From contig CAWFRC010000001.1 of assembly GCA_963818155.1 (NCBI GenBank), positions 7,730 through 71,729 of the forward strand: a stretch of DNA of 64,000 nucleotides, given 5' to 3'. Source of the DNA: an uncultured Alphaproteobacteria bacterium. GTDB taxonomy: Bacteria > Pseudomonadota > Alphaproteobacteria > Rhizobiales > Xanthobacteraceae. The position numbers were made by a program, and so were the translations under genes. This document shows, piece after piece, positions 1 to 64,000 of the stretch. The notes beneath the pieces are model-generated. The model did not search any database. It worked only from the letters and a program-made list of their open reading frames with translations, and was not told where the DNA came from. Within the stretch, counting starts at the first letter, position 1. Every line of letters starts with the position of its first letter.

Positions 1-776
1 AACGGGTCAAAGGCCTTGAGGTCGAGCGACTGGTCAACGAGGTGGTGCTGCGCAGCCAGGCGCAAGCGGAATATTCGCCGGAGAATTTCGGCCATTTCGG
101 TTTAAATCTGCGCCGTTATGCGCATTTCACCTCGCCGATCCGCCGCTACGCCGATCTCGTCGTGCATCGCGCGCTGATCCGCGCGCAGAAGCTCGGAGCC
201 GACGGCCTGCCGGAAGCGATCGAGCCACGCGTGCTTGCGGAAATCGCTGCCAACATCTCCGCCACCGAGCGCCGCGCCATGAAGGCCGAGCGCGAGACCG
301 CCGACCGGCTGATCGCGCACTTTTTGGCGGACCGCGTCGGCGCGACCTTCGACGGCCATATTTCGGGCGTCACGCGCGCTGGCCTTTTCGTCGAGCTCGA
401 CGAGACCGGCGCCGACGGATTGATCCCGGCGCGCCTCATCGGCGACGAGTATTTCCATTTCGACGAGAAAGGCCGTGCCTTCTCTGGCCGTTCGGCAACA
501 TATCGGCTTGGCGATCCGATCACTGTGGAACTGGTTGAAGCGGCGCCGGTCGCCGGCGCATTGCGCTTTCGGCTCTTGCATGCCCCGCATGAGGCGGCGC
601 GGACTCGACACAAGCCGAAGGGCCAGCGCAAGGTCGACGGCGAGGCCGAGCGATCACCCGGACATGAGAAATCCGGACATGAAAAATCCGAACGCGGCAA
701 ACCCGGACATCAGAAACCCGGATACCGAAAACTTGCGTCGAGAAAATCGGGACGAAAGGGCAGGAAGAAACGATGA
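1..776 (+). CDS. rnr: Ribonuclease R, C-terminal part (5' end lies outside window)
   Basis: Frame open from window edge. Has HFGL..YAHFTSPIRRYADLVVHR motif, an S1-like domain and a Lys/Arg/His-rich tail. Stop TGA 774-776 overlaps the next ATG (ATGA). Confidence 0.85.
   Translation, partial: RVKGLEVERLVNEVVLRSQAQAEYSPENFGHFGLNLRRYAHFTSPIRRYADLVVHRALIRAQKLGADGLPEAIEPRVLAEIAANISATERRAMKAERETADRLIAHFLADRVGATFDGHISGVTRAGLFVELDETGADGLIPARLIGDEYFHFDEKGRAFSGRSATYRLGDPITVELVEAAPVAGALRFRLLHAPHEAARTRHKPKGQRKVDGEAERSPGHEKSGHEKSERGKPGHQKPGYRKLASRKSGRKGRKKR
658..732 (+). repeat. Five tandem 15-nt units (ccggacatgaNaaat-like) encoding the pentapeptide-repeat tail PGHEK/SGHEK/SERGK/PGHQK/PGYRK of RNase R
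   Basis: Direct reading of the sequence: successive 15-nt units starting ccggaca/ccgaacg/ccggata. Confidence 0.7.
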
Positions 777-1543
777 AAGACGATCCCGATCCGAAGGTCG
801 AAACCGGCAACGCCGACGATCGCGCCGAACGGCTCACGCGCACGATCCGCGATCAATCCTCGCCCAATCTGAAGCCGCGTGATTCCGCCACCTTGATCCT
901 GATCGACCGCTCCGAGAGCGTGCCGAAAGTGCTGCTTGGGCGGCGCCATGAGCGCCATCGCTTTCTCCCCGGAAAGTTCGTTTTTCCGGGCGGCCGCGTC
1001 GAGATCAAGGATCGGCTGATGCCGACCGCCGCGCCCCTGCATGAGCGCGACACCGAGCGGCTGATGTCACGGGTGAAGCGGCCGAGCATCGCCAAGACGG
1101 CCGCCTATGCACTCGCCGCCATCCGCGAAACCTACGAAGAGACAGGCTTGATGCTGGGCGCAGCCTCGCCCAACCCATTCCCGGCACCCGCCGAGGCCTG
1201 GGAGCCGTTCGCCAAGGCCGGCATCATCCCCGACCTCAGCGCCGTGCATTTCGTCGGCCGCGCCATCACCCCGCCCGGCCGCCCGCGGCGGTTTGACAGC
1301 CGCTTTTTCGCGGCCGATTTCAAAGCAGTCGTGCGCCGCGACGAAGGCTTTGTCGGCGCCGACGCCGAGCTGGTCGAAGTGGTCTGGATGCCGATCAACG
1401 AGGCCCGCCGGCTCGATATCCCGGGCATCACCGCCATCGTCCTGGAAGAACTGGAGGAACGGATCGCCACCGGCATGAGCCACGATCATCCGGTGCCGCT
1501 TTATCGGATGCTGCACAAGAAGTTCCTGCGCGAACTTCTTTGA
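773..1543 (+). CDS. NUDIX hydrolase
   Basis: Nudix box GKFVFPGGRVE...AAIRETYEETGL. Translationally coupled to rnr. Confidence 0.85.
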   Translation: MKDDPDPKVETGNADDRAERLTRTIRDQSSPNLKPRDSATLILIDRSESVPKVLLGRRHERHRFLPGKFVFPGGRVEIKDRLMPTAAPLHERDTERLMSRVKRPSIAKTAAYALAAIRETYEETGLMLGAASPNPFPAPAEAWEPFAKAGIIPDLSAVHFVGRAITPPGRPRRFDSRFFAADFKAVVRRDEGFVGADAELVEVVWMPINEARRLDIPGITAIVLEELEERIATGMSHDHPVPLYRMLHKKFLRELL

Positions 1544-1626
1544 GTTTCAATCGTTTTTCCGGCTTTCTTGACTTTCGGAGATTGCCGACTAGTTTGTCGC
1601 CCAAATCCGCCAATTGAGGTTCGACC

Positions 1627-1794
1627 ATGGCCAAGGCCGCCAATATCAAGATCAAGCTCGTGTCTAGCGCCGACACCGGCTTCTTCTATGTGACGCGCAA
1701 GAACTCGCGCACCATGACCGACAAGCTGGTCAAGAAGAAGTACGACCCGGTCGCCAAGAAGCACGTCGAGTTCCGCGAATCCAAGATCAAGTAG
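1627..1794 (+). CDS. rpmG: 50S ribosomal protein L33
   Basis: 55-aa ORF below the ORF-track cutoff: [55 protein letters not shown], a typical L33 sequence. Confidence 0.9.
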
Positions 1795-1830
1795 GCATTC
1801 GCAGTTTGGGGGCATGATCTCTCGGGGATC

Positions 1831-2728
1831 ATGCACGAGCGGCGGCCGATGCTGTTTGAAAATTTCCACCGCGGCCGCCAGCGCATCGACGACATCGAGA
1901 TCAACTATGTGACGGCGGGCCAGGGTCCGCCGCTGTTGCTTTTGCACGGATTCCCACAGAGTCTCGCCATGTGGGCGCGCGTGGCGCCGATGCTCACCGC
2001 CGATTTCACCGTCGTGTGCGCCGACCTGCGCGGCTACGGCAATTCATCCAAGCCCAAATGCGCGCCCGACCGATCGAACTATTCATTCCGCGCCATGGCG
2101 AGCGATCAGGTCGGGTTGATGCGGGCGCTTGGCTTCGATCGCTTTCATGTCGTCGGCCATGACCGCGGCGGGCGCACCGCGCATCGCCTGGCGCTCGATC
2201 ATCCCGACAGCGCGCTTTCGCTTGCCGTTCTCGACATCGTGCCGACGCACGCGATGTTCATGGAAACCAATCGGCACGTCGCTGGCGCCTATTGGCATTG
2301 GTATTTCCTCTCGCAGCCGGAGCCGTTTCCGGAACGCCTGATTTCATCTGATCCGGACTTCTTTTATGAGACGTGCCTCGTCGGCTGGGGGGCCACCAAG
2401 CTTGCCGATTTCGATGCCGAGATGGTCGCCGAATATCGCCGCTGCTGGCGCTCGCCGGAGATGATTCACGGCTCCTGCTCGGACTACCGCGCTGCCGCCA
2501 GCATCGATCTCGAGCACGATGCGTGCCGATATCGACAAGAAAGTCGCCTGCCGTGCGCTCGCCTTCTGGGGCGCCAATGGTGTCATGCACAAGTTCTTCG
2601 ACATTGGCGCAGCGTGGCGCAAGCGCTGCACCAATCTCGCTACCGCAACACTGCCCGGTGGACACTTCTTTATTGATCAGTTTCCGGCCGAGACGGCGCA
2701 GGTTCTCGCGACATTCTTGAAGGGCTAA
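1831..2728 (+). pseudogene. Alpha/beta hydrolase, haloacetate (fluoroacetate) dehalogenase-like, interrupted by one frameshift near 2518-2527
   Basis: N-terminal frame has [10 protein letters not shown]...[19 protein letters not shown]. The conserved C-terminus ([19 protein letters not shown]...[14 protein letters not shown]) continues in ORF 2519..2728, displaced by +1. Confidence 0.75.
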
Positions 2729-2842
2729 GGGCGTTTCGTCGTTTGGAACGGGAACTGTGCATCGCCTTCGAGACGTCACAACCGGCCATTATCGTCCATG
2801 ACGCCCCACCCGTAGGGTGCACTCACATTCGGAGATGCTGTC

Positions 2843-3202
2843 ATGAACACGCAAGATCTTGCGAAGAACTTCACCGAAATGTGCATGAAAGGCGAGTTCG
2901 ATGCCGCCGGCAAAAAATTCTGGTCCGACGACATTGTCAGCCGCGAACCGATGACCGGCGATATGGCGGAACTCAAAGGCCGCAAGGCGGTCGAAGGCAA
3001 AGGCGCGTGGTGGTACGCAAACCATACCATCCACAATGTGCATGTCGAGGGCCCATATGTGCACGGCGATCAGTTCGTCGTTCGCTTCAAGATGGACGTT
3101 ACTCCTAAGGACGGACAACGCATGAGCCTTGACGAAGTGGGCCTCTATACCGTGAAGAACGGCAAGATCGTCGAAGAAAGCTTCTTCATGGGCGGCCGTT
3201 AG
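2843..3202 (+). CDS. SnoaL-like / NTF2-fold protein
   Basis: 119-aa ORF with a typical SnoaL-like pattern. The stop TAG is the first bases of the downstream palindromic repeat. Confidence 0.7.
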   Translation: MNTQDLAKNFTEMCMKGEFDAAGKKFWSDDIVSREPMTGDMAELKGRKAVEGKGAWWYANHTIHNVHVEGPYVHGDQFVVRFKMDVTPKDGQRMSLDEVGLYTVKNGKIVEESFFMGGR

Positions 3203-3304
3203 AGCATGTCCTGGAAAAGTGGAAACCGGTTTTCCGAAAAGGACATTCGACAACAAAGAGATCTGGAGCATTTCCCGATTCCACTTAATCGGGAAATGCT
3301 CTAG
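3200..3304 (+). repeat. Palindromic intergenic repeat (REP/MITE-like), copy A
   Basis: Two hairpin modules: gagcatgtcc..gtggaaaccggttttccgaaaa..ggacat and gagcatttcccgattccacttaatcgggaaatgctctag. Same element at 5983-6114 and inverted at 29888-29990. Confidence 0.75.
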
Positions 3305-3343
3305 GGCCCGCGAACTGTTGTTCCTCAGGTCAAGCAGCGTTCG

Positions 3344-4246
3344 CTAAGAAACAAAAGTTTGCGAGCGCTGCACGATGAGATCGAGAAAGCTGCGCGCGCG
3401 CGGCGACATCCAGTCCATGTCCGGGTAAACGGCATGGAGTGGCAGCGCGGCGATGGAATAATCCGGCAGAACATTCTCAAGCTGGCCATTGTATATGCCT
3501 CCAACGGCATTCCACGCTGGCAAGATCGCCAGTCCCAGGTGGTGACGAACGGCCGTCTCCATCGCGTCCGCATCGTCGACCAGAATGGCGCCCTTCACCG
3601 GAACGACGTGGCGGCCGTGCTCCGATTCAAAAGCCCATTCGTTCGCGGGTGAAAGCCGAGGATAGACGATACACTGGTGCGTTTTCAGATCTTCGGGAGT
3701 CCGGGGAGGCGTGCGGCCATGAAGGTATGTGGGCGTCGCGACCAGATACCGGCGCACGGTGCCGAGCCGACGGGCAACCAGCGTGCTTGCTTCCAAATGG
3801 CCGATCCGAAGCGCAAGCTCGATCCCCTCCTCGACCAGATTGACCAGCCGCTCGCTGAAGCGAACGTCGAGACGGACGCCCGGAAAGGTGCGGACATATT
3901 CCGCGATGATCGGCATCATGTAGCGGCGCCCGAACGACGACGGCAGGCTGATTTTCAAGGTGCCCGTTGGTTGTGGCGATATCGGGTGCGCGCTTGCACC
4001 GGCAGTATCGAAGTTGCTGAGAATTTCTCGCGCCAACTGATAAATGCGGTGCGCCTCCGGCGTCGGCCGAAGCTTGCGCGTCGTCCGGAAGAAAAGCTGC
4101 GTTCCGAATTCGCTCTCGAGTGACGCGATGCGCTTGCTCACGGCAGGCTGACCGATCCCGAGCTCGGTCGCCGCCGCCGAGAAACTCCCTCCTTCCAGCG
4201 CCCGCACAAAGGCACGAAGGCAATCGATCCTGTCCATCGATCCCAT
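3344..4246 (-). CDS. LysR family transcriptional regulator
   Basis: N-terminal wHTH (FVRALEGGSFSAAATELGIGQPAVSKRIASLE) plus LysR substrate-binding domain. Divergent from the StyA-like gene. Confidence 0.9.
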   Translation of the reverse strand: MGSMDRIDCLRAFVRALEGGSFSAAATELGIGQPAVSKRIASLESEFGTQLFFRTTRKLRPTPEAHRIYQLAREILSNFDTAGASAHPISPQPTGTLKISLPSSFGRRYMMPIIAEYVRTFPGVRLDVRFSERLVNLVEEGIELALRIGHLEASTLVARRLGTVRRYLVATPTYLHGRTPPRTPEDLKTHQCIVYPRLSPANEWAFESEHGRHVVPVKGAILVDDADAMETAVRHHLGLAILPAWNAVGGIYNGQLENVLPDYSIAALPLHAVYPDMDWMSPRARSFLDLIVQRSQTFVS

Positions 4247-4355
4247 CCTTGGGCATTCTCAGCAGGAATAATACATATCCTATCCATTCCCGTAGCGAGC
4301 GAACAAGCGCCGCGTTACGCTCGATCAAAATCAGAGCCTGCCATGGGAGGAGCAC

Positions 4356-5609
4356 GTGACGCGCAACATCGGGATTGTCGGCGCCGGGATCGCCGGACTG
4401 CATCTGGCGCTGTATCTGCAGAAGCACGGCGTCGATGCGACGCTCATCACCGATCGAGTGCCGGATGATTATCGGAAGATCCGGCTCATCAACACGGTGG
4501 CCCACCACCATGTCACGCTCGCGCGCGAGGATTATTTAGGGATCAACCACTGGAGCGCGCCGGAACTTCATTATTACTATCACGACCACTTCTTCAATTT
4601 CCCGCAACCGCTCAGCTTTCAGGGATACTTCTCCAAACCGAGCCGCGCCGTCGACTATCGAATTTACCTGCCGGCATTGATGGAAGACTTCGCGCGTCGC
4701 GGTGGCACAATCGAATACCGCCGGATCGAAGAAGGCGACATTCGCCCGCTCGTTGCGCGCTTTGACCTCCTTGTCGTCGCCACCGGCAAAGGGCCGCTCG
4801 GCCAGATCTTCACATACCGCCCCGAACATACGCCCTATTCGCAGCCGCAGCGTTTACTGTGCGTCGGCCTGTATAACGGCGTTCGCCAGCCCGATCCGAT
4901 GAACGTGACACTTTCGGTCTCGCCTGGACATGGCGAGATGATCGTCATCCCGACGCTCACCTTCGATGGCATCGCCAACGCCCTTCTCATGGAGAACGTC
5001 CCCGGCGCTGACATGGCGGGATTGTCGTCGCTGAGCTATGAGAAGGATCGAAAGGCATTCCTGCAAACCGTGTTGGAGAAGCTGGAGAAGCATCATCCGA
5101 CGACCTACGATCGGATCGATACCGCGCGCTTCGATCTGGCGCAGCCTCAAGATCTCCTGCAGGCCGCGATCGTGCCGACTGTTCGCAACACTGTTGCCAC
5201 GTTCGACGACGGCAAATGTGCGATCGCACTCGGCGACGTGCACTCCGTCGTCGACCCGATGATGGGCCAGGGTGCGAACGTGGCGTCCTACGCCGCCTTC
5301 GTGCTCGGCGAGGAGATTGTCAATTCGGACGTGCTCGACGCGCAATTCTGCGAAAAGGTGGATCTCAAACGGCAAGATTTGGTGCTGGCCGCAGCGCGAT
5401 GGACGAACGTTATGCTGCAGCCCCCGACGGAAGCTCTCGGCATGTTGATCGGGACGATGGGCCAGAACCAGCCGTTGGCCGATGAATTTACGGAGAATTT
5501 CAACTATCCTGATCTGCAGTGGGATCGGATCTCCACGCCGGAACGCATTCAACGTTGGATCAGCCGCTCAGCCACCGCTCCGACAGAGCGTGCACGGGCA
5601 ACCGCCTGA
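4356..5609 (+). CDS. StyA-like FAD-dependent monooxygenase (styrene monooxygenase oxygenase-subunit family)
   Basis: GTG start after GGGAGGAG. IGIVGAGIAGLHLALYL dinucleotide fold. Full-length resemblance to StyA as recalled (LINTVAHH, PSRAVDYR, LGDV..VDP..GQGAN.ASYAA, NFNYP..QWDR). Confidence 0.8.
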   Translation: MTRNIGIVGAGIAGLHLALYLQKHGVDATLITDRVPDDYRKIRLINTVAHHHVTLAREDYLGINHWSAPELHYYYHDHFFNFPQPLSFQGYFSKPSRAVDYRIYLPALMEDFARRGGTIEYRRIEEGDIRPLVARFDLLVVATGKGPLGQIFTYRPEHTPYSQPQRLLCVGLYNGVRQPDPMNVTLSVSPGHGEMIVIPTLTFDGIANALLMENVPGADMAGLSSLSYEKDRKAFLQTVLEKLEKHHPTTYDRIDTARFDLAQPQDLLQAAIVPTVRNTVATFDDGKCAIALGDVHSVVDPMMGQGANVASYAAFVLGEEIVNSDVLDAQFCEKVDLKRQDLVLAAARWTNVMLQPPTEALGMLIGTMGQNQPLADEFTENFNYPDLQWDRISTPERIQRWISRSATAPTERARATA

Positions 5610-5619
5610 GGAATAGACG

Positions 5620-5919
5620 ATGCACTGCTTGACCGTGACGTATTCAACGCCGAAAGACCCGAGTCACTTTCGCTCATATTACGCAAGCACCCACATGCCG
5701 TTGGCGAAGCAACTCCCAGGCTTGAAATCCTGTTCGTTCGCCTACCCCGCGCCACTCGGTCCCGGCGGCGCGCCGTTCTGTATCTTTCAAGCGTATTTTG
5801 CCGACGAGGCCACCATGATGGCGGCGCTTCAATCGCCGATCGGCCAGAAAGTCGCGGCGGACGTGCCGAACTATTCGCCTGACGGCGCCACGCTCTTTCA
5901 CTTTGCCGTCGGAGACTGA
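5620..5919 (+). CDS. EthD family protein
   Basis: 99 aa. Pattern LTVTYSTPKDPSHFRSYYASTHMPLAKQLPGL...ALQSPIGQKVAADVPNY is typical of EthD/TIGR02118. Confidence 0.7.
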   Translation: MHCLTVTYSTPKDPSHFRSYYASTHMPLAKQLPGLKSCSFAYPAPLGPGGAPFCIFQAYFADEATMMAALQSPIGQKVAADVPNYSPDGATLFHFAVGD

Positions 5920-5982
5920 ACGCGGCGCTCAGCCAAAGAAGCGCCTCTCCGTAGCCGCCGCCAAGGGCCGACGACCCGTCTG

Positions 5983-6114
5983 CTAGAGCATGTCGCAGAA
6001 AAGCATGCCCTCGGGCGTTGACCCGATGGGTGGAAACCGGTTTTCCGATAAGGGCATGCGAACACAAGATATCTAGAGCATTTCCCAATTCCACTTAATC
6101 GGGAAATGTTCTAG
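5983..6114 (+). repeat. Palindromic intergenic repeat (REP/MITE-like), copy B, with internal insertion
   Basis: Shares both termini and the gtggaaaccggttttccga core with copy A. Its terminal ctag (6111-6114) contains the pleD stop codon. Confidence 0.75.
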
Positions 6115-7484
6115 GCGGCGTCCGGCACCACGCGATTGCGGCCGTCGCGCTTGGCGCGATAGAGCGCCTGATCGGCGCGCTTGAGCAGGCTCGCGGCGTT
6201 GTCGGCTTCGCCGCGCAAGGCCGCAATGCCGATCGAGAGCGTGACCGGAATCATGCGCTGGCCCTGGTCGATCGCGAACGGCTCGGCGGCAACGCGGCGG
6301 CGCAGCCGCTCCGCCACCATTGCGGCCACCGCCATGTCGGTTTCCGGCATGACGATCACGAATTCCTCGCCGCCGGTGCGGCAGGCGAGATCGATGCCGC
6401 GGATCGAGCGTCGCACCCGCAGCGCCAGATCGCGCAGCACGTCGTCACCGGCGTCATGGCCGTAACTGTCGTTGACCGATTTGAAATAGTCGATGTCGAG
6501 CATCAGCGCCGAAAGCGGCTTGCCGCGCGCGCCGGCCTGCTCGATCAACGTCGCCAGATGGGTCTCCATGTAGCGCCGGTTGAACAGGCCAGTAAGCCCG
6601 TCGGTAATCGCCATTTCGATCGATATCTGCACGTTGTCGCGCAGCCGCTCGGTGTAGCGGCGCTTGCGCACCTGGCTGCGGGTGCGCGCCAGCAATTCAT
6701 TCTTGTCGATCGGCCGCATCAGATAGTCGTTCACGCCGATTTCCAACGCGCGCAACGTGCGCGCGCCGCTCTCGGGCTCGGTGAGTGCCAGAATCGGTAT
6801 GTTGCGGGTGCGATCGAGCGAGCGGATCTGGCTGCACAGCCGCAGTCCGTCGAAATCCTCCAGCGACAGGGACACGATCACCAGATCGTAGTTGCCGTCG
6901 GTAGCGCGGAACAGCGCTTCGGCCGGGTTGGCTTCGACGTCGACCTCATGCTCGGCGGAAAGCGCGGCGGCGGTGCGCTCGCGCGAAGCCGGGCGATCGT
7001 CGACGATGAGCACGCGCCCGCCGCGGCCGGTATCGGTGACCGCTTCCCGCTCCGCCAATTCCATGCCGATGTCGCGCGAGGTCACCGCACGCATGCGCAA
7101 TTCGTCGGTCATCATCTTGAGCCGCGTCAGCGACCGCACGCGTGCAATCAGCGCCAGTTCCGGGATCGGCTTGGTGAGGAAATCGTCGGCACCGGCTTCC
7201 AGCCCGCGCAGCTTGTCGGACGGCTGGTCGAGCGCGGTGACCATGACCACCGGAATATGGTGGGTCGCCGGATTGCTCTTGAGCCTGCGGCATACTTCGA
7301 AGCCGTCCATGTCCGGCATCATCACGTCAAGCAGAACGAGATCGCATTCGGCACGCTCGCAGAGCGCCAGCGCTTCCTTGCCGCTCATCGCGGTGACCAC
7401 GTCGAAATATTCCGCCGACAGCCGCGCTTCCAGAAGCTTCACGTTGGTGGGGACATCGTCGACGACCAAAACGCGCGCAGTCAT
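6111..7484 (-). CDS. pleD: Response regulator diguanylate cyclase PleD (REC-REC-GGDEF)
   Basis: Two receiver domains followed by a GGDEF domain with GGEEF. Directly downstream of divK. Confidence 0.9.
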   Translation of the reverse strand: MTARVLVVDDVPTNVKLLEARLSAEYFDVVTAMSGKEALALCERAECDLVLLDVMMPDMDGFEVCRRLKSNPATHHIPVVMVTALDQPSDKLRGLEAGADDFLTKPIPELALIARVRSLTRLKMMTDELRMRAVTSRDIGMELAEREAVTDTGRGGRVLIVDDRPASRERTAAALSAEHEVDVEANPAEALFRATDGNYDLVIVSLSLEDFDGLRLCSQIRSLDRTRNIPILALTEPESGARTLRALEIGVNDYLMRPIDKNELLARTRSQVRKRRYTERLRDNVQISIEMAITDGLTGLFNRRYMETHLATLIEQAGARGKPLSALMLDIDYFKSVNDSYGHDAGDDVLRDLALRVRRSIRGIDLACRTGGEEFVIVMPETDMAVAAMVAERLRRRVAAEPFAIDQGQRMIPVTLSIGIAALRGEADNAASLLKRADQALYRAKRDGRNRVVPDAA

Positions 7485-7493
7485 GAGCTTTAC

Positions 7494-7865
7494 CTACGGG
7501 TTGCCCAAGAAGTGGCGGATGGTTTCGATGAATTTGCCGACCGAAATGGGTTTCGACAGATAGGCCTCGCAGCCGCCTTCGCGGATGCGCTCCTCGTCGC
7601 CCTTCATGGCGAAGGCGGTCACCGCGACCACCGGAATGGCGCGCAGATCCTCGTCGTCCTTCAGCCATTTGGTGACTTCGAGGCCGGAAACCTCGGGAAG
7701 CTGAATGTCCATGAGAATCAAATCCGGCCGATGCGATCGCGCGAGGTCGAGCGCCTCTATGCCGTTGCGGGTGGCAACGGTGGTGTAGCCGTGGGCTTCC
7801 AAGAGATCGTGGAAGAGCTTCATATTGAGCTCGTTGTCCTCCACGATCAGGACGGTTTTGCCCAT
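7494..7865 (-). CDS. divK: Single-domain response regulator DivK
   Basis: 123 aa. [21 protein letters not shown]...[14 protein letters not shown]...KPI. divK-pleD operon order. Confidence 0.9.
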
Positions 7866-8093
7866 CCCATCTCCTCACTTGCTGCTAAACGAAAGTCCCC
7901 GGCAGCAAGCGCGCCCCGAGCTTCCGAGCATCCGTTTCGAAAACGCCTATCCCCGAAGGCGATCCGGGGCTGGAGCCTTTTCCCGAAAAGATGATGCTCC
8001 ACTAAAAGGTTAGAGCGTCAATCAATTCAATCAAAAGCGATTGCGCTATGCAAAACTAGTGGGGATTCATTACGGAAAGGCAAATAATACCAC

Positions 8094-8396
8094 ATGAAAA
8101 AGCCGTTACCGGCCGCCCGCGAAGCAGCGGAAATGCTTGCCGTTGAGGCACTTAGCTTTATTGCCGAAGATCCGGAGCGAATGACGGGATTCCTTTCTGC
8201 AACCGGTCTCGAACCGGGGCAAATCCGTACCGCGGCCCGGGAGAAAGGCTTTTTCGCCGGCGTCCTGGAGCATATGCTCGCCGACGAGAGTCTCCTCGTT
8301 GCGTTTGCCGACAGCGCCGGGATCAATCCGGCCGAGATTGCGCGTGCTCGCGCCGCGCTTGGCCGCGGCGGCATATGGGAGCGGGATTTGCCGTGA
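8094..8396 (+). CDS. DUF3572 domain protein
   Basis: 100 aa. AVEALSFIAEDPERMTGFLSATGL...AGVLEHMLADESLLVAFA pattern. Overlaps the dinB start. Confidence 0.7.
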   Translation: MKKPLPAAREAAEMLAVEALSFIAEDPERMTGFLSATGLEPGQIRTAAREKGFFAGVLEHMLADESLLVAFADSAGINPAEIARARAALGRGGIWERDLP

Positions 8397-9652
8397 CTGC
8401 CTTCTGCCGCGATTGCCTTGCGGATGCGTACGCGCAAGCGACGCGCTGCGGGCCGTGCGGCTCGCCGCGCATCGTCGGTCACGATGAACTCGCCAAGCTC
8501 TCGATCGCCCACATCGACTGCGACGCGTTCTACGCCACAATCGAAAAGCGCGACGACCCGTCACTTGCTGCTGAGCCAGTGATTGTCGGCGGCGGCCGGC
8601 GCGGCGTCGTCGCCGCCGCCTGCTATGTGGCGCGCACCTACGGCGTGCGCTCGGCCATGCCGATGTTCGAAGCGCTGCGGCTGTGCCCGCAGGCGCGCGT
8701 GGTGCGGCCGAACATCGAGAAATATGCGCGGGTCGGGCGCGAGGTGCGGCGGATGATGCTGCAGCTGACACCGGTGGTCGAGCCGTTGTCGATCGACGAA
8801 GCGTTTCTCGATCTTTCCGGCACCGTACGCTTGCACGGGCTTTCGCCCGCCAAGGTGCTGGCGCGCCTGGCGCTGGAGGTCGAGAAGAAGCTTTCGATCA
8901 CCGTCTCGATCGGGCTTTCCTGCAACAAGTTCCTCGCCAAGATCGCCTCCGACCTCGACAAGCCGCGTGGCTTCGCCGTGCTGAGTGCTGCCGAGGCGCC
9001 GGAGTTTCTCGCTCCCAAGCCGGTGAGCTTCATCTTCGGCATCGGCAAGGCGAGCGCGGCGCGGCTTGCGCGCGATGGCTTTGTCCGCATTGCCGATCTG
9101 CAAAAGGTGAGCGAACTTGAGATGATGCGGCGCTACGGCGAGGAAGGCCGCCGGCTGGCACGGCTGGCCCGCGGCATCGATGCCCGCAAGGTCAGCGCCG
9201 ATCGCGAGACCAAGAGCGTGTCGTCGGAAACGACTTTCGATCGCGATATCGCCGATTTCCGCGCGCTGGAACGCATCCTCTGGGCGCAGACCGAAGAGGT
9301 CTCGGCGCGGCTGAAGGACAAGGCGCTCGCCGGCGCCACGGTGACGTTGAAACTGAAAACCGCGGACTTTCGCATCCGTACGCGGGCGCATTCATTTGCA
9401 TCGCCGACCCAACTCGCAGGCAAGATCTTTGCCGCCGCACGGGGTTTGCTCGAGCGCGAGGCCGACGGTACCAAATACCGGCTGCTCGGCGTGGGTTTGA
9501 GCGCACTCACCACCGCCGAGCACGCCGATCCGGCGGATTTCGTGGGCGGCCGCGCTGCGGATGCCGAGCACGCGGTGGACCGCGTGCGCGCGCGTTTCGG
9601 CGACGACGCGGTGGTCAGGGGTTTGGCGTACGAGCGGCCGGAGAAGCGCTGA
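8375..9652 (+). CDS. dinB: DNA polymerase IV (Y-family) with N-terminal CxxC-x10-CxxC extension
   Basis: IAHIDCDAFYATIEKRDDP, SIDEAFLD and LSCNKFLAKIASD motifs. An alternative GTG start at 8393 overlaps the upstream stop (GTGA). Confidence 0.9.
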   Translation: MGAGFAVTAFCRDCLADAYAQATRCGPCGSPRIVGHDELAKLSIAHIDCDAFYATIEKRDDPSLAAEPVIVGGGRRGVVAAACYVARTYGVRSAMPMFEALRLCPQARVVRPNIEKYARVGREVRRMMLQLTPVVEPLSIDEAFLDLSGTVRLHGLSPAKVLARLALEVEKKLSITVSIGLSCNKFLAKIASDLDKPRGFAVLSAAEAPEFLAPKPVSFIFGIGKASAARLARDGFVRIADLQKVSELEMMRRYGEEGRRLARLARGIDARKVSADRETKSVSSETTFDRDIADFRALERILWAQTEEVSARLKDKALAGATVTLKLKTADFRIRTRAHSFASPTQLAGKIFAAARGLLEREADGTKYRLLGVGLSALTTAEHADPADFVGGRAADAEHAVDRVRARFGDDAVVRGLAYERPEKR

Positions 9653-9670
9653 GGCGTTTGCCTCATCATG

Positions 9671-10535
9671 CTAATGGCACGGCTTCGGCTCCTTGATCTC
9701 CAGCGACGAGAGCTTGCCGGTGACGGCGAAGTCGTTGTAGTCGAGCGACAGCGCGCGCGAGATCCCATTTTCATAAAGCTCGAAGCCGATGGCGTATACC
9801 GGGGTCTGCTCGCTGTTCTTCTGCGCCTTGGCCTTTTCGAAATAGCTGATGGTCACCGGCCAGCGGCCAATGCCGGCCAGTTTCGGTTCGTCCGCCGCCG
9901 CATCGTCATGCTTGCGTTCGTCCGGCGCGAGTTTGCGCCCAATCACGGTGAGCGTGTTGTAGACTTTCTCGCCGGTGTCGGACCCGTCATAGACCGGAAA
10001 GTCGAGAATGGGTTTGCCCGCGCGCGCCGCTTCGATCACCCGCACCATATGTTCGGTCGGAAACACCACCGCGGCGTCGATATCGAGCACCTTGTGGTCG
10101 GGCTTGACGAGATCGATGGCGGTGGCGCCGGCGCCGTGCTCGGCGCGCCCGTCGACCGTGTCGACGAGGTTCTGGTCGAGGAAATTCTCCGAGGTGAACT
10201 TGAAGCGCTTGGCGTCGCCGCCTTCCCAGGTGGTCGAGCGCAGGTCGCTGGTCGATACCTTGCCCTCGCCTGAGTTCGAGCTCCGAGACCTGGCGGAATT
10301 TCAGCGTATAGCCCTCGCAGGCATTGCCGTCGAAATCGTAGAGGATGCGACCGCGCACCGAGGCGACCTGCGCCGCATCACGCGCCCGGCTGAGCGCGAG
10401 CTCGTAGACCGCGCGGTGGGGGACGAGCATCACGGGAGCTTCGTCCGCCGCTTGCGCGGCGAAAGGTGTGCCGGCGAACGTAAGCGTCAATGCGAGGAAA
10501 GCGCCAGGGCAGACGGAAGAGTACAATACGGTCAT
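9671..10535 (-). pseudogene. DUF1849 (EipB-like) periplasmic protein, interrupted by one frameshift near 10270-10290
   Basis: Signal peptide plus ...CEGYTLKFRQVSEL in ORF 9987..10535. The sequence continues as SGEGKVSTSDLRSTTWEGGDAKRFKF...VLDIDAAVVF in the frame of ORF 9671..10090 (my translation). Confidence 0.7.
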
Positions 10536-10677
10536 CAGACTCGCTCGATCTGGTCTCGTTCGAAGGTGTTCCCGGCGGACTTGATTACGAAAATCTTACG
10601 CGATTTTGTCGTCCGGATGGCAGGAAGGATAGGCGGCGCGCACCGTTGCCGCAACACCGGCCGCCGCCGATCCTGGT

Positions 10678-10721
10678 ATTCTCTCCCTTGCATGGGGCCT
10701 TTCTCTCCCTTGCATGGGGCC
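10678..10721. repeat. Tandem duplication of a 22-nt unit ((a/t)ttctctcccttgcatggggcc), 21/22 identical
   Basis: Read directly. Lies 50-95 nt upstream of the RidA start in the divergent intergenic region. Confidence 0.8.
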
Positions 10722-10772
10722 TTGCGATCGGCCAAGAAGACTACGATTTTGCAGCGCATTTGGAGAGCGGAT

Positions 10773-11237
10773 ATGGCCGGTATGGTGGAAAAAAAGTTGC
10801 AAGAACTTGGCGTCGTTGTGCCGGAACCGACCACGCCATCGGCCAATTATGTGCCGTTCGTACGGACCGGTAACCTGCTGATGGTATCGGGTCAGATTTG
10901 CTACGAAGCCGGCAAGCTTGTCGCGGTCGGCAAACTCGGCGCTGGCGTGTCGCTCGAGGAGGGCCAGCGGGCCGCACGCGCATGCGCGATCAACGTGCTG
11001 TCACAGGTCAAAGCCGCGCTCGGCGATCTCGACAAAGTCGTACGCGTCGTCCGGCTCGGCGGCTTTGTCAATTCGGCGCCGACTTTCCTCGAAGGACCGA
11101 AGGTGATGAACGGCGCCTCGGATCTGATGGTCGCCGCCTTCGGCGACAAAGGTAAGCATGCGCGCACCACGGTCGGCGTCGCGGTTCTTCCGTCGGATGC
11201 CGCCATGGAGGTCGAGGCGCTGTTTGAAGTCTCTTAG
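10773..11237 (+). CDS. RidA/YjgF family protein
   Basis: ATG at 10773 preceded by GGAGAG. The 154-aa C-terminal part of track ORF 10008..11237 (VRTGNLLMVSGQ...ARTTVGVAVLP) is typical RidA. Confidence 0.85.
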   Translation: MAGMVEKKLQELGVVVPEPTTPSANYVPFVRTGNLLMVSGQICYEAGKLVAVGKLGAGVSLEEGQRAARACAINVLSQVKAALGDLDKVVRVVRLGGFVNSAPTFLEGPKVMNGASDLMVAAFGDKGKHARTTVGVAVLPSDAAMEVEALFEVS

Positions 11238-11270
11238 ATCGCTAGAGCCGGCCGGCGTGTTGTAAGTCTT

Positions 11271-12074
11271 ATGCGAAGGCATGATCTGTTCGGAGGGCCG
11301 CTGACAACGCCGGATCATGTTCAAGCCATTTTGCGCGATTGGCTCATCGCGCAACCTTTTGCTCATCGCGGACTGCACGACGCCAAGAGCGGCATCATCG
11401 AGAATTCCGCCGGCGCCGTGCACGCGGCGCTGGCTGCCGGCTATGGGATCGAGATCGACGTTCAGATCAGCGCCGACGGCGAGGCCATGGTGCACCATGA
11501 TCCCGAGCTTGGGCGCATCACCGACGGGACCGGCCGGCTCGACCAAATGACCGCGGCGGCGCTCAGGCGCGTCGCCTTCCGCGGAACCGACGAACGCATG
11601 ATCACGCTGGGCCAGCTCTGCGACATCGTTGCGGGACGCGTGCCGCTGCTCATCGAAATGAAAAGCCGGTTCGACGCCGACCAGCGGCTTCCGCTGCGCG
11701 TGGCGGCGGTGTTGGCCGGCTATCGCGGACCCGCGGCCCCGATGTCGTTCGATGCGGCGCAGCTCGCGCTGCTGCGGCAAAAGGCCCCTCACCTGCCGCG
11801 CGGCATTGTCGCGGCCAAGTACCGTCGGCATCCCTACTGGGATCAAATGCGGCCGTTATGGCGTTATGGCATGGGCTTCTTGCTTCCCGCGCTCTTGACC
11901 GGCAGCCCGCATTTCGTCGCTTATGCCGCCGATGATTTACCGGCGCTCGCGCCCGCCTTCGCCCGGCACGTTTTGTGCCTCCCTGTCGTGACCTGGGTGG
12001 TGCGCAATGAGGCCGAGCGGCAGCGCGTGAGGAGCTTCGCCGGCCAGATCATTTTCGAAGGCTTTCGGGCATGA
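11271..12074 (+). CDS. Glycerophosphodiester phosphodiesterase family protein
   Basis: AHRGL...ENS..A...A...GYGIEIDVQ...DGE.MVHHD motif series. Confidence 0.85.
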   Translation: MRRHDLFGGPLTTPDHVQAILRDWLIAQPFAHRGLHDAKSGIIENSAGAVHAALAAGYGIEIDVQISADGEAMVHHDPELGRITDGTGRLDQMTAAALRRVAFRGTDERMITLGQLCDIVAGRVPLLIEMKSRFDADQRLPLRVAAVLAGYRGPAAPMSFDAAQLALLRQKAPHLPRGIVAAKYRRHPYWDQMRPLWRYGMGFLLPALLTGSPHFVAYAADDLPALAPAFARHVLCLPVVTWVVRNEAERQRVRSFAGQIIFEGFRA

Positions 12075-13363
12075 ACGCTTCCAAATCCGCTGGCGAGGAC
12101 GATGCCGCGGCGGGTGCCAAAGACCCCGAGCGCGGCGCGCCGCCGGCTGGCGGCGGCCTTCGGATCGTTGCCATCAACGCGATCAGGGAGGTGCCCGCCG
12201 CGGCCTGGGACGCGTGCGCCAACCCGGCTGGGAAGAAGGGTTGCGGCGCAGTTCAGTTATCGGCTCAGGAGATGCCAGATAACCCCTTCCTGTCTCATGG
12301 ATTTCTTGCTGCTCTCGAAAGCTCGAAATCGGTGGGCAGCCGGACCGGCTGGCAGGTTCAGCACGTGCTGGTGCACGCCGCGGACGGAACGCTCATTGCT
12401 GCGGCGCCTTGCTACCTGAAAAGCCATTCGCAAGGCGAATACGTGTTCGACCACGGCTGGGCCGAGGCTTATGCCCACGCTGGCGGCAGCTATTATCCGA
12501 AACTGCAAGTAGCGGTGCCGTTCACGCCCGCGACCGGCCGCAGGCTTCTGGTGCGGCCCGGTCCGCATAGCGGCGATGCCCGCCAGGCGCTCCTGGGTGG
12601 GCTCATCGAGCTTTGTCGGATCGACAGCGCGTCGGGGGTGCACATCACCTTCGCGACCGAAGACGAATACCGCTTCCTCGGCGGCCTCGGCTTCCTGCAG
12701 CGCACCGACCAGCAATTTCACTGGGAGAATGCAGGCTACGGCAGCTTCGACGATTTCCTGGCCGCACTCGCCTCGCGCAAACGCAAGACCATCCGCCGCG
12801 AGCGCGAGGAAGCGCTCAAGAACGGCATCGAGGTGCATTGGCTCACCGGCAGCGATCTCACCGAAGAGGTGTGGGACCACTTTTTCGGCTTCTACATGGA
12901 GACCGGCTCGCGCAAGTGGGGCCGCCCGTACCTGACTCGCCCCTTCTTCTCGCAGATCGGCGAGACCATGCGCGACGACATCCTGCTGGTAATGGCCAAG
13001 CGTGCCGGACGCTGGATCGCGGGGGCCATCAACTTTATCGGATCGGATACGTTGTTCGGCCGTCATTGGGGGGCCGTCGAACACCATCCGTTCCTGCATT
13101 TTGAGCTGTGCTATTACCAGGCCATCGACTACGCCATCGCGCAAAAGCTTGCGCGCGTCGAAGCCGGCGCGCAGGGCGAGCATAAGATCGCCCGCGGCTA
13201 TATGCCGACTACAACCTACTCGGCGCACTACATCGCCGATCCGGCCTTGCGGCGCGGCATTGCCGATTATCTCAAACGCGAGCGCGCCTATGTGGCCGCG
13301 ATGGGTGATGAGCTGGCTGCTACCAGCCCCTATCGCCAAGATCCGCCTACGGAGGCCGATTGA
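12071..13363 (+). CDS. FemAB-like / GNAT-fold protein (DUF482 family)
   Basis: NPFLSHGFLAALESS...GW...HVLV and C-terminal HFELCYYQAIDYAI pattern. ATGA overlap with the upstream gene. Confidence 0.75.
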   Translation: MNASKSAGEDDAAAGAKDPERGAPPAGGGLRIVAINAIREVPAAAWDACANPAGKKGCGAVQLSAQEMPDNPFLSHGFLAALESSKSVGSRTGWQVQHVLVHAADGTLIAAAPCYLKSHSQGEYVFDHGWAEAYAHAGGSYYPKLQVAVPFTPATGRRLLVRPGPHSGDARQALLGGLIELCRIDSASGVHITFATEDEYRFLGGLGFLQRTDQQFHWENAGYGSFDDFLAALASRKRKTIRREREEALKNGIEVHWLTGSDLTEEVWDHFFGFYMETGSRKWGRPYLTRPFFSQIGETMRDDILLVMAKRAGRWIAGAINFIGSDTLFGRHWGAVEHHPFLHFELCYYQAIDYAIAQKLARVEAGAQGEHKIARGYMPTTTYSAHYIADPALRRGIADYLKRERAYVAAMGDELAATSPYRQDPPTEAD

Positions 13364-13469
13364 CCGCAGCGGCCCCGCGTTTCATACGACGATGAATTTT
13401 TTGCAGGCGACAGCCGCGGGCGCGCCGGAATAATGGAAGGCCTAGCCGGCAGGACCGACGGGAGGACGA

Positions 13470-13892
13470 ATGAGCTACGATCCGAACAATATCTTTGCCA
13501 AAATCCTGCGCGGTGAATTGCCGGCCTATAAGGTTTACGAGGACGACAAGACGTTCGCCTTTCTCGACATCATGCCGCGCGCGCCGGGACACACACTGGT
13601 GATTCCGAAGGCGTCGGCACGCACCATCCTCGACATTGAAACGGATGACCTCGCGGAGCTGATCAAGCGCGTGCAAAAAGTTGGGCGCGCGGCCGTGAAA
13701 GCATTCGCGGCCGACGGTCTCACCGTCCAGCAATTCAACGAGCCGGCCGGCGGTCAGGTCGTGTTCCACCTGCACGTCCACGTCATTCCGCGCAAAATCG
13801 GCGTGGCGCTCAAGCCTGCCGCAAGCTTCAAGGAGGAGCCGGCGGCGCTGGCCGACCATGCGCAGAAGATCGCGGCGGCACTCGGCAGCTAA
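13470..13892 (+). CDS. HIT family hydrolase
   Basis: NIFAKILRGELPAYKVYEDD...PGHTLVIPK and histidine triad HLHVHVIPR. Confidence 0.9.
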   Translation: MSYDPNNIFAKILRGELPAYKVYEDDKTFAFLDIMPRAPGHTLVIPKASARTILDIETDDLAELIKRVQKVGRAAVKAFAADGLTVQQFNEPAGGQVVFHLHVHVIPRKIGVALKPAASFKEEPAALADHAQKIAAALGS

Positions 13893-13949
13893 GACGCGGC
13901 CAGCCCCGCGCCAGCGCCGCCCGCAGTCCCTTTCGCAAACCTCTTTCGG

Positions 13950-15170
13950 CTAAAAGATGCCTTGCGGCTGCAGGCCGAGTTGCTGGCATCCATAAAGCGC
14001 CGAAAGCGTGTCCCAGTCGATACTGGAATGCAGCGCGGCCGTATTGGCATCGCGCCAGAACCGCTGAATGCGATTTTTCTCGTCGGCCGCCGCGGCGCCC
14101 GACTTGGCGTAGATTTCATTGACCACTTCGGATGACGTGCGCCCGGCAAAACCGTGGTTGCGACGTATCCGTACCCGCTGTTCGATATCGAGCGTGCCGC
14201 CGGACCGCACGATATCCTGCCCTTCGCGCAGGCTCGTGAGCATCAGCGTGCGCGCGGCATCGATGCGGGCTGCTGCCTGCCCGATCAGGCTCTGGATGAG
14301 CTGCGATTCCGCGACCTTCTCGAATACGCCAGGTCGCGCCATGCGCTTTGCGTTGCGCGCCGTCTCGGTGAAGGAATCGAGCGCGCCCTGCGCCATCCCG
14401 ACAATCGGCGCAACAAGGGCTGTTGGCCCAAAGGTCGGATAGCCGAAACGCGCTTGCGCATTGCCCGGCACATCGAGGCCGGGCACCTTGCCGGAAAAGA
14501 TCGCGCCGATCGGCAGAAACCGGTGCGACGGGACGAACACGGGCTCGCTGATCGCGACCGTCTTCGAACCAGTGCCCTGCAATCCGCTGACGTTCCAGCT
14601 GTCGTGATCGACAATCACGTCGCTGACGGGAACGAGACACCAGGCCAGCGTCGGCGGTCCGTCTTTTCCGGGAATCAAAACAGATAAGATCAGCCAGGCG
14701 GCGCTGTCGACGCCGCTCGCCCAGGGCCAACTTCCGGCGATTTTGATGCCGCCGTCGACCACCTCGACCTTTGGACTTGGCGTATAGGAAACGGCGAGCA
14801 GATTGTCGGGGTCGTGCCAGACTTCCTGTTGGGCTTCGAGCGGAAAGAACGACGTCATCCAGCCGAAGCACACCGCCAACGTGCCACACCAGCCGGTGCT
14901 GCCGCAGGCCCGGCCAAGCTCGAAGCCGATTTCCGCAAGCTCCGCCGGGCCATATTCGTAGCCGCCGAAACGCGCCGGCTGCATGGCGCGGAAGACTGCC
15001 GTCTCGCGTAAAGCCTCCATTGTCTCGGCGGGAACGCGCCGGGCCTTTTCCGCCGCGAGCGCCCGCGATTCGATTTGCGGGCGCAAGCTGCGCACGCGCG
15101 CAAGAATATGGGCGAAGTCCGGCCGGACCGCCGCCGCTGGAGCATGAACGCGCATTGCTTCCGGATGCAT
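13950..15170 (-). CDS. Acyl-CoA dehydrogenase-fold flavin-dependent monooxygenase (group D-like)
   Basis: 406 aa. N-terminal pattern (AAEKARRVPAETMEALRETAVFRAMQPARFGGYE) and length are typical of HpaB-C2/SfnB/DszC-like oxygenases. Confidence 0.7.
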   Translation of the reverse strand: MHPEAMRVHAPAAAVRPDFAHILARVRSLRPQIESRALAAEKARRVPAETMEALRETAVFRAMQPARFGGYEYGPAELAEIGFELGRACGSTGWCGTLAVCFGWMTSFFPLEAQQEVWHDPDNLLAVSYTPSPKVEVVDGGIKIAGSWPWASGVDSAAWLILSVLIPGKDGPPTLAWCLVPVSDVIVDHDSWNVSGLQGTGSKTVAISEPVFVPSHRFLPIGAIFSGKVPGLDVPGNAQARFGYPTFGPTALVAPIVGMAQGALDSFTETARNAKRMARPGVFEKVAESQLIQSLIGQAAARIDAARTLMLTSLREGQDIVRSGGTLDIEQRVRIRRNHGFAGRTSSEVVNEIYAKSGAAAADEKNRIQRFWRDANTAALHSSIDWDTLSALYGCQQLGLQPQGIF

Positions 15171-15599
15171 GTTCTTATCCTCCCGATGTTCGTCGCCCGC
15201 GCCGTCGCAAGCTGCACGCGAGGCGAGCCGACTGCCGCATGGGCGCCAAGGCGGCCTTCGGCTGCTATTACCTCAAGGCTACGCCGAATTTCCAAAAAAG
15301 TCAATTTATGGAAAATAGCCGACTGCCGCGCTCTGCATGAAGGCGCGCGGTACCCAAAGGTAATCCGAGACGGCACTGGCTGGAAATCGGGCGCGACGCT
15401 CGCGTGATCCACGGCGGCAAATCGGAGTGCAGCGGCGGCGCAGCGCCACTACCTACGGCAAGCGGCAGCATCCAAAGAATTGCCGGGCGGAGCCGCAACC
15501 TGCTCTGTCACCGACAGCACGGGTCTCTTGCCAACCCGAGGCCGTCAGTCGGATCCCCAATTGGAGCTTGGCGGAAGGCGGCTCTACAGCGCGTGACGC

Positions 15600-16305
15600 T
15601 TAACGACCGCGCGCGACTCGTTCGATCTCCGCCCGCACCAGGCGCTCGACCATGCCCGGGAGGTTATCGTCCAGCCAGGATTTGAGCATGGGGCGGAGCA
15701 TCTCGCGCACCAGATCCTCGAGAGTGCGCGCATTCTGCACCAACACCGTCTGGGCGAGCGCGTTGAAGGCCGAATCGACCGCAGCGCTGGTCTCGCGCGA
15801 CAGCAAGACGTTCTCTGCTTCCGAACGTACGGCCGTCGCAGCTTCGTTTCGCGCCGGCGCATGCCTGTATTCAGGCTTGGGCTCGGTTTCATCGAAAGCC
15901 ACGTCGGAGAACGCTTCGATCTTGCGGAATTGCGGCGCCTCGCTCGGCGCCGGACCGGATGAAGCGACTTGCGGATGAACTCGGCGCCGGCGGCGTCGGC
16001 TCGAAAGCCGGTGCTGTCATGGATTCGGTAAGGTCGAGAATGTCGGAGCTTTCTTCTTCCTCCGCCGGCTCATCGAATGCCGAGGGAGCCACGGGCTCCG
16101 CCGGCTCGGCGCTCGCATGCACGGAGGCCGGAATGGCTTCGGGCATGATGCGCGGCGGCGGAGACGGTATGGGCCGCACCGCCGGCTTCGGTACCTCAGC
16201 CGGACGTGGCGCCGACTTGCTGGCATCATCATCGGCGATGATGCGGCGAATGGAGGCCAGAATTTCCTCCATCGATGGTTCTTGTGATTTTGCCGGCTGC
16301 GTCAT
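15600..16305 (-). pseudogene. popZ: PopZ-like polar organizer (DUF2497), interrupted by one frameshift within 15892-16016
   Basis: N-terminus QEPSMEEILASIRRIIADDD plus acidic/Pro-rich linker is in ORF 15889..16305. Conserved C-terminus RTLEDLVREMLRPMLKSWLDDNLPGMVERLVRAEIERV is in ORF 15600..15902. Confidence 0.75.
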
Positions 16306-16610
16306 GCGCGCATTCCCGCCTTAGAGCACGAAATCGGACCACCTCGCCCGCGGATTCGATCCGAAGGCCGGGATCGGTGTTCCGAAATTACGGTGCCCCC
16401 ACCAAAATTCGGTTGCCAACCCAGTTGCCAAAACGCGCTGCTTCGTGTTTCCCCGCGACCATCACGGCCGCTCGTCACAGGTCAACGAGTCACCGCGAAT
16501 CATCGAAGCAACTATGTAACGTTTGACTCAAGTATGTCATGGCGAAAGTCGATGGCAACCGAATCCATAACCAACATTCGTCGCGGAGGTTTGCAGGCGT
16601 GGCTGCAGAC

Positions 16611-18017
16611 CTATCGGCCGTCCGGATTGCGTACACCCACCCAAGCGTCACGCACCTGTTGGTAATGCACCATCGGATCGTAGATCTGGACGTTGAGGCC
16701 AAGCCTCTGCATTGACAATGCACCCACCGCCGCCAGCAGCGTGTATGAGGCGACCACGCGGTCATGCTGAGCGGTGACGAGCGCCACGCGCGCATTCACC
16801 AACTCCTGTTGGGCATTAAGCACGTCGAGCGTCGTTCGCTGTCCGACCCGGGCTTCTTCGCGAACGCCGTTGAGCGCGATCTCGGCGGCGTTGACCTGCG
16901 CCGTGGTCGATTCGATCTGCGCCTTGGCGGCGTCGAGCTGTCCCCAGCTTTGCACCACGGTGGCCCGAGCCTGATCGCGGTTGACGTCAAGATTGAGCCG
17001 CTGCTGGCCGAGCGTCTCTTTCGATTGGCGAATCGCGGAATATTCTCCGCCGCCCTGATAAATCGGCACGGACAATTGCGCGACGGCCGAGAGCTGGGTC
17101 AGCTTGATCGTTTCGAAGGCCGGATTCTGCCCTTGAAGCACGCTCGCCGTCAGCGAGAGGTTCGGATAAAGCGCGCCTTCGCTGATCTTGACCGCAAGCT
17201 CCGCTACGTCGGCACCATAGGCCGCGGCAAGAACCGAAGGGCTTTGCGCCTGGCCCTGCGCGATCGCCTTCGCCAGCACGTTGGGTGACAGCCGGTCCAC
17301 AGGCGTTCCCGGCGCGAGATTGCCCGGCTCCACGCCGATCACGCGCCGATAATTGGCTCGCGACGTGACGTACTGCGACTGCGCGGCAAGCAGTTGCGAC
17401 CGACCGGCCGCGAGCCGCGATTCGGCCTGCGCCACGTCGGTACGCGTCACTTCGCCGACATTGAAGCGATCGCGCGTCTGCTTGAGTTGCTCGGTCAGAA
17501 CCTCGACGTTGCGCCGCTGCAGTTCAAGAACCGCTTGGTCGCGCAAAAGGTTCATGTAGGCCGTCGCGGCATCGAGCAGCACCTGCTGCTCGGTAACACG
17601 CAGCGTCTCGCGCGCCGCATCCACCTGGCTCTCGGCCTGGCGCGTGCGATTCGCGGTCTGAAAGCCGTTGAACAGCGTGTAGGTGCCGTTGGCGCCGACG
17701 GTGCGCGAGTAGAAGTTCTGTCCGAACTGGCTGTTCAGCAGCGCCCCAGCAAGCGGAACGATCGATGTCGCGTTCTGATAGTTATAGCCGCCGGTGGCAG
17801 TCAGGCTGAGCTTTGGGCGATAGCCCGACAAAGCCTGCGGGACGTTCTCATCGGTCGCGCGCAATGAGGCCCGTTGCGCATTGAGCGACGGATTATTTTG
17901 ATAAGCCTGCACTAAGGCCCATTCGAGCGTGTCGGCCCGGGCGCTGCCAAAGCCGGCAGCGGCCAAACAGATACTCACTAAGGCCAATACGAACGCCCGC
18001 ACCCCTCTGCCAGCCAT
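16611..18017 (-). CDS. tolC: TolC family outer-membrane channel
   Basis: 468 aa with signal peptide and two OEP repeats (LEWALVQAYQNNPSL...). pcm-tolC synteny. Confidence 0.9.
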   Translation of the reverse strand: MAGRGVRAFVLALVSICLAAAGFGSARADTLEWALVQAYQNNPSLNAQRASLRATDENVPQALSGYRPKLSLTATGGYNYQNATSIVPLAGALLNSQFGQNFYSRTVGANGTYTLFNGFQTANRTRQAESQVDAARETLRVTEQQVLLDAATAYMNLLRDQAVLELQRRNVEVLTEQLKQTRDRFNVGEVTRTDVAQAESRLAAGRSQLLAAQSQYVTSRANYRRVIGVEPGNLAPGTPVDRLSPNVLAKAIAQGQAQSPSVLAAAYGADVAELAVKISEGALYPNLSLTASVLQGQNPAFETIKLTQLSAVAQLSVPIYQGGGEYSAIRQSKETLGQQRLNLDVNRDQARATVVQSWGQLDAAKAQIESTTAQVNAAEIALNGVREEARVGQRTTLDVLNAQQELVNARVALVTAQHDRVVASYTLLAAVGALSMQRLGLNVQIYDPMVHYQQVRDAWVGVRNPDGR

Positions 18018-18345
18018 TAGACGACGCCGCCTGCCCCTCTCCGCCTTTCCGGCGGAATTCGTGCCCAGACAACCCTAGCGTCGCGGCCAACCCAAACCAT
18101 CGACGCTACGGTCAGAGATTAGGCGGCCAATCGGTGTGGTGAAACCCACTGACTGAAAATAATCGCAAATTTTCGGTTAATGGCACATAAGCGCCACAGG
18201 TCGTGACCACGTCACGGACGCTTCGGCCCGGAACGGGCCTAATTCCGCAGCAAAAAACGGATTGTGGCGGATGCGGTCGAAGCCGGCAAGGATGGCAACC
18301 GGCAGCGCCAAGGCCGACCGACTGCGCGGCCTTCTTTATATCGTT

Positions 18346-19014
18346 TCAAAAAACAAATTGTGGCGGAGCGATGAACCCGGGGAGCACGCGGGCAACGGCG
18401 TCAAAAACCGGCCGGCCGACCATGCGCCCCTCGATATAATGGAAAATGGTCGCCTTTGACGCCGCCGTCGGGCTGAAAACGCCGACCACGCATCCGTCTG
18501 GCTTCAATTGCGGCCCAAGCGCGTCCGGAGCGATCTCGGTTGCGCCATCGAGGAAAATAACGTCGTAAGGGCCACCTGCCGGCCAGCCCACCGTCAGCGG
18601 CCCGATCACCACCTCGACATTGACGGCTCCGACCGACGCCAGAGCGTCCTTGGCGAGCCCGGCAAGCGTGGCATCTTCTTCCAAAGCCACCACCGAGCCG
18701 GCCAAACGCGACAGCACGGCCGCCGAATAGCCGGTCGCACAGCCGAGATCCAACACCCGATTCGTCCCGCTGATTCGTGCCGCCTGTACAAGCTTTGCGA
18801 GTATCATTGGCCGCAGCAACGTGCGACCGCGGGTCACCGGAACCTCACCGTCCAAATAGGCAAGCTGGCCCAGCGCCGGCGGTAGGAATTGCTCCCGCGG
18901 CAACGTTTGCATGGCTTCCAGGATAGCGCTGTCGGTCACGTCCGCGGTGCGGACCTGGCCTTCGACCATCAGCCGGCGGGCGTTAGCAGCATCAAACATG
19001 CGTTGAGTTCCCAT
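18346..19014 (-). CDS. pcm: Protein-L-isoaspartate O-methyltransferase
   Basis: VLDLGCATGYSAAVLS SAM-binding motif. The track ORF extends to 19191 but would overlap the tRNA, so ATG at 19014 (or 18999) is preferred. Confidence 0.85.
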   Translation of the reverse strand: MGTQRMFDAANARRLMVEGQVRTADVTDSAILEAMQTLPREQFLPPALGQLAYLDGEVPVTRGRTLLRPMILAKLVQAARISGTNRVLDLGCATGYSAAVLSRLAGSVVALEEDATLAGLAKDALASVGAVNVEVVIGPLTVGWPAGGPYDVIFLDGATEIAPDALGPQLKPDGCVVGVFSPTAASKATIFHYIEGRMVGRPVFDAVARVLPGFIAPPQFVF

Positions 19015-19185
19015 GCGGCGGAAGCGTTGTGCGGCAGGCTCCGGGAAAACGCAAGCGGCCGGTCGCGCAAGACCGCATTGCGCAATTATATGTCGAAGCG
19101 TTGTCGCACCGTTGTCGGAACCGGAACGTTCCTTTATAGACCGCATACCGGGCTTGTGGGCTGCAATTGCGGCCAGCGAGTTCCT

Positions 19186-19259
19186 GGCCACGTGGCGGAG
19201 TGGTTACGCAGCGGTCTGCAAAACCGTTTACCCCGGTTCAATTCCGGGCGTGGCCTCCA
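19186..19259 (+). tRNA. tRNA-Cys (GCA)
   Basis: Hand-folded cloverleaf. Acceptor ggccacg/cgtggcc. Anticodon arm gcggt-cuGCAaa-accgt. T arm cccgg-ttcaatt-ccggg. Encoded CCA. G13:A22-type D stem as in tRNA-Cys. Confidence 0.9.
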
Positions 19260-19752
19260 ATACAATCAATGACCTGCGGCCCCCACTCCCGGCCCGGTTT
19301 TCTCCGTCAGTGATTCGTCGGCAAAGTTCGCCGCTCTTTGCGCAGCGGCTCTGATCGTTCTCGCGGGCTGCGTAACCGACGCTGAGATCCTCAACGCAAC
19401 CGCTCGCCGACGGCGCGAAGTACCCAGTCATACGGAGCAAAGCCCGGCGAGCCCGCGTACCTGCAATGCCACGCAAGCGCGATGCGGCCCACGCCGGCCC
19501 GCTGCCGCCACGGCGAGCGGCGGTGCAGCGGCACCGACCCAGCGTCGGCCGATCGCCTATCCCGCCGCCCGCCTCCGGCACGGTCCTGAGAACCGCAACA
19601 GTCTATCAGGGACACGCCGGATCGGGAACGCTGGCCGCAATGGCGAGAGACCAATGATCGACGGGACGGCATGCCCTGATCTAAGCTTCGCGTGCACGCG
19701 CGAGCGCGTTGATCGCGCGCGTTCATTGTTGGCCACGAAAGGATCAATCCAA

Positions 19753-19974
19753 ATGGCGAAGAAGCAATCGGAAAGCGTTTATCGCATTATCGATGTGGTC
19801 GGCGTCAGCGAGAAATCCTGGGAGGATGCCGGCCGCGTCGCCGTGGAGACGGCGGCCGGTTCGCTGCGCGATCTACGTGTCGCCGAGGTCACTAAGATGG
19901 ACATGAAGGTGGACGACGGGAAAGTCACGGCTTTTCGGACCCGCGTGGCGCTCTCATTCAAATACGAGGCTTGA
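19753..19974 (+). CDS. Dodecin family flavin-binding protein
   Basis: 73 aa. SVYRIIDVVGVSEKSWEDAGRVAVETAAGSLRDLRVAEV...FRTRVALSFKY. ATG at 19753 preceded by AAAGGA. Confidence 0.8.
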   Translation: MAKKQSESVYRIIDVVGVSEKSWEDAGRVAVETAAGSLRDLRVAEVTKMDMKVDDGKVTAFRTRVALSFKYEA

Positions 19975-20174
19975 TCGAGCTTTTCGCGACCGAACCCGTA
20001 ATCTCGATCGTGATCCGGTTCGATTGAATTTGGATCACGATCTTGCGGAGCGCTGGTCACGCGAGTTTCGTACCAAAGCGAGTCGATCGGCCTATCCCCA
20101 GATTAATTGTCACAGATTCAGTCGCATAATCCTGCGCGACTGGACAGGCTGCTAATAACGTCTGGGGGACCGAT

Positions 20175-20396
20175 TTGATGACGAAGACTTTTATTTTTGC
20201 TTTTGCTCTTACGCTGCTGGTTACTCCAGCTTCTGCTCAGTATACTTGCGAGCAAGTGCGAGCGTTTGTGGCTGAAAATGGTTTGGCCCAAGCTCGCGCA
20301 AAGGCACGAGCAGCGGGCATGACTGCCGCACAAGAGCGGGAGGCAGCCAGGTGCCTCCGCCGTCCCGGCACTGTTCGTAGATCAAAGCGCCACTGA
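20175..20396 (+). CDS. Small secreted hypothetical protein (signal peptide, 2 Cys)
   Basis: N-terminal MMTKTFIFAFALTLLVTPASA-QY signal-like sequence. AT-richer islet. Confidence 0.5.
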   Translation: MMTKTFIFAFALTLLVTPASAQYTCEQVRAFVAENGLAQARAKARAAGMTAAQEREAARCLRRPGTVRRSKRH

Positions 20397-20508
20397 CGGT
20401 CGCCGTTCACATGAGCGAGGCGAGCGCCGTCCCACCATTGGGGCCTCGGGGCATTTTTGCTAAGTTCCTGCTTCGCGAAACTAAAGCACAAGAAGGTGGG
20501 GACAGCGA

Positions 20509-20829
20509 ATGTATGTGCGACTAGCCTCAGTTACGATCTTTGCAGCCATGTCGTTGAGTCTACCTGCGCAAGCGCAATCGTTCAGCCGCCAAGACCTCGA
20601 TTGCGCCGTTGCTGCTACCATTGAGGACGCGCGGGCAGACAGAGGTGCGAGCGGAGACAATAACTTCCATGAATTGATCATTTTCTTTGTTCGTCGCCTT
20701 AATGCGCAAGATGATCAAACCAACTGGGCAAGGGTCGTTTATGATCGATCCCAATTGAGCCCCAGACGAAATTCAGCCGAGCTTCTCGCAAAATGCACGG
20801 AGCTTTATCAAAGCTCAGTCCATCGGTGA
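20509..20829 (+). CDS. Small secreted hypothetical protein
   Basis: Signal-like MYVRLASVTIFAAMSLSLPAQA-QS. 2 Cys. No recognisable family. Confidence 0.5.
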   Translation: MYVRLASVTIFAAMSLSLPAQAQSFSRQDLDCAVAATIEDARADRGASGDNNFHELIIFFVRRLNAQDDQTNWARVVYDRSQLSPRRNSAELLAKCTELYQSSVHR

Positions 20830-21046
20830 TCGTCGTTTTTTCTATTTCGGACTGTTTTCCTTGTCTCATTCAAACTGAGATACGACCGGCCGGGGTATGT
20901 TCGCACCGCGGCGCTCCGCGATGGGTGCCGCCTCCAGCGCGATCGAGCAGCGGCCCACTTCGCCTACGAACAAAATGAACCCCATTGCATTTCGCAGCAA
21001 CGCACCCAGTACCGGCAAGGTTTTTGCATAGGAGGCCCCAGGCTCT

Positions 21047-21442
21047 GTGAGAGAGGGGGTGCCGATGCGGGCCCTTCTTTGTTTGATGGGAATAGCGATC
21101 GCTGCCGTGTCGGCAGGCTTCACCGATCAGCAAATCGAAGACGCCCGTATTTGGGCGCACGAGAGCAATGAGGCATTCGGGGTGTGCTTGCAGGCGGAGG
21201 TGCAGAACAAACTGCACTCAAGGATGGCAAGGGAGGATTTCGCTTTGTTTATCAAAGGAGCATGCAACCTGGAAACAAAGGCTTTCCGCGTGTTGTTGAT
21301 GGACTACCTCACCATGAAACAGCCGGACATAGACGCGGCAATCGATCTTGCGACGGCCGAGTCAGTCATTCAGCAATGGCGCGATGCGGCGACCCAACGC
21401 TACGTCGAGAGCGCCGACAGTTCGGTGACGCCGGCTGATTGA
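21047..21442 (+). CDS. Small secreted hypothetical protein
   Basis: Signal-like MRALLCLMGIAIAAVSAG (probable start 21065). 2 mature Cys. No recognisable family. Confidence 0.5.
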   Translation: MREGVPMRALLCLMGIAIAAVSAGFTDQQIEDARIWAHESNEAFGVCLQAEVQNKLHSRMAREDFALFIKGACNLETKAFRVLLMDYLTMKQPDIDAAIDLATAESVIQQWRDAATQRYVESADSSVTPAD

Positions 21443-22016
21443 ACAAAGTGTCGCACATTAAGCTGGCGGTAACATGCACCCGTTAAGGTCGCAAATCGGA
21501 ACGGTTGCACGTCGCCGCGTTAGCCGTCCGAAGCTCCGGTGGACGCGCGTTGCGTATCAGCGCTGCCGGAGCTTCCTTCAACCAACGCCTACTTATTCCG
21601 GCGCATAATGCGCAGCATCATCCACCCGGTGATAGCGAATAGCGCGGCTCTAACAGCCAGCGAAGCAGCCGACATATCCGCCCCCGTCAATGCCTGCCGC
21701 ACGCTATAGCGCGTCGCAGCAATGGTGTGATGTATCGGGCGGCACACCAAAAGCACCAGCAGCCGCTTCTGAGTCAGCGCAGCGCACAACGCATCCGGAA
21801 CGCGGCTGCCGCTATCGGCGTTAAGGCCGTAAAGCAGTACCGGAGCCGCAAATGGTTATCCTGATTCCAGATTCCCCAAAATCGGGCGCTATAAGCGCCA
21901 ACCGACAGCCCGCCGACCATAGGCAGGTCTTTGAAGCTGTGGCGATGACCGCCTTCATCGTGGCGATGTTTCTCTTCGTGGAGGTGGCGCCGGCATTCGT
22001 CAACTGAGGCGGCGGG

Positions 22017-22670
22017 CTATTGCCCAGCCGGTCTGCTCGTCGCAAACACGATGACTTGCGCGCCGATCGGCGTGCGGTTGTAAAGATCGACGATGTCGTC
22101 GTTGGTCAGACGGATGCAGCCGGACGAGACGTTTGTGCCAATGGTCCCAGGTTCATTGGTGCCGTGGATGCGGTACAGCGTGTCCCTGTTGCCGCTCCAG
22201 AGGTATAGCGCGCGCGCTCCGATCGGGTTATCGGGACCGCCCTTCATGCCGATGCCGCTCTGCAGCTGCACCATGTGCTGAAGCAGCTCTGGTTTCCGCG
22301 CCAGCATTTCCCGGGGAGGATACCAATCGGGCCATTCCTGTTTGCTATGGACAGTCGCTCGACCGGACCACAAAAAGCCTTCCGCACCGACGCCCACGCC
22401 GTAGCGAATAGCCTGTCCTGCGTCGTGGATTAAGTAGAGAAAGTGATTGGCCGGATCGACGATGATCGTGCCCGGCCGCTCGTGGGTTGCGTAGGCGACC
22501 ACTTGGCGCGCGAAGACAGGATCAGGACCTCGCGATTGCTCCCACGGCGTGAAAACACCGGCTTTGGTCGTCCCGCTCACGCACGCGAAAACGGCGGGCA
22601 ACGCGGCGCAAGCCACACCACCGCGTATGACCTGCCGGCGAGAAAATCCTGCGAACCTGATCTTCATCAC
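22017..22670 (-). CDS. L,D-transpeptidase (YkuD domain)
   Basis: Twin-arginine-like signal (SRRQVIRGG). Catalytic HGTNEPGTIGTNVSSGCIRLTNDD. Confidence 0.85.
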   Translation of the reverse strand: MMKIRFAGFSRRQVIRGGVACAALPAVFACVSGTTKAGVFTPWEQSRGPDPVFARQVVAYATHERPGTIIVDPANHFLYLIHDAGQAIRYGVGVGAEGFLWSGRATVHSKQEWPDWYPPREMLARKPELLQHMVQLQSGIGMKGGPDNPIGARALYLWSGNRDTLYRIHGTNEPGTIGTNVSSGCIRLTNDDIVDLYNRTPIGAQVIVFATSRPAGQ

Positions 22671-22974
22671 TCTATTTTAAAACAAAAACAGGCGATGGGG
22701 AACTATGTCACCTCAGATCCCGCTCGGCTCCTGTCCCGAGAAACACTCGAGCATTAACTTAAATAAAATCAATGACTTAAAGCGAACAACATTCTACCTC
22801 TATAGGGCTCTTAGGGCTTGCGCACGGTCCGCCGCGGGCCGTTCCGTGACATCGTCAAGGTGCGTCTGCTGGTGTGGCCCCGCGCGGAGATAATGCCCGC
22901 CGCGTTCCACAATCTATGATTGCTGTCTTGGGACGGGTGTGGAATCCTGAAAGTCGGATATGGGGAGAGCACCA

Positions 22975-23193
22975 ATGGCTGTTGTCTACATCGAACCGAG
23001 ACCGAAAGGCCGCGAAGAGCACGCGCCGATCGAGGACTATGTGGTCGAAACCGAAGGCGGCAAGGTGCTCGAAACACTCAAAACCCAGGCTGACGCCATA
23101 AAATGGGCGAAAGACAACGGCTACACGGTCCACGTGGCACGTGTTCGTCATCTGCCCAACAAAGGAAACCCAGATCATTGGCGCAAGGCGTAA
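22975..23193 (+). CDS. Small conserved hypothetical protein (DUF2188-like)
   Basis: ATG 22975 preceded by GGGGAGAG. MAVVYIEPRPKGREEHAPIEDYVVE...AIKWAKDNGYTVHVARVRH. Confidence 0.55.
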   Translation: MAVVYIEPRPKGREEHAPIEDYVVETEGGKVLETLKTQADAIKWAKDNGYTVHVARVRHLPNKGNPDHWRKA

Positions 23194-23471
23194 AGCATTC
23201 AGACTTTGGGGCGATCGCGTTCTCGCGTGCTGCTCGGTTCGCCGAACTCCCCCGCCGCCTCACAATTAGCGAGAGATTTTCTGCAACGTGAGGCTCGGCG
23301 CCACTGAGCGCGGCATGCCGGTGCAACGCGGACGCTTTGCGCGTCGATGGCGACGTTGAAGCGTGACAGAAAGCTCAATCCCAACCATCCTTCCGCGCGA
23401 TGGGTCTGCCACCTGATGGACCACTTCAGACCCGTTGATCTGCGACCACGATCGCAGAAGCGCCGGTGCAT

Positions 23472-24407
23472 CTAAACAACCACGGACCAGCGCTCAGGAA
23501 CCAATCGGTAGCCGTCGCCATTGCGCACAAGGCGCGCAAAGCCGGGCATGTGCAGGTGGCCGCCCGCTACCAGCAGCCGTTCGGACGCCACGAGCTCGAA
23601 GATGCGGCGTCGATTTTCCGCGGCCAGCGGCTCGTCGATGTCGAATTCGCTGGTCACTTGCGGGCGCGGCACCTGAATCTCGGGCACGTGCACGGTATCG
23701 CCCCAAATCACCAGCGTCTCACCAGCCGAGTCCAAACGATAACCGGCATGACCGGGCGTATGGCCGGGCAGCTCCAACAAACTCAGTCCGGGAACGACCG
23801 CGCCAGCACGGCTCGGGCGAAGCTGCTCGCGGTATGCGCCGAGCATTTTGGCCGCTGAATCCAGATACGGCATTGCCGCTGGAATTCGGCCATCGCGCAA
23901 TCCGGGATCGGACCAGAACGCGATATCGTCCGCGTGAATGACGATCTCGGCGCGTGGAAACATGGGCTCGCCCGAGGTTCCCAATAGGCCGCTCGCGTGA
24001 TCCGGGTGGATGTGCGTCAGCGTCACGGTGTCGAAGTCGGTCGGCGAAAAGCCGGCGGCGCGAAGATTTTCCGGCAAGAGCCCCATCGAGAACACCGTCG
24101 TGCTGCCGCCGCCGGCATCGACGAGAATTGTCCGCGCCCCCGTTTGCACCACATAGGCGTTCACGGTGATCCGCGGTGGGCCTTCATGAAACACGTCGCG
24201 CATGAGACCATGCATGTCGTCAAGCGTCGCCCCGCGCAATATCTCGAACGGCATGTCGAGATAGCCGTCGTTGATGACCGTGACCATCGCATCGCCAACG
24301 CGCCGCCGATAAACGCCGGGCATCTGTTTTTGATCCGGATTGCTCATCATCTCCCCTCGGTCTCGGTTGTTTTTATGTCGCGTTCTGTTCGGCGCTCGAC
24401 CCGCCAT
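23472..24407 (-). CDS. MBL-fold metallo-hydrolase
   Basis: HxHxDH motif (THIHPDHASG) and downstream His/Asp ligands (PGHTPGH). Confidence 0.85.
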   Translation of the reverse strand: MAGRAPNRTRHKNNRDRGEMMSNPDQKQMPGVYRRRVGDAMVTVINDGYLDMPFEILRGATLDDMHGLMRDVFHEGPPRITVNAYVVQTGARTILVDAGGGSTTVFSMGLLPENLRAAGFSPTDFDTVTLTHIHPDHASGLLGTSGEPMFPRAEIVIHADDIAFWSDPGLRDGRIPAAMPYLDSAAKMLGAYREQLRPSRAGAVVPGLSLLELPGHTPGHAGYRLDSAGETLVIWGDTVHVPEIQVPRPQVTSEFDIDEPLAAENRRRIFELVASERLLVAGGHLHMPGFARLVRNGDGYRLVPERWSVVV

Positions 24408-24634
24408 TGGCGACAGCGCGCTGCAAAGGTGCGGACGCCGAACGGCACTGATCCCGCGTCCGACAGCTTTCTGCGATTTTCACCGGCTTGCAAGGCCGGC
24501 GCTGCACTCGGCGGCTGTGAGCGAAGGCATTTCTGTTATACTTAAACGCGCGGTGCCCAGCTGAGGGAAGCGGGCTAATGTCGCGCGCCGCATCACAACG
24601 GATAACCTTTGAGGGAAGACAAGGAGGTCGGCTG

Positions 24635-25522
24635 ATGTCAGCTCCATCGATCGGATTTGTGGGAGTTGGTCGCATGGGAGGCCCCATGAGCCAGCGCCTC
24701 ATCGATGCCGGTCACGCAGTGAGTGTGTTCGACGCCAACGCCGAGGCCACAGCTGCATTAAAGAAGGCTGGAGCGACGGTTGCGTCGTCCCCGGACGACA
24801 TAGGCAACAGTGCCGACATTGTCTTTGTCAGCTTGCCGACGCCCGCGATCGTGCAGTCGGTGGTGCTGGACGGCATTGGCCGGGGCTCGCGCGCAAAGAT
24901 CATCGTCGATCTTTCGACCAGCGGCCCAGGCATGGCCGGCCGCGTGTCAACCGCCCTCAAGGAGCGCGGCATCGCTTGGATCGACGCGCCTGTGTCGGGC
25001 GGCATCGCCGGCGCCAAGGGCGGCACGTTGGCGGTCATGGCCTCGGGCCCGCGCGCGACTTTCGATGTCGTCGAACCGCTGCTGAAAAACTTCGGCAAAG
25101 TTTTTTACGTCGGCGAAAAGGCCGGCCTCGCCCAGGTGGCCAAGCTCGCCAACAATCTGCTCGCCGCGGCCGCGTTGGTGGTTTCTTCGGAAGCGTTGGC
25201 GATGGGCGTCAAGGCCGGTCTCGACCCCAAGGTCATGCTCGACATCATCAATGCCAGCAGCGGACGCAACAGCGCCACCCAAGACAAATTTCCGCGCGCG
25301 GTATTGCCGCGCACCTTCGACTTCGGCTTTACCACCGGGCTGTCCTACAAAGATGTGGGTCTGTGCGTCGACGAGGCCGAAGCCATGGGCGTGCCCATGG
25401 TCGCGGGCGCCATCGTCCGGCAAATGCTCGCGATCACCAATGCCAAGTTCGGTCCAAACTCCGATTTCACCTCGATCGCGCGCGTGGTCGAAGAGTGGGC
25501 CGGGGTGGAGATCAAGGGCTGA
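24635..25522 (+). CDS. NAD(P)-dependent 3-hydroxyisobutyrate/6-phosphogluconate dehydrogenase-like oxidoreductase
   Basis: ATG 24635 after AAGGAGG. IGFVGVGRMGGPMSQRL Rossmann motif. GGIAGAKGGTLAVM. Confidence 0.85.
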   Translation: MSAPSIGFVGVGRMGGPMSQRLIDAGHAVSVFDANAEATAALKKAGATVASSPDDIGNSADIVFVSLPTPAIVQSVVLDGIGRGSRAKIIVDLSTSGPGMAGRVSTALKERGIAWIDAPVSGGIAGAKGGTLAVMASGPRATFDVVEPLLKNFGKVFYVGEKAGLAQVAKLANNLLAAAALVVSSEALAMGVKAGLDPKVMLDIINASSGRNSATQDKFPRAVLPRTFDFGFTTGLSYKDVGLCVDEAEAMGVPMVAGAIVRQMLAITNAKFGPNSDFTSIARVVEEWAGVEIKG

Positions 25523-25594
25523 CCACAATTTCGCAAATCCGCAAGTGACAATCGTTCAAACGTCGGCCCGACGAAACGTCACTTTTGCGAACGC

Positions 25595-25990
25595 ATGGAG
25601 ACGACAATGAGCAAAGAAATATTCGATCGCGGCCTGGCGATCCGCAAGAAGGTGCTGGGCGCCGAATTTGTGGAAAAGTCGTTTGCGGCTGCCGACGATT
25701 TCAATCTGCCGATGCAAGAGCTGACGACCGAGTATTGCTGGGGCGCGGTATGGGGCCGCGAAGGCTTGCCGCACAAAATCCGCAGCATGCTCAATCTGGC
25801 GATGATCAGCTGTCTCAATCGTCCGCACGAACTGAAGATGCATGTCAAAGGCGCCCTCAAGAACGGCGTAACCAAGGACGAGATCCGCGAGGTTTTCCTC
25901 CAGGTCGCCATCTATGCCGGAATACCGGCTGGCGTTGATTCGTTCCGCATCGCTCGCGAGGCTTTCGCGGAAGTCGAGAAAGGCGCCTAG
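25595..25990 (+). CDS. Carboxymuconolactone decarboxylase family protein
   Basis: 131 aa. TEYCWGAVWGREGL...RSMLNLAMI...HVKGALKNGVTKDEIREVFLQVAIYAGIPA. Confidence 0.85.
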   Translation: METTMSKEIFDRGLAIRKKVLGAEFVEKSFAAADDFNLPMQELTTEYCWGAVWGREGLPHKIRSMLNLAMISCLNRPHELKMHVKGALKNGVTKDEIREVFLQVAIYAGIPAGVDSFRIAREAFAEVEKGA

Positions 25991-26251
25991 GCTGTAGTCG
26001 CAATCGCAGCGCACGGGGAATGCACCAGCTAGCTGTCCCCGTTCGGCGGCTATAAGCGCTCGGGTATCGGCCGGGAAAGCGGCTTGTCGGCAATACGTGA
26101 ATACCTGCAGGAGAAATCGGTCTGGATCGATACGGTCGGCGAAGTGCCTAATCCCTTCGTCATGCGGTGAGTTGCGCGGGTTGCGGAGGCGCGGCGCGGT
26201 TGGTACCGTTACCATTCTCGGGAACAATGGTACCGGCGGCCGCCCCTTGCG

Positions 26252-27169
26252 ATGGAATTTAGGCAGCTCAGTTACTTTCTTGAAATCGCCCAATCCGGCA
26301 GTTTTTCCAAAGCGGCCGTCCGCCTTTCCGTCGCCCAACCGATCCTAAGCCGCCAAATCAAGTTGCTCGAATCCGAGCTCGGCGTCGAACTTCTGTACCG
26401 CAACGGGCGCGGCATCGTGCTTTCGGAAGTCGGAAAACTCCTCGAATCCTATGCCCATAGCGTGGTGAAACTCGTGGGGCAGGCGCGATCCGAAATCGAC
26501 GCGATGCGCCTGACGCCGCAAGGACGGGTCGCCATCGCGATGCCGCCGTCGATCGGCTGGGTATTGACCGGTCCGCTTGTGTTGCGGTGCCGCAAGGCTT
26601 TCCCGAATATCGCCATGCATGTGGTCGAAGGTTTCAGCGGCCACGTGGCCGAATGGCTATCGACCGGCCGCGTTGACATCGGCATTGTCTATCAGGCCCC
26701 TCGCCTGCCGACGCTGGCGGCTGAACCGCTCTTTTCCGACGAATTGATCTTGCTCGGCGCCGTTAACGATCCGGCGGGGCTGGGCGGCACCGGGGTCGAG
26801 ACCGCCCGGCTTGCAGAAATTCCGATGATTTTGCCAGCACGGCCGCACGGCTTGCGCGTTCTCGTCGACAACGCGCTCGCGCAACTCGGCGTCAGCGCGC
26901 GGGTCGAACTGGAAGTCGATGCCATGCCCTCAACGCTCAGCCTGGTCGGGCAAGGCGTCGGCTATACGGTGTTGTCGGAAGGCGCGGTCAAGCATCTCTT
27001 GAAGGCCGGCGAAATTCGAAGCTGGTCGCTCACGGAGCCGGTCCTCATGCGCGAGCTCCTTCTCGCCACGTCGACACAGCGGCCCATGAGCATCGCCACC
27101 CGGCTGGTCACACGACTGATCCGCGACCAGGTCCAAGGCATTCTGCGCGGCCACACGGCGCAGGCCTGA
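26252..27169 (+). CDS. LysR family transcriptional regulator
   Basis: MEFRQLSYFLEIAQSGSFSKAAVRLSVAQPILSRQIKLLE wHTH plus substrate-binding domain. Confidence 0.9.
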   Translation: MEFRQLSYFLEIAQSGSFSKAAVRLSVAQPILSRQIKLLESELGVELLYRNGRGIVLSEVGKLLESYAHSVVKLVGQARSEIDAMRLTPQGRVAIAMPPSIGWVLTGPLVLRCRKAFPNIAMHVVEGFSGHVAEWLSTGRVDIGIVYQAPRLPTLAAEPLFSDELILLGAVNDPAGLGGTGVETARLAEIPMILPARPHGLRVLVDNALAQLGVSARVELEVDAMPSTLSLVGQGVGYTVLSEGAVKHLLKAGEIRSWSLTEPVLMRELLLATSTQRPMSIATRLVTRLIRDQVQGILRGHTAQA

Positions 27170-27261
27170 TGGCGAAAACCCTCAGGCTGATATGACGGAG
27201 ACAAAGTAGCCCGCAGAGCGCTTAGACCCAATAATGCGTCAAAACGATTTGGGAGGCTCCG

Positions 27262-28671
27262 ATGCTTGATCCAGCGGTTGCGAAAACGGACCCAACCGCC
27301 GCCGGCAGCGATGCTCCGCTCACCGCCCGCCTGGGCGCCGCGATCGCAGGCAAGCGCAAGGACGACATTCCCCCGGCTGCCGGCGACAAGGTTTCGCTGT
27401 GCGTCCTCGACTTCCTCGCCTGCGCCCTTGAGGCGCACGCGCTTCCGTGGGCCCGGCAGGCGGCGGCGCTCGCGACCGACGGCGCCGGCCCGTGCACGAT
27501 TATTGGAACAGCCAAAACGGTCCCAGCAACCGACGCGACCTTCGCCAACGCCGTTGCCGGCCACGGACTCGTGCGCGAGGACATGCACACCGGCAGTGTC
27601 AGCCACCTTGGCGTCGTTGTGTTGCCGCCCCTGCTCGCGCTGGCGCAGGAGCAGCGCGTGGACGGGCGGACATTTGCGGCCGCTGCCGTGGTCGGCTACG
27701 AAGTGGGCGCTCGCGTGGGCCGTGCACTGGTCACACCGGAATTCACGCGAACATTCCGCCCGACCGGCTTCACCGGACCACTCGCCAGCGCCGCCGCTTG
27801 CAGCTACCTCCTCGGTACGGACGCGCGTGGTACCACAAGCGCGCTGGCGCTCGCCGCCAACATGGCGGGCGGGCTAAACCAGTGGCCGCATACGGGCTCC
27901 GATGACATGTTCTTTCATCCCGGCATTGCCGCGCGCAATGGGCTCACGGCCGCTCGTCTCGCGAGCCTTGGCGCCCATGGCTCGGAACAAGCGCTCGACG
28001 GCGAGGCCGGCTTGTTGCCGGCCTACCGCCCCGATCGACGCGCGCCCGACATTCGGTTGTTCGACAGCGAGCCGGAAATCATGTCGGTCTTCTTCAAGCC
28101 GGTGCCTGTCTGCAACTTCGCACAAACGCCGTGCCTCGCGGCCGTTGAAATCGTGACGGACGAGCAAATCGACTGCCGTGACATCACCGCCGTCAACGTC
28201 AAGACATCGCACGCCGCGAAGGCGTATCCCGGCTGCGACTATGCCGGTCCGTTCGCCCGCGTCCTGCAGGCCAAGATGAGCATTCAGCACGCGGTCGCGA
28301 GCGCACTGGCGCGCGGTCGCGTCGACGAAGAGAGCTATCGCGATTTGAATGACGCCACGGTGCGAGAGCTTGCTAACCGCGTCAGCGTGGAAGCCGACAC
28401 CGGGTTCACCAACGCCTTTCCCGCCAAGCAAGGCGCCGAAGTGATGATCACGCTGCAAAACGGCACGACGCTTTCGCGGCGGCTTGCGGATGTCGTGCCG
28501 GCAAATTCCGCGCTCATCCGTCGGCGCTTTCGGACGGCCGCCGCTGCGGTTCTTGGCGCCGAGCGCGCCAACGCGCTCGAGCAAGCCGTCGACGGTCTCT
28601 CCGAGAGCACCGACGTCGGCGCGATCGTGCGCCTTGCCAGAGCGGCCTCCGCCGAGGCCGCCGCGGCGTGA
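27262..28671 (+). CDS. MmgE/PrpD family protein (paralogue 1)
   Basis: 469 aa with family-typical N- and C-terminal domains (DFLACALEA..., VFFKPVPVCNFAQTP). Confidence 0.85.
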   Translation: MLDPAVAKTDPTAAGSDAPLTARLGAAIAGKRKDDIPPAAGDKVSLCVLDFLACALEAHALPWARQAAALATDGAGPCTIIGTAKTVPATDATFANAVAGHGLVREDMHTGSVSHLGVVVLPPLLALAQEQRVDGRTFAAAAVVGYEVGARVGRALVTPEFTRTFRPTGFTGPLASAAACSYLLGTDARGTTSALALAANMAGGLNQWPHTGSDDMFFHPGIAARNGLTAARLASLGAHGSEQALDGEAGLLPAYRPDRRAPDIRLFDSEPEIMSVFFKPVPVCNFAQTPCLAAVEIVTDEQIDCRDITAVNVKTSHAAKAYPGCDYAGPFARVLQAKMSIQHAVASALARGRVDEESYRDLNDATVRELANRVSVEADTGFTNAFPAKQGAEVMITLQNGTTLSRRLADVVPANSALIRRRFRTAAAAVLGAERANALEQAVDGLSESTDVGAIVRLARAASAEAAAA

Positions 28672-28779
28672 ACGAAGCTGCAGAAAGACCCCCACTACGA
28701 AGTCTATGCCATCCGTTACGCCACGCGCGAAGGACGGCGACAGGACAATTTCATCGGCGGCGATCCTCATGAGGGACCC

Positions 28780-29487
28780 ATGCCGATGGACTACTTCGTC
28801 TGGGTGCTGGTCGGCACCCATCGTAGCTTCGTCGTCGATTGCGGATTCACAGCAGCGATATCGGCGCAGCGAAAGCGCACGTATCTGCGCGATCCCGTGG
28901 AAGCGCTAAACTTATTGGGCATTCGCCCCGACGAGGTGACTGACGTTATTCTCACCCATCTTCACTACGATCACGTTGGCAATTTCGACCGCTTCCCGCG
29001 CGCGCGCTTTCATCTCCAAGAACGAGAGCTCGCCTACGCGACCGGCAAATATATGCGGCATCCGTTTCTGTCGCATTCCTTCGAGGTCGACGACGTTGTC
29101 GGCGTCGTGCGCTTAAACTATCGCGGGCGGGTCGTGTTCTATGATGGCGATGCCGACCTGGCACCCGGCGTACGTTTGCATCTAGCCACGGGCCATTCCG
29201 CCGGGCTGCAGTTCGTCAGCGTTGAGACCGAGCGTGGCCGCGTCGTACTCGCCTCGGACGTGACCCACTACTACGAGAACATGGACAGCGGCCGCCCCTA
29301 CACGACGACCTTCCATGTCGGCGACACGCTGGAGTCCTACGAGAAGCTGCGGGCGATCGCCGCAAGCGCCGACCATATCGTGCCCGGACACGATCCTTTG
29401 GTGATGCAACTTTATCCAGCGCCGCGCCCCGATCTTGAAGGGATTGCAGTCCGGCTCGACGTGCCACCGTCCCGTACGACGGCATGA
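28780..29487 (+). CDS. MBL-fold N-acyl-homoserine-lactonase-like hydrolase (paralogue 1). The conserved N-terminus is out of frame upstream.
   Basis: THLHYDHVG motif. The segment HYEVYAIRYATREGRRQDNFIGGDPHEGP (28694-28779) is in frame but has no start. GTG 28668 fits only if the C5 run at 28689-28693 is C4. Confidence 0.8.
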   Translation: MPMDYFVWVLVGTHRSFVVDCGFTAAISAQRKRTYLRDPVEALNLLGIRPDEVTDVILTHLHYDHVGNFDRFPRARFHLQERELAYATGKYMRHPFLSHSFEVDDVVGVVRLNYRGRVVFYDGDADLAPGVRLHLATGHSAGLQFVSVETERGRVVLASDVTHYYENMDSGRPYTTTFHVGDTLESYEKLRAIAASADHIVPGHDPLVMQLYPAPRPDLEGIAVRLDVPPSRTTA

Positions 29488-29887
29488 AAGAAAAGCCACG
29501 GGACAAGGGCACAGCTGCCGCTCACCATCGATTGACCGGCAAGATATAGAGCTGCGCGATCTGCATATGCGGCGGTCGTTCGAGCGCAAAGACAATGGCC
29601 TTTGAGTTATCAAGAGCGATGAACCTCCGCCGGCCGGATACTGAGACGGAATTACTCGTCGACGGTTGAGATCCACCGGTTCATCACCAGCTGGCCGACG
29701 ACGGCATCGCCGTTGTCGTCATCTCCTCGCATTTGCCGGAAATTCTTGCTCTGTCCGATCAAATCCTGGTGGCGCGGCAAAGACGCATCGTCGAAGAGAT
29801 GGACATTGCAGAGGCGACTGAAACGAAGATCATGTGTGCCGCAGTCTACCGAGTGCGTGGGCGACACGCATCATCCGCGGTTGGAAT

Positions 29888-29990
29888 GGAGCACATCCCG
29901 ATTAAATTTATCGGCATGTGCTCTAGATCTATTTGTTATCGCATGTCCTTTTCGGAAAACCGGCTTCCACTTTTCCGGAACATGCTCTGG
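29888..29990 (-). repeat. Palindromic intergenic repeat (REP/MITE-like), copy C, inverted orientation
   Basis: Its reverse complement aligns with copy A over both hairpin modules (gagcatgttccggaaaagtggaagccggttttccgaaaaggacatgc...). Confidence 0.75.
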
Positions 29991-29996
29991 GCGCGA

Positions 29997-30722
29997 TCAA
30001 CCGAGATATCTGTTGATGATGCCGACGCCCTCGCGAGCGACGGTGTCCGGGGTCATTTCCTCGGCGATTTCGCCGTGCGTCATGATGTAAAGCCGATCGC
30101 AGATCCGAACCGCCACGTCGATACGCTGCTCGACGAGCAACAGCGACGCTCCCCTGTTCCGCAGCTCCAGCAGTGCTTTGACGACCGCCTCGACCGCGAC
30201 CGGCGCGAGCGCGTCCGAAGGCTCATCCAACAGCAGTATCTTCGGGTCGCTCATCAGCATGCGGCCGATCGCGACCATTTGCTGTTCGCCGCCGCTGAGA
30301 AAAGACGATCGCCGCCGACGATATTCCTGCAATACCGGAAATAGATTGTAGACGGACGCGAGCAGATCCTTGACCCGCTTCTTGTCTCGGCGCAAATGCA
30401 AAGCGCCCAAAACAAGATTGTCTTCGACTGACTGATCAAGGAAGAGCCGGCGGCCTTCAGGCGCAATGGCGGCGAGCCCCCTGGCGATGCGGTAGGGCGG
30501 CAGCGACGATACGTCGGCGTCGCCGACCTGAATGATGCCGCGGCGATGCTTGACGAGACCCATGATCGCGCGCAGCACGGTGGTCTTGCCGGCGCCGTTA
30601 GGGCCAAGAAGTGCCACCGCCTCGCCCTGCTCGACGCGAAGATCGACGTCGCGCACCACGTCGAATCGCCCGTAGCCGGCGAACAACGAAGAGAGCTGGA
30701 GAACGGTGGTCTTGTCGCTCAT
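29997..30722 (-). CDS. Branched-chain amino acid-type ABC transporter ATP-binding protein (LivF-like)
   Basis: Walker A GPNGAGKTT, signature LSGGEQQ, Walker B LLLDEPS. The ATG overlaps the upstream stop (TGATG). Confidence 0.9.
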   Translation of the reverse strand: MSDKTTVLQLSSLFAGYGRFDVVRDVDLRVEQGEAVALLGPNGAGKTTVLRAIMGLVKHRRGIIQVGDADVSSLPPYRIARGLAAIAPEGRRLFLDQSVEDNLVLGALHLRRDKKRVKDLLASVYNLFPVLQEYRRRRSSFLSGGEQQMVAIGRMLMSDPKILLLDEPSDALAPVAVEAVVKALLELRNRGASLLLVEQRIDVAVRICDRLYIMTHGEIAEEMTPDTVAREGVGIINRYLG

Positions 30723-32614
30723 CACTCGCCCAAATACACCTGTCGAACCACCGGGTCTGCACGAACCTTGTCTGCGGTGCTCGTCAAGATGACCTCGCCG
30801 GCGTTGAGGACGGTTATCTGATCGCAAAGCGGAAACAAGAAACGCGTCTGGTGCTCGATAATGATCATCGTCACACCACGCGCTTTGAGCCCGCTCAGGA
30901 TGCGTGCCAGATGCTCGACCTCCGGTGCCGACAGGCCGGTAGCCGGCTCGTCGAGAATGATAATTTCAGGCTCGGCGACGCAGACCGACGCGAGTTGCGT
31001 CAGTTGTTCGACGCCGTGCGGTACGTCGCGTACCTGCCGGTCGATCCAGTCCCCGGCTCCGGCCGCCTGCAGGGCCGCGCTCGCTTGAGCCTGAAGCCAA
31101 GCGCCGTCCCGTCGACCCGACGGCAGCAAGCTCCAGAACGCCGCTCTCCTGATCAGACCGGGCACGCGCGTATATAGACCGACCAAAACATTCTGGCTCG
31201 TGGTCAACTCGCGAACCAACTGTGCCGCTTGAAACGTGCGGCGCAGGCCAAGCCGCGCCCGGCCGCTGGGTGAAAGTCCGTCCGCCACGATGCCTTTGAC
31301 GGCTGTGGTTCCGGCGTGCGGCCGCAGCCGACCGGCAATGATATTGGCGAGCGTGCTCTTGCCGGATCCATTCGGGCCAATAAGGCCGTGGATGTGGCCT
31401 CGCTTGACGGCGAGGTCGACATTGCGCAGCACCTTTGGCCCCTGGCCGTAGCCGAAGACGATGCCCCGGCATTCGACGATCACCTCCTTGTCGGCTGCCC
31501 CCGTGCCCGCGTCGACGGACACCTCGCCGGTGGAGACAACACTCGCTGGCTTTTTGCCGAATGGAACCGCCTCGCCGCCGATTGGCCCATGCGGTTTGCT
31601 GTGAGCGGCCGTTTGTGGAGACTCTTTCGACTGCTTCAATGTGAGCCGTTTTGCCAGACCGACTACCCCTTCGGGAAAGACGGTGATGGCGAGGATCGAC
31701 AGTGCTCCGTACAGCACCTCTTGCAGCCACGGATTGATATTGACCACCGCCGGAAACATCGTGACGAACACAGCGCCGATGACGGGGCCGATGGTGGTGT
31801 TGATGCCGCCGACCAGAATCATGACCAGAATGTTCAGGGAAACGGCCCAATCGAATTGGCCGGGCGAGACCACTCCGAAAAACGCAAACAGCCAGCCCGC
31901 GACTCCCGCCATCGCCGCCGACAGTGCGAACACCCCGATTTTGATCGCCGAAGTGCGGACGCCGGCGGCTTGTGCAAACGGCTCGGCATCTCGGATCGAC
32001 AGCAGAACAGGATAGAGCGGCGAGCTTCGAATGCCGGATGCCAACAGCAAGGCAAGCAGCAGCGCTATCATGACAAACCAGGCCACCGGAGTGCCGAGGA
32101 ACTCAAGTGACTCGGGAAAGTCCGGAAAAGTCGGCCCCAGCAGGCCTTGGGTGCCCCTGGTGATCTTCAGATCCGTTGCTAGTACCGTGAGGACAAGCGT
32201 GAAAACGAAGGTGGTGATCGCAAAATATAGTCCGCTAACGCGAAGCGACGTTGCGCCAATCAAAATCCCGGCGAGCGCAGCGACGACGAGAACGACCGGC
32301 AACAGATAAAACGGATTTACCTCATAGTCGGCAGCCGCGATCGCCGTCAGATAAGCGCCGATGGCAAAAAACCCGGCCTGGCCGAGTGAATATAAGCCGA
32401 GCATGCCGGCGACAAGATCGAGACTGATCGCCAAGATGCCGAACACGGCGGCAACCAGCACCAAGCTTTGCACACCCAAGCTCGACTGAGCGACAAAGAA
32501 AGTCAAAACCAGGTAGGCCGCGACGGCGACATAGCCCGCCGACCGCTTCCAGCACGCAACGGGCGCGGCCGGGAGCGCACCTGCTCGAAAGGATTTTGTT
32601 CGTCCGCCCTCCAT
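30722..32614 (-). CDS. Fused Liv-type ABC permease (LivM-like) and ATP-binding (LivG-like) protein
   Basis: N-terminal ~330 aa are polytopic membrane segments. A ~50-aa linker follows, then an ABC ATPase (GPNGSGKST ... IIILDEPATGL). Confidence 0.85.
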   Translation of the reverse strand: MEGGRTKSFRAGALPAAPVACWKRSAGYVAVAAYLVLTFFVAQSSLGVQSLVLVAAVFGILAISLDLVAGMLGLYSLGQAGFFAIGAYLTAIAAADYEVNPFYLLPVVLVVAALAGILIGATSLRVSGLYFAITTFVFTLVLTVLATDLKITRGTQGLLGPTFPDFPESLEFLGTPVAWFVMIALLLALLLASGIRSSPLYPVLLSIRDAEPFAQAAGVRTSAIKIGVFALSAAMAGVAGWLFAFFGVVSPGQFDWAVSLNILVMILVGGINTTIGPVIGAVFVTMFPAVVNINPWLQEVLYGALSILAITVFPEGVVGLAKRLTLKQSKESPQTAAHSKPHGPIGGEAVPFGKKPASVVSTGEVSVDAGTGAADKEVIVECRGIVFGYGQGPKVLRNVDLAVKRGHIHGLIGPNGSGKSTLANIIAGRLRPHAGTTAVKGIVADGLSPSGRARLGLRRTFQAAQLVRELTTSQNVLVGLYTRVPGLIRRAAFWSLLPSGRRDGAWLQAQASAALQAAGAGDWIDRQVRDVPHGVEQLTQLASVCVAEPEIIILDEPATGLSAPEVEHLARILSGLKARGVTMIIIEHQTRFLFPLCDQITVLNAGEVILTSTADKVRADPVVRQVYLGE

Positions 32615-32626
32615 CCAAGCCCTCCC

Positions 32627-33526
32627 CTAGCGTTGCGCCATGGGCGCCGGACGCAAGCGGAGCAGCGGATTTCCCGAACTGAACAATCCTTTCGGTGTGA
32701 AAATAAGCACAACGACCAGCACCAGAAACGGAAACCAATCGGACGCCTGCGAATCAATCAAGGCATTAGCTCCCTCTGCCAAAACCCCGAGCAACAGGCC
32801 GCCGAGCATCGCGGCTACTGGCTTCTCCGTACCCCCTCCGATCATCATCGCGATGAAGCCGTAGGTGCCGAACGTGTTGCCGAGATAAGGGTTGGCAAAT
32901 GTACTCGGGCCGATAAGGACACCGGCGATGCCGGCGAACAAGCCGGATACCGCGAAAGCCGCGATCGCCACGACGGCGGTATTGGCACCAATCGCCGACG
33001 CCATCTCCGGATCCGAAGCGATGGCCATACCGAGCTTGCCGAAGAGAGTGTGCTTGCGGACCAACTCGAACGCGACGGTGAGAAGAACCGCGACCGCGAT
33101 CGCCAGCAGTTGCTGGCCGGTCAGGACCGCGGATCCGATGTGGATGCTGATATGGTGCAAAATCGGAGGAAAGGCACGTGACGTCGGTCCCCAGATATAA
33201 GCCGCTATATTTTCCACCACGACGGCGAAGCCAAGCGTACTCACAAGCCAACCGAAGCTAAATCGATCGAATGCCAAAATCGGCCGCACCGCGATGACGT
33301 AGGACAGGATCGCCACCAGGCAGGCGCAGATCAATCCGGCGATAACGCCCAGCCAAGCGGAATAGCCGGCAGCGGTGATCGCCGCCACGATCATGATCGC
33401 CACCATCATCAACTGGCCTTGAGCAAAATTGATCACCCGCGTGACATAGAAAGAGATCGCGAGCGCCATTCCGACCAGGCCGTACACCGAGCCGATGGCC
33501 AATCCGCTGAGCACGATTTGCAGCAA
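32627..33526 (-). CDS. Liv-type ABC permease (LivH-like)
   Basis: 299 aa. MLQIVLSGLAIGSVYGLVGMALAISF is the typical LivH N-terminus. Confidence 0.9.
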   Translation of the reverse strand: MLQIVLSGLAIGSVYGLVGMALAISFYVTRVINFAQGQLMMVAIMIVAAITAAGYSAWLGVIAGLICACLVAILSYVIAVRPILAFDRFSFGWLVSTLGFAVVVENIAAYIWGPTSRAFPPILHHISIHIGSAVLTGQQLLAIAVAVLLTVAFELVRKHTLFGKLGMAIASDPEMASAIGANTAVVAIAAFAVSGLFAGIAGVLIGPSTFANPYLGNTFGTYGFIAMMIGGGTEKPVAAMLGGLLLGVLAEGANALIDSQASDWFPFLVLVVVLIFTPKGLFSSGNPLLRLRPAPMAQR

Positions 33527-33816
33527 TCACTTTCTCCCTCTTGCTCCGTGCCCCCTTCGATACCTTCGAGCGCCGCGTGGCAGGAACGCGCGAGCCCATC
33601 GCGTCTTCAACTTCACGCTCCTCCTGGCTGAAAAGCGCTTCGCGTATTCGAGCGTGGAACTATGCCGATACGAAAGGAGGTCGTACGAAGGGCAAGCAAT
33701 CCCTTCTCTCGATCGCCGAGGGTGGAGGCGAGCATCAAACGCCAGATGCAGAAACGGATCCGCGGACGGCCGTCGCCGACCGTCCGCAAACTATCCCGCC
33801 GATCGTCCCACTTTGC

Positions 33817-34992
33817 TCAGTCCTTGAGCTCAACCCACTCCTTGGTCGAAGCGTTGTATTTGACCAAGGTTATTTGGTCCGCGGTGATGGTAATGTGTTC
33901 CTTCGGGGAAAATCCGAGATCGCCGGTTATTCCCTTGAAGCCCTTGGTGTTGTTGAACTCTTTTTGCAGTGCCGCAGGGGCGGTCGAGTTTGCCTTGGTG
34001 ATGACCTGCGCGAGCATCATGATGCTGTCGTAGCTGGTTTCAGCGAAAGGCGTCGATTCGACGTTGAAATGCTTGCCGTACTCCTCGCGGAAGGCCTTCA
34101 GCTCGGGGCTTGGATGCAGACCGGAGGTGAGCGCGGCGGTAATGACACCGTCCGCCAAATCTCCCGCAAGCTTTGCGAAAGTGTCGTCGGCATTGGTCTC
34201 ATCATTGCCGAAGACGGTGGCGTCATATCCGACCGAGTGAAGATCCTGCATGAAGGCCGCTTGGTCTTGCGGTGTAAGCCAGACGACGACGCATTTAAGC
34301 CCGGCCGCCTTTATGGCATTGACCTGCGGCATCAGACCGGTCGTTGCTCCGGTGGACCAGTTCTCGGTGATTGCCTGATCCATCGCGATTTTTTTGCCGG
34401 CTTTGTCGTAAGCCAGCTTGATCCCGAAGTTACCACCTTCGCCGTACGTGGTCGGATCATGCAGCACGGCTAGTCCGCCGTTGGGACAATGCTTCAGCGC
34501 GTATTCGCCGATCTTCTGGCCCCAGGCGAACGTGTTCAGACCAAAGTCGAACACCCAAGGATTCGGATCGCTTGTCGGGCCTTTTGGATAAACCGTGAGG
34601 CCGCCGTCATCGACCACGCCGATCGTCGGGATCTTGTGCCGGATGGCGAGTTCAGCGGTGACTGGGCCGGTGTCGGGCGAGCCCGCAATGGCCACCGCGC
34701 CGGCACTTACCAGTTTTGCGAACAACTGACCCGACAATGTCGCGGACGCGTCGTCGTTGTTTGCATCGAGCTTGAGTTGCCGGCCGAGCACGCCACCGGA
34801 AGCGTTGATCTTATCGACCGCAAGCTGAGCGCCGTTGACCACGGCAATGCCTGTCGACCCATAGGCGCCCGTCGTTCCGGCAATCAGTCCGATTAAGATT
34901 GGCGTCTGGTTGCCCGTCTCGGCTGCGTAACTCGCAGCCCCCAGTAACGAGGCGGCTGCGGCAACGACAGCGCCGGCCATGAAAGCCTTCAT
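33817..34992 (-). CDS. ABC transporter periplasmic substrate-binding protein (type I PBP, Liv family)
   Basis: Signal peptide MKAFMAGAVVAAAASLLGAASYAA from ATG 34992. Leu/Ile/Val-binding-like fold pattern. Confidence 0.9.
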   Translation of the reverse strand: MKAFMAGAVVAAAASLLGAASYAAETGNQTPILIGLIAGTTGAYGSTGIAVVNGAQLAVDKINASGGVLGRQLKLDANNDDASATLSGQLFAKLVSAGAVAIAGSPDTGPVTAELAIRHKIPTIGVVDDGGLTVYPKGPTSDPNPWVFDFGLNTFAWGQKIGEYALKHCPNGGLAVLHDPTTYGEGGNFGIKLAYDKAGKKIAMDQAITENWSTGATTGLMPQVNAIKAAGLKCVVVWLTPQDQAAFMQDLHSVGYDATVFGNDETNADDTFAKLAGDLADGVITAALTSGLHPSPELKAFREEYGKHFNVESTPFAETSYDSIMMLAQVITKANSTAPAALQKEFNNTKGFKGITGDLGFSPKEHITITADQITLVKYNASTKEWVELKD

Positions 34993-35248
34993 CGGTATCT
35001 CCCCTCCCTCTGAGCCGCGAATTCTCAACCGCGAACGGTCTTCCACGCGCAGAAAACCCCGGCTGGACCGTTATTTATTCAAACAACTTGCTCGCTCGTG
35101 CGCGCGTTGGCAAGGATAAAGTTACCGGTACCTTTGAGGTAGTCGCGATGCCACCGCGCTATTCTGCGAGGCAATATCAGATATAAACCTACGAGGGGAC
35201 GGTACCTGGGTGGCGGTATCGCCGCGAAACAGCCCGATCACCACACTG

Positions 35249-36622
35249 TCACGCCGCCGCGCTGGCGGAATTCATCAGCGCATTCACATTCGGCGCGGAA
35301 TCGAGTTGCCACACCGCGCCGATGATCGCGCTAACGTCACGCGGCGTGGCTTGTTTGGCGAGCTCGCGCACTTTCGCTTCGATGTCGGCGTCGCTCAAGG
35401 GATGTGCAGCGCTCCCCCGCGGATGCAAAACCGTCGCGCTGAGCGTTTGTCCACTTCGCAATGTCACGTCGACGCGAGCGGCGCCTCTCGGCAAGTCGGG
35501 GTCGAGCACGGCGCGAACCCGCGAGCGAAATGCACGCACGCGTTCATCGGCCACGACCTCAGCCGAATATTCCCGCAAGCCGCCGGCTCCGAACAGCAAG
35601 GCGACCGCGGCGGTATGGTGGATCGAGACACGGGCGTCGCGCTCGTTGCGAACCTGCCGATCGCCGCGTGCGAGCAGCAAGGCGTCGCCGCTCACCGTTA
35701 CCGCCTCGATTGCGTGCGGATCGATCGCATGCGCGCGGCCTAAGTCCAAACAAGCGTCGATGATGGCATGAAATACAATACCGCTTGGGTACGGTTTGTA
35801 GGTGTTGTTGAGCACCTCCCAGTCGCGCCCCAATCTGTCGACCATGGCCGAAAGGTCCGGTGCGTCGCCAGATGCCCTCGCCCAACCAAGTGGCCCTTCA
35901 ATCGAGCCCGCCGCCGCTTCATACCCGCGCTGCGCCAGAAGCGCTGCGAACAGCCCGTTTCGCGCCGCATTGCCGACCCCGACATTCTTCGCCGCGGTGG
36001 CCAGGTTCTCGACCAAACCCGCCGACTGGCTGGCAGCGATCCCAAGGGCATGGACGATTTGCCCGCGCGACAAGCCCAACAGCTTTGCGCCCGCCGCCGC
36101 CGCTCCAAACACGCCGCAGGTCGCCGTAATGTGCCATCCGCGCGCATAGTGGCCGGGCGATACGCCGTTGCCGATGCGGCAAGCGACCTCAATCCCCAAA
36201 ATCAGAGCGTGGAGAGCCGCAGCCCCCGACAATCCCTTGGCTTCGGCCATCGCCAGCACCGCGGGCGCCACCGGCGCGGTGGGATAAATCACCGTGCGCA
36301 AATGGGTGTCGTCAAAGTCGAGGAGATTGGCTGCGGCGGCGTTGAGGAAACTCGCGCTCAAAATATCCAGTCGCTCCAGGCGGCCGATCACACTCGCTTG
36401 AGCTCCACTGGAAAACGAGCGCATGACATCCAGTGCAATCGTTATCGGTTCGCTGTTTGCTGACCCGAGCGCGCAACCGAAGAAATTCAACAGTGACCTT
36501 TTGGCTTCGTGACGCACACGCAACTCGATGTCGGACCACGACGATGCTTCGACGAACGCCGCGAAGATTTCGCTAACGGTTTCCGGACGGTCCCGCCCTT
36601 GTTCAATGCCCATGCACTCCAT
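35249..36622 (-). CDS. MmgE/PrpD family protein (paralogue 2)
   Basis: Family-typical sequence throughout. Start trimmed to ATG 36622 to avoid overlap with the upstream MBL gene. Confidence 0.85.
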   Translation of the reverse strand: MECMGIEQGRDRPETVSEIFAAFVEASSWSDIELRVRHEAKRSLLNFFGCALGSANSEPITIALDVMRSFSSGAQASVIGRLERLDILSASFLNAAAANLLDFDDTHLRTVIYPTAPVAPAVLAMAEAKGLSGAAALHALILGIEVACRIGNGVSPGHYARGWHITATCGVFGAAAAGAKLLGLSRGQIVHALGIAASQSAGLVENLATAAKNVGVGNAARNGLFAALLAQRGYEAAAGSIEGPLGWARASGDAPDLSAMVDRLGRDWEVLNNTYKPYPSGIVFHAIIDACLDLGRAHAIDPHAIEAVTVSGDALLLARGDRQVRNERDARVSIHHTAAVALLFGAGGLREYSAEVVADERVRAFRSRVRAVLDPDLPRGAARVDVTLRSGQTLSATVLHPRGSAAHPLSDADIEAKVRELAKQATPRDVSAIIGAVWQLDSAPNVNALMNSASAAA

Positions 36623-36665
36623 CCCCAAGCGTCGCGCAGATACTGAGATCTTTTTCGCCCGGCCG

Positions 36666-37547
36666 TCAGCCGGAGACTTTGCTGGCCTCGCCAGCGCGTA
36701 GCGTGATCTCAACGACCTGCAATCCGGCCGACGTGAGACGCGAGGGAAACGTATCCTTCAATCGGTCTTCGTGGATCGGGATGACGCGCCGGTGTTCGCC
36801 GCCGACCGCCTTCAGCATCGCGGCCGTCGCGAAAATCAGATTGGATTGACTGCCGACCGCAAGGCCGATTGGCACGTATTGGGGATTATCTTTGTCGAGC
36901 CCCGTAAGATTGTCATAAGTGTACAAAAGGTCTCCGGCGAAGACCCAAGCGTCCTGACTGTTGCGTGCACCGTCATTACGTACGGTCACGTACATCGAGC
37001 CGTAGGTATGCGTGTCAGCAGCAAGGTTGACATCGATCCCCGGCAGCACGTCCTCGCGATCGCCGTCGATGGCGATCATGCGGCCCTGCCGGGTGAGTTC
37101 GACCGCCTTGACGATATCGGCCGGATCGCCGGCGCCGACGAGAAACAGATATTCCGGACCGAGCGTCAGAGCCCAAACCCATTTCTCGATCTCGCGCTGC
37201 TGAATGTAAAATGTGGCGTTGGGAAAGTGGTCGATCGCCCCCATGTGATCGAAATGGGCGTGGGTAATGAAGACCGCCGTGACATCGGCCGGGGTAACGC
37301 CGCATTCCGAAAGCACTCGAGCCGGACCGTGAAAGTTGGTGACCCCATAGAGCTCGGCCAGCGCTTTCCCATAATTCACGTGATCGTAGCCGGTGTCGAT
37401 CAGGATCGTGTGTCCGCTGCCCTTGAGCAGCGCATAGGCATACGGAAGCTTGCGAATGCCCTGATATTGCGGCCCATAAAGCATCACGCTCAGCGGAAAT
37501 TTCTCGACCGCGGCATGTTCGAGCACCCAAATCGAATAGTCGCCCAT
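36666..37547 (-). CDS. MBL-fold metallo-hydrolase (paralogue 2, divergent subfamily)
   Basis: THAHFDHMG motif. 293 aa. Confidence 0.85.
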   Translation of the reverse strand: MGDYSIWVLEHAAVEKFPLSVMLYGPQYQGIRKLPYAYALLKGSGHTILIDTGYDHVNYGKALAELYGVTNFHGPARVLSECGVTPADVTAVFITHAHFDHMGAIDHFPNATFYIQQREIEKWVWALTLGPEYLFLVGAGDPADIVKAVELTRQGRMIAIDGDREDVLPGIDVNLAADTHTYGSMYVTVRNDGARNSQDAWVFAGDLLYTYDNLTGLDKDNPQYVPIGLAVGSQSNLIFATAAMLKAVGGEHRRVIPIHEDRLKDTFPSRLTSAGLQVVEITLRAGEASKVSG

Positions 37548-37580
37548 CAGCGTCCTCTTCCCGTTCGATGGTGTGATTGT

Positions 37581-38063
37581 TTATAGATTGACTGTGTGTG
37601 GCGGGGTGGCGTGACACGCGCAGCAAGCTTGCGTCAGATCGACCATTCCAAAGCCCGGCAGCTGGCTCGCGGTACGCAGATGTTCGGTCGCCACCCGCAA
37701 ACGATGCGTCAATGCAGCTCGCGCCGGATCGTCGCGTCCGCATCGCATGCAGATGGCGACGAGATCGATCGCCTGCCGCATCACGGCCACCGCCTGGATG
37801 GCGTGATGATGGTGATGCCGGGCCGGCTCCGGCACCGGTAATGCGCGAAGCTCTTCGGAACCCGATGCCAATTGCTGAGCGGCCAGCGCCAGCGGCACGT
37901 CGAGCATCGGCACGCGACCGCCCTTAATCATCACCAGCAACGCGAAGCCTGCGGTCTGCGTGAGGATTTGCTGCAACCGGGTCAGAAGCGGCTTGGCGCA
38001 GACGATATAGTGCAACGTCGGATCGTCGACCGCGCCGATGTCCTGGCAGATCACCGCCCTCAT
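37581..38063 (-). CDS. Hypothetical protein with internal His5 run
   Basis: The only long ORF filling the gap upstream of the MBL gene, and on the same strand. Contains RHHHHHA. No family recognised. Confidence 0.4.
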   Translation of the reverse strand: MRAVICQDIGAVDDPTLHYIVCAKPLLTRLQQILTQTAGFALLVMIKGGRVPMLDVPLALAAQQLASGSEELRALPVPEPARHHHHHAIQAVAVMRQAIDLVAICMRCGRDDPARAALTHRLRVATEHLRTASQLPGFGMVDLTQACCACHATPPHTVNL

Positions 38064-38179
38064 CCTCCCTCACCGCATTTTGCGTTACTATACGCATATC
38101 TGATACCGGTACCAACAAGAATATAGCGTCGACCCCGAGCGAGCTTGACGTAGCTGGCGCGTTTCATCAGGTTGGAAAC

Positions 38180-39253
38180 ATGCGCAAAAATGGAACAGCG
38201 TCAGCGAAAGCGGCCGAAGAGCCGACGCCGCCGAAGAAACGAATGAGCGGCACCGGCGCCCGCATGCGCGACGTCGCCAAGCGGGCTGGCGTCTCGACCA
38301 TGACGGTTTCGCGGGCTCTCAGCGAACCCAATAAAGTCTCGCCCGAGATGCGCGAACGCGTCGTCCGCGCGGTGAAGGAAATCGGCTATCTGCCCAATCA
38401 TCTCGCAAGGAGCCTTTCCTCGACACGCTCAACGACGGTCGGCCTCATCGTTCCGAGCATCGACAATTCCATTTACACGCAGACCATCAAGGGCCTTTCC
38501 GACGTCATCCGGCGTTCCGGCTTTCAGCTTATGATCGCCGAGTGCGGCTACGACACGCTGGAAGAGGAAGAACTCATCAAGGCCTTTCTGGCGCACAGGG
38601 TAAGCGGACTTATTCTGCACAGCACCGAACACAGTGCTGAAGCTGAGGCGATGATCCGCCAGGCGGGAGTGCCGGTGGTGGAAAACGGCAGTCTGCCGCG
38701 CAAGCCACTCGACATGGCGGTGAGCTATTCGAACCGCGAGGCAGCGCAAGCGATGACGCTGCATCTGGGCCGTCTCGGCTACAGGAAGATTGCTTTCGCG
38801 AGCCTTTATTCCTTCAACAACGAGCGCTCTCGGGAGCGCATCGAAGGCTATCTGGCGGCTCTCGCGCAGCTGGGCCAAACACCGGACCCGCGCTTGATGA
38901 TCGAAACCTCGCGCGGTCTTGCCGCGGGCGCGGAAATTGCGGCACGGGTCATCCAAAACGTACCCGAGGTCGACGCGTTGTTTTGCGCCGGCGACGTTCT
39001 GGCCGCAGGCGCCTTGTTCGAGTGCCGAAAGCGGGGCTGGGCCGTGCCGGGACGGATAGCGATTGCCAGCTTCGACGACGTCGATTTGCTGCGGCACGTT
39101 TCGCCCGCCATCACGACGCTTCGCCTGCCGCGCTACGATATCGGCGAACGCTCGGCGCAAATGCTGCTAAGCCGCATCATGGATGGAGCGGATCACTTGC
39201 GCGGCAGCATCATCGACCTCAAATTCGAAATCATTCAGCGCGAAAGCGCATAG
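38180..39253 (+). CDS. LacI family transcriptional regulator
   Basis: HTH RMRDVAKRAGVSTMTVSRALSEP plus periplasmic-binding-like effector domain. Confidence 0.9.
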   Translation: MRKNGTASAKAAEEPTPPKKRMSGTGARMRDVAKRAGVSTMTVSRALSEPNKVSPEMRERVVRAVKEIGYLPNHLARSLSSTRSTTVGLIVPSIDNSIYTQTIKGLSDVIRRSGFQLMIAECGYDTLEEEELIKAFLAHRVSGLILHSTEHSAEAEAMIRQAGVPVVENGSLPRKPLDMAVSYSNREAAQAMTLHLGRLGYRKIAFASLYSFNNERSRERIEGYLAALAQLGQTPDPRLMIETSRGLAAGAEIAARVIQNVPEVDALFCAGDVLAAGALFECRKRGWAVPGRIAIASFDDVDLLRHVSPAITTLRLPRYDIGERSAQMLLSRIMDGADHLRGSIIDLKFEIIQRESA

Positions 39254-39466
39254 CTGAGCGCCGGTCCTTTCAAGGTCGCGCGCTGGACCTTGCAAACGAC
39301 AGGCGGCGCCATTACTCTGCCTCTTCTTGTTACCGGTCCCAAGTCCAGAGAGGCTTTCGCCCTTGTTGACGCTCCGAAAGAAGTCGGCGGGTTCGCGGCA
39401 GGCTGCCGTCTCTGGAACACCGCGGCGCCCGGCCGACGACGCCTCCCACAGCGAGCGCTCCGGAGA

Positions 39467-40306
39467 ATGACGGACGTTGCAGACGTCGGTGATTTCAACA
39501 CCGAAGGACCCGCTCGGCGCGGGTCGCTGGACGGTCGCGTTGCAATTCTCACTGGATCCACCGGGGGCCTCGGGCTTGCGCTCGCCGAGGGGCTGGCGCA
39601 AGCCGGATGCTGCATCGTGCTCAACGGCATCGAGCCTGCCGAAACGGTCGAAACGGTGCGCAAAGACCTCGAGCATCGTACCGGGGTGACCGTCGCCTAC
39701 CACAGGGCCAATGTCGGCGATCCACGTGACATCAAGGCGCTCGTCGCCGCAACTTTGGACCGGTTTGGCGCAATCGATATTCTCGTCAACAATGCGGTCG
39801 TTCGGCATTTTTCACCGATCGTCGATTTTCCTGACGAACATTGGAACGCCGCGTTGGCGGTGAATTTGTCGGCCGCCTTTCACGCGATAAAGTTGACCCT
39901 CCCGCATATGCGCAAACGTAACTTTGGTCGAATATTCAATATGACCTCCGTCTACGGCTCGCGCGGAACCACGAACCGGGTCGATTACGTGACCACGAAA
40001 GCGGCATTGCTTGGTCTGACGCGTGCGGTTGCTCTGGAGAATCTCGATTACGACGTGACCTGCCACGGGATTTGTCCCGGCTCGGTCCTGACCCCAGGAA
40101 CCGACGGACGCGTCCAACAAATCATGATCGATGAGCACATATCGCGAGAAGCCGCCGAGAAGGCGTTTCTGCAGGGTAAGCAACCCGGCGGGCGTTTCGT
40201 ACCGGTCCGAAGCGTGACCGAGCTTCTTGTCTTTCTGTGTGGCCCGGTGGCGAAAGACATGACCGGCGCCATTTTACCAGTCGAAGCCGGCTGGCTTGCC
40301 AGTTGA
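39467..40306 (+). CDS. SDR family oxidoreductase (3-hydroxybutyrate dehydrogenase-like)
   Basis: ATG 39467 after GGAG. TGSTGGLG cofactor motif, NNAV, Y-x3-K (YVTTK). Confidence 0.85.
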   Translation: MTDVADVGDFNTEGPARRGSLDGRVAILTGSTGGLGLALAEGLAQAGCCIVLNGIEPAETVETVRKDLEHRTGVTVAYHRANVGDPRDIKALVAATLDRFGAIDILVNNAVVRHFSPIVDFPDEHWNAALAVNLSAAFHAIKLTLPHMRKRNFGRIFNMTSVYGSRGTTNRVDYVTTKAALLGLTRAVALENLDYDVTCHGICPGSVLTPGTDGRVQQIMIDEHISREAAEKAFLQGKQPGGRFVPVRSVTELLVFLCGPVAKDMTGAILPVEAGWLAS

Positions 40307-40315
40307 GGTGCCGTC

Positions 40316-41113
40316 TTGAGCGAAACCTACGAGCTGTTCGCAATCCGCTACGGTCATCATCATCGCACCGCGACGCATAATTTTCTCGGCGGCGATCCGC
40401 ACGACGGCCCCATGCCGCTCGACTATTTTGTCTGGGCCATCGTCGGAAAGAAGCAAAGCTTCGTCTTCGATACCGGCTTCGACGCTGCCCGCGCTGCGAA
40501 GCGACAGCGCACTTTGCTGCGTCCGGTGGGTGAAGGATTGAAGATTATCGGGATCGATCCCGATAGTGTCGAAGACGTCATCATTTCGCACATGCATTTC
40601 GATCATGCGGGCAATCACGGACTCTTTCCGAAGGCGCGCTATCACGTGCAGGACACCGAGATGAAGTACTGCACGGGCCGCTGCATGTGCCATCAGGCGC
40701 TACGAGGTCCGTTCGATGCGGACGACGTCACCGCCATGGTCGATAAGATCTTCGCCGACCGTGTCGTATTCCACGATGGCGAGTCCGAAATCGCGCCGAA
40801 CCTGACGGTTCACAAAGTGGGAGGACACTCCAAAGGGCTGCAGGTGGTGCGCGTGCTGACACGACGGGGATGGGTCGTTCTCGGATCCGACGCGTCGCAT
40901 TTCTACGCCAATTTCGAACAAAATCGGCCGTTTCCCGTCCTGGAAAGCGTCACCGATATGCTCGAAGGCTTCGCGACCATGCGGCGGCTTGCGTCGTCGA
41001 ACAATCATGTCATTCCAGGCCACGATCCCTTGGTTCTCGAGCGCTATCCCGCTGCCAATCCCAACGTTGGCGACATCGTCCGGCTCGACGCCGATCCCGT
41101 TCAAAAGAATTAG
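40316..41113 (+). CDS. MBL-fold N-acyl-homoserine-lactonase-like hydrolase (paralogue 3)
   Basis: SHMHFDHAG motif. Its N-terminus YELFAIRYGHH..NFLGGDPHDGPMPLDYFVW parallels the gene at 28.7 kb. Confidence 0.85.
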   Translation: MSETYELFAIRYGHHHRTATHNFLGGDPHDGPMPLDYFVWAIVGKKQSFVFDTGFDAARAAKRQRTLLRPVGEGLKIIGIDPDSVEDVIISHMHFDHAGNHGLFPKARYHVQDTEMKYCTGRCMCHQALRGPFDADDVTAMVDKIFADRVVFHDGESEIAPNLTVHKVGGHSKGLQVVRVLTRRGWVVLGSDASHFYANFEQNRPFPVLESVTDMLEGFATMRRLASSNNHVIPGHDPLVLERYPAANPNVGDIVRLDADPVQKN

Positions 41114-41209
41114 AACGCGGAGAAAAACGAGCGCCCTGCTCTGCTTCGGCAATCGGACCGGCGTACATTGGCCGGTCCAACAGTCTTTAAGTCTGCCGCC
41201 GCGCGGTCC

Positions 41210-41995
41210 TTAAAGTTGATCGGCGCCTGCCACAAATCCGCCGCCGTCGATCACCACGGCTTGGCCGGTAATGAATGAGGCCGCGTCCGAACAGAGGAAC
41301 AGGACGAGTTGCGCGATCTCGGAGGGATCGCTGATGCGCCCCATCGGGATCATCGGCAATACCGTGTCTCTTGCGGCCTGCGCGCCACCGAACATATCCA
41401 TGATCAGCGGCGTCATCACCGATCCCGGCGCGATCGCGTTGACGCGGATATTCTTGCGTGCCACCTCGAGCGCCACGGAGTTTGTGAGGCCGATAACGCC
41501 CCATTTGCTTGCGCAATAGGCCGCCGTGCCGGCGAAGCCCATCACGCCGAACAGCGACGACGTGTTGACGATTGCTCCGCCCCCCTTCGCGATCATATGC
41601 GGGACCTGACATCGCAATCCGTAAAAAATGCCCCTGAGATTGACCTCCATCAGCCGGTTGTATTCCTCGTCTTCCAGGTCCTGAACCGGAGTAGCCTCGC
41701 CCGATACGCCGGCATTGTTAAAGGCGACGTCGATACGGCCGAATCGCTCAAACGCCTCATCGTGCAGCCGCTTCATGGCCGCACCATCGCGGACGTTGAT
41801 CTCGCGAAACTCGATCTTCCTGCCGATCCCTTTGACCTCCTCGACGAGGCTTTTCCCGTGATCAGCGCCGAGGCCCGCGACGAAAAGATCTGCACCGGAC
41901 TGTGCGAAGGCCAGCGCCGTTGCCCGCCCGATGCCGGTGGTGGCGCCGATCACCAGGACGTTCTTTCCGGAAAAGTCGTATTTCACCTGCGACAT
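41210..41995 (-). CDS. SDR family oxidoreductase
   Basis: ATG 41995. GATTGIGRA motif, NNAG, YCASK. Confidence 0.85.
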   Translation of the reverse strand: MSQVKYDFSGKNVLVIGATTGIGRATALAFAQSGADLFVAGLGADHGKSLVEEVKGIGRKIEFREINVRDGAAMKRLHDEAFERFGRIDVAFNNAGVSGEATPVQDLEDEEYNRLMEVNLRGIFYGLRCQVPHMIAKGGGAIVNTSSLFGVMGFAGTAAYCASKWGVIGLTNSVALEVARKNIRVNAIAPGSVMTPLIMDMFGGAQAARDTVLPMIPMGRISDPSEIAQLVLFLCSDAASFITGQAVVIDGGGFVAGADQL

Positions 41996-42786
41996 GTCAG
42001 CTCTTCCTCCACCTTGCGGGCCGCGCCCTGCATCGAGCCTGGCAACCGCTTCATTATGCGGACGCTCCGGACACCACCGAGCAACGGCGACATTCGTCAA
42101 CGGCTGCAACCGGCACGCCCGAAGCGTTCACGCTCAACGTTTGGACCAGCTCCTGCGGGCGAAGGTATTTGATACCGATAACACGCTCCACAAAAAAAAT
42201 GACCGGTGCCAATGCACCTTCTCAACGCAACAATCACGCGTTGAGCGAGCCGCCCCGGTGTGCGCGAGTCGTCGGCTGTTATCGGCGCACCCGTGCTCCC
42301 CGGCTGCCCGCTGCCATTGCGTTACTTGTTGCAACGCCGAAATTGGCCGCGCGAAACTCGCACCGTTTCGCCCAGCCATGGCGCGCGGACTCGGTACCGG
42401 CGCGCGAGAGGCTTATCACAGCGACAGCATCATGGAGGGGTCTATTGCCACTTCGAAAAAGTTGCTTCATGATACCGCTATCAAGACCGAATGAGCGACA
42501 CTCGAGGGGGAGGGTAAATCGCGGTCAGGATCACCTTTCGCCTAAGCAGGATTGGCATCGAGACGGCTTGGCACATTCTGAATGCGCCAGCATTTTCGAT
42601 CCGCTTGATCGCGACAAGACGCGCGAGGCGCCGACCCAGCGATGCGAGAAGGACGGAATGAGAAAGACGGAAACGCAAAAGGCGCAGGCCTAAGCCGTTC
42701 GACCCGACGGCTTGCTCGGTCTGCCCGCCACGTTCGAATGCAACGCCGCCTCAGCAAAAGGCGGCAACGTCACTGGGAGGAATAGG

Positions 42787-43716
42787 ATGCGTAAATTGCT
42801 TGTTGCTGCCGCGGCCATGGCTTGCGCTTTGTTCGCCGCCGGTTCTGCCAACGCCAAAACGCTCGGCATCGTTGCCCTTTTGGCCAATGACGCCTTGAAT
42901 ATCGACGTGATCGGCGGCGCGACCGAGGCCGCGAAGGCGGCCGGGTGGAACGTCAAGGTCATCGACACGCAGGCGAGCGCCGACAAGGCCAACGCGGCGA
43001 TGAACACGTTCGTCGTCGAGCATGTGGACGCCATCTTCGTCTTGGCCTTCGCCAGCAGTTCAATCGGCTCCGGTCTTGAGGCGGCGCGCCAAGCGCATAT
43101 TCCCGTGGCGATGTGGGGCGGCGAGATCGTACCCGGCGTCGTCGTGGCGACCAGCGGCCGGCAAGTCGGCGACAACTCCGCCAAGTTTCTGCTCAGCAAG
43201 GTCGGCGACAGCGCCGACATCCTGGCTCTGACCTTTCACCCCGGCAAACTGTGCATCGACCGCGGTATCGCGTTCGATGATGCCGTAAAGGGCAAGTCGA
43301 ACATTCATGTCACCTACAGCGAGATCACCGTGCCGGGTCAGGTGCAGAATGGCAACGCCCTCACCCAAGCCTGGCTGACCAGCCATCCGGGCGGCGGCGC
43401 GCGCAAGCTCGGTATCTGGTCGTGTTGGGACGAGCCGACGACGGGCGCGGTCGCGGCACTGCGCCAGGCGGGCCGTACCGACGTTGTCACCTCGTCGATC
43501 AACGGCAGTCCGCAGGCCGTGCAGATGGTCAAGGACGGCGACATGACCGGGACCACCTGGCAACCCGCCTATGAGGAGGGAAAGCAGGTATTCAAGGCCA
43601 TTCTGGACTCGATGGCCGCCGGCGCTTCCTGGACCCCGAAGGTCATCTCCATCCCGGGGGTGGTCGTCAACGCCGACAACATCGATCAATTCGCGAAAGA
43701 CCACCCGACCAAATAG
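42787..43716 (+). CDS. Sugar ABC transporter substrate-binding protein (RbsB-like)
   Basis: ATG 42787 after GGGAGGAA. Signal peptide MRKLLVAAAAMACALFAAGSANA. Confidence 0.85.
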   Translation: MRKLLVAAAAMACALFAAGSANAKTLGIVALLANDALNIDVIGGATEAAKAAGWNVKVIDTQASADKANAAMNTFVVEHVDAIFVLAFASSSIGSGLEAARQAHIPVAMWGGEIVPGVVVATSGRQVGDNSAKFLLSKVGDSADILALTFHPGKLCIDRGIAFDDAVKGKSNIHVTYSEITVPGQVQNGNALTQAWLTSHPGGGARKLGIWSCWDEPTTGAVAALRQAGRTDVVTSSINGSPQAVQMVKDGDMTGTTWQPAYEEGKQVFKAILDSMAAGASWTPKVISIPGVVVNADNIDQFAKDHPTK

Positions 43717-46320
43717 ATGCTCGCGCAAGGCCAAATTTCTGACGCTTCGGCCGAAGGGGGATCCGCACTTGCGCGATCCCCCGACGTTTGGATGCAGATT
43801 CGCGGGCTCACCAAATCGTTCGCCGGTGAGCTCGCATTGGACGAAGCCAACCTCGATATCAAAAAGGGGGAAGTTCATGGGCTGGTAGGCGCCAACGGCG
43901 CCGGCAAGTCCACCCTGATCCGATGCCTGGCGGGCGTCACTCTGGCGGATCGTGGACGGATTACTGTTGACGGCGCCGAACTTCCTCAAGGCTCGCCGCA
44001 GGCGTCGGAGCAGGCCGGGCTGGCCTTCATCCACCAGGAACTCAATCTGGTCCCCCATTTCAGTGCCCTGCAGAACATGCTGCTCGGCGTTCCTAAGGCC
44101 AACCGCTTCGGTTTGATCGACTGGAGGCGTTCGAGCACCCGCGCCCGCGCCGCGGCCGAACGTATCGGCGTGCACTTCCCGCTCGAGACCCGGGCCTCCG
44201 ACCTCTCCGTCGCCGAGCGCTGGCTGGTGATCATCGGCAAGGCGCTGATGCGCGACGCCAGCATGATCGCAATGGACGAGCCGACCGCATCCCTTTCGGG
44301 CCCCGAGAGCGACAAGCTGTTCGCGATCATCCGCGATCTTTCCCGTGACGGTGTCGCGATCCTCTACGTATCCCATCGCCTCGAAGAGGTCCTCGACCTC
44401 TGCGATCGGATCACCGTCCTGCGGGACGGCCGGATCGTCGACGACGCCGAGCGCGGACGCCTCGACAAGAAGGGGCTCGTGCGCGCCATCATCGGCCACG
44501 ATATCCACTCGCCCGAAGACCGTGAACGCTTCACCGCGGACCGATCGGGCAGGCCCGTCTTTTCGGTTCGGGACGTCACCTGGCGCGGCGCGGTGAAGGG
44601 CGTCAGCTTCGACGTCTATCCCGGCGAGGTGTTGGCGCTTGGCGGATTGGTCGGAGCCGGGCGCACCGAGCTGGCGCATCTCGCAGCCGGCGTAGAGCGG
44701 CCCGACGAGGGTCACTTCGAGCTTGATGGAACGCGGCTCGATATCGCCAACGAAGCCGAGGCGGTCGCGGCCGGAATAGCTCTCGTGCCAGAAGAGCGCC
44801 GTTCGCAAGGCCTGATGCTCCAGCAATCCGTTGGCTTCAACATCAACATCGCATCGCTTGCAAACTTGCGCACTGTTCCCGCGCTGCCGTTTGTGTCTGC
44901 CGGCAAAGGGCGTCGTCGCGCCGACGGCTTCGTCGACAAGCTCGGCATCAAGACCCCGAGCAGCGCCACCAAGATCGCCAGCCTTTCTGGCGGCAACCAA
45001 CAAAAGGCGCTGATCGCCCGCTGGCTGCGTCCGGGCATCCGGCTCCTGATCCTCGACGAACCGTCGCGCGGCGTCGACGTCGGTGCCCGCGAGGAGATCC
45101 ACGATACCATTCGCTCCCTTGCCCGCTCCGGCGTGGGCATTATCGTGATCTCCTCCGACGTTGAGGAGCTTGCAGCGCTCGCCGATCGTGTTGTCGTCAT
45201 GCGCGAGGGACACCTCACAGGTGAGCTCACCGGCCCCGACATAACCGAGGCCCGGATCATTGAACTCAGCTATCACGACGCCGATGGCGGCGGAGGAGAA
45301 CAAGGCTTGACCACACGGAGCGAAGCTGCAGCGGGAACCGCGCTCGGCCGCAATCGGATTGACTGGAAGCGCCTCGGTCTGACGTTCCTGTCGCGCTACG
45401 CCACCATCTTTGGGCTTCTGCTCATGATCCTGGTCTTCTCGATCATGGCGCCCGACACGTTCTTCTCGCGTGCCAACTTTCTCAACATCTTGAGCCAGGC
45501 ATCGCTGACCGCCATCATCGCCGCAGGACTGACCTACACGCTTGTCGTCGGCGAGTTCGATCTCAGCATCGGTTTCGTGGCGAGCTTCATCGGCCTGATC
45601 GTTGTCGGCTTCATGTCCTATCAGGGATTGCCGATCTGGCTCAGTATTGCCGCCGCTCTCGCCATCGGCATCGGCCTTGGATTGATCAACGGCGCGCTGG
45701 TCACCAAGGTACGGATAAACGCCGTCATCTCAACGCTCGGCTTGGGCACGATGTTGACGGGTATAGGCTTCTCCTACAGCGCCTTCCCGATCGCCACCGG
45801 CATACCCCGTGCCTTCACCAACCTGTCGCTCGGCCGGGTGCTGTTCGGGATTCCGAACCCGGTCTTTTTCATGCTCGGTATTCTTCTGGTCCTCTGGGTG
45901 ACGCTCAACAAGACCGATATCGGCCAGAAAATGCAGGCGGTCGGCAGCAATATCGAGGCGGCCCGGCTCTCCGGGATCCGCGTCGACCGCATCAAGATGT
46001 TCGCATTTGCGACAGCCGGGCTCTGTGCGGCCATCACCGGCACGCTGCTTTCGTCGCTTCTGGGCAGTGGAACGCTCGGCGTCGGAGACGGCTATCTTCT
46101 CGATGCTTTTGCCGCCGTCTTTCTGGGTTCGGCGACGTTACGAGAAGGCGAGTTTCATATCGTCGGCACCTTCGTGGGCGTGCTCATCCTCGCAGTCGGA
46201 TTCAACGGTCTCGCCATTCTCGGCGCACCCACGCACTTTCAGCCGATCTTCAAAGGAGGAATTCTGATCCTCGCAGTCGGCGTATCGGCGTTGGCAAGAC
46301 GCTACGCCGCTTCGCGCTGA
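43717..46320 (+). CDS. Sugar ABC transporter: tandem ATPase (RbsA-like) fused, as assembled, to a permease (RbsC-like)
   Basis: Two ABC cassettes (GANGAGKST; LSGGNQQK..LILDEPSRG), then ~330 aa of polytopic permease in the same frame. The likely true start is ATG 43792. Confidence 0.8.
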   Translation: MLAQGQISDASAEGGSALARSPDVWMQIRGLTKSFAGELALDEANLDIKKGEVHGLVGANGAGKSTLIRCLAGVTLADRGRITVDGAELPQGSPQASEQAGLAFIHQELNLVPHFSALQNMLLGVPKANRFGLIDWRRSSTRARAAAERIGVHFPLETRASDLSVAERWLVIIGKALMRDASMIAMDEPTASLSGPESDKLFAIIRDLSRDGVAILYVSHRLEEVLDLCDRITVLRDGRIVDDAERGRLDKKGLVRAIIGHDIHSPEDRERFTADRSGRPVFSVRDVTWRGAVKGVSFDVYPGEVLALGGLVGAGRTELAHLAAGVERPDEGHFELDGTRLDIANEAEAVAAGIALVPEERRSQGLMLQQSVGFNINIASLANLRTVPALPFVSAGKGRRRADGFVDKLGIKTPSSATKIASLSGGNQQKALIARWLRPGIRLLILDEPSRGVDVGAREEIHDTIRSLARSGVGIIVISSDVEELAALADRVVVMREGHLTGELTGPDITEARIIELSYHDADGGGGEQGLTTRSEAAAGTALGRNRIDWKRLGLTFLSRYATIFGLLLMILVFSIMAPDTFFSRANFLNILSQASLTAIIAAGLTYTLVVGEFDLSIGFVASFIGLIVVGFMSYQGLPIWLSIAAALAIGIGLGLINGALVTKVRINAVISTLGLGTMLTGIGFSYSAFPIATGIPRAFTNLSLGRVLFGIPNPVFFMLGILLVLWVTLNKTDIGQKMQAVGSNIEAARLSGIRVDRIKMFAFATAGLCAAITGTLLSSLLGSGTLGVGDGYLLDAFAAVFLGSATLREGEFHIVGTFVGVLILAVGFNGLAILGAPTHFQPIFKGGILILAVGVSALARRYAASR

Positions 46321-46616
46321 GGACGGCAAATCACGCGCCGTGGGGCTGTGCGGGGCAGTTCGGCGAGCGCTGCCGGGTAAGCGTTAGCCGCGCCCCGAGC
46401 ACCCTCCCCCCGCGGCGTCGCCTTCGCCGCCGCTCTCCGCTACGCGGATGTCTTCATAGAAAGAGAGCCCCGCGCTACTGTGACGTTGCAAGTTGCTGCT
46501 CCGGTATGCACAAGGGGCCGGCATCCACGGGCATTGGTCTTCCAATTGTGCCCGGCTTATCCACGCCGTAGATCAACACGAACGCCACGCCAGATGCGAA
46601 TTCAAGCGGTGCCGCC

Positions 46617-47210
46617 ATGGTTCAACGTTGCCGTGTCATAGGTCTATCGGGTGTTCCCGGCTCCGGTAAATCGACGCTGGTGCGCCTCCTCGCGCGTGAC
46701 TTCCCGAGCGCGAAAGTCCTCTCCTATGATCGGCTGCATCCGCGCATGAGCAATGAACAGGTGGATGATTGGCTCAAGCGTGGCGGCGATCCCAACGAAT
46801 TGGCGCTCGACAATTTGGTCGCCGCCCTCAGAGATCTGACGCAGAGCGCAGGCGACGGAACGCATCCCGCCGTTTTATTTGAAACCGCTTTCGGACGCAC
46901 CCACAACGCTACCGGCGCATTCATCGATTTTTCGATATGGATCGACACCCCGTTGGACATCGCAATGTCGCGGGTAGTGCGCGTGTTTCTGCGCAATGCC
47001 GAACTCGACCCGGCTCCCACTGCTGCAGGCGATCTCATTCCCCGGCTTATGCGCTACATGCAGGATTATCCAATGCTGCGGCGGATGTATTCCCGCGTGA
47101 CCGAGATCGGCAAGGCTTCCGCGGACCTGATCGTCGACGGCACGCCGGCGGCGGAGGACATCGCCGACCAGATCAGGACGGCATTGGCCGGTCGGGATAT
47201 TTCGCCCTGA
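46617..47210 (+). CDS. P-loop NTPase / nucleoside kinase-like protein
   Basis: Walker A GLSGVPGSGKST near the N-terminus. 197 aa. Confidence 0.6.
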   Translation: MVQRCRVIGLSGVPGSGKSTLVRLLARDFPSAKVLSYDRLHPRMSNEQVDDWLKRGGDPNELALDNLVAALRDLTQSAGDGTHPAVLFETAFGRTHNATGAFIDFSIWIDTPLDIAMSRVVRVFLRNAELDPAPTAAGDLIPRLMRYMQDYPMLRRMYSRVTEIGKASADLIVDGTPAAEDIADQIRTALAGRDISP

Positions 47211-47883
47211 CAGCCGATCGTTTCTGGCGGTCGCATGATCGGAACCAATACGACGGTGTCGCATTATTGATGTGGAGCATCTGAGGCGCCGACATGGCCT
47301 CGATACCGCAACTATCCCGTCCCGATGTCTCCGCCGTTTCCACGCGAAATGAAACCTTTTGGCCCGCGTATGCGGGCTTTTCTCTTTGGGGCTGCCCGGC
47401 AGGTGGAACGGTCTGGCTCAAACACGATTAGATAATAAAGCAGAACGGCGATAGAAAAACCACCGTGTCGCAGCGCGCAGGCGCTCTTTGGTCGACGGAC
47501 CAAGGAAGCGCCTTTTTGTTTCTGCGAGGATGCTCTGTTCTAATAAGAAGAAGACCACTTCGCATTCTCGATAGTCGAGCGGCGGAACTTAACGTCGGCA
47601 TTTTCATTTGTTTGTTACGAGCATTCAATATGGACGGGGGACAGTCCATGACACCCGGATCAACACTATCACTCACTTTATTCGCTCTTGCACTGCTCGG
47701 AGTGGTGCGGGCGAGCGATCCACAAATCCAGCAATCCTGCATGAACGTCGCCGTCTGTGCGCTTGCAGTTCGATCAGGATTTCTGGCGGACAGACGTTCC
47801 GATCTTCAGGTACGTCACTCATCTTTGTTCGCATCGGATCAGCGGTCGCTCGGATCCGACATCGTCAATCCGTCGCTGTCCTG

Positions 47884-48408
47884 ATGAGGCTCGTCATGCG
47901 AACGACGCTCGCACTGTCTTTGGTGTCCCTTTTAGCCGCGCCGATGTTTGCGCAAGCGCAAGATCCGGCGGTGACGCTCGGGCCATGGACCATTGCGGTT
48001 TCCTCGAAAGCCGATCATTTCGACAATTGCAGCATGACGCGGTCGACCAGCGATCTCAACGCGAGCTTTGTTCGCGCCAACGACGGGCTGCTGCTTCTGC
48101 TCGATTCACCGAAATGGAGGCTTGAGCGCGGCAAAGCCTACGGGGTCACATTGGTCGCGGGCGCGCGATCGATTAACGCGCAGGCATTGGCCGAGACCAG
48201 AGGCGTGACGATTGCGCTTGCGGATCGCCCGCTCAACGAGAGATTACGGACAGCAAACGTCCTGGAGGTCATTGGCGAAGGGGCGAGTTTGCGCGTGCCA
48301 TTGGATGGAAGCACCGCTGCGCTTGCACGTCTGGAAAGCTGCTTCGAGAAGAACAGTCGCCAAGACACCGATACCAATCCATTCGTTGCGCCCAATCGCA
48401 AGCCCTAG
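47884..48408 (+). CDS. Secreted hypothetical protein
   Basis: Signal peptide MRTTLALSLVSLLAAPMFAQA-QD within track ORF 47608..48408. The upstream part of that ORF is AT-rich and looks non-coding. Confidence 0.55.
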   Translation: MRLVMRTTLALSLVSLLAAPMFAQAQDPAVTLGPWTIAVSSKADHFDNCSMTRSTSDLNASFVRANDGLLLLLDSPKWRLERGKAYGVTLVAGARSINAQALAETRGVTIALADRPLNERLRTANVLEVIGEGASLRVPLDGSTAALARLESCFEKNSRQDTDTNPFVAPNRKP

Positions 48409-48714
48409 AGCGCATCCCGACAAAGTCGAATCGCCGCATAATCAAGATTTATTGTAGTGGAGGCGCGCGCCTCCCCCAATCGGCATCGCACTGCGTTTCG
48501 CCCAAGATTGCACGCAGATCTACGGCGGAGCGAAGTCGGTATGCCGGTTGGAGACCTTAAGCCCCGATACGTTTGCGCAAACGGTCGTTGGCCGGATCGA
48601 CACCGGACTTCTGGGCTGTCACACCTATAACCGACACTTCGACCTCGAGGTCATCGACGTCTTCGGCGCCGTTCATGGCGTGGAATTCGTCACCGCACGT
48701 TATCGCGACGCGCA

Positions 48715-49587
48715 TTAGGAGCTGTTTCCATTGAGGCCCGGGCCGATGAAACGGCTCACGTCCGCAATGGTCACGCCCCGCCCCCCGTTTTCCGTCTTGC
48801 ATTCGGAAAGCGTTTGCAGCGACCTGCTCGGCGAAGTGACCGCCAGCGCCGCGGAAGCCTTCGCGGCGCCGTGGCTGTCATCCCATTCCTGCGCCGAGTG
48901 CTTCATCGCCCAAATGGCTGCCTGGGTGCGATTGCGGACCCGCACTTTGCGCAAGATCGCTTTGACATGGACTTTGACGGTCGCTTCGGTGATGTCGATC
49001 TTCCGCGCAATGACCTTGTTTGACGACCCCTCGACAATGCACCGCAAAATACAATTCTCGCGAAACGACAATTGTGGCCACTCGAGTTCGGCCGCTGCCG
49101 CCATCCTTGGCGCAGGGTCATGCTGGTAGTGCTCGATCCTCTGGTACCGCTCCTCCCCCTGAGGATGCCGGACATAAAATAGCAGCTCCGGCGGCAGGAT
49201 CGTCTCTCCCAGCATGACGAGTTCCAGCGCCTTGATGAACGCGTCGGATTTCTCCTCGCTATCGAAATAGACGTTCGCCCCCGCTTGGAACGCCGCGACC
49301 ATTTCCGCCGAACGGCTGCGGTTGCCCAGCACCGCCACGCGCCCATCCGGATGCTGCTCCTTGAAAATCTTGATTTGCGCTAGCGCAATATTGGCATCGC
49401 CATTCGACTCTATGATCAGAAAGAGTTGATCGTTTCGCTGGGCCACGTTTGCTGCGATATCTTCTAAGGAGGCCACCGACGCGACAACGCGAAAATTGGC
49501 GTCGCCGAGGATATGCGTCAATCCCTCCCGCAACAGAGCATGTGGCCCGATGAGAATAATGCTGAAAGGTCGGCGTCGCATGGACAT
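48715..49587 (-). CDS. LuxR/FixJ-type regulator with degenerate receiver domain
   Basis: C-terminal HTH (LSFRENCILRCIVEGSSNKVIARKIDITEATVKVHVKAILRK). The N-terminal receiver-like fold lacks the acidic pocket by eye (IGPH.., LFLIIESNGD). Confidence 0.8.
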   Translation of the reverse strand: MSMRRRPFSIILIGPHALLREGLTHILGDANFRVVASVASLEDIAANVAQRNDQLFLIIESNGDANIALAQIKIFKEQHPDGRVAVLGNRSRSAEMVAAFQAGANVYFDSEEKSDAFIKALELVMLGETILPPELLFYVRHPQGEERYQRIEHYQHDPAPRMAAAAELEWPQLSFRENCILRCIVEGSSNKVIARKIDITEATVKVHVKAILRKVRVRNRTQAAIWAMKHSAQEWDDSHGAAKASAALAVTSPSRSLQTLSECKTENGGRGVTIADVSRFIGPGLNGNSS

Positions 49588-50036
49588 ACTCTCTAACCGT
49601 TCTCAGCTGATACGATGTGAGCCCAGTTCGCAGACTGTGTGAGCACACGCGATCTGTGCGTCTGCAATGTTGTCGTATTTGCTGCCTTCAGAAAACAACA
49701 ATGACGATCAAAAGACCATCCATCAGCAAACAATAATCGCACGCCGCGTAAGGCACGTCTGCCCTTTTCCCTCATGTCTACCACCACGCCTTTCGGGCGA
49801 TGCCCGCTGCCTGTTGCTCCTCCCCGGCTCCTTCTCGTCAGTCACCCAATCAATCTTCCATTATTGCGCTTTTGCTCGTTTCACTCGTCGTTCATTCCAC
49901 GCCCGGCCGCCCCGACTTACCTTCACGTAAAACAATCACGGCATTTCTTTTTCTTTTTTTCGACTCTGGCGATACTTTCTAAAGGATACTCCCGCAACAA
50001 GCCGCGTAAGCGCTATGGCTTTTCTGTTTCATGAAT

Positions 50037-50064
50037 TGAACAACATGTTCAGTTTGATGAACAT
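50037..50064. promoter_or_regulatory. Cluster of TGAACA/TGTTCA inverted repeats (candidate operator)
   Basis: TGAACA-aca-TGTTCA (50037-50051) overlaps ATGTTCA-gtttga-TGAACAT (50045-50064). Preceded by the palindrome TTCATGAA (50028-50035). Confidence 0.3.
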
Positions 50065-50318
50065 CGCCCCGTGCCCGCATTTTGCGTTTTGCGGCGTCTC
50101 AACCCACGCTTTTATCGAAATGACGGCGTTATTCCGCCGGTCGGCCGCCGGCGCCGCGCGGAAGTCAACGCCTCTCTCATCCATGACCACCATGGATGGC
50201 GTCGTCCGTGAATCGCGGCCTTCCCTGGGCCGACCACTATTTTCCAGACCAAGCGTGAGGGGAAAACGCGCCTACGCTTCCGACAAGATCTGGTGCCATC
50301 TAAAAGCCCACGCGTGCT

Positions 50319-50999
50319 TCAGGACGGCGGCAGCACATACCGGCGCGCCCCGCTATCATCGAGCACAAACAGCGGCGAATAAACGGCGGAAGCATCGACG
50401 TCAGTCACCATCGTCATGGTGCGGTTGTCGAGGATCAACCACCCGTTGCCCGCATAAGCGCCGACGACCATGTGATCCTCGCCGCGGCGCCTGTTGTGAA
50501 CGATCACCAGGCGCACGCGCTCCGGTGCGATTCCGACCTGCCGCAAAGCGAAATACTTGGCGAGCGCATAGTCTTTGCAATCTCCGGCTCCGAGGCTGAG
50601 CACTTCGAGAGGCGACAGCCAAGCGCCTGGCGTCGGTCGCAGCAACAAGTTGATGGTGCGATTGATGTGGCCGAATACCGCCCGGCCACGATAGTTTCTC
50701 GCCTCCTCGACGATCGCCGTGAGTTTGTGCACCGCTCGGCAATCCGACGAGGCGTCTTCGGTGCACGCATTCATCGCTTCTTGATCGCTTGCGATCCGCG
50801 CCAGCTCGTCGCGCCATTTGGCGGCAACGCCGTTGGCCTCGTCGTGGAGGAGGATGCTGTCGCCGCCGAAGGGATCGTGCGGCAAAGATGCGTGCAGAGC
50901 CGCCGTGAACGCGAGAATGAATGCGCCGACGGCGAGGAGGCCGGGCACACAAGCGGCAATTCTAACGATGATCACGCGCACGACCAGACCCACTGTCAT
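50319..50999 (-). CDS. Bacterial transglutaminase-like cysteine proteinase (BTLCP, LapG-like, peptidase C93)
   Basis: Cys-His-Asp context GDCKDYALAKY ... EDHMVV ... WLILDN. N-terminal membrane/signal segment from ATG 50999. Confidence 0.8.
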   Translation of the reverse strand: MTVGLVVRVIIVRIAACVPGLLAVGAFILAFTAALHASLPHDPFGGDSILLHDEANGVAAKWRDELARIASDQEAMNACTEDASSDCRAVHKLTAIVEEARNYRGRAVFGHINRTINLLLRPTPGAWLSPLEVLSLGAGDCKDYALAKYFALRQVGIAPERVRLVIVHNRRRGEDHMVVGAYAGNGWLILDNRTMTMVTDVDASAVYSPLFVLDDSGARRYVLPPS

Positions 51000-51255
51000 C
51001 GAGCCTCCACCCGTGCGAACTCGAGACCGAATTCTGGCGAACGCGGCAGCAGTGCCGGCAGCTCTTTCGGAGTAAGTGTACAAATCTTTCGCGCCCGCAT
51101 GGTTGCCACTCGAAGCGATCTCAACAACCTCGTTTCCACGTCCTTCTTGCGCGAACAAGACCAAGCGACATCGTTATCCGAAATAGTAGATGCCTTCTGC
51201 CGCCTGGTGCCGATCATCGCGAATCGAAAACGCTCGCTCGCAACAGAGATGCACC

Positions 51256-51462
51256 ATGCCGTGGTATTCATTCGTTGCGTGTTGGCCTGAAGGTGGCGCA
51301 GATGACACGCGCACTACCAGTTTGTCGGACCAGGACGAAGCTCGCCACTACGCTCATCTAATCATCCGCGAGCTCAAATCACATCCGGACTATCGTCATG
51401 CCGGACAAAGAATGGTGGTGCGGGACGACGATGGCCATGTGGTTGAGGTTATTCCGTTTTAG
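51256..51462 (+). CDS. DUF6894-like small protein
   Basis: 68 aa. MPWYSFV...DEARHYAHLIIRELK...VVRDDDGHVVEVIPF resembles the MPRYFFH...E.VPF family pattern. Confidence 0.55.
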   Translation: MPWYSFVACWPEGGADDTRTTSLSDQDEARHYAHLIIRELKSHPDYRHAGQRMVVRDDDGHVVEVIPF

Positions 51463-51821
51463 CGAGACCCCGCACAGGCCCCCCTGCGCAGGTGTGAACG
51501 CAGCTGATTCGGCAAACGCGACTGGAACTCTGCGCGCGACGGTCTGGCCTTGAACAGACATTCCGCAAGCACAAAGCAGGTTGGCATATCGCGGCTAACT
51601 GCTGGTGGCCGATTCGCGTTATAGTCTCGCTAGTACCGAGACGAGGTCGGGGCGGCCGACAGCCTAGCCTGACGTACCTGCGAAGATTTCGGCCAACAAG
51701 TTTGACGCGCTTGCAGAGATTTCGGTTTCGGCTCGGCCGCCCTGAACCTTGATCTTCGGTTTTTTGGAACGCCCAATAGCCGACATTGGCAGCAGACGGG
51801 ATTTGCGGCCGATGCTGGGTA

Positions 51822-53174
51822 TCAGGCAGGATCTTTGCCCGGCTGAGACGGCTGAGGTGAGATCCCGAAGCGTTTCATTTTGGTCCAGAGAGTGACGCGA
51901 GAAATTCCGAGGCTTTCTGCGGCGCGTCCGACCCGGCCTTGATGCCGGGACAATGCTTCGACAATGCGCTGGCGCTCCGCCGCGGCCCGGGCGCTGTTAA
52001 GCGTAGACTTCGACGATGGCACAACTCCTTCGGCAACTTCGCCGGGAAAAACGTCAGCCACCCCGATCCTTCCGCCGTTGGCAAAGCTAAGCGCGCGCAC
52101 GAGGCGATTGCGCAGTTCCCGAACATTGGCGGGCCAATCATGCGCACGCATCGCGGCAAGCGCTTCGGCCTCGACCGGCAACGCCGGCACGCCGAGTTCC
52201 GACGCGACATCGGCGAGCAACACCTCGAGCATCGGCTCGATGTCGGCTTGCCGCTCGCGCAACGGCGGAACGGCGATCTCGATGATGGCGACGCGGTTCA
52301 CCAAGTCTGGAGTGAGCTGATCGCGCAACCTCACGGCGGAAAATTGGGATGAGGCGAGAATCCTCGCCTCGAACGGCAGCTCGGTGCCTATGTCGCCGAT
52401 GCGCATGAACCGCTTGCTATCCATCGCCTGAATCAGCTTGCCCTGAACGGCCGTCGGCAACTCGCTGATCTCGTCGAGAAAGAGCGTGCCGTGACCGGCC
52501 TGCTCCAAGCCTCCGGTATGCAATTCGGCTCCGTCGGTGCCGGCACGGAGCACCTCTCCAAACAACAATCTTTCCCCGTCGTGACCGGTAAGACTGCCGC
52601 ATCGCAAGGCGACGAACGGCTCACTCGCGCGAGCCGAAAGATAATGGGTGAACCGCGCTGCAACTTCCTTGCCACTGCCCGGCTCGCCGACGATGAGCGC
52701 ACTCACCGTGCTGCTGGCAAGGCGCTCCAGGCGGCGTTTCAACTCGACCATGGCCACGGAGGCCATGGTCGGATCGGGCCAGCTCCTCCTGTCCGCGAAC
52801 GAAAGCCGGCCACTCATGACTCGCCGCAGCGCCACGACGAGCGCCGACATGTCGTAAGGCTTCTGCAAATAATCCGCCGCGCCATGTTTGAGGAGGCGAA
52901 CGGCTTGATCGACATCGACTGACGCGGCCGTAAATATAATCGGGGTCGAACCGACATAGGTCAGCGCGTCCCGGTAAATTTGCTCGACATCGCTGTCCGG
53001 TAGACGGACTTCGCTTACGATCGCGTCGAATCGCAACGAGCGAAGCAGTCCCATGGCTTGCGCACGATTTTTTGCAGCCTGCGGCCTGAACCCTTCGTTC
53101 TCAAGGGTGCTAATCAACTTCCCAGATAAATCTTCGTCCGCCTCAATCAACAGAATCTTGGCAGCGTTCGGCAT
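51822..53174 (-). CDS. NtrC-family AAA+ enhancer-binding-type regulator lacking GAFTGA and the receiver Asp
   Basis: Walker A GEPGSGKE, Walker B TLFLDEI, R-finger NVRELRN, Fis-type HTH. The loop reads LFGEVLRAGTDGAELHTG instead of GAFTGA. The receiver reads AIVSEVRLPD. Confidence 0.85.
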   Translation of the reverse strand: MPNAAKILLIEADEDLSGKLISTLENEGFRPQAAKNRAQAMGLLRSLRFDAIVSEVRLPDSDVEQIYRDALTYVGSTPIIFTAASVDVDQAVRLLKHGAADYLQKPYDMSALVVALRRVMSGRLSFADRRSWPDPTMASVAMVELKRRLERLASSTVSALIVGEPGSGKEVAARFTHYLSARASEPFVALRCGSLTGHDGERLLFGEVLRAGTDGAELHTGGLEQAGHGTLFLDEISELPTAVQGKLIQAMDSKRFMRIGDIGTELPFEARILASSQFSAVRLRDQLTPDLVNRVAIIEIAVPPLRERQADIEPMLEVLLADVASELGVPALPVEAEALAAMRAHDWPANVRELRNRLVRALSFANGGRIGVADVFPGEVAEGVVPSSKSTLNSARAAAERQRIVEALSRHQGRVGRAAESLGISRVTLWTKMKRFGISPQPSQPGKDPA

Positions 53175-54086
53175 TCCCCAGCTCCAACGCACCAGCCGCT
53201 CGCTTACCCTTCAACACAGCACGCGCTGAAAAAGCGATAGCGGGTACCTCCCTGGCCGGACCACCAGCATGTTGCGCAACCTTGACGCCTGTCAAGCAGA
53301 TGCAACGACACGAAGCTTGCCCTTGTTTTCAGCAATTCAGTTGTGATCTGCGTCACCCAAGCGATCCGCAGGGCCGGAAACGCGATGCTTCATGGCCTTC
53401 GGCCCAACAGACAATGCGCGACAAAATGCAACTGATATTTGTATTTTTTTAGCTCGAGAACATGCCTATCCGGGGCGTTAGCGTTGATTTTTAGTTTGGG
53501 CATGGCCACCGTCCCACATGCCGTTTACTGCCACGCGCCATTTCCTATTGGGCAATTCGATATCGCGTGGCGACGGGCGCGTCTCAGATATTTCACTTGC
53601 TTTGCCGGTGTTTTGGAAGTGGTGCCCGGCCGTTGTGCGATCACGGCGGCGTGAACGAAGTTAACCAACGTTCGCCCGAGGGCGGCCCCGTCAAATTCCA
53701 AAAGCGGCCATTTTCAGCGGCGATTCCGCCGTCGGTTAAATGATCTGAACAGCGCGTTGTCACTACTTTACCTAAGAGTAGATTGACGCTTTCAATCAAA
53801 GATAGTTGTTTGCTGCTGTGTCGGAGGGTCAACTCCGGCGGGCAGAGAGGGAGGCGGCCGAACCGGGACATTGATGTGCTTTTTTGGTTACGATCGGCGT
53901 CGGGACTGATCGCCTTGCGGTTCTTTGCGGGTCGTTTGTTTCGAACCGGTCTCCAGAACAGTCAAAGTCTAAATCATTCTTATTCGACGTGAATGGCTGC
54001 CGCAGATCGTTCGTGGATCGCAGACGCAGAAGATCAGCGATTCTACGAAGTGATGGGTGTGTCTTCACGTCTAGAGGAGACACGTC

Positions 54087-54755
54087 ATGGGTATCAATTT
54101 CTGGGATCCGAACAATCAGAATCAGGATCAAGGCCAGGGCCAAGGCGAAGGCCAGGGCCAGCTGAGCCTCCAGGGCCAAGGTCAGGCCCAGGCTCAGATT
54201 GCCGCCGATCTGAACGGCAATCTGAACGGCAACGGCAACGGCAATCTGAACGGCAACGGCAACTTCAACGCCGACGGCAACCTCAACGGCAACCTCAACG
54301 ACAACGTCAATCACAACACCGATACGGTGTGCGTCGACGTCAGTGTCGATGCGAGCGTGACGCCGCTGATCGGCGATCTGAGCGACGCCACGGCCCTCTA
54401 CATGCCGCAGGACATTGCTCAGAGCTTCACTGCCGGCGGCACCGACACCGCCATCGCTCTCGACCAGATCAACAGCCTTGTTGCCAACAACACGGCGCAA
54501 GATCTGCACAACTCGGATCATTCCAGCATGTGGGGCAGCGGCGCGACGGAATCCGGCGCTGTCGACGTCGGCGACATCAGCCAGGGCGCCTTGGCCACGG
54601 GCCAACTGCAGGGTGCGACTTCGGCGGCCGCGACGGTTGACGCGTTCACCCAGAGCATCGTTCTCGGAGCCAACATCCAGAACAACTCGTTCACCCTCAC
54701 CATCACGGGCCATGATTCGGCCGTGACGGCCGGTGACGCCGCCCATCACGGGTAA
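54087..54755 (+). CDS. Gln/Gly- and Asn/Gly-rich low-complexity protein, candidate T1SS substrate
   Basis: AGGAGA RBS 7 nt upstream. No signal peptide. aa 9-37 are (Q-G/A)n and aa 42-77 are (N-G/L)n. The C-terminal half shares the motif LGANIQNNS with the next gene. Confidence 0.7.
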   Translation: MGINFWDPNNQNQDQGQGQGEGQGQLSLQGQGQAQAQIAADLNGNLNGNGNGNLNGNGNFNADGNLNGNLNDNVNHNTDTVCVDVSVDASVTPLIGDLSDATALYMPQDIAQSFTAGGTDTAIALDQINSLVANNTAQDLHNSDHSSMWGSGATESGAVDVGDISQGALATGQLQGATSAAATVDAFTQSIVLGANIQNNSFTLTITGHDSAVTAGDAAHHG

Positions 54756-54768
54756 ATTCTAAAGCGTG

Positions 54769-54798
54769 AGGCCCGTGCGCTACGGCGTGCGGGCCTTT
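54769..54798 (+). terminator. Hairpin after the 222-aa gene (12-bp stem incl. 2 G-U, loop uacg, short U tract)
   Basis: aggcccgtgcgc-tacg-gcgtgcgggcct followed by tt. Hand-folded. The weak U tract suggests partial termination at most. Confidence 0.4.
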
Positions 54799-54904
54799 AC
54801 ATCCGCAACTCGACGGGGGACGGGGTCGCGGATGGCTCTGCTCTCAATTCGGCTACCGGTAATACAACCGCGTTTGTCGTAACAGCCAACGATCGAGTGG
54901 TGAC

Positions 54905-56887
54905 ATGGCATCCTCCGACGTGCTCAACGAACTGATTGCGCACTTTGCCGGCTACCTGCGGCTTCCTCCCGGTGACAACTACACCGTGAAGATTCTCTAT
55001 GAGGGAAGCGCGGTCCCTGACACCGGCCAAGCCGACGACAACGCGAAATCCCATGCGGTCCATCACCCGGACCTCGATCAGTTTCACGGCGCGCACCTGA
55101 ACGTACCCCCAATACCGGCGTTCAAGCCCGACCATTTATTCTATTTCACACCGCATAAGTTCCACAACACGGACTTTCATTCTCCGCACCCAACCCTGAT
55201 CCTGCCCCACGCGCTGCCGCCTTTGCTCAACGGTCCGGCCGGCGCCGGCGGTGGCGGCGGCGGTGGCGGCAATTTCCAGATTACAGCCAGCTACCAAAGC
55301 GGCGGCGACGAGACGATACTCGACATCCGCCAGGTCAACGTGCTCTCGAACAACAATTTGCTGATCAACAATCAGCAGGTGACCGCGGCGACCGAGGCTT
55401 ACGAGCACAACCTAAAGCACGCCGAAAAGGTCCTCGGCGACATGGTCCAGCAGGCGAACGACGCCATTCCCAACAGCCTCAATCTCTCCGCTGACAATAC
55501 ATCCTCAGGTCTGCAGCAATTCGTCGAAGCGCGCGATGCGCACCCGATCAGCACGCTGGCGCAAGACGCACCGTTCTCCACCCACCCAGGGCAATACGTG
55601 AACGGAACGCCGGTCACCGACGGCTCCAATCCGCATCAGACAACCGACAACCTGCTCACCACGGTTGCCAATGCCGAGCAGACAGGGTTGACGGGCCCGC
55701 CGCAAGCACCGGCGGGCGACTACCAGCATGACCACATCGCAACAGTGTCGGTCGGCTCCAACTATCAGGCGAACGACGCCGCCATCGTCAATGGGGAAGG
55801 CCTCACCGCGATGTTGGCGGTGCAAGGGAACTACTATCAGACCGAAGCGATCATCCAAACGAACGTGGTGGGCGGCAGCGACCATATTTCCGGCGGCGGC
55901 CCGGGCGCGGCTTCGATCGCAGCGAACACGGTGCAGAATATCGCCGATATGCAGAACCAGGTGCCGACACTCACGTCCGGCGGATCCGGGACCACTACAT
56001 CGGGCCTGAATTGGTCGGTGACGGTCCTCAACGGCGACCTAGCCGATGTTCACTCCCTGGTACAAACGAACTACCTGCAAAATAACAACGTGGTCTATCA
56101 AACCACCGAGATGGGCGAGAGTCTGACGGTCGCCGGCAGCAACATTCAGACGAACTCCGCCGAGTATCAGAATTTAACGTCGAACTACCAATTGATCATC
56201 GTCGAAGGCAACTACAACCAGGACGACCTGATCTATCAGACCAACGTCATGTTGGATAACAACAACGTCAGGTTCCACGGTGGCCACGGCGGCGGCACTG
56301 CGAGCGCGACAGGCGGCGGCGACAACGTCGTCAACGACGCCACGATCGTCGATACCGCTAACCACAATTATCAGGCGTTTACCCCCGCCGCCCAGTCCGT
56401 CGTACAAGCCTTGGAAAGCCAGTCGGGGACCGTCGACCCCGCCTCGGTGTTGAGCGCGTTTCCGAACCTGTTCGGAAACATCAATGTGCTTGTGGTCACG
56501 GGCAACTATTACGACATAAACTACATCTCGCAGACCAACATCATGTCGAACTCGAACGTCGTGCAAATGTGGGGCGGCCATGGGGCGACGGACACGGTCA
56601 ATACCGGAAGCAACATAGCGGTCAACGCGGCCACCATCATCGACGGCGGCAGCGCGTTGTCGCCCTATCTGCAGGGCAGCTACTACAACGACATGATCCT
56701 GCTGCAGACCAATATCATCGGCAACAATGCGAGTGCCGCCGCACACAATCCGAACCAGTTCGTGCCCGAACTTGTGGCCTTCACGGGCGCCTTGGACTCC
56801 GCGCATCAAGGTTCCGAGGCCACGATCGCGGCCGCGGCAAGCGTGCAACAGCATCATCACGACGGTGTAGCCGGCGTGATGCACTAA
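54905..56887 (+). CDS. 660-aa repeat protein with GNYY-x4-I-x-QTN-type repeats, candidate T1SS substrate (non-RTX)
   Basis: 5-6 copies: VQGNYYQTEAIIQTNVV, LVQTNYLQNNNVV, VEGNYNQDDLIYQTNVMLDNNNV, VTGNYYDINYISQTNIMSNSNVV, LQGSYYNDMILLQTNII. Gly8 tract at aa 115-122. No signal peptide. Confidence 0.75.
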   Translation: MASSDVLNELIAHFAGYLRLPPGDNYTVKILYEGSAVPDTGQADDNAKSHAVHHPDLDQFHGAHLNVPPIPAFKPDHLFYFTPHKFHNTDFHSPHPTLILPHALPPLLNGPAGAGGGGGGGGNFQITASYQSGGDETILDIRQVNVLSNNNLLINNQQVTAATEAYEHNLKHAEKVLGDMVQQANDAIPNSLNLSADNTSSGLQQFVEARDAHPISTLAQDAPFSTHPGQYVNGTPVTDGSNPHQTTDNLLTTVANAEQTGLTGPPQAPAGDYQHDHIATVSVGSNYQANDAAIVNGEGLTAMLAVQGNYYQTEAIIQTNVVGGSDHISGGGPGAASIAANTVQNIADMQNQVPTLTSGGSGTTTSGLNWSVTVLNGDLADVHSLVQTNYLQNNNVVYQTTEMGESLTVAGSNIQTNSAEYQNLTSNYQLIIVEGNYNQDDLIYQTNVMLDNNNVRFHGGHGGGTASATGGGDNVVNDATIVDTANHNYQAFTPAAQSVVQALESQSGTVDPASVLSAFPNLFGNINVLVVTGNYYDINYISQTNIMSNSNVVQMWGGHGATDTVNTGSNIAVNAATIIDGGSALSPYLQGSYYNDMILLQTNIIGNNASAAAHNPNQFVPELVAFTGALDSAHQGSEATIAAAASVQQHHHDGVAGVMH

Positions 56888-56938
56888 CGAAAACACTTCG
56901 GCTCAAGCTGGGGGCGCCAGAACGGCGCAAGAAAAGCG

Positions 56939-59020
56939 ATGGATAATAGTGGAGGCTCGCCGCCGTCGAATGGTCCTACGGCAGGCAAAGCGATCAACGG
57001 CGCCAACGGGACCCAGCGCAACGGAGCCAGCGGCACGAGCACAGCCAATGGCACGAACGGAGGTGGCGCGGCAAACGGAGCCGGCGTCGTAAACAGCAGC
57101 AGCGTCGCAAATACCACCAAGGTTGCCGCGAACGCCGGCAGTGTCGTCGCGAACGGTGGCAAGCCTGCCAACGGCGGCAAGCCCGCGAACGGAGCCAAGC
57201 CCGCAAACGGCAGCAATGGCGGACAAGGAGGCAACGGCGCCAAAGCCGGCGCCAAGGCCGCGCTGCAACAGCGAGCCGCCGACCGCGAATTTCAAAACGT
57301 ACTCGGCAAGACGATCGAGATCGCCCGGCGCAAGATCGTCGTTGTTGGCATCTTCTCGCTCGCAGCCAATCTGCTGCTGCTGGCGATGCCGATCTATCTC
57401 TTCCAGCTGTCGGACCGCGTCTATACGAGCCGCAGCACCGATACCCTGGTCATGCTGTCCGTGGTGGTGGTCGGCGCGATCGCCGCCTACGTCTTTCTCG
57501 ACATGATGCGCCGGCTCATCCTCACGCGAATCGCGGTCGAGACGGAATCGAGGCTCGGCGCCCCGGTCCTCAGCGCCGCCGCCAAAGGCGCGCAAAGCGG
57601 CATAAGCCGCGATTTTCAGACGCTGGGCGACCTGCAGCAACTGCGTGCATTCATCACTGGGCCGGTGATCCTGATGATGCTGGATGCCCCGGTTGCACCG
57701 TTCTATTTGCTCGCTGTTTACATGATTCATCCGCAGCTCGGCATGATCGTCACCGTGACCGGCGTTGCCCTTATGGTCATCGCGCTTCTTAACCAGAAGC
57801 TCACCGCCGTCCCGTTTGCGCAGGCCAACACCTATGCGACGCGCGCGAATCTTGCCTCCGATGCCATGGCGCGCAATGCGCAGGTGATGAACGCCATGGG
57901 GATGATTCCCGAAGGCGTGCAAATTTGGGGGCGGGAAACCGCGGAGTCGCTTAAGGCACATGTGACCGCCCAGGATCGCAACACTTATCTTGCGGGCATT
58001 TCGAGGATGGTGCGGCTCTGCACCCAGGTCGCAATCCTCGGCTGGGGAGCTTGGCTCGCGCTGCACGACGAACTGACTGGCGGCATGGTAATCGCCGCTT
58101 CGATCGTGGCGAGCCGGGCGCTGGCCCCGCTCGAGGGCACGATCGAAGGCTGGCGCGGCTTCATTCACGCGCGCTCGGCTTGGGCGCGCATCAAAGCGCT
58201 GCTGCAGAATTCGCCGTTGAATGTCGAGCGGCTGCGACTGCCCAATCCGAGCGGCCGGCTTACGGTCGAGCGGATTTTGTATGTGCCGCCGCCGAGTAAG
58301 AAAGTTGTCCTCAATGGCGTCTCGTTCGAGCTGGAGCCCGGGGAATCCCTGGCGATCGTCGGGACTTCGGGCGCCGGCAAGTCGACGCTGGCGCGTATGC
58401 TGGTCGGATCGATCACGCCCACTGCGGGCAACGTCCGGCTCGACTGGATGGATTTGCGCAACTGGGATCCGCGCCAGTTCGGCGAAAGCGTCGGCTACCT
58501 GCCCCAGGACGTGCAGCTGTTCCCGGCGAGCATCAAGGCCAATATTGCGCGCATGCGCGAGGACGCCACTGACACGGCGATTTTCGAGGCCGCCGAGCTC
58601 GCCGACGTCCACGAGATGATTTCTCAGTTCCCGGCCGGTTATGAGACGCAGGTTCTGATCGACGGCAGCCCGCTGTCCGGCGGCCAGAAGCAGCGCATCG
58701 GTCTCGCCCGCGCCTTCTTCGGCAGTCCGCGGCTGGTCGTTCTCGACGAGCCGAACTCCAACCTCGACGCCGCCGGCGAGATGGCGCTTGCCCGCGCGCT
58801 CAGTCGAGCCAAAGACAAGAAAATTACCATCGTTGCGATCACGCAGCGGCCGTCATTGCTGCAAAGCGTCGACCGCATCATGATCATCAAGGACGGCACC
58901 ACGCAGACCATCGGCAAGCGCGATGAGATCATCCCGCTGTTGAACGGCCGCCCGCCGAATGCCAACGGTTCGCCTCCGCCGGCAAATACGACCAATGGAA
59001 AACCTCGTCTCGAAGCTTAA
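56939..59020 (+). CDS. Type I secretion system ABC transporter (PrtD family) with ~118-aa Asn/Gly/Ala-rich N-terminal extension
   Basis: TMD plus NBD (GTSGAGKST, LSGGQKQR, VVLDEPNS). No C39 domain. No in-frame ATG/GTG/TTG between codon 1 and the first TM helix. Confidence 0.9.
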   Translation: MDNSGGSPPSNGPTAGKAINGANGTQRNGASGTSTANGTNGGGAANGAGVVNSSSVANTTKVAANAGSVVANGGKPANGGKPANGAKPANGSNGGQGGNGAKAGAKAALQQRAADREFQNVLGKTIEIARRKIVVVGIFSLAANLLLLAMPIYLFQLSDRVYTSRSTDTLVMLSVVVVGAIAAYVFLDMMRRLILTRIAVETESRLGAPVLSAAAKGAQSGISRDFQTLGDLQQLRAFITGPVILMMLDAPVAPFYLLAVYMIHPQLGMIVTVTGVALMVIALLNQKLTAVPFAQANTYATRANLASDAMARNAQVMNAMGMIPEGVQIWGRETAESLKAHVTAQDRNTYLAGISRMVRLCTQVAILGWGAWLALHDELTGGMVIAASIVASRALAPLEGTIEGWRGFIHARSAWARIKALLQNSPLNVERLRLPNPSGRLTVERILYVPPPSKKVVLNGVSFELEPGESLAIVGTSGAGKSTLARMLVGSITPTAGNVRLDWMDLRNWDPRQFGESVGYLPQDVQLFPASIKANIARMREDATDTAIFEAAELADVHEMISQFPAGYETQVLIDGSPLSGGQKQRIGLARAFFGSPRLVVLDEPNSNLDAAGEMALARALSRAKDKKITIVAITQRPSLLQSVDRIMIIKDGTTQTIGKRDEIIPLLNGRPPNANGSPPPANTTNGKPRLEA

Positions 59021-59050
59021 ACAGCAAAGAAGACCAGCAGGGGACGTCAT

Positions 59051-60389
59051 ATGGCAGGCGCAGTGATAGCGACTCGCGAGTGGTATGCGGATGTTCCGCG
59101 CCGCACGCACGTGCCAACCTCGGCGGGCATCATTTCGATGGTCTTGTTCGTGGTGGGATTTGGCTATTGGTCGAATACGGCTCTCATCGCTGGCGCGGTG
59201 ATCACCTCGGGCGCCTTCGTGACGACGGGCCAAAACAAGATCATTCAGCATCTGGAAGGCGGCGTCATCCGCGACATCCTCGTGCGCGAAGGCGACATCG
59301 TCGAGCCGGGCCAGACCCTGATCCAGCTTGACCCGACCGCTCCGCGATCGGAGCTTGACCGGCTGACCCTGCGTCACATGCGCTCTGAGGCAATGGAGGC
59401 GCGTCTTGTCGCCGAGATCCGCAACGAGCCGCAGGTGACATTTCCCGCCGACCTGTCGGCGCGGCGCAACGACACGGACATCAAATCCCTCGTCGGCGCC
59501 CAACAGCTCACGTTCGACGCCTGGCGCAAGAATTCTTGAAGCGGATATCGCCGCGTTGCAGGACGGCATAAGTGCTATCAAAGAGCGGATGAACGCGTCG
59601 CAAACGCAGAAGAAAGCGGTCGGGCACCAGATCGAGTTGATCGAAGAAGAACTCGCCAACAAGAGCGCGCTGTTGCCATCGGGTCTGGTGCGCAAGCCGG
59701 AAATCCTCGCCCTGCAGCGTGCCCAGGCTGCTCTGCAAGGCGAAATCGGCAAACTGGACGGCGAAATGGGCGAAGCCAAAGAGCAGATTGCCAAGACCGA
59801 GCAGCAGATCGTCGGTTTGCGCACGTCAGCGATCAAAGAGGCTGTCGAGCAGCTCCATCAAACCCGCGCGGAGATTGCCGACTTTCGCGAGCGCATTCGC
59901 ACCCAGCAAGGGATACTCGATCGCGTGAGCATCGCCGCGCCGGTGCGCGGTATTGTCGTCAAGTTGAGGTATCACACCACCGGGGGTGTCATCGAGCCCG
60001 GCAAGAACATCATGGAAATCCTGCCGCTGCGGGATAATTTGGTAATCGAAGTGCGCGTGCGTCCGCAGGATATCGATCACGTCAAAATCGGGCAGGAAGC
60101 GTCGATCCGTCTGACGGCACTCAACCGCCGCACCACGCCGACGCTGACCGGCAAAGTGCTCTATGTCTCTGCCGATGCGCTGCCGGATGATCTTCAGACC
60201 GTCCAGGGCCGCGAGGTTTACGTCGTCCGGATCGCGCTCGACGAAGAGCAGCCCCCGCCGATGCAAAATTTCAAGCCCAAACCCGGCATGCCGGCCGAGG
60301 TGTATATCAAGACCGCCGAGCGCACGTTTTTCGAATATCTGATGCAGCCGATCCGCGATAGCATGGCGCGTGCCTTCCGCGAATCGTGA
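59051..60389 (+). pseudogene. HlyD family T1SS periplasmic adaptor, interrupted by one frameshift at ~59531-59540
   Basis: ORF 59051..59539 holds the TM anchor and first lipoyl half. The frame of ORF 59556..60389 continues LEADIAALQDG... with the coiled coil, beta-barrel and C-terminus. Confidence 0.8.
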
Positions 60390-60926
60390 TTAAAACTGGT
60401 GCTGGTAACCCTCGACGCTCAACGGTTCCATCAGTTGCGCATCGAAGTAGCGCGACCACAGCGCGGATCTGATCTCGCGCTCGGCGGGGGGAGAAGCCGA
60501 GTGTTCCTCATCGAGCCGCTGGCTTTGCGGCACCGCCGCATCGAGCGCCTGAATGAACGACTCAGCGTTGCGGCATCCAGATATGAACCGGCTGTCGTTG
60601 GAAGCGCTGAGAAAGCACATCTCCTCGCCAACGAGATCGCCGGGCATCCCGGTAATGTCCGCCCAGGCACCGGCTTGCACCGCCGCCAGATCGTCGGTGT
60701 CGAGCGCCCCGATGTGGTACGTCGCGATGGACGTGATCAGCATGCCGAGAAAGCCGATCACATAAGGATCGTGCCATGCCGCATCGGGGATATTGCCTAA
60801 GCGCAGCCGAGTACCGTCAAGAAGCGGAATAATTTGAGCGACCGCAGCGCGACGCCCCCGATAAGTCTTCCACAAGCCAAACACTTTACGCTCCGTCGCC
60901 GAATGACGCCGACCCACCCGGCCCAA
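60390..60926 (-). CDS. Hypothetical protein, convergent with and abutting the T1SS adaptor gene
   Basis: Coding-like codon usage on reading. Only a TTG start at the ORF edge. Its stop codon directly abuts the hlyD stop (tgatta). Confidence 0.5.
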   Translation of the reverse strand: MGRVGRRHSATERKVFGLWKTYRGRRAAVAQIIPLLDGTRLRLGNIPDAAWHDPYVIGFLGMLITSIATYHIGALDTDDLAAVQAGAWADITGMPGDLVGEEMCFLSASNDSRFISGCRNAESFIQALDAAVPQSQRLDEEHSASPPAEREIRSALWSRYFDAQLMEPLSVEGYQHQF

Positions 60927-61028
60927 CCAGACGGGCCGCTTCTATTTAACGCTGAATTTGCTTATATCTATTAAAGTATTCTCGTTCATTATGCCACTGC
61001 GTTCGCTGGTGCGCTGATTTCGAGACGC

Positions 61029-61637
61029 TTGATTGCGATCGCCGTTCGAATGAGGGTGCCTGTGTCCCAACTGCCGCCAAAGCCCGACTTTGCCGCCATC
61101 GAAGCCGCTGCGCACGGTTCGGCGAACCGCCGCACGTTTATCATGGCACTGATCGGCAACCTGGTTTACAGCTGGGCGAACAACGAAAGCATGTTCATCT
61201 ACGTGTTGATGATTCTGATGAACACCGATGAGCCTTCGGCCGCGGTGGTGTTCACCACTCTCAACACGACCCGAGCGCGCCTTGATCTGGTCGAGCGGCT
61301 GGCAAGGATCAAAATCGGGGACAAGTCCATCCAAAAAGCGCTCGAACGCATCATCGGGCAGTTCAACGAATTGACCAAGCTGCGCAACGAATTCAATCAC
61401 TGTATGTACACGCTCAATGAACGCGGCGAGATCACGCACACCCATTCGATCCGCATGCAGGACGTCAAGGGAAAGCTGCAACTCGGCGTTATTCGCAAAA
61501 TGGACGATGCCCGGATCAACGACATACTCGCGGCGGTCCGCGATATGACCAAGCTCAATCGTGAAATCTGGGACTTCCTCCCTCGGCTGCAAAGCAGCCT
61601 CCAGGCGTCGCCAAACGATCCCTCTCAAAAGTCGTAA
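61029..61637 (+). CDS. Hypothetical protein with HEPN-like R-N-x3-H motif
   Basis: Coding-like codon usage. KLRNEFNH (61382-61399) fits Rx4H with Asn after Arg. Start uncertain (61029/61050). Confidence 0.6.
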   Translation: MIAIAVRMRVPVSQLPPKPDFAAIEAAAHGSANRRTFIMALIGNLVYSWANNESMFIYVLMILMNTDEPSAAVVFTTLNTTRARLDLVERLARIKIGDKSIQKALERIIGQFNELTKLRNEFNHCMYTLNERGEITHTHSIRMQDVKGKLQLGVIRKMDDARINDILAAVRDMTKLNREIWDFLPRLQSSLQASPNDPSQKS

Positions 61638-61713
61638 AGCGATGTTCCTGCCGCGCTGATTGCCAATCTCGATGGCCGGCGCTTCTGCCCCCTACCCGGC
61701 CGCAGTCGTTCCT

Positions 61714-62172
61714 TCAGCACAGCGTATCGATCTTGGGCGGCTCCTCAATACCGACGAGGAAATCACGCGGTCTTTTGTCCTGCAAGCACGCGCAAGCTGA
61801 CGCCAGCATGCGTCCGCGCGCGCCCTCGATCATCTGCGCCACGGCTCTCAACATCTCGGCAGTGGTCTCAAGATTGGCCACCGTCTCTTCGAAGCCGTCG
61901 AAGGCTTGCGCGCTGTGAATCTTGACCAATTGGTCCTTGGTGAGATGCATGATCGAGTAAGCGGTGCGCGAAACCTCTGCGGCCACACACATGCTCTCGT
62001 CAGAAGGAAACGGCGCCTCACTTGAATTGTCTTGCGTCCAGGGGACCCAGTCCAATTTGGCGTAAGCGCGCAACTTTGCGGAATGGGCGCTTTTCTTGGG
62101 CCTGATACCCGGCCGGGCACTGCTCGAGCGCTCCCAGGCAGTGCGAAACCGCTTGACGTCCGTTATCGACAT
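61714..62172 (-). CDS. Hypothetical protein
   Basis: 152-aa ORF with no competing ORF. No family recognised. Confidence 0.45.
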   Translation of the reverse strand: MSITDVKRFRTAWERSSSARPGIRPKKSAHSAKLRAYAKLDWVPWTQDNSSEAPFPSDESMCVAAEVSRTAYSIMHLTKDQLVKIHSAQAFDGFEETVANLETTAEMLRAVAQMIEGARGRMLASACACLQDKRPRDFLVGIEEPPKIDTLC

Positions 62173-62856
62173 TTAATCCCCCTCACTCGGTACGAGATGA
62201 ACCGCGAAGGGAATGCCGTTCAGTGTTTTTGTGCTATACAGTACGTCGGTCATAGCGCTCCGCAGGAAGAAGCGTGGTGGCAAGTCCCGACGGGCTGGGC
62301 CAACAGCCCGTCGGGGCGCTAAGACTGACCGATTTGGGTGGCCATGTCTAGGAGGGCGTCGCCCTAAAGATTGACGGCATTTTGTTGTTGATGCGACATA
62401 GCGGGCTATTTCAAGTTTCTACCAACAAACGGCCCCAATAATGCTGGTATGGCGCCACGCCGAGTGACGAAAAAGGCGGCGCCGAAATCTCCCAGAATGG
62501 GTCGAGTTGACTTTTTCACCGGCCGCCTCTGTGTTTGGAGGCCAATCAAGTCATATCAAAATACCTCTGACGCAGATGCGCGGCGCTCCTTATAACGTCG
62601 TCGTCCGATACTCGCTTTGCCGCCGCGGGCTTATTTTCGCACGGCCACTTCGTGTCGACGCTCGGGAGTCTCTGTCAGCATCAGAGAACCCTTTACAGTT
62701 TGGCAAACGTTCGGCGCGACACTAGCTGACGATGACAATCGGTCTTGGCAACTGCAGACGGTGATAATCGCTCTGACGAGATTGCCTGGCGTTTTATCAT
62801 CGCGCCTGAGGAGATTATTCCGCGCGCGGCGCTGCGCAGCCTGACGGAGCTTCGAC

Positions 62857-63429
62857 ATGCCTTCCGTTGTGGCAACAACAAACGCGGACCTCAAGGCCTG
62901 CCTCGTCAGACTGAGGCGCATCGGCGACGCTGCAAGCGAGATCGTCGAAAGGCAGGACCGAACCGATATTCCGGCGGTCGGCGACGTCATTGAGGTAGCG
63001 GTTGCCGAGGCAACAGTACCGGCGCGTGTCGTCCAAGTCAGAGCTGCGGGCGCGGGGCAAATCATCACCATTGAAGCCGATGAATTATCCGGCAGCTACA
63101 TTTGGGACACCTTCACCGCCCTAGCGCAACACGAGGCCGGCGAAAGCGCCCACAGCGCCCGTCACGGTGTCACGCCGATGAAGCCGCATCTGGCGTTTAG
63201 CGCCACGCTGAATTTGGTCCGGCAATGTCATGCGTTGGCGAGAGAAGCCTTGGAACGACCGAAACCCGATCTGAGAACCGCCTTGCGTCACATGCGCGTT
63301 GCGCGCAGGGCTGGTTGGCTGGCATTTCCCTACATCGAAGACGAGGAACTGCGGCGACGGATCGTGAGCTACAAGCCGATGTCGGCGGCGGAATGGCAAC
63401 AGCTTTGGCCACCGCACGCCGGCCAATGA
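62857..63429 (+). CDS. Hypothetical protein
   Basis: 190-aa ORF. No family recognised. Confidence 0.45.
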   Translation: MPSVVATTNADLKACLVRLRRIGDAASEIVERQDRTDIPAVGDVIEVAVAEATVPARVVQVRAAGAGQIITIEADELSGSYIWDTFTALAQHEAGESAHSARHGVTPMKPHLAFSATLNLVRQCHALAREALERPKPDLRTALRHMRVARRAGWLAFPYIEDEELRRRIVSYKPMSAAEWQQLWPPHAGQ

Positions 63430-64000
63430 AGCCGCACTCATCAACATGCGCCGCTGGCTTTTTCTTGAAGACGACAAATTGCCGATTCGGCGACGGCATC
63501 CATCGGCGGTGGGGGCACTCGCAAGTCAATCCCCCTACTTGGGGGATTTATAGTCATGCGATTTCGGTGCTGACATAGACGTCACCTCCGCTAAAGGGGT
63601 CGAGCGACCGATAATTCGGCTTGACGCGCTCATAGAGCTTTCGGCCGCATTTCGGTCGCTTCGCTCCTCCCGAACTCAGGACGGCGAGGACCAGACGCCG
63701 ATGGGCGTCCCCGAACTACCTTGAGCGGTCGGTGACGCCGCTCGCCCCTCGCAAATTTTGCACATGTGCGGCTTCGGACGCGTTATCGACCGCCTCCGGC
63801 CTTCCCGGCGCCGGCCATAAAGCCTTCCGCGCGCGATTTTCACGCGGGGAAGCGCTTCCGCCGACAGGTATGCCCCCAATGAGGAAGATTTTCCTGTGGG
63901 CCGGTCCGGGAGAAACGGCAATTGAGAAAATCCGACGCTTTCCGTGCTTTTAAAGCCCGCGCGGCTTTGTTATAGGCAACGGACTTACACGTGAGAGCGC

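Follow-up and report, generated by a model that had tools for sequence, protein, structure and literature searches.

The window, by which we mean the whole 64,000-nucleotide stretch of DNA analysed, contains a gene cluster centred on a type I secretion system (T1SS; Table 1). Synteny across related loci places the conserved core at 48715-49587 plus 53978-61637. The set that recurs among the 70 related loci (from Afipia, Bradyrhizobium, Nitrobacter, Microvirga, Roseibium, Pseudolabrys and others) consists of an atypical LuxR-type regulator, a 164-aa protein (c178), a 195-aa protein (p202), a small protein, a hairpin, a 660-aa protein, a PrtD-type ABC transporter and an adaptor. Counted over 71 sources, the ABC gene is found in 59, the 660-aa gene in 56, the adaptor in 55, the LuxR gene in 49, the small gene in 44, p202 in 40 + 10 and c178 in 23. 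The 660-aa, ABC and adaptor genes are contiguous and in fixed order at every sufficiently long locus (70 related loci, at least 10 genera), and the small, p202, c178 and LuxR genes are recurrent companions of this trio. The core is one copy of an apparently vertically inherited Hyphomicrobiales module, carried by many soil and root members of the order. All genes listed in the original prediction are present in the window, with corrections to the adaptor, the 3' end and the role of the protease. The gene order it gave is kept in relatives for the core, but the BTLCP and DUF6894 genes fall outside, and the module does not end at 60926 but continues to 61637, taking in p202. Its proposed comparison of gene neighbourhoods across Hyphomicrobiales recovered the core synteny in the 70 related loci, and its proposed HMM searches (TIGR01842, TIGR01843, PF06035 and Pfam) assigned the transporter, adaptor and BTLCP, leaving both cargo candidates without a family. 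The four non-transport families (small, 660-aa, 164-aa and 195-aa) have no match in Pfam, NCBIfam or the PDB.

Table 1. Features of the secretion locus and its surroundings (window coordinates)
Feature	Position	Strand	Basis
TolC-type outer-membrane factor beside PCMT gene	16611..18017	-	PF02321 217.6 bits; neighbour PF01135
LuxR/GerE-type regulator, degenerate (pseudo-)receiver	48715..49587	-	GerE 63.1 bits
BTLCP (transglutaminase-like cysteine protease), N-terminal membrane anchor or signal	50319..50999	-	PF06035 39.7 bits
DUF6894 small protein	51190..51462	+	PF21834 27.9 bits
bEBP-type AAA+ regulator (REC, sigma-54 interaction domain, Fis HTH)	51822..53174	-	Pfam domains
Structured 5' leader of small gene	53978..54098	+	nhmmer + covariance model
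Small cargo candidate, 222 aa	54087..54755	+	no family match
GC-rich stem-loop	54770..54795	+	11-bp stem, -23.4 kcal/mol
Large cargo candidate, 660 aa	54905..56887	+	no Pfam, NCBIfam or PDB match
PrtD-type T1SS ABC permease/ATPase, low-complexity cytoplasmic N-terminal extension	56939..59020	+	TIGR01842
HlyD/AprE/LipC-type periplasmic adaptor, +1 frameshift	59051..60389	+	TIGR01843 over two ORFs
c178, conserved 164-aa protein	60390..60884	-	synteny, 35-63% identity
p202, conserved 195-aa protein, probable divergent HEPN-domain protein	61050..61637	+	motifs, weak profile matches

The ABC protein matches TIGR01842 with 682.7 bits (cut-off 510). The match covers residues 129-665, and a G/A/N-rich extension of about 108 aa lies N-terminal to it, which bears out the PrtD-type ABC with an N/G-rich extension described earlier. 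N-terminal extensions of 40-430 aa are present in all ABC orthologues. A peptidase or C39-like domain is absent, and scores with the HlyB and LssB models fall far short of the cut-offs. The best solved relatives are Aquifex PrtD for the ABC (5L22, E 1e-113) and Serratia LipC for the adaptor (5NEN, E 2e-49), and the core is predicted to be a dedicated T1SS of the PrtD/LipB-LipC class. As originally proposed, the T1SS has no outer-membrane factor of its own; the only TolC-type protein in the window lies about 36-37 kb from the locus and is presumed to be the shared outer-membrane partner. In none of the 70 related loci is there a TolC gene closer than 10 kb to the cluster.

The predicted HlyD adaptor is confirmed by TIGR01843, but its gene is split by an extra T at 59533 into 59051-59539 and 59556-60389, so that one ORF covers model positions 7-138 and a second, in another frame, positions 156-421. 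In L006, a metagenome contig 99.4% identical to the window, the adaptor is intact (445 aa). The system may thus be inactive in this strain, or the extra base may be a sequencing error. If the frameshift abolished export, the locus would be a decaying remnant with nothing functional in this genome. Five of the six single-base indels relative to L006 lie outside called genes, resembling real polymorphism under selection and not random sequencing error, which favours this explanation. The remaining genes are however all intact. Relative to L006, by far most codon changes are silent: the large gene has 11 synonymous and 2 non-synonymous differences, the ABC gene 5 and 1, and the small gene and p202 have none. 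This excess shows purifying selection on the module. Taken together, inactivation would be very recent or the extra T an assembly error, and we regard a remnant as possible but doubtful.

The 222-aa protein has a QG-rich tract, an N-x-N-x tract (residues 43-78) and a conserved C-terminal domain. It is acidic (pI 4.05), has no Lys or Arg and a single Cys, and is probably the abundant product. None of its 207 homologues contains a Pfam domain. The alternating Asn residues are nearly invariant in the family, which also has the conserved motifs LDQ(V/I)NxLxxN and DAFTQSIVLGANIQxNS. In several loci the small gene is tandemly duplicated, each copy with its own leader ahead of it. The small and large families have in common the motif GGxxxxIxLDQ(V/I)NxLxxNN, although hhalign gives the shared motif a probability of only 5.6%.

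The 660-aa protein (pI 4.6, no Cys, 10 Lys plus Arg) starts with a conserved peptide followed by a His/Pro/Gly-rich disordered linker of about 100 aa. The core is beta-rich with six Q-x-N motifs (the GNYY..QTN repeats), and the disordered C-terminal tail ends in HHHDGVAGVMH. The family (748 representatives, nearly all 620-725 aa) is conserved over its whole length; the invariant columns are almost all Q, N or G, mostly Q and N, and the tail carries an invariant D653 followed by hydrophobic residues. The GGxGxD motif is absent from both cargo candidates, and neither has a signal peptide. Neither matches a well-characterised family in Pfam, NCBIfam or the PDB, in agreement with the original description of non-RTX cargo of no described family. 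Structure prediction had also been proposed as a check; the AF2 model of the 660-aa protein (pTM 0.69; residues 1-123 and 608-660 disordered) gave no significant match in a fold search, with TM-scores all <0.1. Since no significant structural neighbour was found, the idea of a ladder or solenoid comes from the sequence pattern. The non-significant matches, with FapC and CsgA at the top, include polygalacturonase, pectate-lyase-like and parallel beta-helix proteins, and these would fit a T1SS-secreted beta-helix polysaccharide glycanase or lyase, the small protein being an accessory or matrix partner in a module that remodels exopolysaccharide. In Rhizobium leguminosarum plyA lies directly upstream of prsDE, and PrsDE exports PlyA and PlyB, two non-RTX proteins with EPS-cleaving activity (PMC2275737). 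A CelD/BcsL-like GNAT gene, BcsS and sugar-transferase-like genes are also found near the cluster in relatives. Against an enzyme stand those same TM-scores, the invariant residues, which are Q/N/G and not clustered acidic or basic catalytic residues, and the Pfam models for beta-helix, pectate-lyase and glycosyl-hydrolase domains, which match 0 of 52 family members even at E 0.1. We consider a glycanase improbable.

The region upstream of the small gene (894 nt) has 53.9% GC compared with 61% for the window, as expected from the earlier description of an AT-richer leader of about 0.9 kb. Within it lies a structured leader that the original prediction did not contain. It is about 115 nt long with an invariant core of about 21 nt and is located ahead of every small gene. 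The stem pairs 54010-54021 with 54037-54049 and is capped by the invariant core GCAGACGCAGAAGATCAGCG (54020-54039); a second hairpin (54059-54066 with 54076-54083) sequesters the Shine-Dalgarno sequence ahead of the ATG at 54087. A search of 1.43 Mb with nhmmer and a covariance model gave 60 matches, all on the + strand, and none elsewhere. Covariation supports the predicted fold: 95.4% of cells are paired, compared to 25-40% with slid partners, both sides have changed in nine of 15 pairs, and the observed values were reached by 0 of 500 shuffles. No Rfam family matches the leader. The hairpin predicted between the small and 660-aa genes is kept in relatives. It starts 14 nt past the stop codon of the small gene, and an equivalent is found 10-19 nt past the stop in most of the 30 loci scored (2-34 nt overall), with compensatory changes in seven of 11 pairs. 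A T-rich tail follows in 9-12 of the 30 loci and is weak in the window; as it is present in only about a third of loci, termination here is not assured, and we read the stem-loop as an attenuator or mRNA-stabilising hairpin.

The LuxR gene adjoins the cluster in the 49 sources that carry it and encodes the conserved regulator of the module. Its receiver domain reaches 19.5 bits with Response_reg (Pfam cut-off 30.2), lacks the DD pair and K109 and has Glu in place of D59. In the family, the D59 position is F, S, C, N, E, G or Y in 40 of 49 members, and K109 is T or N in most. The CsgD model gives a partial match (61.8 bits). The bEBP is lineage-restricted (5 of 71 sources, a Pseudolabrys-like subgroup). 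The GAFTGA motif is absent from the protein in the window, as had been noted, and from all five orthologues; the phospho-acceptor D54 is replaced by Glu in the window and is Glu in three orthologues, Ala in one and Asp in one. Both proteins lack the usual phospho-acceptor features, which supports their description as phospho-independent regulators. No -24/-12 promoter match was found in the leader region.

The original prediction likened the locus to a Lap-type secrete-and-release adhesin module, in which the periplasmic BTLCP would cut the N-terminal part of the large cargo and free it from the surface. The BTLCP gene is located 3.9 kb upstream of the cargo and encodes a predicted anchor (hydropathy peak 2.31, residues 10-28) and a PF06035 domain with a transglutaminase core, the Cys-His-Asp set being retained by eye; in the large cargo, the conserved N-terminal peptide is followed by the linker, which could occupy the secretion channel. 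The assignment to the BTLCP family holds, but the protein is no LapG equivalog (60.7 bits, cut-off 320). The locus contains no GGDEF/EAL gene and no LapD, as was already seen, and the C39-like domain that LapB/HlyB-class transporters have is missing from the ABC. A di-alanine LapG site is absent from the window cargo and present in one of 52 family members, and RTX repeats are missing. Only in the near-identical L006 are BTLCP and DUF6894 found with the T1SS, and BTLCP is absent from the 69 other related loci, so the analogy fails; BTLCP is a neighbour outside the conserved module and DUF6894 a lineage-specific one. Release by this protease is very improbable.

The gene described as a convergent unknown is real and conserved, with no Pfam or PDB match for 14 members, but its true span encodes about 164 aa and it is paired with p202. 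c178 is syntenic in most loci, its pairing with p202 is always divergent, and the two travel with the T1SS in most relatives. Among the non-transport genes of the module p202 is conserved best, at 54-86% identity with relatives whose cargo reaches 28-30%, and none of its 917 homologues carries a Pfam domain. Invariant motifs are RNEFNH (Rx4H), [DE]x3R, WxNNES and LNTTRAR. The AF2 model (pLDDT 83.6) has a helical bundle, then a beta meander past the motif; a Foldseek search gave neither a HEPN structure nor any significant match. Weak matches (E 1e-4 to 0.05) to Pfam HEPN_Cthe2314, PADLOC Csx1 (E 1.2e-4) and CARF_HEPN cover residues 84-148, and all HEPN-type matches span 96-124, RNEFNH included. 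We read p202 as a probable divergent HEPN-domain, RNA-cutting protein, though the HEPN assignment is weak.

Such a pair could belong to a contact-dependent two-protein bacteriocin, both cargos being T1SS-exported, surface-retained toxic aggregates with c178 and p202 as immunity proteins, or p202 a HEPN RNase toxin with c178 as immunity. In Caulobacter crescentus the CdzAB T1SS exports a pair of co-encoded proteins, both non-RTX, which form aggregates at the cell surface; the immunity gene is adjacent, and TolC is supplied in trans from outside the cluster (PMC5380434). The two cargo candidates and the tightly linked gene pair would fit, one segment of c178 is of borderline hydrophobicity (KD19 1.59), and HEPN domains often serve as toxin modules (PMC3710099). 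The cargo is however large, without glycine-zipper arrays beyond low-complexity runs, and is conserved end to end and syntenic across genera, with no polymorphic toxin tip visible. p202 is basic without an acidic T1SS-like tail, and is transcribed divergently from c178, not with it. It is also 54-63% identical where the cargo is about 30% and is conserved above the adaptor, the reverse of a toxin/immunity arms race. A bacteriocin therefore seems unlikely.

The reading we prefer, at a probability of about one half, is a dedicated T1SS for two proteins that probably have a structural role outside the cell: a small one, abundant and free of Lys and Arg, and a scarcer, beta-rich partner of 660 aa. 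Lacking a peptidase or C39-like domain, the ABC would, with the adaptor, borrow the housekeeping TolC and export both co-encoded proteins, which are acidic, Cys-poor (0-1), Lys/Arg-poor and devoid of signal peptides, via C-terminal signals. The leader hairpin of the small gene would hide its ribosome-binding site, and the stem-loop would lower read-through downstream or stabilise the upstream mRNA, with the 660-aa protein produced at transporter-like levels. Outside the cell, both proteins would most probably build or shape a structure of the surface or matrix that is based on Asn/Gln ladders within beta-rich repeats, the large one as scarcer nucleator, anchor or adaptor; this function we infer from sequence. 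The neighbourhood in relatives is of a matrix type, with the CelD/BcsL-like GNAT gene immediately 3' of the cluster in 29 loci and BcsS and GGDEF-EAL genes close by in some. The phosphorylation-independent LuxR/GerE regulator would set expression, joined in this lineage by the GAFTGA-less bEBP. Control at the RNA level is possible, with the HEPN-like p202 targeting the leader's invariant loop. The two acidic N/Q-rich proteins, the probable RNA-cutting protein and the structured RNA leader have not been described before.

Substrates of the PrtDEF, AprDEF, LipBCD and HasDEF systems end in an acidic residue followed by hydrophobic residues, as does the module's cargo, and the ABC and adaptor share TIGR01842 and TIGR01843 and the nearest solved structures (5L22, 5NEN) with this class. 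Those ABC proteins have no N-terminal accessory domain, and their substrates are RTX proteases, lipases or the hemophore HasA; the module's cargo in contrast has neither GGxGxD repeats nor an enzyme domain, and its outer-membrane factor is outside the operon. In hlyCABD an attenuating terminator separates substrate and transporter genes. The stem-loop likewise lies between a probably highly expressed upstream gene and downstream transport genes, but here the large cargo gene is on the transporter side, and only the small gene lies ahead of the hairpin. With LapA/LapG/LapD the locus shares a T1SS substrate and a BTLCP-family protease gene nearby; the defining features of that system are missing, and BTLCP is not conserved with the transporter.

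PrsDE, which exports PlyA/PlyB and Rap proteins, is also a Hyphomicrobiales PrtD-class ABC and adaptor with no outer-membrane factor in the operon and a non-RTX substrate gene directly upstream of the ABC gene, and its substrates act in the extracellular matrix (PMC2275737; PMC9298526). The cargo families are however unrelated, the module's having no Ra/CHDL or beta-helix domains, and the module is dedicated to two specific proteins with its own regulator; the HEPN-like gene pair, structured leader and long ABC extension are not described for PrsDE. Cdz is likewise an alphaproteobacterial T1SS with two co-encoded non-RTX cargos, export in the module being predicted from its genes. Its cargos, CdzC and CdzD, are small and of the glycine-zipper type, and the immunity protein (CdzI) has three TM segments, whereas the module's cargo is N/Q-rich, one protein has 660 aa, a clear membrane immunity protein is missing and conservation is vertical, not patchy. 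Curli (CsgA/CsgB, CsgD) and Fap (FapC/FapB) have no sequence homology to the module, use CsgG/FapF channels instead of a T1SS and have much shorter repeat units. The amyloid likeness is one of sequence pattern, the FapC and CsgA fold matches being non-significant: all have Asn/Gln/Gly-rich proteins with conserved Q/N in repeated beta units, a major and a minor secreted one in curli and Fap and putatively so in the module, and curli shares with the module a LuxR/GerE regulator with an atypical receiver, to which the partial CsgD match corresponds.

The gene order of the original prediction was borne out by ORF listing and profile searches, and the observation was real and largely accurate; the locus boundaries and the integrity of one gene, that of the HlyD-type adaptor, needed correcting. 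Because of the gene counts across related loci, the module takes in the LuxR-type regulator gene, reaches position 61637 and leaves out the genes of BTLCP (a LapG-like protease) and of the DUF6894 protein. It is a hitherto undescribed type I secretion system (T1SS) of wide occurrence, with a non-RTX cargo pair (a small protein of 222 aa and a large one of 660 aa), a probable HEPN accessory protein (p202, 195 aa) and a structured leader RNA; literature searches found no description of it. Three further ORFs at the sides of the module match nothing in Pfam, PHROGs or PADLOC, and the two downstream are common only to the window and L006, a near-identical metagenome contig.

Features of the module and its surroundings (window positions unless a contig is named) and their occurrence in 71 non-redundant sources
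Feature	Position	Strand	Details	Sources
RxGGEEF ORF	6111-7484	-	probable diguanylate cyclase, from motif	
TolC-type gene	16611-18017	-	PF02321 217.6 bits; PCMT gene adjoins	
TolC-type and PCMT genes	16611-19191	-		
Flanking ORF	47608-48408	+		
GerE-type (LuxR) regulator	48715-49587	-	receiver domain score below Pfam cut-off	49
BTLCP	50319-50999	-	PF06035 39.7 bits; N-terminal hydrophobic anchor	window only; also in L006 (excluded duplicate)
DUF6894 protein	51190-51462	+	profile search	window only; also in L006 (excluded duplicate)
bEBP (REC + AAA+ + Fis-HTH activator)	51822-53174	-	profile search	5
Spacer upstream of small gene			894 nt; GC 53.9% vs 61% in whole window	
Leader RNA	53978-54098	+		
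Small cargo candidate	54087-54755	+	222-aa ORF	44, and window
GC-rich stem-loop	54770-54795		-23.4 kcal/mol	
Large cargo candidate (BIG)	54905-56887	+	660-aa ORF	56
ABC transporter	56939-59020	+	TIGR01842 682.7 bits, residues 129-665	59
ABC N-terminal extension	56939-57262		low complexity	
HlyD-family adaptor (MFP)	59051-60389	+	frameshifted in window	55
Extra T in adaptor gene	59533			
c178	60390-60884		convergent ORF ending at 60390	23 in the strict clustering, and more from tblastn
p202	61050-61637			40, and 10 where ORF picking took the antisense frame
Flanking ORF	61714-62172	-		
Flanking ORF	62857-63429	+		
Leader copies in relatives	L001 7737-7856, 9011-9130; L033 8950-9064; L036 8977-9091		50+ others	
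ORF-less leader variant	L143 374-492; L137 221-334; L101 893-1005			
ORF-less leader variant, further contigs	L078, L123, L096, L119, L085, L088, L136, L139, L156, L163, L182, L095			
GNAT acyltransferase	L033 15665-17233		522 aa	
GGDEF-EAL or BcsS genes beside module	L004 17509-20655; L002 6155-6871; L007 4378-6720		TorS-HAMP-GGDEF-EAL, BcsS or PAS-GGDEF-EAL (the last in L007)	

The large protein has 72 close homologues, and a profile search extends its family to 748 cluster representatives (50% identity), 498 of them with E < 1e-30; nearly all are 620–725 aa long and match end to end. A scan with one genome per species located 68 related loci, in Pseudolabrys, Roseiarcus, Afipia (A. broomeae, A. 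clevelandensis and A. massiliensis), Bradyrhizobium, Nitrobacter, Tardiphaga, Microvirga, Roseibium, Stappia and Salinarimonas. Synteny was assessed by tblastn with the window proteins and by all-against-all ORF clustering in the 71 sources, L006 being left out as a duplicate of the window. The comparison of gene neighbourhoods proposed with the original prediction returned one recurrent core order across genera, on which both methods agree: LuxR< c178< p202> small> (hairpin) BIG> ABC> MFP>, where c178 is a 164-aa protein. In a Pseudolabrys-like subgroup, which includes the window, the divergent pair c178</p202> sits 3′ of the adaptor instead, and the gene of the AAA+ activator (bEBP) is located upstream of the small gene. 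No TolC gene lies within 10 kb of the cluster at any related locus. The A. broomeae orthologues of the four non-transport genes are annotated as ‘hypothetical’ in RefSeq and UniProt. At 29 loci, those of the Afipia, Bradyrhizobium and Nitrobacter group, a CelD/BcsL-like (FemAB-type) GNAT acyltransferase gene is located directly 3′ of the adaptor; the window has no homologue. GGDEF-EAL or BcsS genes adjoin the module at three related loci, and in L007 the PAS-GGDEF-EAL gene sits where the window has BTLCP and DUF6894. Their position hints at a c-di-GMP/biofilm neighbourhood.

By its sequence, the transporter belongs to the PrtD/LipB-LipC class. It scores above the TIGR01842 cut-off (510 bits) and below those of the HlyB (252 vs 725) and LssB (337 vs 693) models; its N-terminal ~108 residues are of low complexity, with no C39 or CLD domain, and its best solved relative is Aquifex PrtD (PDB 5L22, E 1e-113). 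An N-terminal low-complexity extension of 40–430 aa is present in every ABC transporter of the clade. Those of Afipia and Bradyrhizobium have a short motif in common (for example AEVVPFPxRHD or AKIIPLRPWFD), at which cargo or an accessory protein might dock. As in other T1SS, a HlyD-family adaptor gene adjoins the ABC gene. In the window, TIGR01843 positions 7–138 and 156–421 are split over two ORFs in different frames, the N-terminal fragment scoring 110.5 bits and the C-terminal fragment 255.2 bits (cut-off 208.65). The frame is shifted by an extra T (AAGAATTCTTGAAG vs AAGAATCTTGAAG in L006). L006 is 99.44% identical to window positions 47796–64000, and the adaptor gene is intact there (445 aa) and in all relatives. 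The two sequences differ by six single-base indels, five of which fall outside called genes. The frameshift is either a very recent event or an assembly error. Substitutions between them are mostly synonymous (11 synonymous vs 2 non-synonymous in the large gene, 5 vs 1 in the ABC gene, none in the small gene), and the genes have therefore been under purifying selection. The outer-membrane factor is present as a TolC-type gene, the product of which probably partners with the T1SS; the gene is directly beside that of a protein-L-isoaspartate O-methyltransferase (PCMT).

Both cargo candidates lack a signal peptide and are very acidic. The small protein (pI 4.05) contains no Lys, no Arg and one Cys; the large protein (pI 4.6) has six Lys, four Arg and no Cys. 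The small family (207 homologues) consists of a QG-rich tract, a stretch in which every second residue is Asn (residues 43–78 in the window) and a conserved C-terminal domain with LDQ(V/I)NxLxxN and DAFTQSIVLGANIQxNS, ending in GHDS...HH(S/G). The large family starts with a conserved N-terminal peptide, ELIWHFAGYLRLPP, followed by a variable His/Pro/Gly-rich stretch of ~100 residues, a β-rich core, repeats of the type V.GNYY....I.QTN(V/I), and a tail ending in HHHD-G-V-A-G-V-(L/M)-H, in which D653 is invariant. Almost all invariant columns of the large family are Gln, Asn or Gly; six Q-x-N motifs are among them. The two families have a short motif in common, GGxxxxIxLDQ(V/I)NxLxxNN; hhalign aligns just this 26-column motif, with a low probability (5.6%).

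The original prediction of a non-RTX cargo holds: neither protein contains GGxGxD, and no member of either family (52 large, 23 small) matches an RTX/HemolysinCabind model. The HMM searches that it had called for were made with single sequences of the cargo pair, c178 and p202 against Pfam, NCBIfam, PHROGs and PADLOC, and Pfam was also run on every member of alignments A1, A2, A3 and A5. No known family was matched by the cargo, and none of the 52 large and 23 small members has a Pfam match; for all four proteins the searches returned only weak HEPN-type matches of p202. PDB sequence searches with the non-transport proteins, by single sequence and by profile, gave no match. Structure prediction, likewise called for, was carried out on the large cargo. 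The AlphaFold model from the family alignment (pTM 0.69) has a confident core (residues 124–607) that is almost wholly β except for a helical insert (161–261), with residues 1–123 and 608–660 disordered. Foldseek found no significant neighbour in PDB or BFVD. The only match at E < 0.001, a viral collagen-like protein (TM 0.04), was put down to the poly-Gly/disordered part of the model. The best of the non-significant matches are FapC, CsgA, SufD, tapirin and β-helix enzymes, all at TM < 0.12. We regard a glycanase function of the large protein as improbable. From the adjacency of the genes, the acidic pI, the missing signal peptide and the disordered tail of the model, the cargo candidates would be exported via an uncleaved C-terminal signal.

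p202 is the most conserved of the non-transport proteins (54–63% identity where the cargo is at ~30%). It has 917 homologues that carry no Pfam domain; the invariant motifs are WxNNESxF, LNTTRAR, RNEFNHCxY and GEITHT. The AlphaFold model (pLDDT 83.6) is a helical bundle (helices 27–57, 61–88, 92–113 and 153–185) with a five-strand meander inserted past helix 92–113. The hallmarks of HEPN proteins are a four-helix core, Rx4-6H with a polar residue after the Arg where core helix 3 ends, and an acidic-x3-basic motif in helix 2; a β insert occurs in Csx1 (PMC3710099). In p202, R112-N-E-F-N-H117 is an Rx4H motif in which Asn follows the Arg, and 33 sequences keep it with little or no variation; it is located at the C-terminus of the third core helix, ahead of the β insert. 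[D/E]79-x3-R83, with R83 invariant, lies in the second helix (the helix numbering is our own assignment). Seven of the 33 members match Pfam HEPN_Cthe2314 below the cut-off (E 0.025–0.05), and p202 matches PADLOC Csx1 (E 1.2e-4) and CARF_HEPN (E 0.007), with an overlap on residues 84–125. The three independent profiles overlap within residues 84–148, and all span 96–124, including RNEFNH. No HEPN structure is among the 50 PDB matches listed by Foldseek, none of which reached E 0.001. On balance, we consider that p202 probably belongs to the HEPN superfamily. We know of no report of a HEPN accessory protein for a T1SS. For c178, Pfam and PDB searches gave no match.

The leader, the ~115 nt ahead of the ATG of every small gene, is more conserved than the proteins. 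An nhmmer profile built on five sequences found it across genera, and a search of 1.43 Mb with a covariance model gave 60 copies, each of them on the plus strand and immediately 5′ of a small gene, with no matches elsewhere in that sequence; where the small gene is duplicated, the leader is doubled. It consists of a stem capped by the invariant core CGCAGACGYAGAAGAUCAGCG, CGCAGACGYAGAAGATCAGCG, and a second hairpin in which the Shine-Dalgarno (SD) sequence pairs with an upstream anti-SD (GUGUCUUC/GGAGACAC in the window, GAUGCUCC/GGAGUUCGUC in Afipia). In an alignment that was fitted to the structure, 95.4% of cells are standard pairs (25–40% with slid partners), both sides change in 9 of 15 pairs, and none of 500 shuffles attains these values. 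G-U replacements within the core stem favour a role as RNA over that of a DNA operator. Rfam 15 gave no match, either for the locus with E ≤ 1 or for five relatives at the gathering threshold. Given its conservation across genera, the covariation that supports it and its absence from Rfam, the leader is a candidate new cis-regulatory RNA. In the minimum-energy fold of the window leader (z-score only −1.5), the 5′ CGACGUGAA pairs with UUCACGUC; this pairing would leave the SD free, and the leader might therefore work as an on/off switch. An action of the HEPN-like p202 on the invariant loop would be an attractive candidate link between the two elements.

An exact scan of metagenomes with the 20-nt core hit at least 120 contigs. 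Among the matches listed, a small-family gene follows the core in 51 of the 101 contigs with enough downstream sequence. About 15 of the contigs listed carry an ORF-less variant, in which UAGAACUC...CCUCCC and a GC-rich hairpin come after the motif; its neighbours are the LuxR orthologue (L143), the bEBP orthologue (L101) or sugar-transferase-like ORFs. The variant, absent from the window, may act as a small RNA in its own right or as a form of the leader that attenuates transcription. Some 33 of the 120 matches listed are coincidental, an unrelated coding 22-mer, mostly one near-identical sequence and largely from gut metagenomes. In these contigs (L080, L082, L110, L118, L142, L153 and ~25 others), the core lies inside a sequence ending in FYFGTQTQKISDAVESKGAQ and a stop; the gene that follows looks lysin-like, and the sequence is unrelated to the module. 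A degenerate second core copy seen by eye upstream of the LuxR gene (~49650–49667) is not kept in L007 or L143 and was rejected.

The GC-rich stem-loop begins 14 nt past the small stop codon, and an equivalent hairpin is found 10–19 nt past the stop in most of 30 scored loci, with compensatory changes in 7 of 11 pairs. A T-rich tail follows it in 9–12 of the 30; the consensus scan for sigma-70 promoters and terminators was uninformative, missing the hairpin owing to its weak T tail. The hairpin probably serves to attenuate transcription or, as a 3′ structure, to stabilise the mRNA; in both cases the small protein would be abundant and the large protein and the transporter kept at a lower level.

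Both regulators had been proposed to be phospho-independent, and the degenerate receiver positions in both families agree with this. In the LuxR receiver of the window, GP replaces the DD pair, with E at D59 and S at K109; 40 of 49 orthologues have a residue other than Asp at D59, and K109 is mostly T or N. In five bEBP orthologues, position D54 is Glu (three), Ala (one) or Asp (one). Neither regulator thus has the phospho-acceptor site of a response regulator. All five bEBP orthologues lack GAFTGA and have a RAGTDGA-type sequence instead, and no −24/−12 element (TGGCAC-N5-TTGC, up to two mismatches) is found in 53193–54086; the GAFTGA and promoter of sigma-54-dependent bEBPs are both missing.

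Our best guess is that the exported proteins have an extracellular structural role, to which we assign a probability of roughly one half. Going by their composition and conserved Q/N pattern, they may form SDS-resistant cross-β fibres. A bolder combination of all elements, which we consider unlikely as a whole, is an extracellular fibre or matrix system that would be the type-I-secreted counterpart of curli/Fap. The type I pathway would export a Lys/Arg-free, prion-like N/Q-rich major subunit (the small protein), and the large Q/N-ladder partner would nucleate or anchor it. The new leader RNA class, with its invariant loop and SD-sequestering hairpin, would gate production of the major subunit; the HEPN-like protein of the cluster would read or cut the leader, and the ORF-less copies in related genomes would be decoys or small RNAs.

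Accounts of type I secretion usually centre on RTX proteins, giant adhesins and small bacteriocins. New here are the non-RTX substrate class, an accessory pair with a probable HEPN protein, and a candidate cis-regulatory RNA absent from Rfam. The carriers rank with the most abundant soil bacteria and include some opportunists and nitrifiers; a conserved structure secreted by them would matter for the aggregation of soil, the formation of biofilms and the colonisation of roots. Cultured members of Afipia, Bradyrhizobium, Nitrobacter, Microvirga and Roseibium have the cluster, and as cultivable carriers exist, the system is directly testable.

The likeness to a Lap-type secrete-and-release module suggested in the original prediction is not supported, as four defining features (LapG-type protease, LapD, cargo design and ABC class) fail. 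Although BTLCP matches PF06035, it scores 60.7 against a cut-off of 320 with the LapG equivalog model, and it is beside the T1SS in none of 69 other related loci, near-identical L006 being the exception. A motif scan found no LapD-like gene (HAMP, degenerate GGDEF-EAL) in the locus; the only GGDEF-type sequence in the window is that of the RxGGEEF ORF. The di-alanine site [TAP]AA[GV] is present in neither cargo and occurs within the first 160 aa of 1 of 52 family members. The cargo lacks the C-terminal RTX repeats of Lap adhesins and its N-terminal 123 residues are predicted to be disordered, and the transporter is PrtD-class whereas that of Lap systems has a C39-like domain. A Lap system should not be deduced from a LapG-like gene beside a T1SS. 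Curli and Fap are alike in composition and regulator type only, an analogy; no member of the cargo families has a curlin or Fap match in Pfam at E 0.1, and the Foldseek matches of the large protein to FapC (E 0.018) and CsgA (E 0.11) are those at TM < 0.12. A preprint on Zymomonas T1SS cargo deals with an RTX protein and has no bearing here. Cdz of Caulobacter, a two-protein, non-RTX T1SS that forms surface aggregates (PMC5380434), is the closest system of that kind and would be the model for a bacteriocin-like function. Its cargo type and conservation pattern differ from those found here; in place of small glycine-zipper proteins, the cargo has GxxxG only inside QG, NG and poly-G low-complexity runs, and neither accessory protein resembles a multi-pass membrane immunity protein, c178 having one borderline hydrophobic segment (1.59) and p202 none. 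We give a bacteriocin-like function little credence and retain the structural role. Within the same order, PrsDE of Rhizobium leguminosarum is the nearest analogue in its biology: the gene of a non-RTX substrate, plyA, is directly upstream and the substrates shape the matrix (PMC2275737). The cargo families are unrelated.

Follow-up and report, generated by a model that had tools for sequence, protein, structure and literature searches.

Within the 64,000-nucleotide stretch analyzed here (the window), a short open reading frame opens what appears to be a dedicated, hitherto undescribed type I secretion (T1SS) cassette of soil Alphaproteobacteria, and its 222-residue product, referred to below as the cargo, is most probably exported in large amounts to help build the cell surface or the biofilm matrix. 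Judged by sequence comparison, the cargo represents a real, conserved and previously undescribed family of small acidic proteins, whose Gln/Asn tracts are selected and functional rather than drifting low complexity. That it is exported by the T1SS and associates with itself as a structural subunit is a more specific proposal, which gene context and composition lead us to hold with moderate confidence. The cassette occurs widely in soil metagenomes, and the transporter is its sole annotated component; the features discussed below are collected in Table 1.

Table 1. Features of the cassette and its surroundings, with positions counted from the first letter of the window.
Feature	Position	Strand	Remarks
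BTLCP/LapG-like gene	50319-51164		3 kb upstream; Peptidase_C93 E = 5.6e-10; NF045674 60.7 bits
Sigma-54-dependent response regulator, divergent, possible regulator	51822-53192	-	Pfam and NCBIfam; syntenic in L001, L003, L011-L020
Leader hairpin 1, stem GGATCGC/GCGATTC, 15-nt loop AGACGCAGAAGATCA	54015-54043	+	Loop invariant across loci
Leader hairpin 2 (predicted), anti-SD GTGTCTTC : Shine-Dalgarno GGAGACAC	54050-54088	+	SD at 54076-54079; ends at start codon
Cargo gene, 222 aa	54087-54755	+	ORF call and translation; sequence exactly as earlier quoted
Gln stripe, aa 9-37	54111-54197	+	Q/E every second residue, G/A/L between
Asn stripe, aa 42-77	54210-54317	+	N/D every second residue, in Gln-stripe register; seven Asn-Gly dipeptides
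Val stripe, aa 81-91, VCVDVSVDASV	54327-54359	+	Same register as Gln/Asn; ends at invariant Pro93
Family-defining C-terminal domain and His tail	54360-54752	+	Invariant columns in alignments A1, A3, A5
GC-rich stem-loop, 11 bp, then TTTACA	54770-54795	+	Starts 15 nt past cargo stop
660-aa partner gene	54905-56887	+	Follows cargo directly in nearly all loci with sufficient flank; exception L006
T1SS ABC exporter, PrtD type	56939-59020	+	TIGR01842 683 bits, cut-off 510
T1SS membrane-fusion gene (HlyD/AprE-type)	59051-60389	+	Both halves match TIGR01843
Small protein, 178-aa ORF, one hydrophobic segment	60390-60926	-	Homologs in L001, L003, L004, many class B loci, L141
HEPN-like protein, ~165 aa, motif RNEFNH (Rx4H)	61143-61637	+	48-85% identical in all cassette-bearing lineages

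A Gln-Asn-Val stripe and the family that carries it

The initial annotation had singled out this reading frame for two low-complexity tracts, at residues 9-37 and 42-77, and a translation check reproduces both the frame and the tracts. The encoded protein is acidic, with 9% aspartate and neither lysine nor arginine, and its asparagine and glutamine contents (12.6% and 9.5%) stand above the 2.9% and 3.8% found in the 40 window ORFs of at least 250 residues; the accompanying description of a high-GC genome needs tempering to moderately high, local GC being about 60%. Prion-domain censuses look for at least 30 Gln/Asn per 80 residues together with low charge and low hydrophobicity, and the cargo exceeds that count, with 32 Gln/Asn among the 69 residues from 9 to 77. 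Its first 85 residues form one unbroken two-residue stripe that passes from Gln to Asn to Val, and the three stripes share a single register in 48 of 49 relatives, all mutually related; V83, V85 and P93 are invariant (alignment A1). At the DNA level, Tandem Repeats Finder recovers arrays at 54123-54197 (periods 6, 11, 12 and 18) and 54208-54317 (periods 12, 18 and 24), which bears out the hexanucleotide repeats of the initial annotation but not their description as near-perfect: matches amount to 72-85%, and CAA is mixed with CAG and AAC with AAT.

Across five moderately diverged orthologs, residues 9-77 show a dN of 0-0.03 at a dS of 0.21-0.27, against a dN of 0.10-0.16 in the C-terminal domain, and it is this low rate, together with the retained register, that argues for selection on the Gln/Asn richness, as had been surmised from its contrast with the background. 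The shared register may in part also reflect slippage by 6 or 12 nt, which yields even-length indels only. Changes of repeat length, likewise anticipated, do occur between near-identical strains as whole-unit indels: two strains carry a 6-nt deletion in the cargo repeats (L014 and L017), and a third (P0001) lacks 14 residues relative to its near-identical counterparts. Such variation is rare, since 6 of the 10 contigs that bear an identical 660-residue partner protein also encode an identical cargo.

In a subset of relatives (class B), the Gly and Leu residues of the stripe give way to Lys, Asp or Glu while the periodicity is kept, which favors a constraint on backbone geometry over a specific ligand surface. 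The same exchange weighs on the idea that the cargo is secreted to bind ions, minerals or ice, presenting its Asn/Gly/Asp arrays and His tail as ligand surface. The extreme acidity, the flat repetitive Asn arrays and the conserved terminal His motif would suit such a role, and T1SS cargos commonly fold upon binding Ca2+ outside the cell; yet Pfam, NCBIfam and inspection of the sequences reveal neither the RTX nonapeptide GGxGxDxUx nor a HemolysinCabind match in the cargo or the 660-residue protein, ice- and Ca-binding folds give no structural match for the cargo, and we regard this role as improbable. The strict placement of Asn at every second position further recalls polytheonamide-type beta-helix peptides, which combine an alternating Asn pattern with epimerization of every second residue. 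By that analogy the cargo would be the ribosomal precursor of a heavily modified peptide, an exceedingly unlikely identity given that the conserved cassette holds no radical-SAM, methyltransferase or protease genes, that its ABC transporter is devoid of a peptidase domain, and that the N-terminal stripe precedes a conserved domain of 130 residues found in giant homologs as well.

This C-terminal domain carries the motifs MPQ..Q...IALDQ[IV]NSL and DAFTQSIVLGANIQNNSF, which family-wide take the forms MPQ..Q / (A)LDQ[IV]N.L and AFTQ.I..GAN.Q.N (alignments A1, A3 and A5). The initial annotation had made its reading depend on homologs with a conserved C-terminal domain, and these exist: 81 were found at first and at least 415 thereafter (counted at 90% clustering; 147 clusters at 50% identity), all annotated as "hypothetical", with Pseudolabrys and Xanthobacteraceae as the nearest named relatives and Reyranella at a greater distance. 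A cluster look-up that returned the cargo sequence as absent proved to be an artefact, six contigs encoding it exactly. Sequence searches of Pfam, NCBIfam, PADLOC and the PDB gave no match to the cargo, the Curlin and Fap profiles of Pfam included, the family is not described in the literature searched, and AlphaFold, supplied with 38 sequences, arrived at no confident fold (pLDDT 46.8) and an unusable model. Giant homologs of 1100-1600 residues string together 8-12 C-terminal domains, and one of 1578 residues with 11 such domains sits in the same cassette of another lineage; Reyranella-type loci hold two or three cargo genes in tandem. A His-containing end is conserved across the family, with H221 invariant (alignment A1), and the tail as such differs between strains (HHS versus GGHSHPV).

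A PrtD-type secretion cassette

The cargo gene is followed, in order, by those for the 660-residue protein, a PrtD-type ABC exporter and an HlyD-type adaptor, then by genes for a small membrane protein and a HEPN-like protein; a LuxR-type regulator is frequently found in the vicinity. This arrangement upholds the earlier placement of the cargo at the head of a T1SS run. The order cargo, 660-residue protein, ABC exporter and HlyD is kept over cargo identities from 30% to 100%, in Xanthobacteraceae, Pseudolabrys, Reyranella and a lineage of 47% GC, and ABC and membrane-fusion genes adjoin the cargo in almost every related locus for which flanking DNA is available. The exporter, of the PrtD type without peptidase domain, is extended at its N-terminus by some 120 residues of low complexity and is 68-83% identical in related loci. 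In the window a single additional T at 59533 breaks the adaptor gene into two halves; four independent contigs of nearly identical sequence lack this T and encode an uninterrupted adaptor of 445 residues. Should the frameshift be real, the secretion system is inactive in this strain.

The cargo itself displays general features of T1SS substrates. Its N-terminus (MGINFWDPNNQ) is devoid of a hydrophobic core and hence of a signal peptide, as first noted, and its last 60 residues contain no Arg, Lys, Glu or Pro, the residues reported to be depleted at the C-termini of T1SS substrates (PMC8861453). Taken with the TIGR01842 score of the exporter, the match of both HlyD halves and the conserved gene order, the sequence context supports export. 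Two observations count against that reading: the HHG ending of the cargo, replaced by HHS or HSHPV in relatives, is unlike the [FLI][VAI] ending typical of RTX proteins, and an outer-membrane factor gene is absent from the cassette. A C-terminal Leu, Ile or Val is present in some class B relatives.

The 660-residue partner comprises a disordered His/Pro-rich N-terminus, a Gly run, six "YY..I.QTN" beta units and a C-terminal HHHD..GVMH. Its 72 homologs are all "hypothetical", sequence searches of Pfam, NCBIfam, PADLOC and the PDB gave no match, and records of the identical protein come from 35 contigs, of which the analysis covered 22. AlphaFold assigns it a pTM of 0.69 and a mostly beta core spanning residues 123-606 with pLDDT of 80-90, for which Foldseek found nothing significant in the PDB or BFVD; FapC and CsgA fibrils come out on top at E above 0.03, with TM scores below 0.1 that render the superpositions meaningless. 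A sequence motif common to the cargo and this partner had also been claimed and is visible by eye, but it did not hold up to profile comparison: hhalign aligns only GGTDTAIALDQINSLVANN with GGDETILDIRQVNVLSNNN, at a probability of 3.9%, and real cargos reach at best 8.4 bits with an HMM built from the six QTN units, where shuffled ones attain 10.6 bits. The observation that both proteins end in His-containing tails stands for the pair in the window and extends to the whole cargo family, whereas not every homolog of the 660-residue protein possesses such a tail.

Of the two small genes that close the cassette, the 178-residue ORF found no match in family searches, and the HEPN-like protein is matched weakly by PADLOC Csx1 (E = 1.3e-4) and Pfam HEPN_Cthe2314 (E = 0.06), its frame being confirmed as the true coding strand by 72-85% identity versus 45-55% in the antisense frame. 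Lying next to the operon, conserved and in one case furnished with a hydrophobic segment, they could serve as immunity genes if the cargo were a bacteriocin-like antagonist secreted by the T1SS, and the small non-RTX cargo beside a dedicated ABC/membrane-fusion pair, the tandem paralogs of some genomes and the strain-dependent tail would all be in keeping with that role. We nonetheless judge it quite unlikely: Pfam, NCBIfam and PADLOC detect no toxin, pore-forming or receptor-binding domain, the small neighbors are conserved across lineages where immunity genes usually diversify, the giants with their 8-12 concatenated domains resemble structural proteins rather than bacteriocins, and the cargo has its leader RNA in common with exopolysaccharide genes.

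On the upstream side, neither the window nor six related loci contain a -24/-12 sigma-54 promoter ahead of the cargo gene, so that control by the neighboring sigma-54 activator is unsupported. The BTLCP/LapG-like gene beyond it raises the possibility of a surface-retained tether, by analogy with LapA-type adhesins: on export C-terminus first, the stripe would remain threaded in the T1SS/TolC conduit and keep the C-terminal domain on the cell until the LapG-like protease released it. An extended chain spans about 3.3 Å per residue, so that the 85-residue stripe would reach some 28 nm, on the order of the length of a T1SS conduit, and the inter-stripe linker IAAD offers an Ala-Ala. That Ala-Ala is not conserved in the cargo family, however; about eight residues precede the stripe and no folded N-terminal retention module is present, no LapD-like gene was seen, and the BTLCP gene, whose score stays well short of the 320-bit LapG cut-off, has no counterpart beside the cassette in any related locus. 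A tether of this kind is thus decidedly unlikely, and export as a structural subunit remains the reading we prefer.

RNA elements on either side of the cargo gene

Two hairpins are proposed for the 5' leader of the cargo transcript. The loop of the first is unchanged even where cargo proteins share only 30-50% identity, and its outer stem pairs covary (AU/UA/CG/GC) with a score of 0.29, which 0 of 500 shuffles reach, against 0.16, slid controls scoring far lower. No Rfam family matches the leader, and hairpin 1 occurs once in the window. Searched with a covariance model of hairpin 1, the Reyranella and L141 loci yield no convincing copy, which limits the leader to part of the cargo family. In a metagenome pattern scan about one third of 120 matches came from one unrelated gut-metagenome coding sequence and were excluded. 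Further copies lie upstream of a Bac_transf sugar transferase (E = 3.5e-20) and of LuxR-type response regulators, which makes the leader a candidate cis-regulatory RNA common to cargo and exopolysaccharide genes and, by its sharing among cargo, sugar-transferase and regulator genes, suggests a link to the matrix.

The second hairpin would bury the ribosome-binding site of the cargo: the mean predicted probability that the Shine-Dalgarno sequence is paired amounts to 0.86 in 36 leaders versus 0.57 in shuffled controls, and the pairing partner differs by lineage (GUGUCUUC, GCUCCU or GUCUCC). The strong ribosome-binding site of the initial annotation is consequently to be qualified, as AGGAG does lie 7 nt 5' of the ATG but is predicted to be occluded. 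A similar split applies to the claim that the gene has its own hairpin terminator. The 11-bp stem is there, and the 66-nt segment containing it (54750-54815) folds at -28.5 kcal/mol (z = -3.2), but the terminator scan did not call it because only three T follow. A hairpin stands directly 3' of the cargo gene in 10 of 10 intergenic regions tested, with equivalents in L001, L003, L004, L007, L009, L141 and behind each of the three tandem copies in L005, all of which, L004 excepted, beat shuffled controls. Together with the giant concatemers of the C-terminal domain and the tandem cargo genes, these 3' hairpins compose what looks, at the level of sequence, like the signature of a structural subunit, and with the T1SS synteny added they fit the abundant secreted subunit that had been suggested at the outset.

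Proposed assembly and relation to known systems

Under the favored explanation, translation of the cargo would be gated by a trans-acting factor, and its transcript would be made or stabilized in excess over those of the machinery genes. The unfolded, acidic, Lys- and Arg-free protein would, as context and composition suggest, leave the cell C-terminus first, passing through the adjacent PrtD-type ABC exporter, its HlyD-type adaptor and an outer-membrane factor whose gene lies outside the cassette. Once outside, the 85-residue N-terminal stripe may adopt an extended beta conformation, and the stripes of separate copies could zip side by side through ladders of Gln/Asn side chains, with the C-terminal domain, the module strung 8 to 12 times in giant proteins elsewhere, as the repeating body of the assembly and the co-exported, beta-rich 660-residue protein as a minor partner, possibly serving as base, cap or nucleator. 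The result would be a fiber, a layer or a constituent of the matrix that is associated with the surface and regulated together with exopolysaccharide synthesis. The beta-zipper is a reading of the periodicity and not a model, since AlphaFold gives the cargo no fold, and the nucleator role is a guess, since the similarity of the 660-residue protein to the cargo is not significant.

A more far-reaching version, which we consider unlikely as a whole, would join these elements into a new fiber system that couples HEPN-like unmasking of ribosome-binding sites to T1SS export and a Gln-Asn-Val polar-zipper filament or sheet. The HEPN-like protein would here act on the 15-nt loop and free the ribosome-binding sites of the cargo, exopolysaccharide and regulator mRNAs, each stripe would form a single extended beta-strand of about 28 nm that zips with its neighbors, and the seven Asn-Gly sites might harden the assembly over time by deamidation; the protein fold, the RNA motif and the pairing of regulator and RNA would all be undescribed so far. 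Were the favored explanation to hold, the Hyphomicrobiales, which matter for soil aggregation, would use a T1SS to deliver a surface or matrix protein that assembles itself, the stripe would provide a natural long Gln/Asn polar zipper in a selection-held register and with it a clean model system for the physics of polar zippers and amyloids, and the leader would be a putative cis-regulatory RNA, its loop invariant, that joins the matrix genes for protein with those for polysaccharide. A cultured carrier exists in Reyranella soli NBRC 108950 (locus L009), where the system is directly testable.

The PrtD-type ABC exporter aligns the cassette with the exopolysaccharide-linked T1SSs of Alphaproteobacteria that handle small non-toxin cargos, namely PrsDE of Rhizobium leguminosarum and ExpD1/ExpD2-ExpE1 of Sinorhizobium meliloti. 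In the Sinorhizobium system the PrtD/PrtE-type ExpD1/ExpD2 exports the small protein ExpE1, which is required for galactoglucan production (PMC1403797). The tie to exopolysaccharide resembles that of Exp and Prs, here by way of a leader motif common with exopolysaccharide genes, but ExpE1 and NodO are Ca-binding, NodO-like proteins, whereas the cargo lacks RTX and Ca-binding repeats and belongs to no common sequence family with them; nothing in the Exp/Prs systems corresponds to the 660-residue partner, the HEPN-like gene or the leader RNA. A second likeness is to LapA-type adhesins, in that giant homologs with 8-12 tandem acidic domains occupy the same T1SS cassette and the window holds a BTLCP gene, yet the cargo lacks a retention module and a conserved LapG site, LapD is missing, and the BTLCP gene is not syntenic. 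HasA with its exporter HasDE likewise pairs a cargo of about 200 residues, without signal peptide or RTX repeats, with an adjacent PrtD-type ABC/membrane-fusion pair; the hemophore family shows no similarity to the cargo, half of which is of low complexity and whose monomer is predicted to be unfolded.

Curli (CsgA/CsgB) and Fap (FapC/FapB) resemble the proposed system in pairing a small, Gln/Asn/Gly-rich subunit, made in abundance and extracellular, with a minor protein under biofilm regulators. Their repeats, however, are strand-turn-strand units of 19-23 residues in place of a two-residue stripe, they are exported through CsgG or FapF where the neighbors of the cargo encode a T1SS, and their minor subunit is related to the major one, a homology that is not demonstrable between the cargo and the 660-residue protein. 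With 32 Gln/Asn in 69 residues and Gln/Asn ladders as the proposed glue, the cargo also recalls eukaryotic Gln/Asn prion domains and the polar zippers of Perutz. Yeast prion domains tolerate scrambling, and prion-like domains are driven by composition irrespective of order, whereas the stripe of the bacterial and presumably extracellular cargo keeps a strict alternation and a fixed register, its sequence nearly invariant under purifying selection.

The alternate-residue stripe of the putative cargo protein

The ORF at 54087-54755 (+) encodes exactly the 222-residue protein described in the initial annotation, and its most striking feature, absent from that description, is a stripe: alternate residues of aa 9-93 read NQQQQQEQQSQQQQQADNNNNNNNNNNDNNNNNNNDVVVVAVP, and the Gln, Asn and Val stripes therefore succeed one another without a break in a single two-residue register that also spans the linkers. 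In a set of 49 mutually related full-length relatives possessing all three stripes, the registers agree in 48, despite differing linkers and stripe starts ranging from residue 4 to residue 147; in distant relatives the opposite-face G/L are swapped for D/K/E/S (DNKVDNKLENSV...) with the periodicity kept. Part of this agreement in register stems from mutation bias, because slippage of 6- or 12-nt units yields even-length indels only. Length change of this kind, foreseen from the sequence, is indeed seen: among ten contigs encoding an identical 660-aa partner, six encode the identical 222-aa cargo and two lack one QG unit, and the related protein P0001, whose C-terminal domain is 100 % identical, is missing 14 residues. 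The DNA repeats, previously taken as near-perfect, are imperfect arrays with 72-85 % matches and mixed CAA/CAG and AAC/AAT codons.

Across five orthologues of moderate divergence, dN is 0-0.03 in the tract (dS 0.21-0.27) and 0.10-0.16 in the C-terminal domain (dS 0.30-0.71), so the "low-complexity" half is the more constrained half of the cargo. Asn and Gln make up 12.6 % and 9.5 % of the protein, versus 2.9 % and 3.8 % in the window's 40 ORFs of at least 250 aa, and Lys and Arg are both zero. With 32 Q/N in 69 residues the tract lies above a census-type threshold, and yet its strict order and sequence conservation set it apart from composition-driven prion domains.

The putative cargo family and its T1SS cassette

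Homologues exist: the non-repetitive C-terminal 145 aa retrieved 81 proteins, a profile built from diverse C-terminal domains matched at least 415, and a filter-free HMM search gave 147 clusters at 50 % identity. Every member is annotated "hypothetical", the only names being those of MAGs of Pseudolabrys, Xanthobacteraceae, Pseudorhodoplanes and "Acidobacteria", and the invariant residues fall into two motifs, MPQ..Q...(I)ALDQ[IV]N.L and DAFTQSIV.GAN.Q.N.F, followed by the His-containing end. Searches of the cargo against Pfam, NCBIfam, PADLOC and PDB sequences returned no match, and AlphaFold with 38 sequences reached a pLDDT of 46.8. The C-terminal domain also occurs as 8-12 tandem copies in acidic giants of 1100-1600 aa without the Q/N stripe; in a 47 %-GC genome (locus L141) an 11-domain giant, P0173, is part of the same cassette: a LuxR-type regulator comes first, and the giant is followed by a 772-aa homologue of the 660-aa protein, by ABC and HlyD genes and then by two small genes.

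As first proposed, the cargo gene precedes T1SS genes, with the 660-aa ORF, a PrtD-type ABC exporter (TIGR01842, 683 bits) and an HlyD-type adaptor downstream; a sigma-54-dependent response regulator gene diverges upstream. Counted over genomes holding a relative with enough flanking DNA, this order is conserved in most species-representative genomes (MAGs of Xanthobacteraceae, Pseudolabrys and Reyranella, and the cultured Reyranella soli NBRC 108950), with 68-83 % exporter identity among syntenic loci; L006, which has a cargo gene and no cassette, is an exception. In Reyranella-type loci the cargo gene is present in two or three tandem copies, each preceded by a separate leader-like sequence and followed by a separate hairpin. 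An extra T at 59533 splits the window's HlyD-type gene into two frames, and the gene is intact (445 aa) in four independent near-identical contigs; the split reflects an assembly error or, failing that, a mutation that inactivates this strain's T1SS. Both small genes of the cassette occur in the window too, one of them encoding a HEPN-like protein. The HEPN-like protein is found in every cassette-bearing lineage at 48-85 % identity, with weak HEPN matches (PADLOC Csx1, E = 1.3e-4; Pfam HEPN_Cthe2314, E = 0.06); an opposite-strand ORF listed at first (60942-61628) proved to be an antisense frame of its gene. The exporter begins with a low-complexity extension of about 120 aa made of NG(T/A/S) and GGKPAN repeats, with a TRF period of 18 at 57148-57216, whose sequence is not conserved among relatives. 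Separately, a BTLCP/LapG-like gene, for a cysteine protease of the transglutaminase fold, is located 3 kb upstream of the cargo gene; it scores below the LapG cut-off and its synteny is absent from related loci.

The 660-aa protein matched nothing in Pfam or NCBIfam, and none of its 72 homologues is annotated. Its AlphaFold model (pTM 0.69) places a beta-rich core of long strands (aa 123-606, pLDDT 80-90) between a disordered, His/Pro-rich aa 1-122 and a disordered C-terminus; Foldseek against PDB and BFVD gave nothing meaningful (TM < 0.1). Six G.YY....I.QTN[VI]-type units are readable in the sequence. The motif that the cargo was said to share with this protein can be seen by eye and is not significant (hhalign probability 3.9 %), and the same holds for a second resemblance, GGTDTAIALDQINSLVANN to GGDETILDIRQVNVLSNNN; with an HMM of the six units, real cargos score no better than shuffled ones. 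The protein opens with an invariant motif, E..IxHFAGYL+LPP, retained even in the 772-aa homologue and followed by the disordered stretch and an 8-Gly run (55240-55270).

Features of the window and of related loci (plain coordinates are window positions)
Feature	Location	Strand	Remark
BTLCP/LapG-like gene	50319-51164	-	
Non-coding region	53193-54014		between sigma-54 regulator gene and leader
Hairpin 1	54015-54043	+	invariant 15-nt loop AGACGCAGAAGAUCA
Hairpin 2	54050-54088	+	predicted anti-SD pairing with Shine-Dalgarno
First imperfect array	54123-54197		periods 6, 11, 12, 18 (Tandem Repeats Finder)
Second imperfect array	54208-54317		periods 12, 18, 24 (Tandem Repeats Finder)
Post-gene stem	54770-54795		GC-rich, 11 bp
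Start of 660-aa protein	54905-55270	+	
ABC exporter extension	56939-57313		
HlyD-type gene	59051-60389		
Small cassette gene	60390-60926	-	one hydrophobic segment
HEPN-like small cassette gene	61143-61637	+	~165 aa; RNEFNH = Rx4H motif
Tandem cargo genes	L005:7587-10867; L007:1-1806		nearly identical, 323 aa; Reyranella-type genomes
Class C leader copies	L075:261-845; L080:415-1817; L044:934-1810; also L022, L063, L093, L094		
Giant homologues	P0173 (L141:1863-6599); P0183; P0184; P0190		tandem C-domains without stripe

Predicted RNA elements flanking the cargo gene

Conservation of the final 75 nt before the cargo ATG, where AGGAG lies 7 nt upstream, far exceeds that of the coding sequence. 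The outer stem pairs of hairpin 1 carry compensatory changes (covariation 0.29 vs 0.16), a level reached in 0 of 500 shuffles and far above slid controls, and the mean predicted pairing probability of the Shine-Dalgarno is 0.86 across 36 leaders vs 0.57 in controls, with anti-SD sequences that vary by lineage. The leader (54015-54088) has no match in Rfam, is conserved 5' of cargo genes with only ~30 % protein identity (window; L021-L140) and is a candidate new cis-regulatory RNA, of which the HEPN-like protein may be an RNA-binding partner.

An exact-pattern scan of metagenomes for the leader 21-mer placed it upstream of window-type cargo genes, upstream of divergent-type ones whose 660-aa homologue is only ~30 % identical, and, as an ORF-less variant, ahead of a Bac_transf sugar transferase (E = 3.5e-20) and LuxR-type response regulators; hits in unrelated gut-metagenome coding sequence were discarded. 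These class C copies have no ORF directly behind, a replaced SD (AGAG) and then ~250 nt of conserved non-coding sequence, and precede the sugar transferase, LuxR-type regulators or a sigma-54 regulator; their arrangement hints at a common regulon or at an sRNA. A search for a sigma-54 promoter upstream of the cargo gene found none. The non-coding region ahead of the leader is unusually long (~820 nt) and lower in GC (54 %), and has neither a sigma-54 nor an Rfam match.

Of the hairpin terminator initially assigned to the cargo gene the stem is present, in a 66-nt stretch (54750-54815) folding at -28.5 kcal/mol (z = -3.2), but the terminator scan gave no call because only three T follow it. GC-rich stem-loops lie 0-21 nt from the cargo stop in the window, L001, L003, L004, L007, L009 and L141 and after each of the three tandem copies in L005, exceeding shuffled controls at every locus tested but L004. 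Such placement is expected for a subunit made in excess over its machinery.

A putative structural cargo

On the most economical interpretation, the T1SS is a dedicated one, and the chief protein that it exports would be a structural component of the cell surface or matrix, abundant and self-associating. This view draws on genomic context and composition, on gene dosage and the hairpin behind the gene, on the giants with their concatenated domains, and on a leader that exopolysaccharide genes share. We assign low probability to a LapA-like tether, to a bacteriocin accompanied by immunity genes, to the precursor of a modified peptide and to a protein that binds ions or ice. For the structural cargo we infer export and polymerisation, a role of the 660-aa protein and a factor that would open the leader. 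The transporter itself is of an ordinary kind; Pfam, NCBIfam, Rfam, PDB and the searchable literature describe neither the cargo family nor its partner, and neither the HEPN-like gene nor the leader RNA. The cassette is best seen as a T1SS with a putative non-RTX structural cargo, with a modest chance of its being a fibre and regulatory system of a new type. Sinorhizobium offers a precedent in its PrtD/PrtE-type ExpD1/ExpD2-ExpE1 system, in which a small T1SS cargo is linked to exopolysaccharide production (PMC1403797).

Follow-up and report, generated by a model that had tools for sequence, protein, structure and literature searches.

The window, i.e. the whole stretch of 64,000 nucleotides that was analysed, carries an ORF for a 660-aa repeat protein (54905..56887, + strand), hereafter BIG, which is 100% identical to the JGI entry P0001, annotated as 'hypothetical protein'. 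Upstream of it lies the gene of a 222-aa partner protein, hereafter SMALL (54087..54755, +), with a strong hairpin between the two. Downstream follow a PrtD-type type I secretion system (T1SS) ABC permease/ATPase (56939..59020, +), with a TIGR01842 score of 682.7 bits for a cut-off of 510, and an HlyD/AprE-type periplasmic adaptor (59051..60389, +), matched by TIGR01843 in both halves. The ABC protein of the window carries a low-complexity N-terminal extension of ~130 aa. In the window's hlyD a one-base insertion (an extra T, 59533/59534) breaks the gene into two ORFs; in contig L073, otherwise identical, hlyD is intact and encodes 445 aa. Because of this frameshift, the system may not be functional in the sequence at hand. 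Among the ORFs of the window that were scanned, none was TolC-like.

The order SMALL, hairpin, BIG, ABC, HlyD recurs in all loci with enough flank. For BIG-ABC-HlyD this amounts to 72 of 72 related loci, with the same result from independent gene calls, and the T1SS adjacency first remarked for this one protein generalises to its relatives. A SMALL homolog lies immediately 5' of BIG in 70 of 73 loci, the remaining three being cut by a contig edge. At 50% identity the family resolves into at least 748 clusters. Its members turned up exclusively in Hyphomicrobiales (Bradyrhizobium, Afipia, Nitrobacter, Microvirga, Roseibium and others), and some of them bear the automatic UniProt name 'Type I secretion protein'. 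Across genera BIG is conserved colinearly over its whole length, with no polymorphic module, and within Hyphomicrobiales the inheritance of the operon looks vertical.

Database searches returned zero families for BIG in Pfam and NCBIfam at E<=1 and zero in PADLOC at E<=0.1, with no defence-system match, and 52 family members gave nothing in Pfam at E<0.01 (stray single matches up to 0.1). A PDB profile search with BIG yielded one match, at E 0.16, in the helical insert described below, and the repeat-unit profile nothing below E 0.16. When the 58-aa unit profile was run against an index of 5.8 billion proteins it gave 43 candidates and one fragment match, a result with no bearing on other architectures. 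Literature searches by family accessions and on T1SS, non-RTX and solenoid topics found no paper on the family. The repeat, which the earlier note had called apparently undescribed, thus matches no existing Pfam, NCBIfam or PADLOC family; it had no name until now and marks out a sizeable, unstudied family.

SMALL has a low-complexity, Q/G- and N/G-rich N-terminal half (22% N+Q over the whole protein), a conserved C-terminal domain of ~135 aa (FxLDQVNxLVxN ... AFTQxIxxGANIQxNS) and an acidic, His-rich C-terminus. It belongs to no Pfam or NCBIfam family; its PDB profile matches, to circumsporozoite NANP repeats, were compositional and were rejected. A GC-rich stem-loop (54768..54797, +) stands ~12 nt after its stop codon, in a 45-nt segment that folds at -28.3 kcal/mol. 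For the corresponding 3' segment the value is -20 kcal/mol or lower in 65 of the 66 distinct loci; its median, -28.6, compares with -16.8 in control segments, and there are 59 different stem-loop sequences among the 66. At least four T occur in the following 10 nt in 34 of the 66 loci, and the weak T-run is the reason why a generic terminator scan missed the hairpin. The stem-loop may act as a terminator, an attenuator or a 3' stabiliser; no hairpin of comparable kind was found after BIG, and Rfam returned no riboswitch or other RNA family on 53100-55000. So strong and conserved a structure between the two genes suggests that SMALL is probably produced in excess and BIG at the level of the transporter.

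Concerning regulation, a gene for a LuxR/FixJ-type regulator (48715..49587, -) shows a clear GerE domain (E 1.8e-17) and a weak receiver domain (Response_reg 19.5 bits, below cut-off). It aligns over its full length, at sub-threshold score, with the CsgD model, and tblastn locates a similar regulator upstream in most related loci. The sigma-54 promoter consensus shows no enrichment and is absent upstream of SMALL. A sigma-54 activator gene adjoins the SMALL-BIG locus.

On the opposite strand, d178 (60390..60884, -) encodes a conserved protein of ~160 aa. Of 73 loci, 49 have a homolog of it no more than 8 kb away; it matches nothing in Pfam, NCBIfam, PADLOC or PDB, and elsewhere it frequently forms a pair with a LuxR-type regulator. 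Bacteriocins are a common export of T1SS operons, and a small conserved neighbour of no known family could suggest that BIG or SMALL is an exported bacteriocin or toxin, antibacterial or host-directed, with d178 as its immunity or regulatory partner. We hold this to be highly improbable. BIG shows no toxin or enzymatic domain in Pfam, NCBIfam or PADLOC, and both its colinear conservation across genera and the seemingly vertical inheritance of the operon speak against such a role; d178 has no clear transmembrane segment, and its position beside a LuxR regulator, on the opposite strand in most loci, suggests regulation over immunity.

A bipartite repeat unit

The earlier note had described, at 55310-56725 (aa 136-607 of the ORF), six copies of one motif alternating with a second. 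All six are present, as are the three copies that it gave for the second, at aa 456-483, at aa 555-580 and, more weakly, at aa 321-347. Motif 1, G-N-Y-Y-x4-I-x-Q-T-N-h-h-x-N-N-N-V-V, was delimited at aa 137-155 (degenerate, with RQVN), 303-330, 368-399, 430-458, 526-556 and 588-607. Motif 2, G..G-x-N-h-x-x-N-x-A-x-I-x-D, has five copies, those at aa 277-296 and 404-423 being new, and the 'QTN' at aa 415 is part of motif 2, not of motif 1. Rather than as two alternating units, the motifs are better described as a single bipartite unit of ~58 aa.

The repeat is real and not a product of chance. Against 20,000 shuffles, Q[TV]N is seen 7 times for 0.71 expected, a composite motif-1 regex 5 times for 0 expected, and the motif-2 core 5 times for 0.12 expected. 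As BLASTP self-comparison returned the identity match alone, units were compared in its place by hhalign of sub-alignments: units A-D matched at E values of 1e-9 to 5e-19, the last half unit at ~1e-6 and the degenerate copy near the N-terminus at ~1e-4. The units are imperfect (~30-45% identity to one another); among 52 homologs, down to 26% identity, every copy has its Q and N either invariant or conserved to at least 90%.

The series opens with the degenerate unit N1 (aa 126-155, ITASYQSGGDETILDIRQVNVLSNNNLLIN; 55280..55369, +), in which Q143 and N145 are invariant and strands are predicted at aa 126-132, 137-148 and 152-155; its ~1e-4 was obtained against units B and D. Between this first unit and the repeat core lies a helical insertion (aa 161-261; 55385..55687, +), with helices at aa 161-186, 200-211, 214-224 and 245-261 according to DSSP on the predicted model. 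The first copy of motif 2 (aa 277-296, HIATVSVGSNYQANDAAIVN; 55733..55792, +; N290 invariant) is predicted as a 20-residue strand. Unit A (55811..55957, +) joins motif 1 at aa 303-330 (GNYYQTEAIIQTNVV) to motif 2 at aa 335-351, with Q318, N320, N341, N345 and A347 invariant in the alignment of homologs (n=52), from which the invariant residues of units B to E are also taken. In unit B (56006..56173, +), motif 1 at aa 368-399 (LADVHSLVQTNYLQNNNVVY) is followed by motif 2 at aa 404-423 (TVAGSNIQTNSAEYQN), and Q387, N389, G411 and N417 are invariant; hhalign and the model support both units, and unit D as well. Unit C (56192..56353, +) comprises aa 430-458 (LIIVEGNYNQDDLIYQTNVMLDNNNV) and aa 459-483 (GGHGGG..GGGDNVVNDATIVD), with invariant Q445, N447, N477 and I481, and aligns with unit D at E 4.6e-19; two short helices, aa 494-518 (56384..56458, +), are predicted between them. 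Unit D (56480..56644, +) is made of aa 526-556 (INVLVVTGNYYDINYISQTNIMSNSNVV) and aa 557-580 (GGHG..TGSNIAVNAATIID), with invariant G533, Y536, Q543, N545 and G568, and unit E, a terminal half unit of motif 1 only (aa 588-607, YLQGSYYNDMILLQTNIIGN; 56666..56725, +), keeps L599 and N603 invariant.

Predicted fold of the repeat core

AlphaFold2 gives pLDDT values of 70-94 over aa 124-607 of full-length BIG. The trimmed core is predicted all-beta, with strands of 20-22 residues, at a pLDDT of 85.6 and a pTM of 0.82, and the five models of it agree (mean pLDDT 83-86). Structure prediction hence yields the ordered repeat fold that had been anticipated. The further proposal of a beta-solenoid is compatible with this ordered beta repeat core. 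Foldseek finds no significant fold match for the core in the PDB (best E 0.026, all TM <0.15). The weak matches are led by FapC and CsgA, with 9u4u and 8c50 at E 0.026 and 0.053; 21 of the 28 are folds that we take to be beta-solenoids or beta-helices, and none is porin-like or of the meander-type antiparallel kind. A beta-solenoid fits these data, though they fall short of proving it. BIG has no Pfam match among right- or left-handed beta-helix families (Beta_helix, Hexapep or similar), tapirin, SufBD, LpxA, pectate lyase and EtpA score E >=0.25 and TM <=0.1 against the core, and a parallel beta-helix uses coils of 18-25 residues, whereas the repeat period here is ~58 aa. Foldseek of BIG against BFVD gave no meaningful match.

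AlphaFold2 is known to over-predict solenoids for repeats, in a study that dealt with perfect repeats (PMC11795689). The repeat could thus be real and its stacked fold a prediction artefact, the Asn/Gln-rich low-complexity segment being largely disordered or otherwise folded. The lack of a significant structural neighbour agrees with this. A mean-field DCA on 223 family sequences (Meff ~140), meant to tell in-register stacking from hairpins, was uninformative, its signal being dominated by gap/indel artefacts. We nevertheless think an artefact rather unlikely, since units that are so divergent from each other keep specific positions invariant family-wide, as is typical of a folded repeat, since hydrophobic and polar residues alternate along the long strands, and since all five models concur.

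In the fold that we favour, the core (aa 126-155 and 277-607) would be built from a ~20-residue strand bearing G-N-Y-Y..I-x-Q-T-N..N-N-N-V and a return segment bearing G-x-N..N-x-A-x-I-x-D. Five and a half such units would stack in register, a topology that we infer, the order being a model prediction. In such a stack the invariant Gln and Asn from each unit would line up as ladders, and the result would be an unusually wide two-sheet beta-solenoid with Gln/Asn ladders instead of RTX-type calcium sites.

RTX proteins are the Ca2+-binding beta-roll passengers of type I secretion (PF00353, HemolysinCabind; review PMC3034196), and the PrtD/HlyD context, the Gly- and Asp-rich loops of motif 2 (GGHGGG, GGGDN) and the presence of RTX blocks and of the Ca-dependent MpAFP among the weak Foldseek matches could mean that BIG is a divergent RTX-like beta-roll, in which these loops and Asp bind Ca2+ and drive post-export folding. 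This is very unlikely in our judgement. The GGxGxDxUx nonapeptide is absent, in line with the earlier claim that BIG contains no RTX repeat (the regex GG.G.D has no match in its 660 aa); neither HemolysinCabind nor any other RTX model matches BIG at E<=1, and the 52 members also lack a PF00353 match. Moreover, the unit is bipartite with a period of ~58 aa, not 9 or 18, the predicted strands have 20-22 residues against 3-4 in RTX proteins, and the invariant residues are Gln/Asn (Q-T-N, N-x-A-x-I-x-D) instead of Gly/Asp. Few columns of the repeat are less conserved than those of the G-rich loops, and nothing points to calcium sites.

Probable export and likely role of BIG and SMALL

Outside the repeats, BIG begins with a His/Pro-rich region predicted to be disordered (aa 1-123; 54905..55273, +), with 26 H+P in the first 110 aa against 37 in the other 550, which ends in a Gly run, GPAGAGGGGGGGG, exactly at 55232-55270, both as already described. 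Inside this predicted disorder (pLDDT ~26) lies a conserved peptide, E-L-I-(W/A)-H-F-A-G-Y-L-R-L-P (aa 9-21; 54929..54967, +): E9, H13, F14, A15, G16, Y17 and L18 are at least 90% conserved in 52 homologs, and 156 of 223 family sequences have xHFxGY somewhere in their first 60 aa. The C-terminal tail (aa 608-660; 56726..56884, +), likewise predicted disordered (pLDDT <50), is a candidate type I secretion signal. It carries a conserved PELVAFTG and a terminal HHHD-x-h-(A/G)-(S/G)-h-h-H, and 209 of the 223 members have an Asp at -8 from the C-terminus followed by a hydrophobic/small pattern. The pI of BIG is 4.6 (family median 4.13), K+R amounts to a family median of 2.9%, and Cys is missing from BIG and from 136 of the 223 members. 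In a crude hydropathy scan, neither BIG nor SMALL showed a hydrophobic segment at the N-terminus.

BIG hence combines the traits of a T1SS passenger (no cleavable N-terminal signal peptide, acidic, Cys-poor, a flexible conserved C-terminal region) with its context, the cognate ABC and membrane-fusion protein genes lying directly downstream. From the missing signal peptide, the acidic, Lys/Arg-poor and Cys-free composition and the conserved tail of ~55 residues, predicted disordered, we infer T1SS export: the most likely route would be the downstream PrtD/HlyD-type system, with BIG passing unfolded, C-terminus first, and folding outside the cell. The acidic, His-rich C-terminus of SMALL does not resemble the conserved C-terminal motif of BIG, so that a secretion signal common to both is not evident.

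With RTX proteins BIG shares genes adjoining a PrtD/HlyB-type ABC and an HlyD adaptor, an acidic and Cys-poor composition with no signal peptide, a likely C-terminal signal that ends a flexible tail (predicted for BIG), and a repeat region of predicted stacked beta structure that could fold only post-export. Among non-RTX substrates, the haemophore HasA, exported by a PrtD/HasD-type T1SS, also has a presumed C-terminal signal and a PrtD-family ABC without C39. At their extreme C-terminus PrtG and HasA show an acidic residue and, after it, hydrophobic ones; so does BIG, although the Asp of BIG stands 8 residues from the end and not 4. Region IV of the Marinomonas ice-binding adhesin (3p4g) offers a flat beta-solenoid face with ordered polar residues, as predicted for BIG. 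Neither HasA nor 3p4g has sequence or significant structural similarity to it (3p4g Foldseek E 4.2), and non-RTX substrates have no counterpart of the conserved N-terminal peptide WHFAGYL or of the obligate co-encoded small partner. LapA-like adhesins of T1SS are marked by a retention module at the N-terminus with a di-alanine LapG site, by RTX repeats towards the C-terminus and by T1SS-linked LapG/LapD genes. Compared with these, BIG lacks RTX repeats and its N-terminal 123 aa are predicted disordered; no LapD-like gene was seen. Pfam does match a BTLCP gene (PF06035) in the window, at 50319-51164; LapG/BTLCP control of BIG was considered and rejected, a BTLCP homolog occurring in 0 of 72 related loci.

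A further analogy is with the functional amyloids curli (CsgA/CsgB) and Fap (FapC/FapB). Like BIG, these have imperfect Gln/Asn-rich repeats and strand-turn-strand rungs (predicted for BIG), they come as side-by-side pairs of related proteins, one likely abundant and one minor, and their structures (9u4u, 8c50, 9nqd) are the top Foldseek neighbours of BIG, although non-significant (TM <0.15); a LuxR-family regulator lies near the genes of both curli and BIG. SMALL contains one copy of each motif, colinear with the first unit of BIG and weakly similar to it (P 4e-5 to 1.5e-4; hhalign probability ~50%). This could be read as a templated fibre, in which T1SS-exported, polymerising SMALL stacks on the BIG solenoid and BIG acts as nucleator or anchor, cf. 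CsgB-CsgA and FapB-FapC, in a functional-amyloid-like matrix. The 22% N+Q of SMALL, its excess over BIG as implied by the conserved hairpin, and the nearby regulator with its degenerate receiver and sub-threshold CsgD alignment would suit such a fibre. We see it as unlikely: besides the non-significant Foldseek matches and the weak SMALL-BIG similarity, the locus has no CsgG, CsgE, CsgF or FapF and a T1SS as putative exporter, BIG lacks the Sec signal peptide of curli and Fap and any Curlin_rpt (PF07012) match, and curli rungs have 19-23 aa against ~58 aa. In its boldest and quite speculative form, the SMALL-hairpin-BIG-ABC-HlyD module, conserved in Bradyrhizobium, Nitrobacter, Afipia, Microvirga and relatives, would be a third way, dependent on the T1SS, of building a templated Gln/Asn-ladder fibre or coat. 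SMALL, in which a long N/G/Q-rich spacer is joined to a single repeat unit, would serve as the abundant subunit and stack on a BIG of 5-6 rungs with ~58 residues per rung, and BIG would nucleate or anchor it at the surface through its N-terminal peptide. The product would be functional-amyloid-like, unrelated to curli and Fap, and of a new wide-solenoid fold.

The reading that we prefer, and to which we give a little over an even chance, is that BIG is a dedicated non-RTX T1SS passenger, a wide Gln/Asn-ladder beta-solenoid that works outside the cell together with SMALL, encoded just upstream. The most likely role of the pair, by analogy, is a structural one, extracellular or at the cell surface (matrix, fibre, coat or adhesin), in which BIG may serve as scaffold, anchor or template for SMALL.

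Almost all that is understood of T1SS passengers comes from RTX repeats, which fold on calcium outside the cell. The BIG family, large and strictly syntenic in bacteria of agricultural and environmental importance (Bradyrhizobium, Nitrobacter, Afipia, Microvirga, Roseibium), is built on another repeat, in which Gln/Asn are invariant and for which Pfam, NCBIfam and PDB offer no match, and always comes with a probably more abundant Asn/Gln-rich partner. Since the operon is present in several cultured and sequenced strains, the system is directly testable. If the proposal is true, it would reveal a second way for a protein to delay folding until after export, a new beta-solenoid geometry, and an extracellular structure of soil alpha-proteobacteria that has gone unrecognised and may matter for biofilm, root attachment or nitrifying-floc aggregation.

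Repeat architecture and novelty of the family

The open reading frame at 54905-56887 (+) encodes a 660-aa protein, here BIG, and all the features that an earlier note listed for it were found where they had been placed. Motif 1, with the family consensus h-h-V-x-G-(N/D)-Y-Y-x4-I-x-Q-T-N-h-h-x-N-x-N-V-V, is present in six copies (aa 137-155, degenerate, 303-330, 368-399, 430-458, 526-556 and 588-607) and alternates along the protein with motif 2, G-x-x-x-(S/T)-h-x-x-G-x-N-h-x-x-N-x-A-x-I-x-(D/N). The three copies of motif 2 noted earlier are present, but that count was incomplete, there being five in total (aa 277-296, 335-351, 404-423, 459-483 and 557-580); the 'QTN' at aa 415 is part of motif 2. 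Motifs 1 and 2 are best regarded as parts of a single bipartite unit of ~58 aa (alignment A4). This repetition is far above chance level, with the composite motif-1 pattern occurring 5 times in BIG versus 0 across 20,000 shuffles, and Q[TV]N 7 times versus a mean of 0.71 over as many. Profile-profile comparison of the ~60-aa units, derived from a 52-sequence family alignment, relates the full units A-D to each other with E of 1e-9 to 5e-19, the terminal half unit with E ~1e-6 and the N-terminal degenerate copy with E ~1e-4. Across family members with overall identity as low as 26%, the Gln and Asn of each Q-T-N either do not vary or are kept in at least 90% of sequences. The N-terminus is His/Pro-rich as described (26 His+Pro in aa 1-110 versus 37 in the other 550 residues) and is followed by a Gly run at exactly 55232-55270.

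In agreement with the earlier claim that the repeat is undescribed, BIG matches no Pfam-A, NCBIfam or PADLOC model even at E<=1, none of the 52 family members matches Pfam at E<0.01 (stray single matches only, up to the 0.1 limit), and neither the whole family nor the repeat unit found anything in PDB sequence-profile searches. The RTX motif GG.G.D is absent from all of BIG, as had been noted, and an RTX identity was rejected, with no nonapeptide, no HemolysinCabind match and a period of 58 aa, not 9 or 18. A cryptic calcium beta-roll is likewise disfavoured, since the invariant residues are Gln and Asn and the Gly loops are poorly conserved.

Scanning 1.84 billion representative proteins with full HMMER gave at least 748 clusters at E<=1e-3, of which 498 reach E<=1e-30. 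Nearly all of the best 150 of the 748 are ~620-730 aa long and align end to end, hence the architecture is fixed. Among 185,579 species genomes 68 loci were found, every one from Hyphomicrobiales or from unclassified MAGs of the Alphaproteobacteria or Pseudomonadota, the named genera being Bradyrhizobium, Afipia, Nitrobacter, Tardiphaga, Pseudolabrys, Roseiarcus, Microvirga, Roseibium, Stappia and Salinarimonas. Family members stand in public records as 'hypothetical protein', a few bearing the automatic UniProt name 'Type I secretion protein', evidently because of their genomic context, and no paper naming the family or its accessions was found in the literature. As its members are already deposited, what is new is the recognition and description of the family, not its sequence.

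Predicted structure of the repeat domain

The full-length AlphaFold2 model, built with the 52-sequence alignment, predicts aa 1-123 and 608-660 as disordered (pLDDT <50) and aa 124-607 as an ordered, mainly beta domain (pLDDT 70-94) with helical insertions at aa 161-261 and 494-518. The trimmed core (aa 270-610) has a mean pLDDT of 85.6 and a pTM of 0.82, with agreement among all five models. Each predicted unit consists, in order, of a short strand (hhhV), a G-N turn, a 20-22-residue strand carrying Y-Y..I-x-Q-T-N..N-N-N-V, a Gly-rich loop and a return segment of ~20 residues, continuous or kinked at G-x-N.

Foldseek searches of the PDB with the full and trimmed models gave no significant neighbour (best E 0.018-0.026, all TM-score <0.15). 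By our own classification of the 28 entries weakly matched by the trimmed model, 21 are beta-solenoids or beta-helices (FapC, twice, CsgA, tapirins, SufB/D, left-handed beta-helix acyltransferases, a Marinomonas antifreeze module, EtpA, Awp adhesins, pectate lyase and RTX blocks), the remaining 7 align over short stretches of 56-63 columns, and none is a porin or a meander sheet. The beta-solenoid suggested earlier is consistent with the ordered beta repeat core that is predicted, but the PDB matches are all non-significant and the topology is not proven; the solenoid-type weak matches and the invariant, unit-periodic Gln/Asn support a model in which the units would stack in register into a two-sheet solenoid with unusually wide rungs of ~58 residues. 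Over-confidence of AlphaFold2 in solenoids predicted from repeat sequences is documented, in a study that used perfect repeats (PMC11795689). Unlike those, the units of BIG are imperfect, ~30-45% identical to one another, yet show position-specific conservation, which disfavours an artefactual fold. In predicted structure and composition BIG is like the curli and Fap subunits, although it lacks the sequence and locus features that define them.

The conserved operon and its neighbourhood

Genes for a PrtD-type ABC transporter and an HlyD/AprE adaptor come after BIG in all loci with enough downstream sequence, and independent gene calls agree; the T1SS adjacency noted for the window is therefore general, and the operon with the PrtD/HlyD system is strictly conserved. 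The ABC protein of the window scores 683 bits against TIGR01842 (cut-off 510). Ordinary PrtD proteins lack the low-complexity N-terminal extension of the BIG-linked ABC proteins (56939-57330 in the window; also in L001-L071), which ranges from ~66 to 455 aa and is N/G/A/K-rich in the window and acidic in Roseibium. A one-base insertion within 59530-59540 breaks the window hlyD (59051-60389, +) into two ORFs: an extra T at 59533/59534 gives GAATTC in the window versus GAATC in L073, an otherwise identical JGI metagenome contig with an intact hlyD of 445 aa. The hlyD spacing is 22 nt in the window versus an in-frame 21 nt in all other related loci. The extra T may reflect either an error in sequencing or a genuine inactivation.

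Searches of Pfam, NCBIfam, PADLOC and the PDB matched nothing to d178 (60390-60884, -), a conserved protein of ~160 aa whose gene lies no more than 8 kb from the operon in 49 of 73 loci. Most loci of Bradyrhizobium, Afipia and Nitrobacter have this gene beside that of a LuxR-type regulator, divergent from SMALL (see below). A short hydrophobic stretch, PYxVGFxxMLIT, is conserved in the protein but is not clearly a transmembrane helix. The window further encodes a BTLCP/LapG-like transglutaminase-fold cysteine protease (PF06035; 50319-51164, -) with a ~140-aa N-terminal extension, adjoining a DUF6894 gene (51190-51462, +); no LapD-like partner was seen, and the protease is not conserved beside the operon in other genomes. 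A LuxR/FixJ-family regulator (48715-49587, -) aligns near full length, under cut-off, with the NCBIfam CsgD model, and its receiver domain scores 19.5 bits, under the Pfam threshold; it may be an atypical, unphosphorylated response regulator. Two ORFs, 43717-46320 (+; 867 aa, two ABC_tran stretches and BPD_transp_2 in one frame) and 30722-32614 (-; 630 aa, a branched-chain-type permease and an ABC ATPase in one frame), could be fused transporter genes or an ORF-listing artefact. Two MmgE/PrpD paralogs lie at 27262-28671 and 35249-36712.

The companion protein and proposed export

Immediately 5' of BIG in 70 of 73 loci, the other three being cut by contig ends, lies the gene for SMALL, an Asn/Gln/Gly-rich protein without known family (54087-54755, +); some loci have two paralogs. 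It measures 222 to ~370 aa across species and combines a variable Q/G- and N/G-rich low-complexity half with a conserved ~135-aa domain (F-x-L-D-Q-V-N-x-L-V-x-N ... A-F-T-Q-x-I-x-x-G-A-N-I-Q-x-N-S). The N-terminal half (54087-54350) has QGQGQ and NGNLNGNGN runs that form a low-complexity region of variable length, and the PDB 'matches' of SMALL, circumsporozoite NANP repeats only, were dismissed as compositional. The two motifs of the conserved domain align colinearly, but weakly, with the first unit of BIG, made up of N1 and the first motif 2 (hhalign P 4e-5 to 1.5e-4, probability ~50%). This weak similarity, with analogy, is the whole support for a templated fibre in which SMALL would stack on BIG, which we regard as unlikely. 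A bacteriocin with its immunity protein is disfavoured by the absent toxin module, the full-length conservation of BIG and its apparently vertical distribution.

In 65 of 66 distinct loci a strong GC-rich stem-loop (54768-54797 in the window, with equivalent positions in L001-L072) lies 3' of SMALL, starting a median of 11 nt past the stop codon, with a median folding energy of -28.6 kcal/mol versus -16.8 in control windows. Since its 59 distinct sequences differ, it is the structure that is conserved. At least four T lie within 10 nt after it in 34 of 66 loci, and no comparable hairpin was found 3' of BIG (median -13.5). The stem-loop after SMALL is most simply read as an intrinsic terminator, attenuator or 3' stabiliser, in which case SMALL would be the abundant product and BIG co-expressed with the transporter. 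The haemolysin operon has a similar arrangement between hlyA and hlyB. Between a sigma-54 activator gene and SMALL lie ~900 non-coding bp (53193-54086), without Rfam match or sigma-54 promoter consensus, likely to be an extensive regulatory region or a long 5' UTR.

The chemistry of BIG is passenger-like: its pI is 4.6, against a family median of 4.13 with K+R at 2.9%, Cys is absent, as in 136 of 223 family members, there is no N-terminal hydrophobic segment, and the predicted disordered C-terminal tail ends in a conserved motif (Asp at -8 in 209 of 223, then h-(A/G)-(S/G)-h-h-x). Although without the sequence and locus features that define RTX, BIG resembles RTX and other T1SS passengers in its putative function; it would be a T1SS passenger of non-RTX type, built from an undescribed repeat and lacking a significant structural neighbour in the PDB. 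We propose that the adjacent T1SS would export it unfolded, C-terminus leading, so that the conserved N-terminal peptide E-L-I-W-H-F-A-G-Y-L (aa 9-18) would exit last and, speculatively, could serve retention, docking or chaperone binding. Outside the cell BIG would fold into a Gln/Asn-ladder solenoid devoid of RTX-type calcium sites, and together with SMALL may act in an extracellular or surface structure.
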